64,000 nucleotides of DNA from Aplysia californica (Eukaryota): contig NW_004797315.1 of the NCBI RefSeq assembly GCF_000002075.1, positions 1,573,133 to 1,637,132 of the forward strand, in the 5' to 3' direction. Within the stretch, counting starts at the first letter, position 1, and each line of letters begins with the position of its first letter. The position numbers and the translations under genes are program-made. Positions 1 to 64,000 of the stretch are shown one piece after another. The notes beneath the pieces are model-generated. The model was not told the DNA's origin. It did not search any database and saw nothing but the letters and a program-made list of their open reading frames with translations.

Positions 1-8
1 ATATATAT

Positions 9-897
9 GAAGACTACAGGGGGAAAACGACGGTAGTCACAAAAACCTAATTTCGTGATTTTCCTCCTTGTCCTTATCCTGAGCGTCTCGTGACGATGAG
101 TGTTTCCCACAGTCTCGTTTTACAAAGAACGACTGTTGTCCTACGATATCACCACTTTTTAAATAGGCATCCTTTGGAAGAATGACGGTTGTCCATCAAC
201 TTTGAGGGAAGAACGACGGTAGTCCAGTGCAGATCATGTGGCAATAATCACATGACAAGCGTAGGCCAATGTCAAACCACATCCTGTGGCTTTGTCATTG
301 GTAACTAAATGGTGGACGTTGATGTGTTGAAAGTGACTGAGAAGCCTAGAAAAAGAGCAATCTCAGTGTGGGGGGATGGGGGGGTCTTTCATTTGTTGGT
401 GAGTGTGTGAGTGGGAGGGGCAGGGGGGTCTTTCATTTGTTTGTGAGTGTGAGTGATCAGTCACATCGATCCCGGGGAAAATTGACGGTAGTCCAGAAGT
501 ACCCCGTTAGCTTTGGAAGCACAAATTATGGTACATGTACAAAATGCCATACTGCAGATGTGAAAATGGTTATGTACAAAGGCAAATACGGCTTGTCTTT
601 GGTAATCTTAAAAGAAAATTAAGAGTTTGCCTTTAATAGGAAAAGAGTAACATTCACTTTTCCCAAAATAGGAAAAGTGTGACTACGGTCGTTTTCAGTA
701 CTAGTAGAGGTTTTACGGCGCTCGCAACTGCATAAGGTCATATGAGCGCCAGAAGATTAGAGGTGTTACAAGAGAGTAACGAACATGAAAAAGAAGAAGG
801 GGAGATAAGGACTGTTTGATAGGAAAGAAGAAGCAGCAAACCACACCAGAGCACCCGCCAACCATGACCCACACGGTCATTTTTCCCTGCAGTCTTC
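9..897. mobile_element. Non-autonomous DNA transposon (MITE) with long TIRs in an ATAT site; right TIR interrupted by a retro insertion
   Basis: GAAGACTACAGGGGGAAAACGACGGTAGTCAC at left matches the reverse complement of 678-695 + 873-897; internal repeats of GAACGACGGTAGTC; ATAT flanks. Confidence 0.75.
696..872 (-). mobile_element. 5'-truncated retroelement 3' end (family c, shared hairpin tail)
   Basis: 11-bp TSD ACGGTC(G/A)TTTT at 685-695/873-883; related copies at ~50075-50258 and ~61843-61905. Confidence 0.7.
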
Positions 898-1010
898 ATA
901 TAATAATATAACGAGACACGTAAAAAGACATTTGAGTATTATAGAGAGATATGAAAAGAGAGAGCAAAATTTGGGAGACAGAGAAAGAGATATATAGAGA
1001 GTGAGAGAGT

Positions 1011-1068
<58 letters not shown>

Positions 1069-1072
<4 letters not shown>

Positions 1073-1593
1073 TTGTTTGTTTTTGTAAAGTGTTTTACGG
1101 CGCTCGCAACTGCATAGGTCATATGAGCGCGCGGGACACACCTAATATTTTCAGTTGGTAGGAAATTTTGAATTTTGCCCGGGTGGCGGCCGAAGCCTAC
1201 TCTTATCGATTTTAGACCACCAAGGGATCTTTAACGTGCGCAACTTGCACACGGGCCCTCCGAGATTTTTCGCCCTTGTCCGAGAAGGCTAGGTGTAGAT
1301 CATTCCTACCAGAAGATCAGGGGTGTGGCAGAAAGACAGCAGTAAGGAGGGGCCAAGGAGTAGCAGTAGAAAGGTTGCAGAAAGAGTCGGGAGCCCAGAG
1401 GAGGGGGCAAAGGAGGTGATGGGGTGGGGGCAGAAAGTGGAAATGAAAGCAGACAACAGAACATTGCTAGAGAGCAGGAAAGGAGGTGAAAGGAGACAAT
1501 TTTAGAGAAGAAAATTTTTTGGTCGCTACCCGGATTCGAACCCGGGACCTTTGAATGAGAGGCCAACACCTTAACCTCTAGGCCACGAGAGCC
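1069..1593 (-). mobile_element. tRNA-derived SINE family A, inserted in (GA)n
   Basis: A box TGGCCTAGAGG, B box GGTTCGAATCC, core ...GCACGTTAAAGATCCC..., hairpin tail + (AAAC)n; paralogues at 38088 and 44265. Confidence 0.9.
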
Positions 1594-1596
1594 CCC

Positions 1597-1687
<91 letters not shown>

Positions 1688-1822
1688 GAGTAGGAGACAT
1701 CGGGAGTTCTGGGAGAGAGAGATAGAGAGACAAAGACACAGAAAAATAGAGAGAGTGAGTGGGAGGTAAAGAGAGAAAGGAGAAAGAGAAAGAAAAAGAG
1801 AGAGAGATGGAGGGAAGGGGGG

Positions 1823-2063
1823 NNNNNNNNNNNNNNNNNNNNNNNNNNNNNNNNNNNNNNNNNNNNNNNNNNNNNNNNNNNNNNNNNNNNNNNNNNNNNN
1901 NNNNNNNNNNNNNNNNNNNNNNNNNNNNNNNNNNNNNNNNNNNNNNNNNNNNNNNNNNNNNNNNNNNNNNNNNNNNNNNNNNNNNNNNNNNNNNNNNNNN
2001 NNNNNNNNNNNNNNNNNNNNNNNNNNNNNNNNNNNNNNNNNNNNNNNNNNNNNNNNNNNNNNN
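1823..2063. other. assembly gap (others at 57744-57842 and 63707-63854)
   Basis: N runs. Confidence 1.
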
Positions 2064-2121
2064 NGAGAGACAGTTGGGTTAGACATAAACAAAAAAGGTC
2101 AGATAGAAAAAAAAACAGTAC

Positions 2122-2178
<57 letters not shown>

Positions 2179-2276
2179 ACAAACATACATTTGCAGAGAG
2201 AAAACAATGGTGAAAAATCAGGCAGATAAAAGCACAAAGAGGAGACAGACACTCAGACGTTATCTATCTATCTGTA

Positions 2277-2334
<58 letters not shown>

Positions 2335-3422
2335 CCAAATCAAATCGAATAAAATCCGTGTAATAGTCAATTAACAAAAAAATGTTACGCCATTTCCTTA
2401 TAACAAATACACTTTCGTAAGAGATTTACATCATTGCACCACAATTAGGCTATACAAGTGTCGTATGATAAGTAAGCATTGGAAGATCATATAGACCTTA
2501 TAAAAGGCCTGACCATCTCCATCTCCCATAGGGGCCAAACCAAGAGGGTAAAGAACCTGAAAAACTCCTCCAAAAGAAAAAAATAGAATCATAGCTTAAG
2601 AACACCGTGGGTTATAAATAGAGGTTCAAGACGATGCCTACTGAACTTTCAACCCTCTGACGCCCCCCTCCACCTCCCTCTTCCCTCCTTCCCAATTCCC
2701 TTTGGAGGAATGGGCAGAAGTTGAAAAAAATCTTAGATTACTTTTGATTCAAAAGCTACAAGTTACGTATTTCATTTCATTATGCGTAGTACTGTGTCAG
2801 CCACGAGTTCAAACCAGAAAGTAGGTTATTGCTAGACATTTTAGCGTTTTTCTTAGCTACCCTTCTGATTTGAACAGAGTTTTACACCCTTGTGCCACGG
2901 TGAGGCCCAGTACTTCCGATTTCCACAAAGGGAGGGAGTGGGGAGGGGCCGTTTTGAGTTGTGGAAGACACAATAAAAATGTGCTTTTATAAGTGAGAAA
3001 AAGAAAGACCATTTATTGTTTTGAAGTTTTGTTCCATGCCTGATACCTAATGAAACCGTTGCGGTAATAAGAAACCAAAACTAGGATGAAAAAAAAACAC
3101 TTTGTAAAGCTCGAGAAGAAAATACTAAAGGTCACTGTGCGTGTTTATATTGTCAGCTCAATACATGTAATTCTACATTCACAAGCATCTGCCAAAAAAT
3201 TATAGATTTTTTTCACACCATCATCTCTTGAAGTATCCCCCCAAAAAAGCTCAATTTTACATCTTCGTTAAATTTATCATGAGTTATCAAAAAGAAATAT
3301 TTGTACACAAATCAAGTAAAAGATAGTTGTTTATCATCAGATATTGCATTAGTACGTATACAGTTGGATAGCAACAAATCTTATAACCAGAAGAGTAAGA
3401 ACAATCAGACCATCAACAGCCT

Positions 3423-3686
3423 AAACAAAACAATTAAAATAAAACCTCACCTGGTCCACGTAAAGTATATCATTTATTGGGTCTACACATTGTTGTAAAC
3501 ATAGTGGTTGAAACAAAACAATTAAAATAAAACCTCACCTGGTCCACGTAAAGTATATCATTTATTGGGTCTACACATTGTTGTAAACATAGTGGTTGAA
3601 ACAAAACAATTAAAATAAAACCTCACCTGGTCCACGTAAAGTATATCATTTATTGGGTCTACACATTGTTGTAAACATAATGGTTG
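3423..3686. repeat. 88-bp unit x3 near-perfect tandem repeat
   Basis: units start 3423, 3511, 3599. Confidence 0.95.
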
Positions 3687-3901
3687 GAGCGAGGTTGCCA
3701 AAAAAACTCAAGAGAATGAGAGACTTTAATAAAAATGTGTCATCGAACTCAGTGACCCAAACGAAATTAATCTAAATGGAAAGAAATGCGAAATGACAGA
3801 CATATGCCAATGCAAAGAAGATGTTATATATTAGTTTTTGTGCTTGGTTTCTTGTTACTACCAATACACTATTGCTTTTTACAAGAGGATAATATAGCTT
3901 T

Positions 3902-4283
3902 ATAAACATCTGGAAAAAACAATTGTTGCGGCAGAGTTGTGGTTCATGAGACGCATGCTACGTATCCCATGGACAGCTAGAAAAACAAATGAAGAAGTCC
4001 TGGTTGAAGCAAATTATAGAAAACAACTTATCACGAATATAAGAAAACGACAGGCAAATTTTTTCGGACACACAATGCGGAAAGAAGCATTAGAGAACAT
4101 TGTAACAACAGGAAAGTTTGATGGAAAGAGAGGTAGAGGCAGACAGAGGGAAAAGATACTGGACAAGATGACAACATGGCTGGGAGCAGCAAGAACAACA
4201 GACACCATTGCTGCTTCCAAAGACAGATGGAAGTGGAGGTCCATGATCGCCCACGCCAGTCGGCAAGGCACCGGATGATGATG
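3902..4283 (+). mobile_element. RTE-clade LINE, 5'-truncated 3' end
   Basis: MWFMRRMLRIPWTARKTNEEVL...FFGH...GKRGRGRQ is a typical RTE ORF C-terminus; (TGA)n tail; 11-bp TSD AATATAGCTTT (3891-3901 / 4284-4294). Confidence 0.9.
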
Positions 4284-6359
4284 AATATAGCTTTCCATAT
4301 GTGGTTCTTTGAAAAGGTAAACCCTATTCAAAGCTAAATGTGTTGTAAACAGTTGAAAGTATCTTTATTGCTTTGTCCTCCTACTGTTTTGAGTAACTTT
4401 CGTGGTCGGTCGTTACACTTTCAGTATTATTTATAGTCTGTTATTTTCTGTGCGTGATAAGATGTTGCAACCAACGCACTATTGTGTTTTAGCACTTCGT
4501 AATGTTATTTGCCTGGCTAAACCCTATCCAAAGCTAAATGGGTAGTGAAAAGCTGTAAATATCTTAATATCTGTGTTCTCCTCTTTTTTGGAGCAGTTTT
4601 TTGTGATCGGTCGCAACACTTTAAGTATTGGTTTCAATTTAATAGTTTCTGTGTGAGGCTAGTTGCTGCAATAAACACACTATTTTGTTGTACCAAAGAA
4701 TATAGCATTTTATAGGGTTTTTTTGCTTGGCTAAACCCTATCAAAAGCTAAGTGCGTTTTTTAAAAATGTTGATGCATTTTTTTTCGCCCTTTTGCCATT
4801 TAGAGTAACCTTTTTGGTCAGTCGTTACACTTTTAGTATTAGTTATAGTCTTTAAGTTTTTGTGAGTGTCTAGTTGTTACAATCAACACATTATTGTGTA
4901 TTACCACAACATCTTAATTGTTATAGGGCTTTTTACCTTTTTATTTCCTATCCAAAGCCAAATGGGTTGTAAAAAAGTTGTATGTATCTTTATATCTTTA
5001 TTATCTTACTTTTTAAAAGTAATTTTTGTGGTTGGTCGTTACACTTTTAGTATTGGTAATGATGTATTATCCTTTTTGCGTGGATAGTTGTTACACTTTT
5101 AGTACTTGTTATAATTTATTAGTTTCTGTGCGTGGTTAGTTGTTACAACCAACACATTATTTTGTTTTACCACAGGATATAGAATTTTATTTCGTTCTCT
5201 GCCTTGTTAAACACTACCCAAAGCTATTTGTGTTGAAAAAATGGGAAGTACCTTTACTTTTTTGTCCTCCTACTATTTTGAGTAACTTTTGTGGTCGGTC
5301 GTTACTCTTTAAGTATTGATTACATTTTAATAGTTTTTGTGCTTGATTAGTTTTTACAACCAACACATTATTGTATTTTAACACAGGATCTAGAGTATTA
5401 AATGGTTCTTTTCCTTTTTAAACCCTATCCAAAACTAAATGTGTTTGAAAAAACCAGAAGTATCTGTATTTCTTTGTCTTCCTACTATTTTCAGTAACTT
5501 TTGTGGTCGGTCGTTACACTTTCAGCTTCGCTAATAATTAGTTCGTTTTTCTGCGCTGCTTGTTGTTACAGCTAACACGCAATTTTCTTTTACCACTGGA
5601 TCTAGCATTTTATATGGGTTTTTTTGCCTGGCTAAACACTATCCGAAGTTAAAATGAGGAAGTATCCAATTTTTTTGTGGTCCTTTTACTGTTTTGAGAA
5701 ACTGTTGTGCTCGGTCGTTACACTTTTTTTTTTGGTTATAATCTTTTCCTTTTTTTTTTTTTTTTTTGGCTAGTTGTTAAAACCAACACACTATTGCGAT
5801 TAACCAAAGCATCTAACTTTCTATTGGGTTCTTTGACTGGCTAATCCCTATCTAAAACTAAATTTTTTGGTAAAAAGTTGGAGTATCTTTATTTATTTGT
5901 CCTCTTACTGTTTTGAGTAACTTTTGTGGTCATTCGTTACACTTTTTGTATTGGTTATAGTCTATTAGTTTGTTTTTGAGCGGCTAGTTGTTACAATATA
6001 ATATGGTTCTACTACAGGATTTAAAGTATTTTAGGTTCCCTTTGCCTTTTTAAAACATAAGAAAAGCTAAATGGGTTGTAAAAAGCTTGAATTATTTTAA
6101 TTTTTTTCCCTACTATTTTGAGTAGCTTTTGTGGCCGGTCGTTACACTTTTAGTATTGGTTCTAATTTAATGTTACACTGAAAACACTATTTTGTTTTAT
6201 CACAAACCCTAGCTTTTTACAGGGTTTTTTCCCAAGCTAAATCCTATCCAAAACTAAGTGTGTTGTAAAAATTTGGAAGTTTCTTAATTTTTGTTTGGTC
6301 CTTTTGCTGTCTTGAGAAACTGTTGTGGTCGGTCGTTACATTTTTAGTAGCGGTTATAG

Positions 6360-7224
6360 CAGGCGCGGTTCGTCCATACAGCACGGCTGTGCAGTGCCGC
6401 CCAAACATTTTTAATGTTCTGTTACGTAAAACACCTACAATAATCGAATAAAAGAAGCCAGAAACAAACACTAGCCAAATATTAAATCAAAACAAGGTCC
6501 TCACTGGCGCCATAACTGTCATTTCTGTGTCTATAGCGCCGTAAGACTTGTACTATGCCATGCCAAAGTCCACGCGCTTTAGCTAAACATAATAGGATAT
6601 TCAACAGTGTAACCTGACGTATAAATCGCTCTTGAGGATAACCCAAGCGATGACGACACTCGTAGCGAGTTTGGAGGTAGGCCTACATTAATATTAATAA
6701 GACGGCACAACTCAAATGTGCTCCTGCCGAATAGTGCCGAAACGTATCCCACAGTAGGCAGTCTAAAAATAAACGCGATAGACCGTATCATATTCTTTGC
6801 CAATATTATGTGAGCCCTGGAGCAATCCAGAAGATTGCTCAAGTGAATTGTGATTGGCTCATTGTCTGTCTTGCCACTATTTTAAGTGACTCTGTGACCG
6901 TGAACCTGAGGGAGGTGAAGGTGACCGTCATATGAGTTGTGTCTTTGAATGGTTTTGTAGTGGAGTAGTGAAAGTTATTACTTGAGTGTTCAGTTCCAAT
7001 ACAGGATAAACGAAATTGATGTTTAGCTATCAAACTAATTTAGTACAAGAACTAGAAATCAAAGTGACAAGTAAAAAGAATGAAAATAAAAGCACGAGGT
7101 CCTCCCTCACCAACCCAAAGATCCTAAAATTATACACTGTCTCGTTTACTATGCCCTTGACTATCTTCAGCATGCGATAGCTAAATTGTGCACGTCCACT
7201 TTTTAGCCCCACGAGCCGCCCCTG
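6360..7224. mobile_element. hAT-type non-autonomous element in satellite array
   Basis: TIRs CAGGCGCGGTTCGT / ACGAGCCGCCCCTG; 8-bp TSD GGTTA(T/C)AG. Confidence 0.85.
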
Positions 7225-7558
7225 GGTTACAGTCTATTAGTATTTTTTAGTGGCTAGTTGTTACAACCAACACATTATTGTGTTTAACAACAGGATCTAG
7301 AATTTTATAGTGTTGTCCACCTGGCTAAACCCTATCCAAAGCTATTGTGTTGTAAAAAGCTTGAACTGTTATTATTTATTTGTCTTCCTATTGTTTTGAG
7401 TACCTTTTGTGGTAGGTCGTTACACGTTTAGTATTATTTACAGTCTATTATTTCTTTGTGTGTGATAAGTTGTTGCAACCAACACACTATTGTGTTTTAC
7501 CACAAATTTTGATATTTCACTTGGGTATTTGCCTGACCAAACCCTATCCAAAGCTAAA

Positions 7559-7976
7559 TGTGAGGCAGCGTGGTGAAATCAGGCTCTCGTCAAAATAATC
7601 AAAGTGAAGAAACTGTTGAATTTTTATCAAATTTTTGTTTTTTTGCTCAACACCTTTTATGCACATTAAAGAACTCATTTCTGTGTGGATTTTTCGGAAA
7701 AGCGTTGATTAAAGGCACAAAATTGTAAATTTTCGGTTACCACGGACTCTTAAGCTAAGGAAATAACTAATCTTTGGTGGCCATTTTCTCAGTAATTTTA
7801 CCTCTGAAAACAGGTGACCCCCACCTCCTTCTTTCGCGAATATCTCGACTTGTATTCAAGATAAATGGATATTATTTTCTTCCAAATAAAGACAAGTGAA
7901 TAAACTTTAAGATGATATCAATAACTCTACATGCCCAAAAATTGACGAGAGCCTGATTCCACCACGCTGTCTCACA
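7559..7976. mobile_element. ~420-bp TGTG...CACA MITE (family M)
   Basis: ~35-bp TIR TGTGAGGCAGCGTGGTGAAATCAGGCTCTCGTCAA; 2-bp TSD. Confidence 0.9.
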
Positions 7977-8638
7977 AATGGGTTGTAAAAAACGCCTAAT
8001 AGTTCTTCTTTGTTTATTCTCTTATTTTTATTAGCAACTTTGTGGTCGGTCGTTACACTTTCAGTAATGATTATATTTTGTTAGTTTTTGTGCTTCTGTA
8101 GTTGTTACAACCAACACACTATACTATACCTTTTTGTCATAAAATCTAGCCTTCTATTGGATTCTTTCCCTGACTAAACCCTATCCAAAGTTAAATGTGT
8201 GGTAAAAAGTTGGAAGTATTTTTTATTTTTTATTATTTTTTGGGGGGGTCCTCCTGTGGTTTTGAAAACAGTTGTGGTCGGTCGTTACACTTTTTTATAT
8301 TGGTTATATTCTATTACTTTTTTTGTGGCTAGCTGTTACTTTCAAAACAGTGTTTTGTTTTACGACAAGATCTAGAATTTTATAGCGTTCTCTGCTTTGG
8401 TAAACGCTATCCAAAGCTAAATGTGATGTAAAAAATTGGAAGTTTCTTTATTAATTTATTGTCCTCCTACTGTTTTGAATAACTTTTGTGGTCGGTCGTT
8501 ACACTTTTAGTACTTGTTATAATTTATTAGTTTCTGTGCGTGGTTAGTTGTTACAACCAACACATTATTTTGTTTTACCACAGGATATAGAATTTAATAT
8601 CGTTCTCTGTCTTGTTAAACACTACCAAAGATATTTAT

Positions 8639-9107
8639 AACAAGATGGGCCACTCAGCCAAAAAAGTGTCCGCCGGAAGTTCGCTCTTTGCTTCAGATGG
8701 CGCTGCAGTCTGTTTTGAAGCTCTTTTTCGTTTTTCCAGAAGAAGAATAGGAATAGCACCTCCTTGCGTGCGCAGATCGACTGCTGTTCATCAGCAGTTC
8801 GGGCTCGCTCAGTGCGGAGTTTTAGGGGTTTTTTTGTATTTTAATGACCTCTCGTCTTTCATTCTTAAGTCAAATTAAACGAAGGAAACAATCACCCTTT
8901 CCTCCGGAAGAGGTTTTTTGTCAGCGTAACCATTTAAAACAAGTGTTCTTCCGAAAATCATTCAAAAACTTGCTAGTTTCACTTTGATTTTTTAAACTCA
9001 AGTAGGATAACTCTGTTCGCAAAAGGTGCGCTTTTGCGAAGAGGGCGCCACCGAATTTTCAGGACACTTTTTTAATTGGCTCAAAGAGAGAAGTGGCCCC
9101 TCTTGTT
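8639..9107. mobile_element. MITE with AACAAGA(T/G)GGGCCACT TIRs in satellite array
   Basis: ATAACAAGATGGGCCACT / AGTGGCCCCTCTTGTTAT; splits a satellite unit; AT flanks. Confidence 0.8.
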
Positions 9108-10396
9108 ATGTTGACTCTTTGACACTACACAAAGCTATTTGTGTTGAAAAAATGGGAAGTACCTTTACTTTTTTGTCCTCCTACTATTTTGAGTAACTTT
9201 TGTGGTCGGTCGTTGCTCTTTTAGTATTTGTTATAATTTATTAGTTTCTGTGCGTGACTAGTTGTTACAACCAACACATTTGTTTTACCACAGGATATAG
9301 AATTTAATATCGTTCTCTGTCTTGTTAAACACTACCCAAAGCTATTTGTGTTGAAAAAATGGGGAGTACCCAAAGAATTCTACACTTATAGAACGGGCAC
9401 TGTACCACGTGACCTGTGAGGAATTGAAGACCGAAAACAATGGCGTCTTGAGGGCAAGATTTATCGTTTTCAAAAGTAACCCTATAGCTTTTAAAGCAAG
9501 AGCGGCTTTTACAAACGAGTGAAAAGTGGAACATTTACTGTCCAGTTTGTAATTTTGAGTTTTAGAATTCACTGTGCAACCTGGAGATTGGAATTAAGGT
9601 TTTAAACTGTTGTGTTTTTGGGAGCAACAACAGAAAAAGCGGACATAGAGAGTTTATATACGATCTACAGAACTGCGAAAAGATTCGCAACCCGGATGGG
9701 ATTGTTCACTGCACTTTCTAGCTTCCCACACACATTTTGCATACGCATATGGCCTACGTCATTTTTTAGTAGCAAAACTTGTTACAAGAAATTTGTTTTA
9801 CACTGAACATATTTTTTCACTAGATCTTATTAATGTTCTCAAAACATGCGTTCAATAATTAGCTTTATGTCGCCTGCAGAAGTAGAAAAAAAGGACGGAC
9901 TTGCTTTTAAAAGAGATTTAGCTCCAGCTGTAAACTTTTTAAAATCTGTAGAAACCATTGACTGGGATTTTTTTTTAAATATTGGGCTAGTATTTATTAA
10001 AGTATTTTCTTTAAAGAAATTTCTAGAATAATATAGAACCTATGTGTACAAATGTTTGAAAAAATACTCATCTGTTAAGACGAATTGATATATAGATCTA
10101 CGTTATTGTGCAAAAGTAGGAGAATCTAGATCTAGATGTTCGAGAGTTCAGTAGCCTAGATATTTGATAATAAGTTGCGCAACAAATTTTTGACCGCACG
10201 CTACAGTAGTAGTCGATAGTTTATTATTTTCATCCGAAACATTAATTTCCGCATCCATACACCTTTTTGGGCCTTTTTAAGCAAATGTAGTCCTACTTTA
10301 ATTATGTTACTTTCATAATTGTTTTTGAAAGCATTTTCAATTTCTTTCACTTTCACTTCCCATGCGCGGGCACATATAATTATGATTACAATTTAA

Positions 10397-11183
10397 GATT
10401 CCAGATCTGACGAATGTATTTATTAAATAGCGTATAATGCTGGGTTAGCCAAAGCATTGCAATGCGCGCTATTATCAATTATTGAATTGTAAAAGGACTT
10501 CAATTTGATCCCAAACAAGAGACCACTTGTTTTTTTTATACGTATTCATGAATGTGTGTTTGTTTACTGTGAGCGGGGATTAAAAATAAAAGATTAAAGA
10601 TTCCAGATCTGACGAATATATTTATAAAATAGCATAATAGTGCTGGGTTAGCCGATGCCTTGCGATACACGCTTTTATCAATTAATTGAATTGTAACAGG
10701 ACTTCGATTTGATCCATAACAAGAGACCACTTATTTTTTCTTATATATACGTGTTCAAAAATGTGTGTTTGTTTACTGTGTGCGGGCATTAAAAATTCCA
10801 GATCTAACGAATGTATTTATTAAATAGCATAGGCCTATAGGGCAGGGTTGGCCAATGCATTGCGATACGCGCTTTTATCGATTAATTGAATTGTAACAGG
10901 ACTTCAATTTGATCCGTAACAAGAGACCACTTATTTTTCTTATACGTTTTCAAAAATGTGTGTTTGTTTACTGTTTGCGGTCATTAAAGATTCCAGATCT
11001 GACAAATGTATTTATTAAATAGCATAGGCCTATAGAGCAGGGTTGGCCAATGTATTGCGATACGCGCTTTTATCAATTAATCGAATAGTAACAGGACTTC
11101 AATTTGATCCGTAACAAGAGACCACTTATTTTTTCTTATACGTGTTCAAAAATGTGTGTTTGTTTACTGAGTGCGGGGATTAC
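10397..11183. repeat. ~197-bp unit x4 tandem array
   Basis: ATTCCAGATCT...AACAAGAGACCACTT units at ~10397, 10599, 10795, 10989. Confidence 0.92.
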
Positions 11184-13059
11184 AGGGGGACAAGCCCATC
11201 CCCTCGACATGTGATCCAGGGTATGGGGATACATTTTTCTCAAAATGCACACTGCTCTAAAATCCTTGACCAGTGATCACTCTCCATGGAACTCTTTCTG
11301 TTGTGACTGTGGACACAATATTTCTTCATTATCACATCTGAATGAGCCTAGATATCTATCATTCATACATTAGAAACCACACTCTCAACACACACAAAAA
11401 ATGACTTTGAACATATATTCAGGAAACATGCCAGTTCCACTCTTGTTTACTTTACTTTGCATTATTGGCTTTCATGTGTAAACCAATATTTGAGGCCTTT
11501 TCTACATTTTTGTGTTTTTGGCAGCATGTATAATAGGCCTATGTATTTTAAGTGCAACCGACACATTCTCCAATCTCTTGTATTTGTTAGACTCGCACGT
11601 ACTTTAAACAAAGCATGTTGTACACACTATATTCCACTGATGTAAACACACAGATGAATTCTTAAAGTGACAAATAATACATTTTCTCAATATAAGCTCA
11701 ATTTATTGATCTCTTTCTAGTAAATTGGAGAAAAGGCTTATAAGTTATATTGTTCTTTTTTGCTTGCTGTGGATGGCCTTAAGTTTAATGACAATGTAAT
11801 TGTAGTGAGCATCTGTCAGCGTCCCCTTTATCGTAGTACTAATCAAGACTATATCCAGATATTTTGCCAATAGAATTAATGTTCATAATTAGTGTTATTA
11901 TCAAGTGTATTGTGAGTGTGAAGATCTTTAGTGGATCCTAGATCTAGATCCCATCCCATCATTTAAAAAAAAAAACCCAAACCAACACACAAAAACATTG
12001 TAACATTGCCAATTATGACATATCGTTGGCAACAAAAATGTACTAGACTATTTCACTATATTTCCTCTTCGAAGAAAGTTTTAAAATACTGATGTAAGGT
12101 GTCTTCCAAGCCCTACGCATCAGCGTGCATAGCAAGAGAGAAAGAGAAACAGGGTGAGGGATTGTTGAGGAATAAAGTCTCCCAAAGGCTCAATCGCAAG
12201 TCTCTTCGTTTTTAAGGTACGACTGGTGGTTAGTTCTAAGCCCAGCGATGAAGCGTATCCGTAAACTGTTCTTGTCTTGTTTCTCCACCTGTTGCAGGGA
12301 AGAAAGCAACGGCCAGCTGGACTCAGGAGACTCTCAAAGTCTCCATCTCTCCTTGCATAGCAGCTGTTCAAGCCTGCTGAACGAAAAACCACCGTTATGC
12401 TCTCGTGGTGATCATGCCAGATTGGAGGACCACGAAGAAAAGCAAACAGGTGCAGAACTGTCTGACTCACCAAGCGACTATTCTATTTTCAGTAGAAAAT
12501 AAGGTTCCACAAGGACACCGGCGATGCACCTGTCGACAGGCCACCCTGACGAAGATCTACACCTGCTGCTACCCATCAGCTGGGAATGCGAGTCGGACTC
12601 TGGACAGCTGGAAAGCTTCCGTGATAGATAATTGTGCGAGCCACATTGTAGAAGCCTCCACGTATCGTGTCACGTGGACACCGGTCATCCACATGTCGTA
12701 TGGCCTCGCAGGTCAGTATCTTGTCAACAGACCATTCCGTAGAGCAAGAAGCGGGGATCAAGAGGTCCAATCCGGGAGCTCAAGCTCGGAGAAATACTTG
12801 CCTGCCTAGTCTCCACAACCACTACAGCTTGTTGACAGGTTGTGTACGCAGGAAGCTGACTACTCGAGTGTGTTTCCTTATTGTCCGAAACTGGCGCAGA
12901 CTGACCATTCCAGCGAAGCTGTAACGGTGAATGTGATTTACCACTAGTTTAGACTCAACTCCTCACCCCCCCCCCCCCCTGCTGTTCTTACTCCTCCCTT
13001 GTGTCCCCCTTCTCACGCCCACCCTGTCCCTTCGTCTTCTCCTGTTTAGCTTTTTTGAG

Positions 13060-13700
13060 TTGATGGACGCTGCTTCTTGGTCCTTTCTGCAACCAAACAT
13101 TCTGACTCTTGTTATTCTCCATGCCTGAATTGTTTTAATTCCCTACCATGTTTCTGAGAACAATTCCCATCTTCTGCTAAGCCAACCCTTCCTCTCATGC
13201 TTTTCATCTTTGCTCTTAGAATATATTTTTCTAGGATAAATCATTCAAATTGATATGTTCAAAATAGTTTAGGTTCATTGTCATTCGTGCTCTGAAGGAA
13301 TGTTGGTGTTTTTATTACTATTCCCTTCATACTCCTTTAGTTTCTGTCTTCAGTATATTTTTAAAAGTCTTCTTGTCTCTTGATGGTCGTTGCTTCTAAA
13401 TATTGCGGTAGGAATACAATACTTCTTAGAATTTTTTCCCGATCATTGCAATGTGCTTTCCAGATTAACTTTATTTTTTCAATTCCTTTGACGCAATTTA
13501 AATTTTCTGGAATTGTTTTCTCATTCTCCTCAATCTTGGCTCCGTTGTATTTAAAATTGCTTTCTTGCTATTTCTTCCTCACTATTCTTATTAATATAAC
13601 TTCTTTGCATTTGTTTATGTCTGTCATTTCGCTTTTCTATCCAGTTAGATCAATTCCGTTTGGGTTACTGTGTTCGTTGACAAATTTTTAAATTAAAGTC
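13060..13700 (-). mobile_element. highly degenerate RTE-like RT C-terminal remnant
   Basis: broken translation NFKYNGAKI...LIWK...ILRSIVF...LEKYILRAKMKSMRGR resembles RTE FKYLG...GKR.RGR order. Confidence 0.5.
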
Positions 13701-14890
13701 TCTCATTCTCATGAGTTTTGTGGCAACCTCGCTCCAACCACTTTTTAGGTCCAAACAAGGATGTACTTTATGTGGACCAGGTGAGGTTTCATTTCAAATA
13801 GTTTAGTACAAGTTTAAGCTCTTGGTGGTCTGATTGTTCTGACTGTTTTGGTTATAAGATTTATTGCTATCCAACTCTAAACGTACCAATTCAATTTCTG
13901 ATGATGAATATCTTTTACTTGATTTGTCAACAAATGTCTCCTTTTGATAACACAAGGTAAAGTTAACAAAGATATAAAATTGGGCTTTCTTTGGGGACAT
14001 TTCAGTCAAGAGATGATGGTGTGACCCAAATCCATGCTTTTTTGGCAGATGCTTGTGAATGTAGAATTACATGTATTGAGCTGACAATATAAACACGCAC
14101 AGTGATCTTTAGTATTTTTTTTTCTTCTCAACCTTTACAAAGTATTTTTGTATTCATCCTAGTTTGGGTTTCTTATTACCGCAACGGTTTCATTAGGTAT
14201 CAGGCATGGAACAAAACTTCAGAACAATAAATGGTCTCTCTTTTTCTAACTTATAAAAGCACAATTTTATTTTGTCTTCCACAACTCAAAACGGCCCCTC
14301 CCCATTCCCTCCCTTGTGGAGGTCGGAAGTACTGGGCCTCACCGTGGCACAAGGGTGTAACACTCTGTTCAAATCAGAAGGGTAGCTAAGAAAAACGCTA
14401 AAATGTCTAGCAATAGCCTACTTTCTGGTTTAAACTTAGTGGCTAACACAGTACTACGCATTTAAAAAAATGAAATACGTGACTAGTAGCTTTTGAATTA
14501 AAAGTTATCTAAGACATTTTTCAACTTCTACCCTTTCCTCCGATGGGAATTGGAAAAAAGGGTGGGGAGTGGGGGGGGGGGGTGACAATTCAGCAGGCAT
14601 AATCTTGAACCACTATGTAATAACCCACCATGTACATAAGCTTTGATTTTTTTTTCTTTTGGAGGAGTTTTTAAGGCTCCTCACCCACTTGGTTTGGCCC
14701 CTATGGGAGATGGAGATGGTCGGGTCCTTTATAACTTCTATGTGATGTTCCAACGTTGACTTATCATACAAAACTTATATAACCCAATTGTGGTGCAATG
14801 CTGTAAAACTCTAATTAATAGGCTACTTGTCATATGCAAATGCGATAACATTTTTCGTTAATTGACTGTTGCACGGATTTGATTTGATTT

Positions 14891-14948
<58 letters not shown>

Positions 14949-15114
14949 CGTCCGAGTGTCTCTCTCCTCTTTGTGCTGTTGTCTGTCTGATCTGTCACCA
15001 TAGTTTTTCTCTCTGTAAATGGATGTTTGTGTTCTGTCTCTCACTATCTTTCATTCACTCTGTTTCTCTCTTTCACTCTATGTCTCTCTCTCTTTCTTTC
15101 TTTTTCTCTCCCAC

Positions 15115-15156
<42 letters not shown>

Positions 15157-15430
15157 CCACCCCAAAGAACTTCTTTTTTTACTGTCTCTTTTTCTATCTC
15201 ACCTTTTTTGTTTATATTTAACCGAACTGTCTCCCTATTTCTCTCTTTGTATCTCTCAATCTCTCTCTCTCTCTCTCTCCATCTGATTGTGGGTGTGTGT
15301 AGGTGTTTGTGAGTGTGTATGTGTGCGTGTATGATTTTCCTCACTCCCCCCCCCCCTCCACCTTTCTTTTTCTCTCTCTATTTCTCTGTCTCTTTGTCTC
15401 TCTATCTTTCTCCTCCAGAACTCCCCATCT
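13590..15430 (-). repeat. right arm of ~2-kb inverted duplication
   Basis: e.g. GGAAGTACTGGGCCTCACCGTGGCACAAGGGTGTAA mirrors 2883-2918. Confidence 0.9.
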
Positions 15431-17885
15431 CCCCCCCCCCCTCTCTCTCTCTCGGTCTGTCTCTCTCTCTCTCTCTCTTTCTCATTTTCACTCTCTTTTG
15501 TTTCTATCTCTCCTTTTTTTATATCCAACTCAACTATCTCTCTATTTTTCTCTTTATATAAATATATATACATACCCAACTGTCTCCCTATTTCTCTCTT
15601 TGAATCTCTCAATTTCAATCTTTCTCTATCTGATTGTGTGTGCGTATGCTTGTGTGTGTGCGTGTGCGGGTGTGTGTGCGTGTGCATCAGCACAAAATTG
15701 CACCTATTTCTAATGCCGTGAGTGCCTTTTCCACTGAAGCAAGCACCGAAATTGAATACAAAATCTTATTAGAGGCCACACTCATATCCAAGTAGATAGT
15801 ATGCACGGTGTCATTGAGCGGCGGATGTAAATAAAACACACAAATATACAGCCCACTAGATTATGTTGCCATTTTCAGAACTGCAATTTTTATAATTATA
15901 TCAACGAACCCGCGACACTTAAAAGGGTATAAGCGGCGGATAAAAGTAAAAATATCAACGAAGACCCTAAAACGTGAAATTTGTGGATCGCATTTTCTTC
16001 AGTTGCGGTGGGTAGTGAAGGGCTCACGGGCTTGAGCCCCTACCCCCTCCCCAACCACCACCCCCAACTCTATCCCAAAGTAAATGAAAGTTTCTCCATA
16101 ATGAAATAAGCAGTTGAAACCGTTATGACCGCACGCAATGAACACAGAGTGATCAACCTGGCGGCTTGCTCGCTTATCCAATCACTGTTGTCCCCGCTTA
16201 CAACTAGAGTAACCCAGCAGCCAATCAAATATCTTTAGGGCTCAGCAAAGATGAGCCCTTTTCCCACAGTCCGTCCTTAATGAAACTCTTCTTGTAAAAA
16301 GGTAGAAGACTGGGAAAAAATAACCCTGTACCGAGGGCTCACGCTCTCCTAGCCCTGGCAATGGGGTGAAAGTTTACGACACACTTTCCCCTACTGACAC
16401 AGATACCTATGCGCTCATTGGTTCTTTGTTGGGTGCGTTCAACTTTCTCGACTACACGGCCCAATCCAATCCAGCTCATAGAAGTATTATGTTTGAAGTG
16501 CTGTGTGTGCATGTTTGTGTTTGTGCAGCTGAGATTTAACCCTTATAACTTTTTCATCACACGAAAACTAATTACAGGAAATTTGGAGGTGAATCGGTTT
16601 CGTCCCCACCATCAACAAGAATTTAACTAAGAACACAGAGATTGAAAACAAAGGCAACTCTTCTCGTTTGAATGGTTCTCAAACTGCCGTGGTTCACTGT
16701 GAGTAAAAAATCATCATTGTTTAATTCTTATTGCTTGCTATTTGGTGGTAAAAAACTGGAAGCAACCCAAGCCCCACCCAAATTTTGGGTCACCCACCGC
16801 CACTGATTTTCTTCCATGATTTTGTCAAAATTTCAGTTCACAAAACTGTCAGGTCGGGTAGACAAAAAGAAGACCAAACTGTTAATGCAATATGAAGCCA
16901 CTGATATACATAACGAGGAATTCTTTGCAAACTGAATTCTAACGAAGAGTGAAGAGCTAGTCTTCTTAAGTCCAGAGTCAAGGAAAACTTAACAAACAAT
17001 TCCACAACACTCTATCATTCTCCTTTAAGAATCGAAAAGGGTAACTTTCAGGATCTGAGAGACAAAAAAAATTAAGATAATGAAAGATGACCATTCAGTC
17101 ATTCTCGGGGTATAGAAGTTTGATACACATACAAATCAAGCTCTCACCCCCCCCCCCTCCCAAAGCCCAATAAAAAAGGACATACACTTACACATAATTG
17201 GAGAAAGAAGGAAAGAAAGAGAGAGAGCACGCAAAAGAAGGAGTATGATTTCTTCATAAATTACATACAATATCCCAGTTGTGTAAGAATGAAAGATGTT
17301 TATAGTGGTAAAATAATGAATGGCTTTCTGTTTCACTCAGTCTGTAATTTCATACTCAGTTTTAAACTGGTCTTTTCAACATACTAGGGCCTCTAACAAC
17401 AGTAAACACGCTGCCTAATAACCGAGAATACAACACCGCGTTTCATAAAGCCTCTGATGAAATCATGACCGCATCAGGCGAGATTCGAATATTATATGAA
17501 AATCGTGAATCCCACACTTTTTCTTTAAAAAATTACCATCTAAGGTAAAAAAGTTTACGACAGTATTATTTCTAAAAGGTAATTGACTAGATTGATCCAT
17601 TTAGTTTTAATGTCTTGAACGCTAAATAATGACGGAAATCAGTGTTTTCCCTCTCCTGAATTCACGATTTCATCAGGCAACGGATGATAAGAAATCAGAA
17701 TCGCAAAGATGATATGAAGTAAATGTTGGCAACACAAATAAATACATAAAAATTTCAAAACAATGGTTAATACAAAATATCTTTAATGATTTTTCAAGTC
17801 TATACACAGGGTACATAAGGCAAATCGCTTTGGGCAATAAGTAGCAATAGGAAAGAATCACATCTTATACATAATTATTTGTATA

Positions 17886-18323
17886 TGTGTGTCATCGTGG
17901 TGAAATCAGGCTCTCGTCAAACTGATGAAAGCAAAGAAACTGGCATTTTCCTAACCATTAAGCAATTTTTACTATTTAAAAACAAATCTTTGCCCCCACA
18001 CTTTTTACTTTTAAGTCTATTTAAAAACACATTACAGTATGGATTTTACTGAGGAAGAAAAAAAAAAGGAAATTTGCTGTTTCCAAAGATGTTCAAGCTT
18101 TGGAAGCAGCACATTTTGCAGTCATATTCTTCGTTATGTTACCTCTGTCAAAGGTGACGCCACCTCCTTCAATCACAAAAAATCTTGACTTCTAACCATG
18201 ATAGATGAGTTGTGTTTTTTTCATCACAAGCAAGACTAATTAACAAGCTTTAAAATGATACCAATGATTCACTCCTCGTGCCAAAGTACTGACGAGAGCC
18301 TGAAAATACCATGTCATGACTCA
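17886..18323. mobile_element. family M MITE
   Basis: same TIRs, TA flanks. Confidence 0.85.
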
Positions 18324-19111
18324 TATAATATTATGGATTATTAATTACAACGTAGGCCATTAGTTCCACAAAGTGAAGTATCTCAAGAACTTTACAGTAG
18401 ACTATACTGCACTTTCTACTGTTCTGAGCTTAGTTGATTTTTTTATAATCAAGTAAGCTTAGATCGTACTAATTTAAAGAAGATCTCTTCCATAACTTGC
18501 GCTGAAAGAAAACAGATCCTTTGTTCAGAAACAGGAATGTTAGTTTGAATTTCAGAAATGACAACAACAGCATAAAAAACAGGGCCGACTTGCTAGATTT
18601 CTTTATCTGTTTCATATAAGACTGACTTAGATAAGTTCACCATCCAAACTATAATAAAATAGTCTGAACAGATATTCATTGTCACTACCATCAGGCACCA
18701 ACTCAAATTTAGGAATATCGAACAACTGTCACAACAACATTCCTTTATAGATGTAGATGGTAGGCATGTTAGATCTAGATAAATTTGGTAAGCCTTGAAA
18801 AACAAAAAGACGAGGCAATTTACTTCTCTCACTCTAGAACTATGAAGAAGAAAAAATGTCGGAAATTTACTGGATTCAATATTGACTTAGAACATGATAA
18901 GTAAATTTGATTTCACTCCACAAAACTTTGTAACGTACTCAGATGGTGGGCCTCCTAAGACCTTCTAATAGAACACCCACACCTGAATCTGTACCGTTAG
19001 TCAATATTATAAACACTGAGGAAACACACAGCCATGAGGAAAGATCTCTTCCAAATGCACTCAAGCCTTATACATCGACAAGAAACAAAACTACAAAGGA
19101 GGAGAAACAGG

Positions 19112-19462
19112 ATAATAAATAATAATAGTGGTATTCATATAGTGCATGTCCACGCTCTGCAGCATGCTCAATGCATTTTACAACTATTATTACCCCCAGC
19201 AGACCCTAGAACACAACTCAGGAACATTCTCGGCTTCCCTGGAAGCATACAGCGCAAGCTGCAGATTACATGCACAAAAACACTAACAAATCACAAGATG
19301 TTTCAGCATCTATAGCTGGGTACCCACTCCTACCTGGGTGAAGTGAGAAATATTTGTGTTGAGTGCCATTCCCAAGAACTCAATGTCGGACCCTTGACAG
19401 AATTTGAACCTGTTACCTTATGCTTGAGAGTGCAAGTGCCTTGCTAACTAGACATCAAGGCC
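19112..19462 (-). mobile_element. SINE family C copy (older)
   Basis: colinear with 46608-46965; tail fragment also at 34615-34687 (+). Confidence 0.8.
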
Positions 19463-19506
19463 ATAACATAGACAATGGAGTACAGAAAAGAGGAACAGCA
19501 ACAATT

Positions 19507-19583
19507 TGAGGTGGAAGGTTTCTATCACTGTGAGGTGGAATGTTTCTATCACTGTGAGGTGGAATGTTTCTATCACTGTGAGG
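19507..19583. repeat. 24-bp unit x3 tandem repeat
   Basis: TGAGGTGGAATGTTTCTATCACTG. Confidence 0.9.
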
Positions 19584-19598
19584 AGAGAGCACTAAATA

Positions 19599-20038
19599 TT
19601 TGAAGCATCATGATGAAATCAGGCGCTCGTCAAAATAATGAAATTAAAGATACTGGCATTTTTTGCTGGTTTGGCAGTTTTTATCGAAATTTTGTTTTTT
19701 TGGCTCAACACCTTTTAATTATGTCCATTTAAGAACCCATTTCTGTGTAGATTTTACGGAAAAATCGTTTATTAAAGGCACAAAAAATGTAAATTGTCGT
19801 TTTCCACAGATTCTCAGGCTACGTAATAACCAACCTTTGGCACCTATTTTCTCTCTAATTTTAAAACTGAAACCAGGCGACCCCTCCTCTTTCCATCGCA
19901 AATATCCCGACTTGTATTCAAGATAAATGGGCATTTCCTTCATCAAATGCAAGACAAATGAACAAGCTTTAAGGTGATACCAATTACTCTACATGGCCAA
20001 AAATTGACGAGCGCCTGATTCTACCGTATCGTGACACA
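19599..20038. mobile_element. family M MITE
   Basis: same TIRs, TA flanks. Confidence 0.88.
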
Positions 20039-20156
20039 TATTGTACAGTCATCTGTCACACAAGAGGAAAAAAAGTCACACACATTTTTTAACGTAAACA
20101 AGGTGCAGCAATTCAACATGTAAACCATTCCCTCATCTCTCTCTCCGTTTAGACAT

Positions 20157-20190
<34 letters not shown>

Positions 20191-21267
20191 CACACACATG
20201 CACACACACACACGCACAAGCTACATAAAAGGACTGGTGGGATGAGCAAATTGATTACCAATCATTCATCACAATCGGTAACCATGGTAGCAAAATGCTT
20301 AGCTACAAACCATTCACATTGAATCAATCACATAATAATTTGCATATATATGCTTGTAGACTTGCAGTTTTAAAAAAAAAGGGGGGAAAGTGTTTCGCGT
20401 AGAGAACTTGACCACAACTTTTATAATTGTGTAACAAACTCCAATCAGTAATAACAGCTTATCTTTGCTTAATATACATGTTCTGGGTTGTTCTTTTCCA
20501 AGAATACCTGATATTTTTTTTTAAAAAGGGAACAATAGTTTATCTTTTCAACTATTATTTGTTTACATATTTTTTTATATTCGTGGGAAACATAAAGACA
20601 AATTGTTTGACAATATAAAAAAGGTAAAAAATGGTTCCTTTTGACAAAGTGCCATGACACAAAAGGTAGATTAGAGCTAACTAATTTTGACAAAAAGTTC
20701 CATGTCAAGCATTTGATATACGGTATGACATCTTTTAAAGTTTGTTTCGCCAACAGCTTCTAGTGTTGACAATGCTGAAATCTTTTCTTCCGTCATAGTC
20801 TATACACAGGACATTGCTGATAAAAGTTTTTAAAAATAAATGTCAATGACTTGTCTGGGCCCCTGAAGTGACATTATTGTCAGAATTATATTAGCCTATA
20901 CTATCACAAACTTGATTAGAAAGGTCTAACAACACTCTCAGTAAGAACACAATTCACACAAAATCTATTTTTACTGCGATTTACACCAGGAATTTTTTTT
21001 TTTGCACTTTTAAGAGTGATAACAAACAAAAAGTCCCCATCTGCAAACAATATTGACCAACATTGGTTCCCAAAAAGATAAAAAAGTTTCGCCGACAAAC
21101 TGATGTTTCACAATTAGAGGCTGCATAAATTATCAGTTAATTTTTTCCATCCTTTGTCTACTACAAAAGTCTTGATGGAGGTGGACAGAAAAGTGTTTTC
21201 ATCCCTTGGAAAGTTCACAGCAGTGCCAACAGCCACAGCACCCATTCACGTAGAAATTAAAGTAGTC

Positions 21268-21284
21268 TCAATCTTGAACTAAAT
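21268..21284 (-). CDS. probable terminal coding exon (YLVQD*)
   Basis: strong polypyrimidine acceptor TTTTTTTTGCCTTTCATTTCAG, phase fits; alternatives exist. Confidence 0.55.
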
Positions 21285-24200
21285 CTGAAATGAAAGGCAA
21301 AAAAAAACCCACAACTGCACATACATATCTAAAAGCACAAGTGAATTTCTTTTTAATTGTAAATTGAAAGTCAATATCATTCATTCTTTTGATATGAATC
21401 ACCAAAAAAGAAACTCATTGAAAAAGAAAGTCAAAATGCAATAACATCATCAAAAGACAGCTCGCGTCCTGTCGCTCTTGCACCATCAGTGCAATCTTAT
21501 TCTTCTTCAGGTGTCAAATTTGGAGCAGAAATTGACAGTCCTTCCTGCTGTTAGTCGAGTCCTTCTGATTAGACCATTGTTCTTCTGATTGTGCTGTTTG
21601 CCGTACAGCTAATTAGGCCATCTGTGTATGTTGTTCCCTGTCTTTCTCTGCTCTTTTTTCCATTTACCACTTTTTGATACATCTCTGGTTTCCATCAAGA
21701 CCTCTCCTCCTTTAAATTTTAAACATCCTGTTTTGAGTCAACATTTCTTTCCCAACACAACTTAATCCTTTTGGTGCATAAATTTGCTATTTTTGATCGT
21801 TTTATTTTCTATTTCTTCACATTGAAAATGTATCCATCTGTCTGTGGCTTCATTGCATTTCTTTTTCACCTATCAATCTCTTTCCCTATATTTCTTTTCA
21901 AGTACCAAGTATTACTGGAGTTATCTACTTTTTGTATTTTTCCCATTAGGTGATGGATATGTGTGCATCGGCTGCTTTTTGAAGATTTCCTTCCATTTTT
22001 TTCCACTTTTCTTCTGTATTTATCCGATTTTCAAGCAACTCAAACTCATCCTCGACCTCTAAAGGTTATTTTATCTGCATTTTTTTCATCAGTATACAAA
22101 AGGTCTAGCTGTAATTTTAGTAGTCTTTTGCTCTTCTATACATTTTTTTAGTTTGAGTTTCACTCTTTCCACAACAGGCATGTGATCATTTCCATAATCT
22201 GCTCTTGGTATCGTCTTACGTGATGTCATTAAAATCCTAAAGCATTCTAGCATAAACGTGTGTAGTTTACTTGGTTTCTCACTTTGGCCCCAGGTCTCTT
22301 CCATGTTTAACATCATCTTCTTGAGCAGGCTCTTCAAACAAGTTTCATCACAGCAAGTTGTGTTCTTTGCACTATTCTACAAGCTTCTCATCTCTTTCAT
22401 GACATCACCAATTCTGAGCATTTGAAAGTGCTCTCAATTCTTCTTTTTCCAGTTTTCCATTGAATTGAAAAGAACAAGAAAAATGCTATACATTACCTAC
22501 AAATAAAAAAAGATGGATAGTAAAATTATACTGTCACTTCAAATATATAGCATCAGTTTTAGGGGGCAGAGTCTGCCCCCAATCTTACCAACAAATTGGC
22601 CTGTACGTGAATAAATACAGAAGCAAATATTCATAATCCACCCTGCTACCCCATCCATAAAAATGAGATGATATGAAAGTCAGTTCCTAAATAGTACTGT
22701 TTATGTCCATTAACACTGATGGAGTATTAACTTCTGTCTGGTAAAAAGAAATGAAAGTAAGCTTTGTAACACGTAAGCGAGAATGTTTAAAATACTTACA
22801 TGTCTTCTTGGTTTTCATGTATTTTTTGTAGCTGTAACACAGAGAAAAAAGAGCACAATGTAAGTTAAAGATAATAAAAATATTGAAACAGTTGATTTTA
22901 CAAACCTTTTCAAAGTATGATTTTGAAAGAAGAAAACAGAATAGATAGATATAGCCTTTCATCCCGCTATATAAAATATTTACCACAGATCAAACAATAA
23001 AAAAAGGGTAAAAAAATTGTAAAGGTTGACACAGAAAAACAACAACACACGAATGAAAAAATGGTTAAAAAGTAGCAAATATATCACTCTAACAGATTGC
23101 TCTTGAACAAGCTGCCACTTTATTTTTCATTTCTTTTTTTGTGTGTAAATCTTGCAATGAAAATAAATATTAGTTGTATTTATATCAACTTACTAATTTG
23201 GCAATGTCTACCTCAAGCTACTTTTCTAGCTATAATCTCCAATACCTTTCACCTCAAAGTTCATATATTATTATTATTTTTCTAACATTTCCCTTCCGCA
23301 AAATATAAACAAGCATGTTCAAGGAAATAACCTCTCATTTATCAACCACCACCTTCTTTTGTCTACTATTTCATCAAATTCTTCTTCTTTTTCCTACTTC
23401 TTCTTCTCAAACTCCGTCTCTTTTAGTGCTCACCTGTTAGATCTCAAGAGCAGTCAGCTGCAATTTCTTCAACCCAACAACAACTGACTGATATACACTG
23501 TCCTATTTTTTCATTTGTATGTCCTTGCGTGCCAAAGTACTGTTATCAATTATCTATACCCACCAAAATTACATCAGCTTTTCAGAAAGGAATAATTTTT
23601 ACTTGAGACCTTGAATTTGAAATTGCCAGAGTGTTTTTAACATACTGATGGTGTTACACATGTAACTGAAAGAAAGAACTCTTGGTAACTTATTTTCTTC
23701 CTACAACCAATGCCCAGATTGATTTGCCGGTCGTCCAAAACAAACTACTAAATTGGTGCACACCAATAATCAGACCAGTCACCTCAGATGAGAGAAGATT
23801 TTTTAGAAGTCCAACAATAACTCCCTTATACTTTCAAAAGCTAATTACCGAGTTGAAATCAAAGCACTGCATGGGTCAATAGAATTGATTTGGCAAAAAT
23901 CCAAACTTTTAAAAGGATTGGTACACTGTGCACAGATTTTGGGACATATTCTAAGAAGGCCTTGGCTTTGCTAAGGCGTGATTGTTACACAAGCTCAAAG
24001 ACACACAGAAACATACTTGTGCACATATATAAATATACACGACATACACATACATACACATATACACACACCCAAATACAACAAACAAGCCCCCAAACAC
24101 ACACGCATACCCACGCATACACACACACGTGCGTGCACAAACACACATGCACCCACACGCACGCACGCACACACATGCGCGCACATACACGCACACACAT

Positions 24201-27200
24201 ACACACGCGTACACACACACACACACACACAGACACAAATCCCTTAGAGTTACTTACTTTTTGTACAGCACGATGGCCAGAATGATGAGGATGACACAGC
24301 AGATAAACATAAAGATGGCCACGGCCACCAAGACCCACCACAGGTCCCTCCACTTCAGCTCATCTTCCGATGACTTGGACGGGTAGCATTGCTGTTCAAG
24401 ACAAAAGAGTGATTGTGATAAAACGAGAACAAGAAGACTCTTTATATCAAAATAGTACATAGTTTTCCTAACAAGAAAAATAACGAACATATCACTGAAT
24501 TATATTTCCCTCTTTTAAATCAGTTACAACGAAGAGGTAATTTCAGCAGTGGTAAGCGCTGCGGTGTAAAATAATACTTAGAAAATGAATTAAACACAAG
24601 CGCCCCCCCCCCCCCCCCCTCCCACCAAAATAAAACCTGATGAAAAAAGATAATGATTTGATTCTCACTATAAGACTATGATTATTATAATAATAATAAT
24701 AATTATTATTATTATTATTATTATTATTATAAGCAGTATGAGTGAAGTATCAATGGTTATTCAGACTCTGGTAAAATATGAACAAATTTTCATCGGAGCA
24801 CACAAAGACTTAGGTTTAGAACGTACCCCTCGGTCAATGTATTTGTACGTGGCATTCTTCAGCACATCACTGAAACCCTTCTGCTCCATCAGGTCCACAA
24901 CCTGGCGGATGTTCAGGATGGTCTTACTGTCAACGTCTGAGGCCAAGAAGCAAACGTCCGTCCTGCAACAACAGCAACAATAAAACAGTACGGATGAGAC
25001 TCGTAGACACTGAATTGTAATACGAAAAAATTATGGCCAAAAACTCGTAAGATAACACTGAGCCAGTCACTCACCGAAAGGAAAACAAAATATGAAGAAC
25101 TTGTCCTCTTTCTTCGAGTGTCCATCAGTATCGATGATGACTACAGTAAAGAGTCATAAAATTCTACTGCAACACCTGAACTCAGAACACAGGCTCAAAG
25201 GCCATTCAAGGTAATGAAACCATCACTTACAAGCTAGCTAAACAGAAACCTTACAAATTAGAGCTTGTCATCCCCAATCCTCCCCACCCCCTAAAAAAAA
25301 AAGAGAGAAAAAGATCAAGAGGAAGTCGGGCAACATACCTGGCAGTGTTTGAACCAGACTGTGATCTGTGTTCCGAGACACTAAGGAACTGCAAAGTATA
25401 CCTTGGTGAGACAGCACTCAGACCACTGAAAAAGAAACCACAATGAAAGAATAAGCTCTGGACGATCAGCACAAGACAATACACTTGATTTTCCTTGTAG
25501 ATATTCCATGTGAAGGAAAGAACAATGAACATCACTATCCATTTTAATAAATGCAACATTTCAGAGCCAGACTCCACAGAAAAAAAACAAAAACTCAGTA
25601 CATAAATAGTAATACAGACCTTTAATTCACAATAATCAAATGCCAGTAACAATAGAAGACCGGATACACATCGTCGGCTCGCTGTTCAAATTATGTACTG
25701 AGCTCAAAATTTTGAATTGCTCTTTCAATTACACTTTCGTAATCTGTGATAACGGTAGCATGTGCTCTTAAAATGATTTGTTCAAATTCAAATCCTAAAC
25801 ATTAGAAGAAAACAAAGAAAAATACATAATGCAGATACAATTAATCATTAAAAGAATGAAACCGTTTGTTCTCTCTCATTCGTACATTTCAACTGCTTGC
25901 TAACAAAATGTGGGTCAGAGAGAGGGAGGGCGCAAAAGGGACCTTCTTTTACTTCATTTGATTTCAACAAATTTTATTTGAGTAGAAACATAGCATAATG
26001 AGTCGTTTGTGGCAATCGGGTTGTTTTGTTTAGATATATCGGGTAAAAGCTTGGTTTTCTATAAACTATGTATGACTGTGTGTCTCCCCGACTTCAGATG
26101 ATTATAATTCTAGAAGACTAATACTGTTTTCACCCACTTGTAGGGCTTGAAAAAAATCTGAAATCTGATAAGAGTAATGTTATGTCATCAAAAGGCAACA
26201 TGAGACCAATTATGTCATGTTGCTACACATTTCACTTTTAAGTATTTTGTACACTTTCTATACCGGTACAGAGTGAATTTTGCATTCCCAGTTGCAAGGA
26301 CCCTTACTAGCATATTATGAAGAACACCATTTAATACAACTTACTTAATCAAAACCAAATGTCCTCTTATACAAAATTAAATACATTGGGGGGGGGGGGG
26401 GGGGGGGGGAGACCTCCAGTGGATAAATGAGTAGTGAGTTTAGAGGTATGTTTGCCATAGTAAAACAATTTGCCCTTCCTCCATCAATAACATTTTTAAA
26501 ATTTATTTATTTTCTTATACTATTCATGACAATAAACATGCAAGATTCCTATTTTCATTCCACTTCATCAGACACATATTTATCGTCTTTGCACAAATTC
26601 TAGAAAGCTGACCTCTAGTGCAATAAATTCTAATACAATAAAAACAGTAAACTGATCAAAATAAAAACCTTGATAAAAAAAACTGAAAGACATCATATAG
26701 AATGGCTAAAATTTTCTCCTTAACAAAAAAAATAAATAATAGCAGTTATCCTTTCTCAATGAAAACATAACACAAAGTTGAAACTTAAAAAAAGAAAGCA
26801 ACCTCTCTACCCCACACACAATCTCAGCTCACCTGATGAGAGGTTCTCCCAAACTATAGCCCTGACTGGCTGGAACCTTGAGAACCAGCTTTACAGCTTG
26901 TCCAAGTTCATAGACGTAGATCTGGAAAATATGGAAGGAAAGGGGGAAAAATTTTAAGAACTTACGGTGGAAATGGTTGTAAATGTTTAAAGCACTGTGC
27001 ATAACGATTTAGATCATTTAGGAGGCTGGTTGCTTCCACCAAACCTGCCAGACAGGGGCAACCTGGGCTGATTGAAAGATAAATTGTCCCAGCTAACCAA
27101 TAGAGTTACATTGTGTACCAGAACCTCCAAAAGAGGGAATCATAGTCACATCATCCGCATCAAAGAAGAGTATAACCAGAGGTGTTGGTCACATATCTGA

Positions 27201-30200
27201 GGTAATTTTAGATTTCAGGATAATGCAATAAGAGAGTGCACACTGGAAAAAGACTTGAACCAATTATTCAAAAGACAAGAAGACAAACACAAAGGGATTT
27301 AAAATCTCCTCTTTTTATTTTACCTATCTCCTCCACACACAAATATTCCCTTGATTATCCAATACGTAAAGACAAAGTTCCAAATAATGTTATTTTCCAA
27401 GATCTTATCTACGGCCTACACTGTGACATTGTCCCCAGAAAACTTACATCTCTCATAACATGATTAAAAGACATACTACATAATACCCAGTGCACACTGC
27501 AATAAGGTTTTGTCACATCTCCACTTGATACATTTGATTAGCCAGATTTTCCTTTACGGATGGGCAAAAGCTATCAATCTGGCAAGCTTTGATCAATTTC
27601 TCCAAAATTAAAAAATGTTTGTATTTTTCTTTATCACAAATCTGATACGTCTAAGGAAAACAGCCTTTTAGAAGTCTTCTCCACTTTTGCACATGAAATG
27701 CGATAGGCCCTGATAGGACTCCTGGGTCAAATTTAATGAAGCAAAGCAAAGGTCAACTTGTTAAAGGGTGCACTGGTGCCACCATTAATCAATCTGACCC
27801 CATCAATCTGATTATACTGATGAACAAAATTTTTAAAGTCTATAGCCCACATCTTACATGGTAAAGAAAGAGTGAAGTCCAGCACTTACTGAGATTATCT
27901 GCTTATCAAACAGATCGCTGTTCTGGGCATCTTGCGCCCGCACCTCCAGGACGAACACACCTCCGGAGAAAGCTTTATATGAGCTGAGAACTGTGAAGAT
28001 GCCTGTGTTGTAGCCATCACCATCCACTTTAAAGGCGCTGAGACCAACAGAACCGCTTTCGCCTTGGGCAAAAAATACAGACCTCAGGATTTGGTAGTTA
28101 ATAGCGTTGTTGCCTTTTCCATCTGCATCCCTGGCATCAAAAGTATGAACTCTTCCAGAGGGACCATCGACTGTTGCATAGGTATTTCCAGTAGCTTGAA
28201 TAGCTGTAAAGTATAGGAAACCAAGTGTAAATGAGGTAACAAATCTATGGCTTCATATTCAAAGACTTTGCTTCAAAGTCAAGAGAAACAGATACTTCTT
28301 TAATGAAAAAAAGTATATTTAAAATGGATGTGGATGGAAATGATTCCTATATAAAGTATGTTTATATCAGCAAGAAATGTAAATACACAAGTGGTGACCT
28401 TTGAGACATTCAGCATAGGTCTTATCAGTGTCCTTGACCTCTTTCCATCACCAGTTCATAACTGTTCTTCCTCTACAACAAGTTTTCTTTTCTTTGTGTC
28501 AAAGCTAATTGATCTAAAGAAGGATCATTCCAAAGGCACGGCACTTGGTCCCATAAAACGAAACTTGGCTAGCAAGCAATTTTCAGGAACAACTGGCAAA
28601 AGCCGCTTTACATTAATTGAACTCCAAACTTCCACATCTTGGTTTGATTCAAAATCAGCAGTGCTTCAACAGATAACAAACATACTAATGACCAACATAC
28701 AAATTATAGAAACATCAATGAACAGCACACACAAAACATGAATGAGAGATCATTCACAGGAAGTGTCAACTTTTCCATACTTTCAAATGGTCAACATAGA
28801 AATCTTGTATGTGAAGAATAAATGTCTTTACTGTGACAGCCATCAAGTTCATACAATTTTTTTTCTTTGATATAATGATCTCTAAAAGGAAGATGGCAAA
28901 AATTACCAGCAATAGCTGTAGGTGATGGGAACTTGGGTCCATTATCGTTCTGATCGATGACCCGCACCTCGATGTAGGCCACATCATCCTGAAGAGGTCG
29001 GACTGCGGACATGTCAAAGGCCCTCTTTCTACGGCTGACACTTGCTGGAACCTCAGACCTGATCCTGACACACATGTAGAACTCTGTGCTTTCCTCATAG
29101 TCTACAATGCGGCGTGTGACCAAACGTCCATCGGGATTGAGACTCAGGGCAGACATCGCATTACCTCTCCGGCCTGTGGAGAAGGAAGTCAATGGTTTGA
29201 ATTCAACAGGACAAAATTATTTCTGGCCACATTCCTCATATTTTATCACAACTTACATCAGTTCTGGAAGGGCCACAATAAAATTAATCTTAAAGATCCT
29301 ATGTCACTATGTGGAAACTGACTATCTCTGTAGGTTGTTCATTTCTTTCATAAAAACATGTGCTGCTGCGGAGACTTTGAGTTAAATACAGCAGGGACTT
29401 TAGGATTCACATTTAATCTCAATGGAGCTCAATAGTCACACCTCTTTTATTTGGGGCATTTATTCAGAGGCACAATCGAGTCTGGTATCAGCATAGCAAG
29501 CATAAGACTCATCAAAACAAAAGTCTGCAACACATCCTTCCTTGCCTGGCTCAGTACCCATGTAATGGTGAAACAAAAAGATATGAAAGAACAAAGAACT
29601 CACAATATTCATTGTCCGAATAGAGCTCATAAGTAACAGCATTGTTCCCAGGACCGTCTGGGTCGCATCCTGAAAGTCTTCTGATGGTTGTATTCACAGG
29701 CTCATTTTCTTCCACCGTCACTATCACAGGTTGACTCAGCTAGAAACAAACAAAAATACCCAACCGAATAGCATAGTTAAACGCAAGAGATGAAAAAGTT
29801 TTAAAAATGTAACTCTTTTAACATGAATCAACACTCTCAGCGTTAGAACTAAAAGGGAAGAACAGTGTCATCGCTCACTGTTTTTCTCCTTGTCTCTTTA
29901 ATTATTTCTTCCTCACCATTAATTCAACAAACAGAAGTCATTCGTTCATAATTCCTCTATTTTCCAGCTTCTGAATGCAATTAACTTGGATTTGATGTAT
30001 GACATGACTACATTCCAATAGTATTTGTCTTCTTCTGTTTTGAAGAAAATTGTAAACACTGCTAGTCAGATTTAGCTGCTGCAGTGTTGTGAAAACTGCA
30101 GGTTTTGTCAAGCACTGTCTGAATGAATTAAAAGTGAAAGGATGACAGCAAGTTAACCCATGAACTTGAACAGAGAAACTTATTTCTATCAAACATTTGC

Positions 30201-33200
30201 TTCCTAACTTTACAAGAAACTTAAGAAAAAAATCCTTAATTGCACCAGTGAAAACACTTATATTATTGAGCATATAGTAATATTTTGAGGGAGTGATGCA
30301 TTTCGTACACAATTTTGAGAATTTTAGAACATAAAATCCTCATTAACATCAAGTAGATAAATCATTACTTTTGCAGAGGAAGCCTTTTTAGAGAGCTTAT
30401 CAGTCTCTGATGATTAACTGAATTTAAACCCAATGACAAAAGTCATTTTGAACTATTATCTTGGCAACCCATAGTAAATAAAATCTCAACACTATCGAAA
30501 GCAACAGTACCCAAACACCAGTCAAGAAAACACCAAGTATAAGAAAAAGCACCCAAATTTTAGTCTTGAACCCTGATAACTATTCAACTAGACTGGCGGA
30601 AAAAGTCAGCCATCTCTCAGTACACAAATAAAAACCATGGAAGACAAATAGAACTATCTCTGTGGAAGACAAATAGAACTATCTCTGGACTGACATCATT
30701 CTTCTGATAAAATGTAAAAAAGACCTCACATGCAGTAGAACACACAAAATATTTCACAATGAATTACAAATTATAACAAAACATGGAACTTTTACTTTTA
30801 ATTTCAATTTGACGATCCACTGGCAAACATGTGTTCCTGAGATGACCGCCAACTATCGTGCCAGAACTCGTCTGCTGGGACATTTTGTGACCCACTTTCA
30901 GCACTTTTCAAGGACCCCCGAGCAAGTGTTGAGTTCCTGCGTGCTATCGGCATCGCTGACCACAGCGCCAGAAGAAAGAGAGAGAGAAAGAGAGAAAAAG
31001 AGAAAGAGAGAGAGAGAGTGACTGGCAAACGGGGAACAAAACATGAGAATCTCTTAATACTCAAAAGGTGCTAACGGCTCTAAATTTGAGGAGAAAAAAA
31101 TCCTTAAAACGTCCAGGAATGACTTCCAAAAGGTTTTTCTCCAATGAACGTACCCCACTGCCACATGCTGGATAGCCATTTGGATTACTGAAGGTAGCGT
31201 CGTTGTCATTCTTGTCAGTGAGCTCAAGTATCACAGTGCGGCCAGTCCTAATTTGGAGCGGGCTACTTGTGTCTTGAGCGTACACAAGTAGCTGGAGAAA
31301 CATCAATCAAAACAAGAAATCTCAGCAAATTAAGCATGAGCAAACACAAACTCGGGTAAAAAAAAATTCATGCACATAAACAAATGTCTTGTCTTTTAAA
31401 GAAACTGAACAAGGGGCAAAAACTTTAACCTTACCTTCGAATTTCTAAACACAGCATTTTTCGGGATAGCCCGCTTGCGTTTAAAATCACCCAACTTGTG
31501 TCATAACGCAGTGGGATCAGGCGAGCGTCAATTTTCTACATTTGGAGTTATTGGTATTTTCTTAAATCTCGTTCATTTGTCATGCATTCGATGAAAAAAA
31601 ATACACATGTATCTTGAACAGATGTCGAGATATTTCTGATTGAAGAAGGTGGGAGTCACCTGATTTCATATGTAAAATATCGGGGAAATGGACACAAAAG
31701 TTTGTAACTTCCATAACTTGCAAGTCCTTGGAAAATGAAAATTTACATCCAGCACAAGGATAAATAACAGTGTGCTTTGAGCATAAACAAACTTTCCCAA
31801 AAGAAACAAAATCTGCAAGTACAAACACTCGATGAACAAATTACTGACTCCATACAGGACTGCCCTTATAGAAGCAACAGAAGGAATAAATAATACATAT
31901 CATGGCTCATTTTCATTTTTTTAATTTCTAGAAGGCAGCTATCAACAGAAAAAAATTGAGTTTCTTCCTTTTACAACATACAACATACAAAACTTTGTAT
32001 CAAGTTTAGTGTTGAGTGTAATACAAAAATGGACCCAAAAGATGCTGTTCATTAAAGTAGGGACACCATAAGAGACACGCTATGGTTTCAGGGTCAAAAG
32101 CAATATACCGACAATCACAGCCACATTATTACTAATAAATCTAACCCCTCCTAATTTCAGACTGATCTACAAGAGTGTCAAATATAATTGGTCGCTTTTA
32201 AGGACAAGCGGGCTAACCCGCATGGCGGGTTATCCAAAAATCTTGACCTACACCAACAGTGGGCATTGCCCTATCTATAGGAGCAGTTTGGTTTCATTGG
32301 TGTGTATATTAATTTGGTTATAGAGAAAACTCTCCTTGTCTTTTAAAGAAACTGAACAAGGGGCAAAAACTTTAACCTTCGATTTTCTAAACACAGCATT
32401 TTTCGGGATAGCCCCCTTGCGCTTAAAATCACCCAACTTGTGTCACAACGCAGTGGGATCAGGCGAGCGTCAATTTCCTATATTTGGAGTTATTGGTATT
32501 TTCTTAAATCTCGTTCATTTGTCATGCATTCGCTGAAAAAAAAATACACATGTATCTTGAACAGAAGTCGAGATATTTCTGATTGAAGAAGGTGGGAGTC
32601 ACCTGATTTCATATGTAAAATATCGGGGAAATGGACACAAAAGTTTGTAACTTCCATAACTTGCGAGTCCTTGGAAAATGAAAATTTACATTTTGTGTGC
32701 CTTTAATCAACGCTTTTTAGTAAAATCTAGACAGAAATACGTTTTTAAATAGATGTAAAAGGTGATGAGCCAAACAAAATAAAATCAATAAAAATTACCA
32801 AACGGGAAGGAAAATGTCAGTTTTTTCGATTTCATTATTTTGACAAGCGCCTGATATCACAACGATGCCTCGCATTTAAAAAACAGGATTTTAAAATTCT
32901 AAACTGAACATTGATAAAAAAAAAATAAAAAATTCACCACACATTCACTAGCCTGCTCACTTTCAACCCCAACCCATCTTCCTCCTCCAAAAACAGAAAC
33001 CAACAATCAACAAAATAAAAACCCCAAAATGTTACCATATCTTTAAAAATATCAACGGCACACTCACTTCCAAGTTGCCTTGTAATTTAAAATCATTTCC
33101 AATTAATGCTCAGACATATGTGTCATGACGCGGTGGAATCAGGCGCTCTTCAATTTTTGGGCATCAGTTGTTGGTATCATCTTAAAAGTAATTTAGTTGC

Positions 33201-36200
33201 CTTGCTTTCAATTAAAAAATATCCATTTATCTTGAATAGAAGTCGAAATAGTTGCGATTGAAGGACATGGGGTCACCTGATTTCAAAAGTAAAATTAATG
33301 AGAAAATGGCCGCCAAAGTTTGGTGACTTCCATAGTTTAAGAGTCCTTAGAAACGGCAAATTTACATTATTTGGGCCTTTAATCAACGTTTTTGCATAAA
33401 ATCCACAAATTAAAGTGTTTTTGAACGGACATACAAGGTGTTGAGCCAAAAAACAAAAATTCGAAAAAAACGCCCAAACAAGCCGAAAATGCCGATTTCT
33501 CTGATTTCACTATTTTGACAAGGGCTTGATTTCACCATGATGCCTCACACATTGCTTCAACAAAATAAACAGGGCGCTGCACGGTGGCGACCAGCAACGG
33601 CATGTTAGCAAAATTGTTTGCTATTGCTGTTATATCGTGTATTTATGTATGTATTTATGCATGTATTTTTGCACTTTATGCACAGTGAATATTTGGTACC
33701 TGATAACTTTCTTGGCGCTCTCGATCTAGCGGTTGTACAATGGTTAAACGTCCGTTGGAGTCCATCCTGAAACTTGAGTAACTGTCACTGCTTGCTGACA
33801 GTTCAAAAGTGATGTTGGTGCCAGTGCGGGCTTCAGCATCAAAGAACAATTCATTCCCACCATGATCTTTGACAACATAGTTGGTCTCCTCCTGGGGGGG
33901 GGTCATAACAGCAAATACTAAAAGTCATACAAATACTAAGAGACACAAGTTAGGTCTTGTTTCAGATTTGTTAATAAAGATAATATTGATTACTTTACTT
34001 TTACCTTTTTTTACTTTTTCATCCTCTGTTGCTGTAAAGCGTCGAGGAGAGATGCAGTTTTCTATGGTAGGCCAGCTCTGCCATTTATGTAGTGCTCTTT
34101 TCTATACAAGGATAAGCTCTGAGCACTTTACATCAAAGAGGAGATAAGTAAAACCTAATACATACACCCCCCCCCCCTACAAAAAAACCCATTTCATATA
34201 AACAAGAAAACCAGTTCAACTACATACGGAAGAACTTTCTCAGTCATTCATTAATTTATACATGTTTAAGGACAGCAGTGAAAGCAAGACACATCGGCAA
34301 CTGCTAACACATTCCAACAGAGACATAAACAAATGAGTTCTATGTGACTATTTTTTAGGTCTCTTTTTGAGTGAAGCAAAATGGTCCCTTAAAGGCCATC
34401 TAATACTGAAAAAAAAAGAAGAAAAAAAAAAAAGACCTACTAGAGGTACCCTCTAACCACCTGTACAAGAATAGTCTTAGAGACAAACACTTTTCAATAC
34501 AGGATGTTGACTTTATAAGTAGGCTTTGGACGGGGGGTGGGAGTTTCAATGCTCCACTTTTTCCCCCTCAATGAATTGCATCAGTAGAAGAGAAGAAGAA
34601 AATGTAAACGTAATTGTAAGCGTATAGAGCTTGCTGTTGAGCGAGGATTTGCGCTATACAAATGCTATCTATTATCTATTATTATTAAACAAAATTCCTC
34701 AGTGTGAGAGGCAAGTCTGATGGAAAGAGAGGCAGAAGCAGACAGAGGGAAAAGATACTGGACAAGATGACAACATGGCTGGGAGGTGCAAGAACAACAG
34801 ACACCATTGCTGCAACGCAAGACAGAACGAAGTGGAGGTCCATGATCGACCACGCCACCGGATAATGATGATGAGAGGGAGGTGTTGTCATGAATCTACA
34901 CACACACACCCATAAACACTGACCTCGGGGGCATAGACAACGTGCCCCACTGGTGGTCCCAGCCACCTGGGGTTGCCATCGTTATCCTCAGTGCTGAGGA
35001 CTGTGATATCAATGGTCATGAAATCCGTCCTGGGCACGTTGCCGTTGTCCCGGGCTCGCACCCTCAGCGAGTACTTCTTGTCTCCTTTACCCACAAGGCT
35101 GGTGGCCACATAGATTGTGCCAAACAAGGGTGAGATTTGAAACAGCGACAACGCTGAAGAGGTAAATAGGCAGGTGAAACGAAAAGTGATTAATCGTCTT
35201 ACAGCACCTGAAAGACTTTCTCAAAGGGGCGGGGGGGGGGGGGGATAAAAACTCTGCAATCAAACACAATTTTTAGACACTCAAGTTTATCTTACCTTTC
35301 CAATATACTCAGTCGCTTTTTTAACTATTGAGTTGAAAAGAAAATCAAAAACAACATTCCCTCAAGAAAGTTGATTATTAAGGGGAGACATACACTCCCG
35401 GAAAAATTTTCTAAACAAATGACTTTTATTCACTTTCATGTAATTGTGCAAGAAGTTCATAGGTAAATAGGATGTACTAAGGTTGAATTTGTTGAATTTC
35501 ACTGAATAATGGGTCTCTGAGGCGGCCATCTTGGATTTTCAAACCAGTTTCTTAGTGCAGAAGAATTTCATAGTAAATATTGAATTATCAACTTGAAATT
35601 TGGCACACAAGTACAAACCTATATGAACTGGGGATCCATGTGGGATTTTGACCTATCTTTAGAACTAAAAAAGTCAGCCCAAAGTCATTGGACCCCCGAG
35701 AGTCAGTTGACGAAATTTTGGGGTACATATTACAAAAAAATTTTAATATTTCCACAAGTTACCAATATTTCACAATTCCCTAACATAGATCCCCAGAATA
35801 GATCTTAAAGCACCTGTACACCAAATTTGAAAACTCCTTGCACCAAAGATGTCACATATGTCAAAAAGTAGATTCTGAGAAAAACAGAAAAAACAGGGAT
35901 TTTTTAAAGGATTTTTAGAGCAATTTGAACTTTTCAAAGCCCTTTTAGGTCATTTCCGGTATTTTTTCAACAGTTTCTTCATTGTGACCCGATAGAACAG
36001 ATGTTTTCCCGCAAAAAACAAAAGTTGGATAGTTTGAAAAATGTTATCGATATTGCCTGGGATCGCCGACCCGCGTCTTCCCTTAATAATGATAACAATG
36101 CTAACTATGATGATGATGATGATGATGATGAATAATTTCTTTTTCCCCCACTCCGATACAATACAACTCTAGGTGCTTCACAATACTTTCATTTAAACAG

Positions 36201-39200
36201 AAAATAGTGTGCGTGAACAAATTAAGATTAAATTATTGAAGTTTCTAAAATATTCTTTTAAAACTGTAAAGCTTGTTGTGTTGTAAAGTTTTGATTTGCA
36301 TCTTCGAGGATTTCTTTCTACTATACACCCCATCCTATAAGAGATACACAATTATTGCTATTTCAGCTGTCCTGCCTTTTAAATGCCGAATTGTTTTCAT
36401 AGGAGCATTCAGTACTTCAACTTCAGGTTCCCCAACTGCCTCACGGGTAAACGTGTTCATAAATAAGAGCAGTGAACAAAATAAGAAACTTTATAAAAGT
36501 GTGTCGTACTTTTGTGTCCATTGACACCTGATTACAGGAATCCAAGGAGCTCACTGTACATCACCTGAGCTCACTCCACTAACGGTAAGCTGCAGTGTCC
36601 TATCTAAATATGAAGCAGACACCCACAGCAAGTGTAAACTGAGAACACAACAACACAACTATCCTGATCTGGCGTTTGTCATCTCTATGGACTTGCTCTA
36701 TGGGCAAGAACACCCAGATAAATATCTCCATCGGATTGTTCTATGGAAGGAACACCCTGATAAATATATTCATTGACTTGTTCTATGGGCAGGAACACCC
36801 AGATAAATATCTCCATCGGATTGTTCTATGGAAGGAACACCATGATAAATATATTCATTGACTTGTTCTATGGGCAGGAACACTTTGATCAATATATTCA
36901 TTGACTTGTTCTATGGGCATGAACACCCTGATAAATATATTCATTGACTTGTTCTATGGGCATGAACACCCTGATAAATATATTCATTGACTTGTTCTAT
37001 GGGCATGAACACCCTGATAAATATATTCATTGACTTGTTCTATGGGCATGAACACCCTGATAAATATATTCATTGACTTGTTCTATGGGCAGGAACACCC
37101 TGATAAATATCTCCATTAACTCCTTTTATGGCCAAGAACGCCCTGATAAATATCTCCATAGACTCGTTCTATGGCCAAGAACGCCCTGATAAATATCTCT
37201 ATTGACTCGTTCTATGGCCAAGAACGCCCTGATAAATATCTCTATTGACTAGTTCTATGGCCAAGAACGCCCTGATAAACATCTCCATTGACTTTTCCTA
37301 TGGACAGGAACACCATAAGGACTATGTAAAAAATAGAGACATTAGTTTAATTCTATCTTGAAGGGATATCTTACCTTCAAGACTATTGACCACACCATTT
37401 GCTTCAAGGGAATAAGTAATGCGACCATTCTCGCCGATGTCATCATCAAATGCTTGCACACTCGAAATCTCAGAACCAACATCAGCAGTTTCCGGAACAA
37501 CATAACTCCGAGAATCATCTTTGAAAACTGGCGAGTGGTTGTTCTCGTCAATGAGCTTGATAGTCAACTGTTGGCAAAAAAATTAGCTATTGACAGGATA
37601 AGACAAAGTCGGGGAAAGTCAAATCGACATTCACAGACCAAAACATAACTGACTCAAAGTTTAAAACTTCTTTCTATCTTACATTACATACATCTGCTTT
37701 TTCTACCTTATATCTGTCTATCAGCTTCCTTGGTGCTGCTGATGGGTATTTTTTTTGCATGGTAAATGAGGTAGATCTAGATCTTAAATTGTTGGTGAAA
37801 CAAAAACTTTAATGAATTCTAAATGATAGCGCAGACTGAATTCTTGTCGTTCAGGAAAATCCATGAGTTTCATTCTGGCAGATAGGAGTTAACAGAGACT
37901 TACCACCGCAGTGCTGGTTCTCCTGAGATTGGAAAATGATGTATCCACATTTGGGTTGTCAATGGCAAGAATGTCAAGCTTGTACAGGTTGCGTCTGTTG
38001 TAGTCCAGCTGCGCCCCCTCAGCAACCAAGACAACAGCATCTATATCCTAGAACACAAGCACAAACAACACATCAGATATTACACAGGGACTCTCGTGGT
38101 CTAGAGGTTAAGGTATTGGCCTCTTATTCAAAGGTCCCAGTTTCGAATCCGGACAGTGACAGAAAATTTTCTTCTCTAAAATTTTCTCCTTTCATATCCT
38201 TTCCTGCTCTCTAACAATGTTCTGTCGTCTGCTTTCGTCTCCACTTTCTGCCCCACCCCCTCACCTCCTTTGCCCCCTCCTCTTGGCTCCTGACTCTTTT
38301 TGCAGCCTTTCTACTGCTACTACTTGGCTCCTTCTTACTGCTGTTTTTCAGCCTCACCCCTGATCTTATGGTAGGTAAGATCTACACCTAGCTTTTTCGG
38401 GTAAGAGCAAATAAATCTTGAAGGTGCCATGTGCAAATTGCACACATTAAAGATTCCTTGGTCGTCCAAAATCAATAAGAGTACGCTTCAGCCACCACCC
38501 GGGCAAAACTCAAAATTTCCTGTCTGAAATTCTTTAATGTGTCCCGTGCACTCATATGACCTTATGCAGTTGTGAGCCTATCTGATTTAGTAACAGTCTT
38601 ACAATGAAACAAACAAACCTTCCGGAACAGGGTGAAATCCTCAGATCCCAAGCCACCAGAGATTCTGTAGTCGATGGGACCAAAACTGGAGCTGTCAACA
38701 TCAGTAGCCAGCACAGTGACGACCTCTGTCGGATACTGGGCTGTCTCCGAGATTTCCGCATAATAACTCTTCTGTAAAAGTGGACATTCACTTTAAGTAT
38801 GCATGGCTGGTTCTCAACAAAAACCCGAAAATGGCAATGGGTTCTTTTTAACAGCCTTCATTTTTGTGTGCTTCAGAGCAGCTTTTATGAAGCTTATCTT
38901 TGGAACCCTTCCACAACAGAGCTGTTCATGAAGTGATTATTTTTCTCCTTATCCTTTGAACCTCAGTACAATTCTATAGTGCGGTCAAAAATACTTGGCA
39001 ACTTATTGTCAAATATTTCTTAAACTATCGAACATAGACTCTCCAGCTTGTGCACAATGATTTGTATCAATTTGTCTTAACAGATCAATATTTTTGTAAA
39101 CACCTGTTCGCTGTATTCTAGAAAATTCCATAATAAATACTAATAAAAATTCCAAGAGTGGTATCTACAGATTTTAAAAGGTTAACAGCTAGGACATTAT

Positions 39201-42200
39201 CGCTTTCAAAAGCAAGTCCGACAGGGTTTTTTAAAAATCACGACATTATGCTTATTGAACACATGTTTTGAGAACCTTTAGTGCAAAACATATTTTCACA
39301 ATAAAATTATTTTCTTGTAATAAGTTTTGCTACTAAAAAGTGTCGTTGGTTAGCTGTGACAGGCCATATGAGTATACAAAATGTGTTAGAAGCAGGAAGT
39401 GCTGTGAACAATCCCATTTTCTGCATGACAGAGATTAATTGATTTATAGTATTTTATATAAATTTATGAAGAAATTTTTAAAAATCTAGCCTCAATTGTT
39501 GTGGGGGAAAAAAAAGGTAAAGTTAAGACAAATTGATACAAACTGCTGGGCAAAGTATGGGTGACATTGATTCCCCCGTTTAAGAGATATTTGAAGATAA
39601 GTTGAAACACTAATTTTTTACGACACACTCTTTAAGCATATATTACATTTACCCTTCTGAGCATGCATGCCTAAGCATGTGGCAGCAAAAACCTGGCAGT
39701 TGACCCATGAAAGCTCAAGCACAGAGACCCTGTAGGCTCAGGGGGCCCAAGGCTCATGCAATTAAATATTATGAGGTCACGTTTATTGAAGTATTGTTAT
39801 ACCAATATTAGGTATGATTCCACTAAACAATACATAAAAAGGATAATGCTTTAACATGCTTTCTTTCAGATGAGGACTAACATGTGCTCTTTGACTTAAA
39901 GCTAAAGAGAGAAAAAAAACCACCATCCTTCCCCCTCCAAACTAATTCACTGAACATATACCTTTACTTTGACATACAGAACAAAGACAAAAATGAAACA
40001 AACCCTCTGGAATACTGGAGAGTTGTCGTTGACGTCATTAATGCTGACAGTGACCGTGGCTGTTGCACTTCGCAGCCCATCTGTAGACATGGCCTTCACA
40101 ATGATCTGGTGTTCTTTGACCACCGTTTCATAGTCCACTTGACGAGCAAGGAGGATCTGGCCACCTAAACAATGAAAAGACAATGATACCAGCTCTTCAA
40201 AGGGTCTCTAAATCAAAACAGAATATGACAGGTGCAAGGGTGTATTTAGAGCCTAAAAAGCCACATCATGAAGTGGCAATCAGTCAAAATTCCACTTGCA
40301 TTTCAACACTTTACCTTCAGAATTGAAGATGTCCAGCTCAGCTTTATCCAACTGCAGACAGTCAAATCTACAAGAAAAAAGCCAGAAACATCCCAAGCCC
40401 ATACAGATAACATTGTTTGCACGAACATAATTATCTAAGAGACATTTTATTCACAAGTTACGCTAAGCATCACTGACAGAGAATGTCTATTTGTTTCATT
40501 TGAGAAAAGAAAAGCATTTCAACACAATAATGGTCATTTAGTGCTGGGACAAAGTAAGACAAGACAGACAGAAAGAACAAAGGGAAAGTAAAGAAATAGA
40601 AATCAGCACAACAGGCATCTGTTCATCCCATCATGAATCCTTGTAATGGGAATGTCCCTTTTTTAAACAATAAAAAAAAGCATGCAAATAAATTGTCAAG
40701 AAGAAGCAGGTAACATATATTAGCAATCGTCAATCGTGGTGAAATCTGGCACTTATCAAAATAACTAAATCGAAGATACTGGCATTTTCCCACCAGTTTG
40801 GTAATTTTTATCAATTTTTTGTTAATGGCTCAGCACCTTTTGTGTTTATTTAAAAACACATTTCTGATTGAATTTTACTGACAAATGTTGATAAAAGGCA
40901 CAAAAAGATGTAAATTTTCAGTTTCCAAGGACTCTCAAGCTTAGGCAATCACCAAACTTTACCTCTGATACTCAGTGACCCCACCTCCGACAATCGCAAA
41001 TATCTCGACTTCTATTCAAGAAAGATGCATATTTTATTCATCAAAAGATAGTGAAATGAACAAGCTTAAAGATGATACCAATAACTTCACAGGATCAAAA
41101 ATTGACGAGCGCCTGATTCTACCACATCATGACAAAGTTATTCTTTTTATCATATGATATACGATAAAAAGATTTAACTTTAAATTGACAGCACTGATGA
41201 AAGAGCACTCAGCATCCTACACTAAATGAATATTTCCAGTGGGAAACGAGAGAGAGAGAGAGAAAAGTACGTTGTTTTCCAGGGAAAGGGGTTTTTGGGT
41301 AAACACATTAACACAACAACAGTCATCCAATGCTGGGGAAAAAAACCCAAATAGACAGTGAAAACAGATGAAAAGTATAGAAGTAGAAACTGCAAGTGGC
41401 AACCTCCAACCACCCAAAAAGAATAGCTACATAAACCAAAAAATAGGAAGGTGGTCTCACCAGCAGTAACCGAAAAGTACTCAGAGGAAGGCTCCAGCTT
41501 GGAATATATGATACCAGTAGCTTGAGGGTCGTTGGCCGTGACTGTAGCTGCTCTGTAACCCACCACCTCATCTTCGTTCATAAAGCTGACGGGGATAGGG
41601 TCAAACCTGATGGCAGTGTCGGGCTCGCCTTCAATTATAATGGTCACTTGGGCTGGGAATAAGAGACAATACAAATGTGGAAATCAGTAAGAACGAGGCA
41701 GAGCATTTCTATTTATAGTCTTTTTTTAAAAAGGTTCGCCAGTTTTGGATCAAATTATGATATCTCATTCAGTCACTTCTGAGCCTAAAATAAGCTACTT
41801 GAGAATTTGGAGAAGGCATAGTTTTGCCTTAAAGTCTTTTAACACACTGAGGAAAGACAGAAACTGCATGATTTTGAGAAAAATGTATCTTTTAAGCAAT
41901 AAATGTCTTTCCTTTCATAATTTATCCTTTTTATCCTTTTTTCTCACCTACTATTCATTTTCTGTTTGATTACAATGAAATTTTAAGGATGTGTTACTCA
42001 CACCTAAACTTAATTTTATACTGTAGAACAGATGACTAGATGCATTTATGACTTATGAGTTAAGAATGACTGTGTAATCGCATTCAAAGGTGTAAGAGGG
42101 GAGGTAAGTTATCTGCCTATAATCTTTTTTTCCTGTTCAAGATATCCCTCAGCCCTACTTTATACACTTTGTTTGAGAATATCTACCAATAGACCAAATC

Positions 42201-45200
42201 TGAATAAATCTGGTGCATAAACAAAATGTCTTTGTTAGTTTTAAGATAACTTTTATTTTCAAAATGCCTGCCACTACCATGGTAATCTTGGATTTTGAGG
42301 GAAAAAAAAGTAATATCACTTTTTAGAGATATTTTCCTGGTATACCTCCGTGCAGCAATATAAAAAAACAACTTTATGGTTGAGAGCTACCAAGACAGGT
42401 CTGAAGTGTAGGGTAATAGAGGTACCAGAGGGTTGACAAATGGGGAAACAATCAAAGGTTTGAGTAGTCTTACATCCATGTTAAAACATTACCTGTAGCT
42501 GTTTGGACCCCTTTCTCTGCATTTACGTCCTGAACTTTGACAGAGAACGAAATTTCTTGAGCAATGTCTTTATCCAGTTTTCCATTGATTGTGATCCGTC
42601 CATTTTGGTCAATAGCAAATGCTTGCTGTAAATAATAGTTAAATATATATACATGCAAGTCGACCCAGAGCAACACGGAAAGGAGATTGAACAAAAGAAT
42701 GGGGACTGGATACACAAGAAAGCAGTATGATTGACCTACTTTTATGCCTCTTTTAGAATCAAAAAGGGAAGAGCATTGTCCAACATTGTAAACTGTGTTT
42801 GTTTTAGTAGAGGTTTTACGCCACTCGCAACTGCATAAGGTCATAGGAGCGCCAAGGGGTGGATGTCAACAGAGAAATCCTTACAGGGAATCAGACTTAC
42901 TCTGCTCACCTCTCTAGCTTCAGCATCACAAAGTCTGCTTCGACTATCAAGGCACCCCGGAAATAGCGGGTCACAAGAGTGTGACAAACATACAAAAGAA
43001 GTAGAGGAAAATGACGATAGTAAGGATTGGGAAAGAAAAAGCAGCAGTTCCCTGCTGCAGATCAGGCACAGTTATGAGCGTGATATGATGAATCAGCCCA
43101 TTTACAATTCTACTGTGCATGAATGAGAAATGTCCCCCCTTTGGGAAGGGCCTAAAGACACTTCAGTCAGTGGCACGGCCCCCGGGGGTGTAAACTGTGT
43201 TCAGTACGTCTGTAAACACAAATGCAAAATGAAAAGCAGCTCCGACTAATGAGAGGCCTTCAACTTGACATTGATTCCCGAAGGACAAAGCAAGATCACA
43301 GAAACAGTAACATGTTACATTGACTCTAATAATGACAATCTTTCAGATTAGTCTTTCAGGGAGAAATATCTTGGCTGTTTCTAAAGGCAATGTAATAACA
43401 AAAGTCATGAGCACTTGTGCATAAACACGACAAGAAAGGACATATATACATACATTATGCGCTGAGACAACTCCATTCTCCCCCGCCACCCCCTCCCCTC
43501 CTCTCCCCCCTCTTTCTCTGTCTGTCTGTCCATCCGTCTGTCTCTCTTTCTTTCTCTCTGTTTCAATTGTACCACTGTGTGTTTCAGTAACCTCACTGCA
43601 ATTGGTACAAAAGAATTCCTAAAACAAAAAATGACCAATTTGGCCCTTTTTATCATGGCTCCATATTTTGTCATTTGCCCAAGGGCACTACATTAATCAA
43701 CTTGCAAAATCAAAACACTGGGCCTGTTCCTCGGTAATGCTAAAGACCTCAAGGTTCTTTAAGAAATCTAATGATTGCATGAGTTGAATCCCTTCCAATA
43801 TAATAGACTTTGCCTTCATATTGCTGCATACACAAAAACGATAAACGAATAATGCAGAGCTTTCTCTCATACAGCAAATAAAGTACAACTTACAGTGTAA
43901 TCATAATTGTCAGAGTCCGAAAGCTTATTTCCATTCTTGTCACTGGCTTCAAAAGACTGCAGAGAGTAAACAAGCCGTTTGGTGGAATCTGGATCTTGAG
44001 CCTCTGTGGTAAGCACTGGGGTCCCTATGGGATCAGCTGCAAATGGGTGTGTGTGTTTGTGTGTGTGTGTGTTTGTGGTGGGCACAGGGGGGGGGGGGAG
44101 GGGAGAAAAAGACATTAAGACATTGCAAATTGTGTCTCATGAATGAGCAAGTCATGAGAACAAAAGGTAAAAAGCAAATCTTAAACATGCAAGGCTCAAA
44201 TAAAAGAAAAAAGTGCTTCACGTTAACATCAAATATGCTTTTTGTTTGGGTTTTTTTTGGCTCTCAACAGCATATGGTCATAAGAGCGTGTGGGACACAT
44301 TAAACATTTTCAGCTGGTAGAAAATTTTGAATCTTTCCCCGGGTGGCTGTCGAAGCCTACTCTATTCGATTTTAGACCAACAAGGGATCTTTAATGTGCG
44401 CGCACTTGCACATGAGACCTCCCAGTATTTTCGCCCCTATCCAAGAAGGCTAGGTATTAGAGACAGCAGTAAGAGGGAGCCAAGGAGTAGCAGTAGAAAG
44501 CCGGCAGAAAGAGCCAGGAGTCCAGAGGATGGGGGCAAAGGAGGTGAGGGGTGGGGGCAGAAAGTGAAGACGAAAGCAGGCAACAGAAGATTGTTAGAGA
44601 GCAGGAAAGGAGGGGAGAAGAGAAAATTTTAGAGAAAAAAATGTTCCCGTCACTATCCGGATTCGAACCAGTGACCTATTGAATGAAAGGCTAACACTGT
44701 AACCCCTCAACCAGGAGAGCCCCTTCAAATAAGTTTTCTTTTGATTGCATCAACAAAAGAAAGGAAGTTGAAAGTGAAACTAACTTTCCTGTGCGTTGGC
44801 TCTGTACAAGAATTTATCAAATTTAGGTGGCTTGTTGTTGGCATCCAAGATGACCACTGAGACATTCGCTGTGTCATTTAGCTGTGGGGCCCCACCGTCT
44901 GTTGCAAGGATCTGAAACAAACAAAAACAAAACATTACCGTGTCAATTGCTTTGTTTTGTTTTCACGGTTTACAATCAGTGATCTCTCTGAAAGACAACT
45001 CTTTCCCTACAAGCAGAAAATTTCCCATTCTGCATCCCTTCACTCATAATATACCAGTTCAACATTTCCATTAAGACTTTATCAACTAAAACTTCAGTTC
45101 TATTAAAAACAGTGGCGGATAAGATGCAAGAGCAAACTACACTTTTTGCTTGCATTTTGCCTAAACTGCAGAGCAGGACCCTTAAAGAATCCAGTATTAC

Positions 45201-48200
45201 ACACTCAAAAAATCAGAGTATCTAGGAATACAAATCATATTTTTGGGGGTTACTTGGCCGGTCTAAATATCAATATGTCTGCAGCCAACAGAACGTGAAG
45301 GTAGCTTCTAGAAGTGCCTTTTGTGAAGCCATATAGGGCATAAGACTCTTTGAGCAGAAGAACAGTACTATTAACATCAAAATAATAACACTGACCTGTT
45401 GTTAACAGATCTCCTGCAGAATGAGAAAGCAACTGCAAACAGCATTTTCAACTTTTACTGCTTTAAAATATTTGTCACAAAACATACAGTTACCCATAAT
45501 TTTACATTGCTGATCCCGTTCTTTCAATAGCATACAGATCGAGAATCGAATAATCAGCTTTTTCTACATCTTTCATTATATGGATATAACCCAATATACT
45601 TCAAAGCCATACATATATTACCCAAGAGCAGAACCCTGCCAAGCCACAAGCTGTTACATAAACGTTCTGCACCCAGGAGGCATGATAAACGACAAAAACA
45701 AACAGCAGCCCTCAAAGACAAGCCCACCGAGACACCCACCTGGAAATCGTAGCTGGTTCTGATATTGTAATCAAAGTTGTTCTCCCCAGCCACTGTCACA
45801 ACACCAGTGTCCGGGTCCACTCGGAAGTTTCCAGAGCTTCCACTGCCAAGGCGGTAGGTGATCTTCCCAAAGGCACCACCATCAAGGTCAGTTCCATTGA
45901 CGTCAGCCACCACAGTGCCTGAAAACAGAAGCATGACAGAACATGACAGGGGCAGAGGTGTATTTAGAGCCTTTAAAAAATCCCACCATGAAGTCGCAAC
46001 AAATCAAGTCAAATTCCATTTGAATTTCAACACTTTACAGTCATCATTTTAGAAGATGTACAGCTAAGCTTTATAAAGCTGAACAATTTCAGTCCTAACC
46101 CTTTGAGCCCTCATCACTGATACACCGGAGGCATGTAAAACTGCCGGTATGCCTAACCACCGGTAGAATGGTGAGTGAGACCCTATCCCCAAACCGACCC
46201 GCCTGGGACAAATCATGCGCAGGATGCCATGTTTACTACACAGGATATGTTACTGATTATTTTAAACAGCTTTCTGAATTAGATGCTAGTAATGACAAGG
46301 ACTACCATGAGTGGGATGTGGAGTGTGATGCTGACGGTAACATGAATGTTAGTAATATATCGCCTAGGAGCTCATGCAAAGGGGCACAGTAACATCAGGA
46401 GGTCAGGGTTCATAGGGTTAAATCCACCATCTGCACTCAAACACAGAACCTACATGCATGAAGTACCAACTGTCACATTGTCTTTCCCTTTTATTTTTAC
46501 TGAAGTTCAAAGCTTGAATCAGACTTAAGCATTAAATTTGAGCATATGATGTCAAGAAAAAAACTTTCCCTGCTATTCCACCAACACAGTTACTGGCTAA
46601 ATCATTAAATAATAATAATAATAAATAATAATAAATAGCATTTGTATAGCGCATATCCCCGCTCAACAGCAGGCTCTATGCACTTTACACTATATTATTA
46701 CCCCAGCAGACCATAGAACACTCCGAAACATTCTCAGCTTCCCGGGAAGCATACAGTGCAAGCAGCTGATTAAGCGCTCAAACACTAACAAACTGACAAG
46801 ATCTTTCGCTGTCTATAGCCGGGTACCCATTCCCACCTGGGTGAAGTGAGGAAAATTGGTGTAAAGTGCCTTTCCCAAGGACACAACATCAGGCCCTTGA
46901 CGGGATTCGAACCCACGACCTTACGGTTGCGAGTCCGAGAGCCTAACCACTAGGCCACCGACGCCATAAAATCATTATAAAGGCCTTGCATTACAAAATA
47001 TTAGTCAAAATTATGAAACTGCATTAGAAGATTGGAAATAAAAAGGAAAATGAAATTAGCAGTAATTTATATTCAAGCTATATAAAGATCAAGAGAAATA
47101 TCTTGTCCAGATGATCAGTTGGAATAATCCCAGATTTTCTTTTTTAAACTGGGGTATCTTCAACACAAAAAGTGTGATAAAACCTCACATCCTTCAATGA
47201 AGCTCAAAAGGACATTTACTGACAAACTCTGTACCATCTTTTCTGATGCAAAATATTACAAACCAATTGAAATAGCCAGAGGGTGTACAAAGGCTGTGAC
47301 ATACTTAGGTAGTTTCAAAAAGAAATGTTTCAGGCTTTTTGTTTCAGGTCACTTTGTGCAGTTCTGCCATCTAATGCAATCTATCGGCAAAACTTACAGT
47401 TCCTTCCACAGTTATTAATTCTCAACAAAAGTTATGACTGAGCAAATTCTCAACAAAAGTCATGACTGAGCATTATCACAGCATAATGTATACCTGGCTC
47501 AGCAAGCTCAGAGATGGTAGCTTGGTACACTTTGGGAAACAAAATAGGAGAGTGGTTGTTTTGATCCTGTAAACAGAAAAAGAGTTTCCCATCATATCAA
47601 AAACCAAACGAATGTCTCATTCATTACTAGTTTCATACATAAAGAAATAATTGACAAACACAATCTCAAAACACTGAAACCAAGAATAAAAAAACAAATC
47701 TCATTAAATTCAGATCCCCAGCTCTAAAGATGGTTATGTCTTAAGTTAATCCTCCCAAATTCCCAAAGAATCAAAAACTTTAACTTGTCCCCCTTTTTCA
47801 CATTCATAATATATCTTATAATCTAGACTATCATTATTCCCTTCTGTCAATCCTTTTATGAACACTTAACGAACGAACAGTTTATTTACAAGGAGATAAA
47901 GAGCTACTGCGCTTCTGGAGGAGGGAAAAAATATGAGAAGAGATACAACTCATCATTGTACAACAATAAAAAAAAGATGTTTTATTTTAAATTTTTTTTT
48001 AAAGAAGAGAACACCGCAATCATTTAGAAGAATGACATTACAAAGCAAGCAACCTAGGCAAGCAAGCCAAAATACGACACAAGAAACAAGTACAGTTTTC
48101 CCTACTTACAATAACATTTACTTTGACCGGCACACTGTTTGTCTGTGGAGGATTACCACCGTCAGAAGCCTGAACAGTCAGGGAGAAGCTGAAAAGAACA

Positions 48201-51200
48201 AGCCAAAGAAATACACTCTTGCACAAGCCTCATAACGGATGCAATGGTTTCAAACACAGGATTAACATTAGTTTCCTGGAACTGTTGGTTCGGTGACCAA
48301 TTTTGTTGGAATAACAGAAGCCACAGCGTAGGTCCAATTAAAGAAACACTCTCATTTCAGTTACCAAACATAGGTAGATGGAATTTGAAAAAAAAATCCA
48401 AAAGAAAATGAACAATATACTAAATAAACTAAAATAATTTACCGAGTAAGCCAATGCGGCATGGCGCAGAAACTTCAAATCTTTGGCTTGCAAACTTTAA
48501 CAAAAGTTCTGCAAAATTAGCAGTCTGCCTGCGCTAAACTGGTGTGTGTCCAGACAAAATCAACAAATCAACCGACTGACTAAACTCTTTAACAATAGAT
48601 TAAAGTTCAGTAACTCTCTATATTTTTCCTGAGTTCTGATAATAAAATCTTTGATGGTCCCACAAATTGTAGATAAATGATAAATTGTAAAGCACATTGA
48701 CCCTACTTTCTAGAAGGGACATATACAAATAAAATGTAATCTATTTTTAACGATAAAAAGAAGCATAGCTAGAAAATAAGATTACCCAAGCTCAATAAAA
48801 CAAAGATTTCCTGTTGTACTCAAAAGGGTAGATAATTGGATGCAAGAACACCAGAAGTTCATTTAAAAAGTTTTCATTGCATACCTTTTGCTACAAATGA
48901 ATTCCACATGAAAACTGGGGGAGATTGGGGGGGTGGGGGGGGGGGGGGATCCACAAATGTCCAATTAAAACATTTTGGGGGGTTTTGCCACTTGGAATTT
49001 GCTGTAAGCCTTGGCTATTTTATCGTTAAAATATCAAGCGGGAAAGCTGCAAAAGTAAAGAGATATGGTCAATTCTTTTTTAAAGTGGTAAGAGAGAAGC
49101 ACAGACATCTTCAATGACGATGTTTCAATTTTCTGTTTTGTAAAAAGTGGACATCTGCGCTTATTCCCCCTTATTCTTCCAACGGCGTTGACCCTGATTT
49201 TTATTCCAGTGTGTATCTATTATTTCTCCGGGAACCATGGCTACTTTTCCCCCATACAATGAGAATTGTGTGTACTTACTATCCCAGCTTATTGCCTTGA
49301 GCATCCGTTGGTGTTGTATCATAATCTAAAGTGGCTCTTAGTGAAAGGGTTCCGTTGTAGGGTTCAATAAGGAAGGCATTGTTCGGGCTTTGTCCACTCA
49401 CAATACTGTACGAAATTCTGCCTGTGCCGTCTTCATTATCCACAGCCTGTGGAAGTTTTCATTTTGAAATCACAATTATTTCAGACGAAATCTTAAGTAA
49501 AGGTCTCCTACAAAACTATTTCGACCGAAATTCAATACATAAATACAAAATGATACAAAAGGAATGCAATGTTCAAACAAGGTGAAAGAACTTGTGTTTC
49601 ACACGCATTTGAAATATGCTTGATGAACTGGTGTAAGAGTAGGAATATGACTTTTGATCTATGCTGACGGTCAATTTAGCCTAAGATTGTCTCAAGGTTG
49701 TCTTCATGCAGCTTCTTTCATGGTTAATTCTTCCTTTGTTTGAGGCGCAGATTCTGTCGCAGTACTTGCATGTCAGTGATGTGGATCAAAACTCTGTATT
49801 TCCGCTGTTTACCTTTTGTCATTGATGAACTAAACAAAAAGTTACAACAAATATCAATTAACTCACTTAACCCCAAAACCAAGACATCCTGGTAAATATG
49901 TACCGCGCACAGAACCAAAAATGAAGATACTTCGGTCAAACACTTACTCTGGGGTTCCTTGTTTTTTCAGTCAAAACCACATTTGACAGCAACAAATTTA
50001 TCTTTTCAATTCTTATCCAATTTTGCTCCATTTTCATACAACTTTTTTTACAGAAAGGACCAAGACTTAATTTTCTTTCTTTCTTTTTGTAAGAGTTTTA
50101 TAGTACTTACAACACAATAAGCTCACATAAGTTCCGAAGAACAGAAAAGTTACAAGAAAGTAACAAACATAAAAAAGAAGGAGAGGAGATAAGGACGATA
50201 GATGTTTAATATGAAAGAAGAAGTAAAGCACACCAGAGCAGCTACCAACCGGCCACATTTAATTTTCTGTATCTAAACTCCAGACCACGTCTACTCTAAC
50301 TAGATCTAAACCAGATTTAACCTAAACCAGGACCTAGTTTTTTCAAAGTCTAGATTAATCTTGTAGGCTTACCATAGACAGTAAGAGCTAGATGTATATC
50401 TAGCTATCTATTCCTAGACCTCGATTATAATAGATACTCAATATAGCAGTCTGTAAGTACAAAATCCAGCATCAAAAATGCTAAAAAAAACCGCAACAAA
50501 TGATTTTTTCCCTGAACCTCAAAATTGCCCTCTTTTTTTAAAAGTTCATTTTTAAAAATCGTACTCAGCCCCAAATACAGTTGAAATTGTCCAAGACTGT
50601 AATCTACTGTCAAGAAAAAAAGTGGCCATCTTAAGATATTCGGTCACCAAACACAATGCCATTATAATGTAAAGGGGAAACTCAAGGGGATGAATAGGAA
50701 ATGGCCGTCAGTACAGGTGACTGTTTCATACTGATGGCTGTTAGAGCTGGTTTAACAGTACATTTATTCAAATGTACAGCAAAGGCGAAAAAAAAAAAAA
50801 TCAGGTGGGGTTTTATTGCATCAAAAAATATATAAAACTAAAATGACTCTTCAAAAATTTCTAACAATGGCTTTTCTCGGGTGATTCGTTTCAACATCTG
50901 GGCCACTCTCAAATAAATTAACCTAAATGCTCTGGAAGGGTGACTTCTAAATCTTTTACAAGAAACGCGTGAAAAAAAAAAATACTTAGCTCTGAGCAAT
51001 CTCTAAGTCGTCATACAATAATGTACAACATGGGGTACAACGTTCTACGGAGTTCACACTGCTATTCAATCTCCCTCTTATTTCATCAGCCGTCTTATTG
51101 TAATTCCTAATTGTCTTCACAACAAAGGGATGGAAAAATAAACCCAAAACACATCAGGGAAGAATAAGAATAAGAGTATTAAGAATAATAAGACGTATAT

Positions 51201-54200
51201 CAGGGTACTAGACCCACATGAAAGGCCTACACAGAACATATTATAAAGGCATAACCCTCACAGACAACATATCAAGGCATAGGGCCGTATAAAAACATAT
51301 CAGGAAAGAAGTCTCACGTATAACATACAAAGTCATAAGGCCAACATAAAGCATATAAGGGCCCCACTCAAAACCTCCCAGTACAAAGGAAAAACAAAAA
51401 CTTAACACAGTAGGCTACATTCTTCACATATGATCAATACAACACCTAGAAAGACATATAAGCATTTATGTACTTGGTGTTTACTCACAAAATAGAATTT
51501 ACATTTACAGCAACTAACAATCGGTCAAACAAAGCGGTTCGACAATCTGCTCCAAGCAGAAGTAAATATTTTACCAAAAAATTACTCAGCTGCTTTATAA
51601 AGGTAGCGCTAAAGAATTATTCCCCGAACTACTTACAGTGATGGTAATGGGATTGAGGAAGTTCAGACTTGTCTCACTAACAGATGTCTCATAGGAAGGC
51701 TGCCTGAAGACCGGCCCTAGGTCATTGAAATTCAGCACATTCACCATGACCTGGGCCTGTGGAGCAAATCAGGTAGGTTGGGGTACAAACCATGGAGGCA
51801 AAACAAGGCAGGAGAGGAGAGGAGACCGTACATGACTGAATAGGGGAGTGGCAGTCTTCATTCCAACATCCACTCCTTCAAAGGAGCACGTCATCTTTGT
51901 ATGTTATCATTAGGGAAAAAACCCAAGGGCTTGCAGGTAGTTTTTGTTTTTTGTTTGTTTGAGTAAAGACAAGCACATCGACACAGTAATGGCGATTTTT
52001 TGCTGAGAAAAAGTTTTAAAAAGACAGACAGAAACAACAGAGGCAAAGTAAAGAAGTAGGACCAACCAGTGGCACCCTCTAACCACCCACTCTTGCAGGT
52101 AAGAGCTAAATCTAGAACAGTTTGAACACAAGTATGTACATTGACAACATTATAGTAATTAAGTGCCAGTTAGTTTGAGTAAAACAGAATCATATCAACA
52201 TAATAGTGACCAGCTACAGCAGGGGGGGGGGGGGGGGGGGGGGGGGGGGAAATAAGATACATAACAAAAACAGAGGGAGAGAAAGCAAAGACCCACAAAT
52301 GGTTCCCTGCAACCACCCACAAGCAGGGCAAAAATAGGATTGATAACAAACAAAAAAACAGAGAGAGAGAAAGAAAAAGACCCATCAAAGGTACCTTGCA
52401 ACCACCCACATCTAGAGCTAAGAAAAACACAAGACAGAGGAAGGAGGAAAAAGGAAAAGGAGGAAGGAGGATAAGCTGGACAGGGGAGAACAGGAGAAAA
52501 CGATATCAGGTGCGGAAAGCCCAGAGAGCATGGTCATGCAGTGCCACCCAAAATTGTTCACTGTTTTATTGCTTAAAGCACACACATACTGAAAACGGAA
52601 AAAACAGCAACAAGGTCCTTGCTGGCACTTAAATCATGGCTATTACTGTATTCATAGCACCACAAAACATCTACCATGCCATACCAAGATTCTTGTGCTT
52701 AATAGCATGTTCAGCGGTTGTAATTTGACCTGAACAATGCTTTTAAGGCAGACCTAAGCAAGAAAGGCACTCAAAGTCAGCTTGGCTGAACATTGATATC
52801 AACCAGATGGTACAATCTCAAATGTGAGCAACTAAGCATTGCCCGCCATAAGCAGTATAAAAAATAAACGCAGGCAGAGGACAAAACAGTACCTGGCTGG
52901 ACTTGGGTATCTCTCCTTTGTCAGACGCATACACCAAGAAAACGTAAGACTGCTCGAGCTCATAATCAAGAGGAGCAACTAGATCTAGTTGTCCAGACAC
53001 AGAATCAATTGAAAACCTGAAAGAAAGCACAAACTGTTATAGACTACCTTAACTTTCTCTGTGCTGCAAATGCATTACAACATCCAGAACTGAACAAACT
53101 TAAAGCCAGTTCAGAATAGAATTGTACCAAATTGTTCATGAACTCATCTTAACAGGCTTCAAAACCACGCTAAACAGAGATGAGGTTTCTAAAATTCTCA
53201 ATTCTCCCCATAACAAATTATTCAAGCAAAAACAAAATAAATATGAAAACCACTCTGGGTTTCATTAGAAACTGGAGCCATAACACGTCCAGACAATCAG
53301 ATATATCATACCTTTTATATTAAAATTATTACTCTTGACCTAAAACATTTTTTTTTGTATGCCAATATACACAGCCCTGGTAAAAATCATGTCATTTACT
53401 AAGATTGAAACAAATAGTTTCATAGAACAAGACAAATTGATAATAAAACACAACTAAGCAAAAAATATTTAGAGCAAATTTTGGAAATATGATCACCGTA
53501 ACCCCTTCATATGAGCTCCAATACACCATACATCGAACATTGTGAACCAAGATGTCTTCTTTCCATATAATGTACATCCTAAAATGCACAATATGGGATT
53601 TTATAACGGTTCTACAATAGTGTTGAATAGAACTTTTCAGGAAAACTGATGAAACTAGTAAATTGTTAAATCAAAAAGGAACCGAAAAATGACTGAAACT
53701 GCTCAACGACCTGGGTAGCAAAAGCTGGGTGCAGTAAAAGTTTAAAGAAAAAACCGTTATGCCATGAAGGGGTTGAAAATAAAAATAAAACTGACATCAT
53801 GTAGATGTTTAGCTTTTTCAAACGGGAATCCAACGTAAACAAAATTGAAAAATGCTGCCAATTCAATCTCAATGCTGAAAAAGACATTGATGTTTTGTGA
53901 ATAAGTACTGTGAAAGAACAGATGGTAGGACAGCAAGTGAGGGGGGGGGGGGGGGGGGGGTCACCAATTCCAGAAATACCCCTCATTGACACCTCTTGAA
54001 AATGGCAGTCATCAATACTATTATATCAGATATCGACATGGAAAATGTTATATTGTTTATCCCTTCGCTGCTCTTCCTCACCAAGGTGGTAAAGGTAAAT
54101 TCTGATACGGATTCCGTTACATTTTCCTCACTGGAACTGAAAACTAGACCACAGCTTATAGTCATGAATAAACTTTCACCATAGCCAGGCCTTCCACTGA

Positions 54201-57200
54201 GGAACTCCTGCGAGAGAACCAAGAACCCGGCTCGTTTTGGCTGGGCTGAACACTAGCGCTGCATTTTTTTCGTACAGGTATAAGAGGGGTTGAACATTGG
54301 TGCAGGATATTTTACTGTTCAGCAGCTGCAAGGTTGAACAGGAACGGGACAGGACCAAAACAAAGATATCACACTTTCCAGAGTCCAGGGCATAGGACCA
54401 AATTCACTATATCTCAGTCCAACATTTCAAAATAAATTTGGGCCACTCTTGGGTGATTTAGCGATAACCTTAAAAGCCATAACATTTCAGTCTGGAGCTA
54501 AAAGGAGTCGAGCAATCACAATGATAGTCAAAATTAAATAGGAAAAAATAGACAAAAGAAAAACAAAAAAATTATATGATGAGAGAAATGAAACCTTTCA
54601 CACAGCAAGAAGCTCCTTTTGACTATGTGTTATAATTTCAAGAAGAGTAACAATATTGCCTGAATGCTGAGACAGACTATTTTTCTAAAACATGCCAATA
54701 GGTTGGGGCGAAAGGTTTGTGAGGACAAAAAAAAAAATCCCTTCATCCTGCTCCAAAAATTCCGTCTTACTTATCAGAGAATCCTCCTTCCAGTCTATAT
54801 TCCACTTCACCATTCAAGCCAGAATCTTTGTCCGAGGCCTGTTCAAAAAAAATAATTTTAGAGTTTAGAAAGCACTCAGGGGGCAGGGTTTCTCTTTTTT
54901 TATTTTTTTTACACCTGAGAGAGAGCTAATTCTGCTTGAACTAGCTGGTTCCACTCAACATCACAATCAAAATACAGAAAGCTACTTTTACTTCTTTCGG
55001 TGGAATGGGCCACACGTTATGAGGATTAATAAAGAGCAAAAGATCCTTCAGGGTGTAATAAGTTACAAAAAAAACTAGTGTAACCCTGGACTGCATCTGA
55101 CTGTCATAAGGGCACAAGGATTGAACATTCAAAGTTATAAAAACCTCGAAAGAAACATCAAAATGAGAGAAAATTGGGACATTGTATTTATGACCCCTAA
55201 AAAAATTAAAAAATTAAGAACCAAAATATATCTAAAATTTCAGTAACCCTCAGATTTAAACAAGTGTTGATTATAATGCTAAAGAAAATGAAGGACCCAA
55301 AAGCAAGACATAGCTTCAGATTACAACACATTAATAATAGCATCTCTCAGTTATGTTTCCGCAATTTATACAGCGCCAACAGTACTAAACTGAAAGTTTC
55401 TAACGACTATGAGTTAAAAATATAAGAACCATAGCCAAGAACAATAACAGATAGGCCTCCTCTGTAAAACATAGATACCAAGTGCCACTTTAAAGTGTAA
55501 CACAAAAATTGGGTCACAGCTCAGCACTAGTAAATGATCCACATAAAATACACAAACAAAACTAATATAATACTTACAAACACTCTTAGTAGAGGATATG
55601 GAAAGGTGTTCACACTTTCACTGACATTTGCACCATATGAAACCGCATTTAATATAGGAGTGTTGTCATTGAGATCCACAAGATTGATGACAACCTTTGT
55701 GGTGCTCGAGAATAGCTCAGCGGTTTTAAGTTCTCTGGCTTCCAGCTGTCAGGAGAGAGGAGAAATAATGGGTTGTTGTTTTAGTAAGGTTTAACAGCGC
55801 TCGCAACAGCATAAGGTCATATGAGCGCCAAGGGGTGGATGTCAACAGAGAAGTCCAAACCGGGGAAGCAGGCTTACTCTCCTCACCTCTCTAGCCTCAA
55901 CAGCACAAAGTCTGCTTCGATTATCAAGGCACAAAGTCTGCTTCGACTATCAATGCACCCCCTAAATAGTAGTTCACAAGAGAGTGACAAATATACAAAA
56001 GAAGTAGAGGGAAAATGAGGATAGTAAGGATAAGGAAAAAAAAAGCAGCAGTTCCCCCATGTTGTTCCGGCACAGTATGAGCGTGACATTGATAAATCAG
56101 CCCATTTACAATTGCACTGTGCATAAGAATATGTTAATATGTTAACTCTTTCCACGCGTATCTCCGATATATCGGCGCGAGTCCACACCCTTCACGGACG
56201 TATCGCCGATATATCGGGTGTGATAGGATGCTTTAGTATTGTTTCGTTTTAATACGATCCGTCATTTATAATTACTTTTTGTTGTTATTGAAAAACTCAG
56301 AAAGGATTTAGGAAACGAAATTATCTAATTTCACTTTGGGAAAGCCTGGATTTGGGGAAAAACAAGTGAATTAGTTCTTGCGGTCTTGCATCAATAAAAC
56401 GATGTAATCGGACTCAGTATAAATATCCTAACTCAAACAAAAATTGGAATATAGCTTTCAAATAAAAAGCTGTGCATTCAGAAATTTATGGATTATGCTC
56501 GTGGCCTGTATATGATAAGATAGCTATGCTGGTTTGCTTTTACATGTTTGGTGAATGTAATTTTTTCAGTCAAAATGTACTTTTCACGTCACCGTCGCCA
56601 TTTCTAACCCTTCTAATGCATATTTATGTTCAAAATTCATCCTTGTTTTATATTGGCATGTATTCCTCATTCAATCTCCTTCAAATTGATATTTCATATG
56701 TTACGCTTGGAATGATGGTTATATGCTTCTATGAAGTTATTTTGTACACCACCAGCATAGCCAAAGCGAGCCACAGATTAATTATGTCTAGACCCCCAAA
56801 AAACTACATCCCCAGAAGAGTTAATATCCCCCCTTTGGGAATGCACCAAAGAAACTTCAGTTATTGGTAATGCCATGCAAGGTTATAAAGTGAATGCATC
56901 TCTACACACAAAAAATATGTATACAATACAGCTGCACTTTTATAACTTTTCCAATGTCATTCATTTTCTTAGCTATAATAGGAACATATTTTTTAGACAA
57001 AAGGGATCAAAAGAAAAGTCATGGCTAATCTAAGCAAACACTTTTATGACAAACCAAAGGTATGAGGAAACGACACAAGAAATCTCAGATGCAAAGACGA
57101 CACAGCTCTCAAATCATAAACACTAGGTGGTCTCTAAGCTCTGATTCTACCAGTAAAAGAACACAGTGAAATAGAGGGCTCGTGTTAAACGTAAAGAAAG

Positions 57201-57685
57201 CTAAGATCTTAGAAACCAAACAAGACGCAGGTTGGAACCTCACATCACCTTAAACAACAAAGAAATGGGAAACAAAAACCATTTTGAGCATCAAGGAGCC
57301 AGGCTTGAACAAAACATCAGCTCCACAAAAGAAATAACAAGAATACTAAAGATGACAATAGCAAAAAGTGAATGTAGTAACTCGACACTGAAAATTGTAC
57401 AGGCGTGTATGTTTAAAAGAGCCTCTTGCGGATGCAAAAGAAGAACCATCAACAAAACAGATGGAAAAAAGAATCAACTATATTGACCTGAACTGCTACA
57501 GAAAGACGTTGCGTATTCCCTCCACCAGTAACATGAAAAACACAATAATCCTATAAATATGAGGGAGACAAATAAAAAAAACAATGGACTCTTGAGTACA
57601 ATAAAATTAAAAAACAGAAATATTTCAACCACATAAGGAGACACAGAAGTCCAGAAAAAGAACATAACGATATAAGAATCAGGGG

Positions 57686-57743
<58 letters not shown>

Positions 57744-57923
57744 NNNNNNNNNNNNNNNNNNNNNNNNNNNNNNNNNNNNNNNNNNNNNNNNNNNNNNNNN
57801 NNNNNNNNNNNNNNNNNNNNNNNNNNNNNNNNNNNNNNNNNNNACAACAGCAACAAGAACAATAACAACAACAATTGCAACAACAATAGCAACGACAATA
57901 AAAGCAACAAAATCACCATCACC

Positions 57924-57981
<58 letters not shown>

Positions 57982-58280
57982 GCAGCAGCAACAACTACAG
58001 CAGCAGCAGCAACTGTTGGAGATCAATGAAAGGCAGACAGATAGGCTAATAAATGTACAGTTATTATGCACCAGGGAAAGAGGACAGTGGATGCATAGTT
58101 TGCTCTGTTCAGAGTTTTGTTTTGTTTCGTTTTTGCTTTGTTTTTGTTTTATTTTTGTTGTTGTGTTTTTAATAAAGAAAATTCCCTTGTAAATCAAGGA
58201 TAAAATGGCAACTTCCACACGGCGAGGTTCATATGAAGTAAGGTTTCAACAAAGCCAACGAGAGTAAATATGAGGGGGGG

Positions 58281-58329
<49 letters not shown>

Positions 58330-61300
58330 GATACTGAACAGATGATATCAGTGACTGGTGGATGCCCACAGGATAGCTTGGAATCAAGATGGCTACAATT
58401 AGATGATTTGGGATGCAACAACCCTATGAAAGCCAAGCAAGATGCAAATAGAGAAATTTCGATCATCTAAAATCAAAATTTCATTATGCTTAACAGTTAC
58501 GTTATTTTTCTTTTTCTACCCGTCAATCCCCATCAAATTTCAAGACACAGGTTCTTCACCACACAGTGCAACTAGTATTTATGTATATGATGCATTCTTC
58601 TATCAAATCATAGTACTTCTTATTTTTCATACAGCCAAAAGACATTTTTTTTAACACTTTAAAGACGCGTCAGACAGATTTGTCCGACCAAAAGCAGTTC
58701 AATTCAATGTTGTGGCACATTTCAAGCCCACTTACACAAACCAGAAACACACCATTTGACATTTCATATTAATATAAATGTTGTTGCCAGCCTTTCTAAA
58801 TTTCAGAAAAAGAAAACAGAATTGGAAAATCTGTATGGATATAGCGAAGTTAAGCTTTTCCAAGCATTTGAAAGGGCAGGATTGGCGTCTTCAGTGAGTT
58901 AAAGGGAGTGGGTGTAAGAGTGAGAAAAGGTGTGTGAGTGCATCAGTATGCCTGAGTATGATAGCGTGTACTGGCATGAACCTGGACAAGATCAATATCC
59001 ATCTTGTATAAGTCGAATTTATACACGGGAAATTAAATAAAGGGCTAGAAGTTCGGTATATCTTATGAGTTGGTTTGTCCAGACAGCTATGAGGTAAAGA
59101 ACAGATAGCAAAATCTTAGAAATAAGTCACAATTTCATACCACAACAACTTGATTCCGGTATTCCGGAACATCATAGTCCAAATACCGCGGGTCATCTAT
59201 CTGCAGGAACATGCTACCCGAACCAACGAAGGAACTCACGGCAGGGCTTACACTGTAAGCTGAAGGGTATGGCTGGCTCACAATTTTCACCTCATACTCA
59301 GCATTAGACGGCTACAGGAAAGAAAGAAAAAAAACAAAATAATAAGAAAAGAAAAACTTTGTTGACCTCCCATTGGAATAAACTGACAGTGCACTTTGGT
59401 TAACTTCTGTAACACAAAATAAAAAAGCATAGCTTTATTACAAAATAAGTATCAAACAAACACACATGCACCAAAGAAAATATTGCAGTAAATAAATAGC
59501 AATTAATATTTTTAAAAAGAACCTGCTTTCTCAGTCAATTCTATAAACAAATGATCTCAAGGAAGTTCTAAACAAGAACTGATTTTGAAACAAATTAATG
59601 GAAAAAACTTCAATTAAACAATGAACAAACGAATACTCCAGAATATAAGATTTCCAACAACTTCAAAGATAATTTCAAAGAGAAGAGATCAGATGGGGTC
59701 ACCCTTATGTTAGAGCGGCAGTTGCATCTACGAGGTATTTTATCAGCAGTAGGTCCCTTTGGCACGAAAAAAAAAGTTGTAGCTAAGACTATTACCTCAT
59801 CTCTGTCGAGACAGACAATGTGGAGATCCGCAATCTGCACCTCTTTGTAGTTGGGATCATACGTCTTCTCTGTCACATTGACATAATAAACAGGTTCTTC
59901 GAACTCTGGTGGGTTGTCATTCACATCAGATACAAAAATTGAGTAGGTTGCTGTTGCTGTTGCAGAAGTTTCTGTGGGTGGACTACCAGGTACAGAGTTG
60001 TCCAACTCAATAGCCTTGATAGAAAATTGGTAAAGAGAAAAATAGAATCAAACATTTTCCTCAGTGGAAGGTCTATTGTTGAAAAAATCATCATCTCTGG
60101 TGGGTGTTCTGTACACTGGACTTCATTCTAACAGATTTCGTCAAGTAAAATATTCTTCACTTTAATTAAGAATAACATAAATCTTGCGAACATAATGCAT
60201 ATAAAATATTAAGTAAAGTTTCTGCCAAATCAGTCAAAGACATATATTGGAAGAGAAAGTTAAAGCTTTTTATCTGTAGTATTTATGAGTTGCTATAATA
60301 ATTCGGTAGCTAACAAAAACAGAGTATCTTTATTATTTCTTTAATATTCAAAAACACCCGCAATGTCTTCAACTTTCAGACCCTAAACGTCAAAACAAAA
60401 TTGAAGACAATAGTAAAACCTACCTTAATCACAAATGCATAGGAATTGTCAACAGCCTCCCTATCCAGTTTATTCACAACAATAATACTGGATTCATAAA
60501 CACCAGACTCAGTCAGCGACTCCGTAGTAGTGGTGAGGTTGAAAACACCATACACATCTGAAAGGTATAAACAGAATATAGTAGTAGTATAAGGTTTTAC
60601 GGCGCTCGCAACTGCTAAGGTCATATGAGCGCGCAAACAGAATATACTATGAAATTAAGACATGAAAATTTATGAGCATAATGAGATGTGAGAATTTAAT
60701 TTTTTTAACCTACAAAAGCATACCTTTTTTTTTTCATCTGAATAGAACTTTTCAATCTAGAATGACTGTATATATATGAGGTATCGTGGTGAAATCAGGC
60801 GCTCATCAAAATAATGAAATCGGAGAAATAGGCATTTTTCCGCCAGTTTGGTAAATTTTATTGTGAATTGTTTTTTGGCTCAACGCCTTTTATATCCATT
60901 CAAAAACACGTTTTCGTATCAATAGGACGGAAAAACGTTGGTTAAAGACACAAAGTATGCAATTTTGTAGTTTTCTAAGGCTCTCAAGCTACTGAAGTTA
61001 CAGAATTTTGTCGGACTTTTTCTCCCTAATTATGCTACTGAAACCAGGCAACCCCACCTCCTTCAATCACAAATATCGTGACTTCTATTCAAGACACATG
61101 GGTAATTTTTTTCACGGAAAGCAAAGGCAAATGAATAAGCCGTCAGAAGATATCAACAACTATACATGCCTCAAAATTGACAAGTAGCTGATTCCACCGC
61201 GTCGTGACAGGTATTACTGATAAAACAGAAAATTACCCACTCAGCTTTCCAGGCTGTCTTTTTCAAATTTAAGAACAGCTACTTTGGTCTCATTCAAAGA

Positions 61301-62874
61301 TGTCATCTGTCAAAAACTTTGAATTTGAAAAAAATATGAACATTAAAAAATCCATTTTTCTTCGTGCAAAAAAATGTAACCAGATTTCTCTTTACTATAA
61401 TAGAAAATTCTGTAAAATAACAACACATCTGACATCCAACCAATAGGAATGAGACTCGTGTCAAGATATTACAATCATAAAGCAGAAAAAAATCCTTTGT
61501 CCAGAATAGAGCCGGTCGGCTCCAAACTCTCAACCACATTGAAAGCCTACTGTGCCTCATTGCTATCCCCAAGACTCCCACAACCATACAATAAAAGTAA
61601 CACCTGCAAAATAAAAGAAAGTGAACAAAAAAAGATTGCTGTAAAATAAAAGTTTGCGCACTGACCTTCTACGATTTCCAATTTCACAGGTCTCCTGGCT
61701 CCTGTGTCTCCATCTCTAGCAGACACGGCAAATGACAGCACTGTGTTCTGCATTAGGTCAGGAAGGAAAGGCAGTGTTTCAGTAAAAGATAATGAATGGG
61801 GGCCATTATTAAGCTCTAACGGTAATGCTTTAGTTTATTTTAGTAAGAGTTCTATGGCACTTGCAACACAAATAGGTCATATAAGAGTCAACAATTAGAG
61901 GTATTACTATGGACTTTTTTTTAATTTTATTTCTTAGAGCTTTTTCGGCACTCGCAACTGCATATGGTCATATGAGCGCCAAGGGGTGGATGTCAACAGA
62001 GAAGTCTTTACAGGGAATCAGGCTTACTCTGCTCACCTCTCTAGTTTCAACAGCACAAAGTCTGTTTCGACTTTCAAGGCACCCCAGAAATAGCCGGTCA
62101 CAAGAGTGTGACAAAATACAAAAGAAGTAGAGGAAAAATGACAATAGTAAGGATTAGGAAAAAAAAAAGCAGAAGTTCCCTGTTGTAGATCAAGCACAGT
62201 TATGAGCATGACATTGATGAATCAGCCCATTTACAATTCTACTGTGCATGAACGAGAAATGTCCCCCTTTGGGAATGGCCTAAAGACACTTCAGTCAGTG
62301 GCACTGCCCCGCAGGGTTACTACAGATTAAAATACAAAGAAAAAACCTCAAAAATCTATAATGTTACGCATTTCTCTCCCCATTGAAACTAATATGGAAA
62401 CAAAAAGCACACATAGACCTCTTGTTTCATGTTGGTTTTATGATGCTAGGGCAAGAACTAATAAATTTATGAACCGAGAAAGAGGAAAAACTGGGATTTT
62501 CACATAAATCGCCACTCGCCGGTCGAGTGTAAAACCCCCTAATATTATAGTGAAATCATATAATTTTCACCGACACCTCAGGGTATTCGTCAACGACACT
62601 ATGAGGGCAAACCTATTAAAATATAGCCGGAAAGTTGACAGATCATATCAAAGAGGGTGCTAAAAACTATAGCAAATAAAAGTTGTAGAGCAATAAGGAA
62701 AACTCTGTCAGGGGATGGAGAACAGACAGAGTAACTTACAACTGGGATGTTTTCAGGAACGTTTGTACTGGCACCAGGGTTGGTGAAGACAGGACCAACA
62801 TCCTGAGCATCCACAAGGTTGAACTGAATGTTGGTGGTTGAGGAGAGGTGACTGATTCCAAGACCTGGTCCATC
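21268..62874 (-). CDS. Large non-classical cadherin, Cad87A/Cad88C/cadherin-23-like (spliced, 33 exons in window, 5' end missing)
   Basis: Hand-assembled GT-AG exons keep frame throughout (4,737 nt incl. stop). They show repeated cadherin motifs (DxNDNxP, LDRE/LDYE, AxDxD, AxDxG), a DAQDxGPVF...DGDTG..RP segment typical of CDH23/Cad87A-like proteins, then a non-cadherin membrane-adjacent domain and a TM helix. Confidence 0.93.
21495..22420 (-). mobile_element. degenerate RTE-like LINE remnant (endonuclease end + 3' end)
   Basis: [25 protein letters not shown] resembles the APE C-terminal motif; GKKSRERQ...(GAA)n resembles an RTE 3' end. Confidence 0.65.
22800..22831 (-). CDS. juxtamembrane microexon ([11 protein letters not shown])
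   Basis: 32 nt, TACAG acceptor / GTAAGT donor, basic stop-transfer sequence. Confidence 0.75.
24040..24235. repeat. degenerate (CA)n microsatellite
   Basis: direct reading. Confidence 0.9.
24258..24391 (-). CDS. transmembrane exon (QCYPS...[28 protein letters not shown])
   Basis: ~25-aa hydrophobic stretch, phase 0-2. Confidence 0.9.
24827..24962 (-). CDS. membrane-adjacent-domain exon (TDVCFLASD...YIDRG)
   Basis: phase 2-0. Confidence 0.85.
25339..25425 (-). CDS. membrane-adjacent-domain exon ([13 protein letters not shown]...SNTA)
   Basis: phase 2-2, AG/GT. Confidence 0.8.
26833..26921 (-). CDS. membrane-adjacent-domain exon ([14 protein letters not shown]...PLI)
   Basis: phase 0-2, AG/GT. 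Confidence 0.85.
27890..28203 (-). CDS. cadherin exon, last EC (AIQATG...[10 protein letters not shown]...KQIIS)
   Basis: phase 1-0, 314 nt. Confidence 0.9.
28907..29173 (-). CDS. cadherin exon (CRRG...VDYE...SRRKRAF...DQNDNGPKF...)
   Basis: phase 1-1; contains RRKR. Confidence 0.92.
29604..29739 (-). CDS. cadherin exon ([12 protein letters not shown]...[10 protein letters not shown]...NEY)
   Basis: phase 0-1. Confidence 0.9.
30805..31018 (+). mobile_element. possible LINE ORF2 C-terminal fragment with (GA)n tail
   Basis: ...[18 protein letters not shown]... resembles C-termini of RNaseH-type LINEs; weak. Confidence 0.3.
31154..31291 (-). CDS. cadherin exon (LLVYAQD...DKNDNDATF...CGSG)
   Basis: 138 nt, phase 0-0. 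Confidence 0.9.
32202..32422. mobile_element. TTAA-flanked MITE (Kolobok-like GG end)
   Basis: TTAA-GGACAAGCGGGCTAACCCG ... CGGGATAGCCCCCTTGCGC-TTAA. Confidence 0.65.
32439..32874. mobile_element. family M MITE (inverted; partial duplicate at ~31497-31748)
   Basis: same TIRs and body. Confidence 0.85.
33119..33549. mobile_element. family M MITE (inverted)
   Basis: same TIRs and body. Confidence 0.85.
33700..33891 (-). CDS. cadherin exon (EETNYVV...[11 protein letters not shown])
   Basis: 192 nt, LDRE motif. Confidence 0.9.
34715..34873 (+). mobile_element. RTE LINE 3' fragment (same family as 3902-4283)
   Basis: close match to 4120-4283, (TGA)n tail. Confidence 0.85.
34924..35153 (-). CDS. 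cadherin exon (ALSLFQISP...ARDNG...EDNDGNPRW...APE)
   Basis: phase 1-0. Confidence 0.92.
35382..36082. mobile_element. TTAA-flanked non-autonomous DNA element (Kolobok-like)
   Basis: TTAA-GGGGAGAC ... GTCTTCCC-TTAA. Confidence 0.65.
36680..37315. repeat. 43-bp intronic minisatellite (~15 units)
   Basis: TTGACTTGTTCTATGGGCATGAACACCCTGATAAATATATTCA. Confidence 0.95.
37375..37567 (-). CDS. cadherin exon ([15 protein letters not shown]...[10 protein letters not shown]...)
   Basis: phase 0-1. Confidence 0.92.
37904..38047 (-). CDS. cadherin exon ([17 protein letters not shown]...TSTAV)
   Basis: 144 nt, phase 0-0. Confidence 0.9.
38088..38580 (+). mobile_element. SINE family A copy
   Basis: colinear with 1069-1593; fills most of a 571-nt intron. 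Confidence 0.88.
38619..38771 (-). CDS. cadherin exon (KSYYAEISE...[10 protein letters not shown]...FRK)
   Basis: 153 nt, phase 0-0. Confidence 0.9.
38977..39632. mobile_element. Tc1/mariner-like MITE; inverted partial copy at ~9690-10205
   Basis: imperfect ~45-bp TIRs (AGTGCGGTCAAAAA...CAACTTAT..CAAATAT); body matches the reverse complement of 9690-10205. Confidence 0.65.
40004..40164 (-). CDS. cadherin exon ([13 protein letters not shown]...[11 protein letters not shown])
   Basis: phase 1-0. Confidence 0.92.
40725..41134. mobile_element. family M MITE
   Basis: same body, decayed ends. Confidence 0.8.
41461..41652 (-). CDS. cadherin exon ([17 protein letters not shown]...YFSVTA)
   Basis: phase 1-1; atypical linker. 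Confidence 0.88.
42493..42625 (-). CDS. cadherin exon ([11 protein letters not shown]...[13 protein letters not shown])
   Basis: phase 0-1. Confidence 0.9.
42800..43188 (-). mobile_element. ~390-bp retroposon family B (non-tRNA head, shared hairpin tail)
   Basis: perfect 13-bp TSD TGTAAACTGTGTT (42787-42799 / 43189-43201); two further copies. Confidence 0.85.
43894..44036 (-). CDS. cadherin exon ([17 protein letters not shown]...NYDYT)
   Basis: phase 1-0, AxDPD motif. Confidence 0.9.
44265..44722 (-). mobile_element. SINE family A copy
   Basis: colinear with 1069-1593, small internal deletion. Confidence 0.88.
44785..44911 (-). CDS. cadherin exon ([11 protein letters not shown]...DANNKPPKF...)
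   Basis: phase 0-1. Confidence 0.9.
45740..45918 (-). CDS. cadherin exon ([15 protein letters not shown]...SYDFQ)
   Basis: phase 1-0, FRVDPDTG and FDY motifs. Confidence 0.92.
46099..46417. mobile_element. piggyBac-like MITE
   Basis: (C)TAA-CCCTTTGAGCCCT ... AGGGTTCATAGGG-TTAA. Confidence 0.7.
46608..46965 (-). mobile_element. tRNA-derived SINE family C (CORE-like body, L2-type tail)
   Basis: TGGCCTAGTGG A box, GGTTCGAATCC B box, TGTGTCCTTGGGAAAGGCACTT body, GCGCTATACAAATGC(TAT)n tail. Confidence 0.88.
47494..47566 (-). CDS. cadherin exon ([24 protein letters not shown])
   Basis: phase 0-1, linker motif. Confidence 0.9.
48110..48188 (-). CDS. cadherin exon ([26 protein letters not shown])
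   Basis: ASDGGxP motif, phase 2-0. Confidence 0.92.
49280..49446 (-). CDS. cadherin exon ([15 protein letters not shown]...LDYDTTP...)
   Basis: phase 0-2, LDYD motif. Confidence 0.9.
50075..50258 (-). mobile_element. degenerate family c retroelement 3' end
   Basis: similar to 700-870 (GGAGATAAGGAC, CACACCAGAGCA). Confidence 0.6.
51637..51756 (-). CDS. cadherin exon ([17 protein letters not shown]...PITIT)
   Basis: 120 nt, phase 0-0, linker motif. Confidence 0.9.
52893..53016 (-). CDS. cadherin exon (FSIDSVSG...LDYE...[12 protein letters not shown])
   Basis: LDYE and AxDxG motifs, phase 2-0. Confidence 0.92.
54771..54838 (-). CDS. cadherin exon ([22 protein letters not shown])
   Basis: AxDxDxGxNG motif, phase 0-2. 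Confidence 0.9.
55578..55745 (-). CDS. cadherin exon (LEARELKT...DLNDNTP...LRVF)
   Basis: DLNDNTP motif, 168 nt. Confidence 0.9.
55780..56883 (-). mobile_element. family B copy interrupted by a TTAA MITE
   Basis: 55780-56141 and 56821-56883 together match 42800-43188. Confidence 0.8.
56146..56820. mobile_element. piggyBac-like MITE nested in family B retroposon
   Basis: TTAA TSDs, CTCTT...AAGAG ends, two subterminal CCGATATATCGG palindromes. Confidence 0.75.
57690..58012. repeat. (GA)n, N-gap, (CAA)n/(CAG)n microsatellites
   Basis: direct reading. Confidence 0.9.
58655..58898. mobile_element. piggyBac-like MITE
   Basis: TTAA-CACTTTAAAGACGC ... GCGTCTTCAGTGAG-TTAA. Confidence 0.65.
59141..59311 (-). 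CDS. cadherin exon (PSNAEYEV...[15 protein letters not shown])
   Basis: LDYD motif, 171 nt, phase 0-0. Confidence 0.87.
59796..60014 (-). CDS. cadherin exon (AIELD...DVNDNPPEF...LDRDE)
   Basis: DVNDNPP motif, 219 nt, phase 0-0. Confidence 0.92.
60424..60557 (-). CDS. cadherin exon (DVYGVF...[16 protein letters not shown])
   Basis: LDRE motif, phase 1-0. Confidence 0.9.
60581..60634 (-). mobile_element. 54-bp tail-only retroinsertion
   Basis: perfect 12-bp TSD AAACAGAATATA (60569-60580 / 60635-60646). Confidence 0.85.
60775..61209. mobile_element. family M MITE
   Basis: same TIRs and body. Confidence 0.82.
61666..61747 (-). CDS. cadherin exon ([27 protein letters not shown])
   Basis: AG/GT flanks, 82 nt, phase 0-1. 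Confidence 0.88.
61935..62316 (-). mobile_element. family B copy
   Basis: colinear with 42800-43188, same 5' end. Confidence 0.85.
62740..62874 (-). CDS. cadherin exon (DGPGLG...DAQDVGPVF...ENIPV)
   Basis: AG/GT flanks, 135 nt, phase 0-0. Confidence 0.88.
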
Positions 62875-64000
62875 CTAAAGAATAAATCAGAATCACAAAA
62901 CTTATTACGTCATGTAATCATGAGTATGCAGCACCAAAATTATTATTGACAGATAAAAGAATTAAGTCAACTTTATTTAGGTATACTGAAATACACGAAG
63001 TTCAATATATGGGATTTCCCCTAGCTATTTTGAAGACATCATGAACCCTTTGACAGGTACAAGATAATATTCAAACTGTCCTATTCTACATCCCATCAGC
63101 ACATTTTTCTATTCAAAATAGAGACAACAGTATTTTATCAAACACAATTACATAATCCCCACCGAAAAAATGAAAATTTAAATAGTCTCATGGACATAAC
63201 ACAGAAAAAAACTCACCATCAACAAAAAGACAGATCTATTCAGTAAGAGTCAAGGGTGTAAATGGGAACTTTTGCTGCCCCTCAAATCAGTGTTACCTAT
63301 TGTCCAAACCCTGAAATTTCACCCCAAATGCCGGGGTCCAGGAGCCGGTAAGGCCCCCGTTGGGGTGCAAGAGCAACCTGGTGACAAATATCTTAACACC
63401 AATAACAGAGATTTGTACAGATCCACAGAAAAATTTACATCAATTATAGACCAACACTTTTCTTGAGACGAAAGAAAAAAAACTATAAGAAAACACGCGA
63501 CCTACAATTTTACTGTCATACAATCACGTCGGGGATTTGAAAGTTGCCCGTGAAAGAACAAACAAGTGCAAATTTCCTTCCAACCCCAAGACATAGGCCT
63601 ATTGCCATCGTTATCAAAGATCTTGATGATCTTGATAGCAGGATACCTGGACCTATTGTTCCAATGGAACTGTTTTCCACGACTAGTAAAAAGAGTGCTG
63701 AAAAGGNNNNNNNNNNNNNNNNNNNNNNNNNNNNNNNNNNNNNNNNNNNNNNNNNNNNNNNNNNNNNNNNNNNNNNNNNNNNNNNNNNNNNNNNNNNNNN
63801 NNNNNNNNNNNNNNNNNNNNNNNNNNNNNNNNNNNNNNNNNNNNNNNNNNNNNNTCTTTTTAAATCCTGAAGTATCACGTCAAGCATTCCTGGTCCAAGT
63901 GTCTAACACCTCTCCCCCTCCCGATAGGTCCCGAAAGATGTTTTAACCAGTGTGCTTGAACTTTTAAGTTGACCCCGTCAACGGACGGTCCCCAACACAC

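Follow-up and report, generated by a model that had tools for sequence, protein, structure and literature searches.

Family A and its parts in the window

The window analysed here is a stretch of 64,000 nucleotides of Aplysia californica DNA, and plain coordinates refer to it throughout. It carries three copies of a short retroposon, which we call family A, together with the target-site duplication (TSD) of one copy and an insert in another:

42800..43188, minus strand: family A copy 1, full length, young subfamily, 389 nt
43189..43201: 13-bp TSD on the element's 5' side, identical to 42787..42799
42787..42799: 13-bp TSD on the element's 3' side, identical to 43189..43201
55780..56883, minus strand: family A copy 2, old subfamily, 5' end decayed, broken by an insert
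56142..56824: insert of copy 2, 683 bp, TTAA at both ends, short inverted termini
61935..62316, minus strand: family A copy 3, young subfamily, almost full length

The perfect 13-bp TSD that an earlier note on this DNA had claimed for one copy is exact in copy 1 (42787-42799 / 43189-43201). The 5' end it had described as common to the three copies is confirmed as well, approximately in the case of copy 2, whose 5' end has decayed and whose blastn alignment stops at reference position 9. Copy 3 is 91.5% identical to copy 1 over 378 nt, and copy 2, with an identity of 80%, is split by the 683-bp TTAA-flanked insert. A second copy of this insert, 88% identical, is present at locus L095, and we take the insert to be a piggyBac-like non-autonomous DNA transposon.

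From its 5' to its 3' end, copy 1 is made up of the following parts:

43134..43188, minus strand: 5' domain with a starting C run, whose predicted pairing partner is a G6 run at nt 50-55; start signature shared with the resident Nimb-type LINEs
43060..43124, minus strand: long two-helix hairpin, present in all five subfamily consensuses
42968..43047, minus strand: C/T-rich (CT) tract opening with a T5 run, common to a second short retroposon, family B (z 14)
42855..42967, minus strand: structured 3' body
42800..42854, minus strand: 3' tail stem-loop, then short A-rich repeats

The tail stem-loop at 42800..42854 is common to an autonomous LINE (LINE a), to family B and to a tRNA-headed SINE, and the 3' body at 42855..42967 had no match in the resident Nimb or Ingi LINE regions with which it was compared.

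Copy number, 5' start and subfamilies of family A

Exact matches in the genome (G000) number 7,452 for a 21-mer taken from the 3' body and 3,418 for one taken from the head, against 0 for each reversed control; both counts are lower bounds on copy number. To locate 5' starts, we used 30 copies chosen by the 3' 21-mer alone, three of which adjoin assembly gaps, and the sequence upstream of the start differs between them. The common 5' end expected of copies across the genome was found in the 16/30 that start at reference position 1-3, and the others start at 8-24 (6/30), 43 (1/30) or 170-290 (7/30). The best 30 matches to family A are all of unit length, in a selection that favoured unit length. 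The fixed start is real and coexists with ordinary 5' truncation.

The 93 long copies divide into an older subfamily, whose members differ from its consensus by 7.8%, and younger subfamilies, for which the figure is 3.4-4.5%. For the TSD test, 30 head-anchored copies were fetched, 20 of which had a locatable tail; flanking repeats of at least 9 nt were present in 11 of these 20, as against 5 of 100 mismatched controls. Family A has the variable-length TSDs and 3' simple repeats of a non-autonomous non-LTR retroposon, and the defined ~390-nt retrotransposed unit proposed from the window is borne out by the TSD, the 389-nt length and the genome-wide fixed start. Family A is a real, very abundant ~390-nt mobile element. 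As a side observation, C runs that reach 20 bases or more occur at the 5' junction at loci L004, L011, L012, L021 and L209; these long runs, seen once at a truncated copy, suggest slippage or untemplated addition by the reverse transcriptase (RT) as readings.

The shared tail and the probable partner LINEs

The tail of family A is identical to the 3' end of LINE a at 39/42 positions (93%), within the last ~45 nt, so that the retroposon and an autonomous LINE resident in the genome have a tail in common; the tail-only insertions carry it too, as do family B and the tRNA-headed SINE. The tRNA-headed SINE, ~520 nt long, has both Pol III boxes (A and B) as well as the family A tail; it lies at 1074-1595 (-), 38087-38578 (+) and 44259-44724 (-), and its central domain is, we suspect, Nin-type. 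Family B, a non-tRNA retroposon of ~170 nt, is found at 697-875 (-), with an older relative near 50080-50260 (-); it has a fixed head of its own, the CT tract and tail of family A, TSDs, and 2,713 first-look candidates. Insertions that consist of the tail alone, about 50 nt long and in many cases flanked by repeats, occur at 60580-60632 (-) in the window and at loci L136-L165.

Searching with a zinc-knuckle pattern, we arrived at two LINE families, a and b, whose intact members are ~6 kb long and have two ORFs; LINE b is 6.1 kb long and ends in a more distant tail than LINE a. Both are present at full length with TSDs and an ORF2 of 1226 aa; they combine a CCHC ORF1 with APE, RT and RNase H domains in ORF2, which is the anatomy of Nimb, and the nearest named relatives of ORF1 are gastropod, Aplysia californica foremost. 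We call the partner LINEs Nimb/I-type on this anatomy, on their presumably Nimb-type tail and ORF1 motifs and on a match by eye of their 5' module to the Nimb-17 homology region. Two other searches were set aside: a search for the partner by RNase H family returned, in the 30 of 150 matches examined, no LINEs other than Ingi-like ones ending in (AAC)n or (GA)n, and a search for a third LINE by tail pattern gave only tail-only or truncated SINE insertions among 30 of 205. Loci L086-L095 hold three single-ORF Ingi-like LINE families that have almost no 3' UTR and end in (AAC)n, (GA)n or (AAGAAC)n. A second tandem 5' module lies upstream in the LINE copies at L119, L172, L184, L188 and L197, and LINE b has a weaker internal repeat of its 5' module (22 bits).

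The ORF2 protein of the Nimb/I-type LINE that shares the tail likely copies family A in trans, probably by recognising the shared ~45-nt tail and then carrying out target-primed reverse transcription. Tail recognition followed by target-primed reverse transcription is established for SINE-LINE pairs.

Pol III signals and transcription

A scan of the window found no tRNA, and the lack of A and B boxes in the head, already apparent by eye, was upheld by a box scan that does find both in the tRNA-headed SINE of the window. No Rfam family matched copy 1 at E up to 10, or any of the four other copies searched at E up to 5; with no Rfam match and no tRNA, an origin from a known small ncRNA found no support. 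Family A thus lacks the small-RNA head and Pol III boxes of tRNA/5S/7SL SINEs. Each of the five subfamily consensuses has a T5 run near nt 150, and such a run would terminate Pol III transcription. From the internal T5 run and the missing A and B boxes we infer transcription by Pol II or by read-through.

Three polyA RNA runs each gave about 10,000 reads at 88% likeness, on both strands and with no pile-up at the start; the head was covered 20-30-fold less deeply than the tail, whose depth includes contributions from the other tail-sharing families. This pattern fits read-through, lends no support to a promoter within the element and says little on source copies. Reads joining tail to head (2, 13 and 8 in the three runs) were rejected as a sign of circular RNA, since 8 genomic sites have a head right behind a tail.

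The resemblance of the RNA reads to read-through bears on one alternative account of the fixed 5' end, namely that it marks a stable stem of a longer RNA at which reverse transcription tends to stop or truncate, with a head that has neither promoter nor catalytic function. The common occurrence of tail-only insertions with TSDs also agrees with this account, as the machinery evidently inserts short products. We nevertheless consider it very improbable, because no examined copy continues into a common upstream sequence and there are at least 4 subfamilies, each from unit-length sources.

Predicted RNA structure of the head

The structural claims made from the window fared unevenly when they were compared across 20 copies. 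The long hairpin was borne out, with 90-98% of cells paired in the 20 copies and a presence in all five consensuses, and the differences among subfamilies lie in loops or retain the pair. The inner 6 pairs of the proposed 8-bp helix hold in 90-100% of copies, whereas the outer two are broken in 7/20 and 7/15. Two further elements turned out to be largely private to copy 1 and fail as family features: the 7-bp pseudoknot is 58.6% paired, with 3/7 pairs broken in 17/20 copies, and the third hairpin is 65.7% paired, with 2/7 pairs broken in 16/20 and 18/20. Pair 26-61 was scored in 93 copies as A-T in 49, T-T in 26, A-A in 13, T-A in 1 and other combinations in 4. Nucleotides 9-14 are predicted to be able to pair with nucleotides 142-147, right before the T5 run.

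The covariation score of the 20 copies was reached by 57/500 shuffles and so shows no excess, and the suggestion of a conserved new motif is not sustained by this check. Low covariation is an absence of support for the structure rather than a disproof, because the copies of one young family poorly reveal structural selection. Folding z values were -3.2, -1.9 and -2.1 for three copies and -2.1 to -3.3 for the subfamily consensuses, with -2.0 for an arbitrary stretch of ORF2, which serves as a crude folding control only.

HDV-like and LP-type modules at the 5' ends of Nimb-like LINEs

HDV-like ribozymes occur at the 5' ends of L1Tc/ingi, R2, RTE and other LINEs. Among Nimb-like LINEs from metagenomes, we observed different 5' modules ahead of one conserved UTR core. 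One class is HDV-like: 4/11 candidates fit, from the first base, a descriptor of our own, built from the nested double pseudoknot layout (P1-P2-P3/L3-P1.1-P4, catalytic C), and one Nimb-like candidate matched RF02682 at 42.6 bits, just below the cut-off of 44. Textbook HDV-like folds open Nimb-like two-ORF LINEs at L314:1070, L336:819, L340:236-314 and L345:1461. The ribozyme-bearing clades listed by Kojima 2018 (PMC5786205) do not include Nimb, and our literature search found no paper joining an HDV-like ribozyme with Nimb retrotransposons.

The other class, which is also found on LINE a and b, consists of a C-run/G-run stem with a sequence-variable pseudoknot helix, an A-rich linker and a two-helix hairpin. 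It occurs on Nimb-like LINEs from many animals, at L117:8605-8689 (-), L124:8785-8869 (-), L267, L268, L277, L341 and others, and at L343 it stands behind an HDV-like candidate. In a per-sequence check, the expected pseudoknot helix was the best helix in 8/12 modules of this class, and none of the seven loci scanned matched Rfam. By eye, this module equals the head of the LP (LINE-promoter) SINEs as drawn in supplementary figure S2 of Matetovici et al. 2016 (PMC4758252); in the sections of that paper used here, LP-SINEs are described from gastropods and bivalves, and their head is a ~70-nt module of Nimb-17_LMi/I-3_DR/RTE-9_CPB. The alternation of HDV-like folds with a conserved module of another type at the 5' ends of Nimb-like LINEs makes the question of promoter or ribozyme directly testable.

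Head A resembles the HDV-like 5' ribozymes in its position at the 5' end and in its C-run/G-run opening stem, which the HDV-like modules of the Nimb-like LINEs seen here also have. Unlike these ribozymes, however, it has no P3/L3, P1.1 GG, P4 or catalytic C register. The descriptor fits the 5' end of none of the five consensuses or two window copies, and the HDV-module model (R2) has no sense-strand match on head A, so that the non-fit to the canonical HDV layout stated by the earlier note is upheld; an HDV-like ribozyme at the head, for which there is no Rfam ribozyme match either, is not supported.

A self-cleaving RNA of an unrecognised type, whose cleavage at the foot of the C-run stem would release the unit from read-through transcripts, is an unlikely source of the fixed start. 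Such a head would be consistent with the HDV-like folds that sit at exactly this position in the Nimb-like LINEs of other animals, with a fixed start that has no Pol III signals and with the low head coverage in polyA RNA. The missing fits to HDV, R2 and Rfam ribozyme models and the lack of covariation argue against it, as does the fact that the folding z of the copies (-1.9 to -3.2) is matched by the -2.0 of an arbitrary ORF2 stretch.

Origin of the head

We hold, with somewhat more confidence than doubt, that family A is an abundant short retroposon, likely mobilised by Nimb-type LINEs, whose head is most likely a diverged LINE 5' end. On this view the head would serve as an internal promoter for Pol II and thereby define the 5' start; it may descend from a Nimb 5' end that is now lost or unsampled. 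The element as a whole would have been assembled by module swapping, its middle recurring in family B and its tail in three families.

The layout common to head A and the LINEs consists of an A plus C5-6 behind the TSD, a C-run/G-run stem, a two-helix hairpin and a CT tract. The base preceding the C run is A in 18/31 SINE copies and 27/34 LINE copies, and the C run has 6 bases in 13/31 SINE copies and 5 in 28/34 LINE copies. The top match of the CT tract within LINE b is the equivalent place in the 5' UTR, a colinear match that is weak and of low complexity (z 2.8-3.8). The old subfamily agrees with the LINE linker at 7 of the 9 nt that follow the G run, and is predicted to form a 6-bp helix in the register of the LINE pseudoknot. 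Linker identity and helix occur jointly in 0.14% of 5000 shuffles, in a post hoc comparison; the helix alone is not significant (p 0.07), is weak at -3.6 vs -15.6 kcal/mol, and shrinks to 4 bp in two young subfamilies that have been successful. These traces make a remote descent from a LINE 5' end possible, and do not amount to a conserved pseudoknot.

Direct homology was sought at several levels. Head A was present on 0/60 ORF1-bearing LINE loci, 0/8 variant matches to the 5'-UTR core and 0/80 Nimb-like loci from metagenomes, and the conserved Nimb 5'-UTR core is missing from family A. A covariance model of the LP-type head (R1), built from 12 modules, scored at most 6.6 bits on head A (E about 7) and 57.8 bits on a LINE b copy that resembles the sequences used for training. 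Head motifs gave 1 unrelated chance match in viral contigs and 0 in prokaryote genomes. The view of the head as a LINE 5'-UTR module, one of the branches raised at the outset, is the best supported, by the A plus C-run start, the C/G stem and the position of the CT tract, but the head was found on 0/60 LINEs, and for that reason a "bipartite deletion derivative" is unproven.

The lack of a significant sequence match between the head and either LINE 5' end is also what would be expected if an unrelated RNA, either a small ncRNA or the 5' end of another element, had been joined to a Nimb tail by template switch, with a C-run start that is convergent or was added at insertion. We regard this as a possible origin, though a considerably less probable one than descent from a LINE. 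The pairing of nt 9-14 with nt 142-147 resembles a closed small RNA, the truncated copy at L209 also has a long C run, and in family B the same middle and tail are joined to a fixed head of a different, unrelated kind. On the other hand, there is no Rfam match and no source locus among 30 head-anchored and 30 old-subfamily loci, and the C run is mostly fixed in length and has a pairing partner.

Comparison with known short retroposons

Among described elements, family A is closest in mode to the LP-SINEs. As far as the sections of Matetovici et al. 2016 (PMC4758252) used here describe them, these too are short and TSD-flanked, with a non-tRNA head that opens with a C run, a CT-rich stretch, and tail and body modules shared with tRNA-headed SINEs, and their transcription by Pol II has been proposed. 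Family A accordingly has the LP-SINE combination of a non-tRNA head, TSDs and modules shared with tRNA SINEs. Set against the LP-SINE head of those sections, however, that of family A is ~140 nt long, its C/G-run stem encloses 43 nt rather than about 8, and homology between the heads failed (at most 6.6 bits), the R1 module being equated with the LP head by eye only. Given this LP-SINE-like mode and failed head homology, we file family A as a variant, in a comparison made through papers and Rfam. A literature search with five short motifs of head A and the LP-type module found no paper.

The bipartite non-autonomous LINEs (RIME, NARTc, RTE-N and Vingi derivatives; Kojima 2018, PMC5786205) resemble family A in having no ORF, a LINE 3' end, a fixed 5' end and likely Pol II transcription. 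In contrast to them, the 5' part of family A is not on its partner LINE, and only 45 nt of the 3' end are shared; the bipartite elements in that paper belong to RTE, Ingi, Vingi and R2 only, without Nimb. As for the Nimb-mobilised tRNA SINEs of molluscs (Meta and V), the part of PMC11481361 consulted gives a Nimb tail homology of 35-61 bp at 72-95%, compared with 42 bp at 93% in family A; unlike these SINEs as described there, family A has no tRNA head, and we recognised no conserved central domain in it.

How short retroposons without Pol III promoters acquire a defined 5' end is treated as an open point in the sections of PMC4758252 used here. Family A, being young and high in copy number, is suited to testing this, and the LINE that is probably its partner is still intact alongside it in the genome. 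Should the head be no more than a diverged promoter, family A would simply add to the lineage-specific repeat families. A more far-reaching reading, to which we give little credence, is that Nimb LINEs swap HDV-like and LP-type modules and that head A is an expanded LP-type module representing a new class of start-defining, possibly self-cleaving RNA; were it true, a new RNA class would have let a tRNA-free retroposon reach thousands of copies.

Further repeats of the window

The window also contains eight copies, at 64-78% identity, of a MITE-like family of ~440 bp with inverted ends:

7551-7985: MITE-like ~440-bp copy
17878-18326: MITE-like ~440-bp copy
19593-20042: MITE-like ~440-bp copy
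31497-31748: MITE-like ~440-bp copy
32430-32878: MITE-like ~440-bp copy
33110-33557: MITE-like ~440-bp copy
40733-41139: MITE-like ~440-bp copy
60769-61220: MITE-like ~440-bp copy

Minisatellite-like tandem arrays occupy 4283-6359, 7225-9370, 10391-11185 and 36681-37314, and an inverted pair of 1.35 kb, 84% identical, lies at 2130-3480 and 13751-15079.
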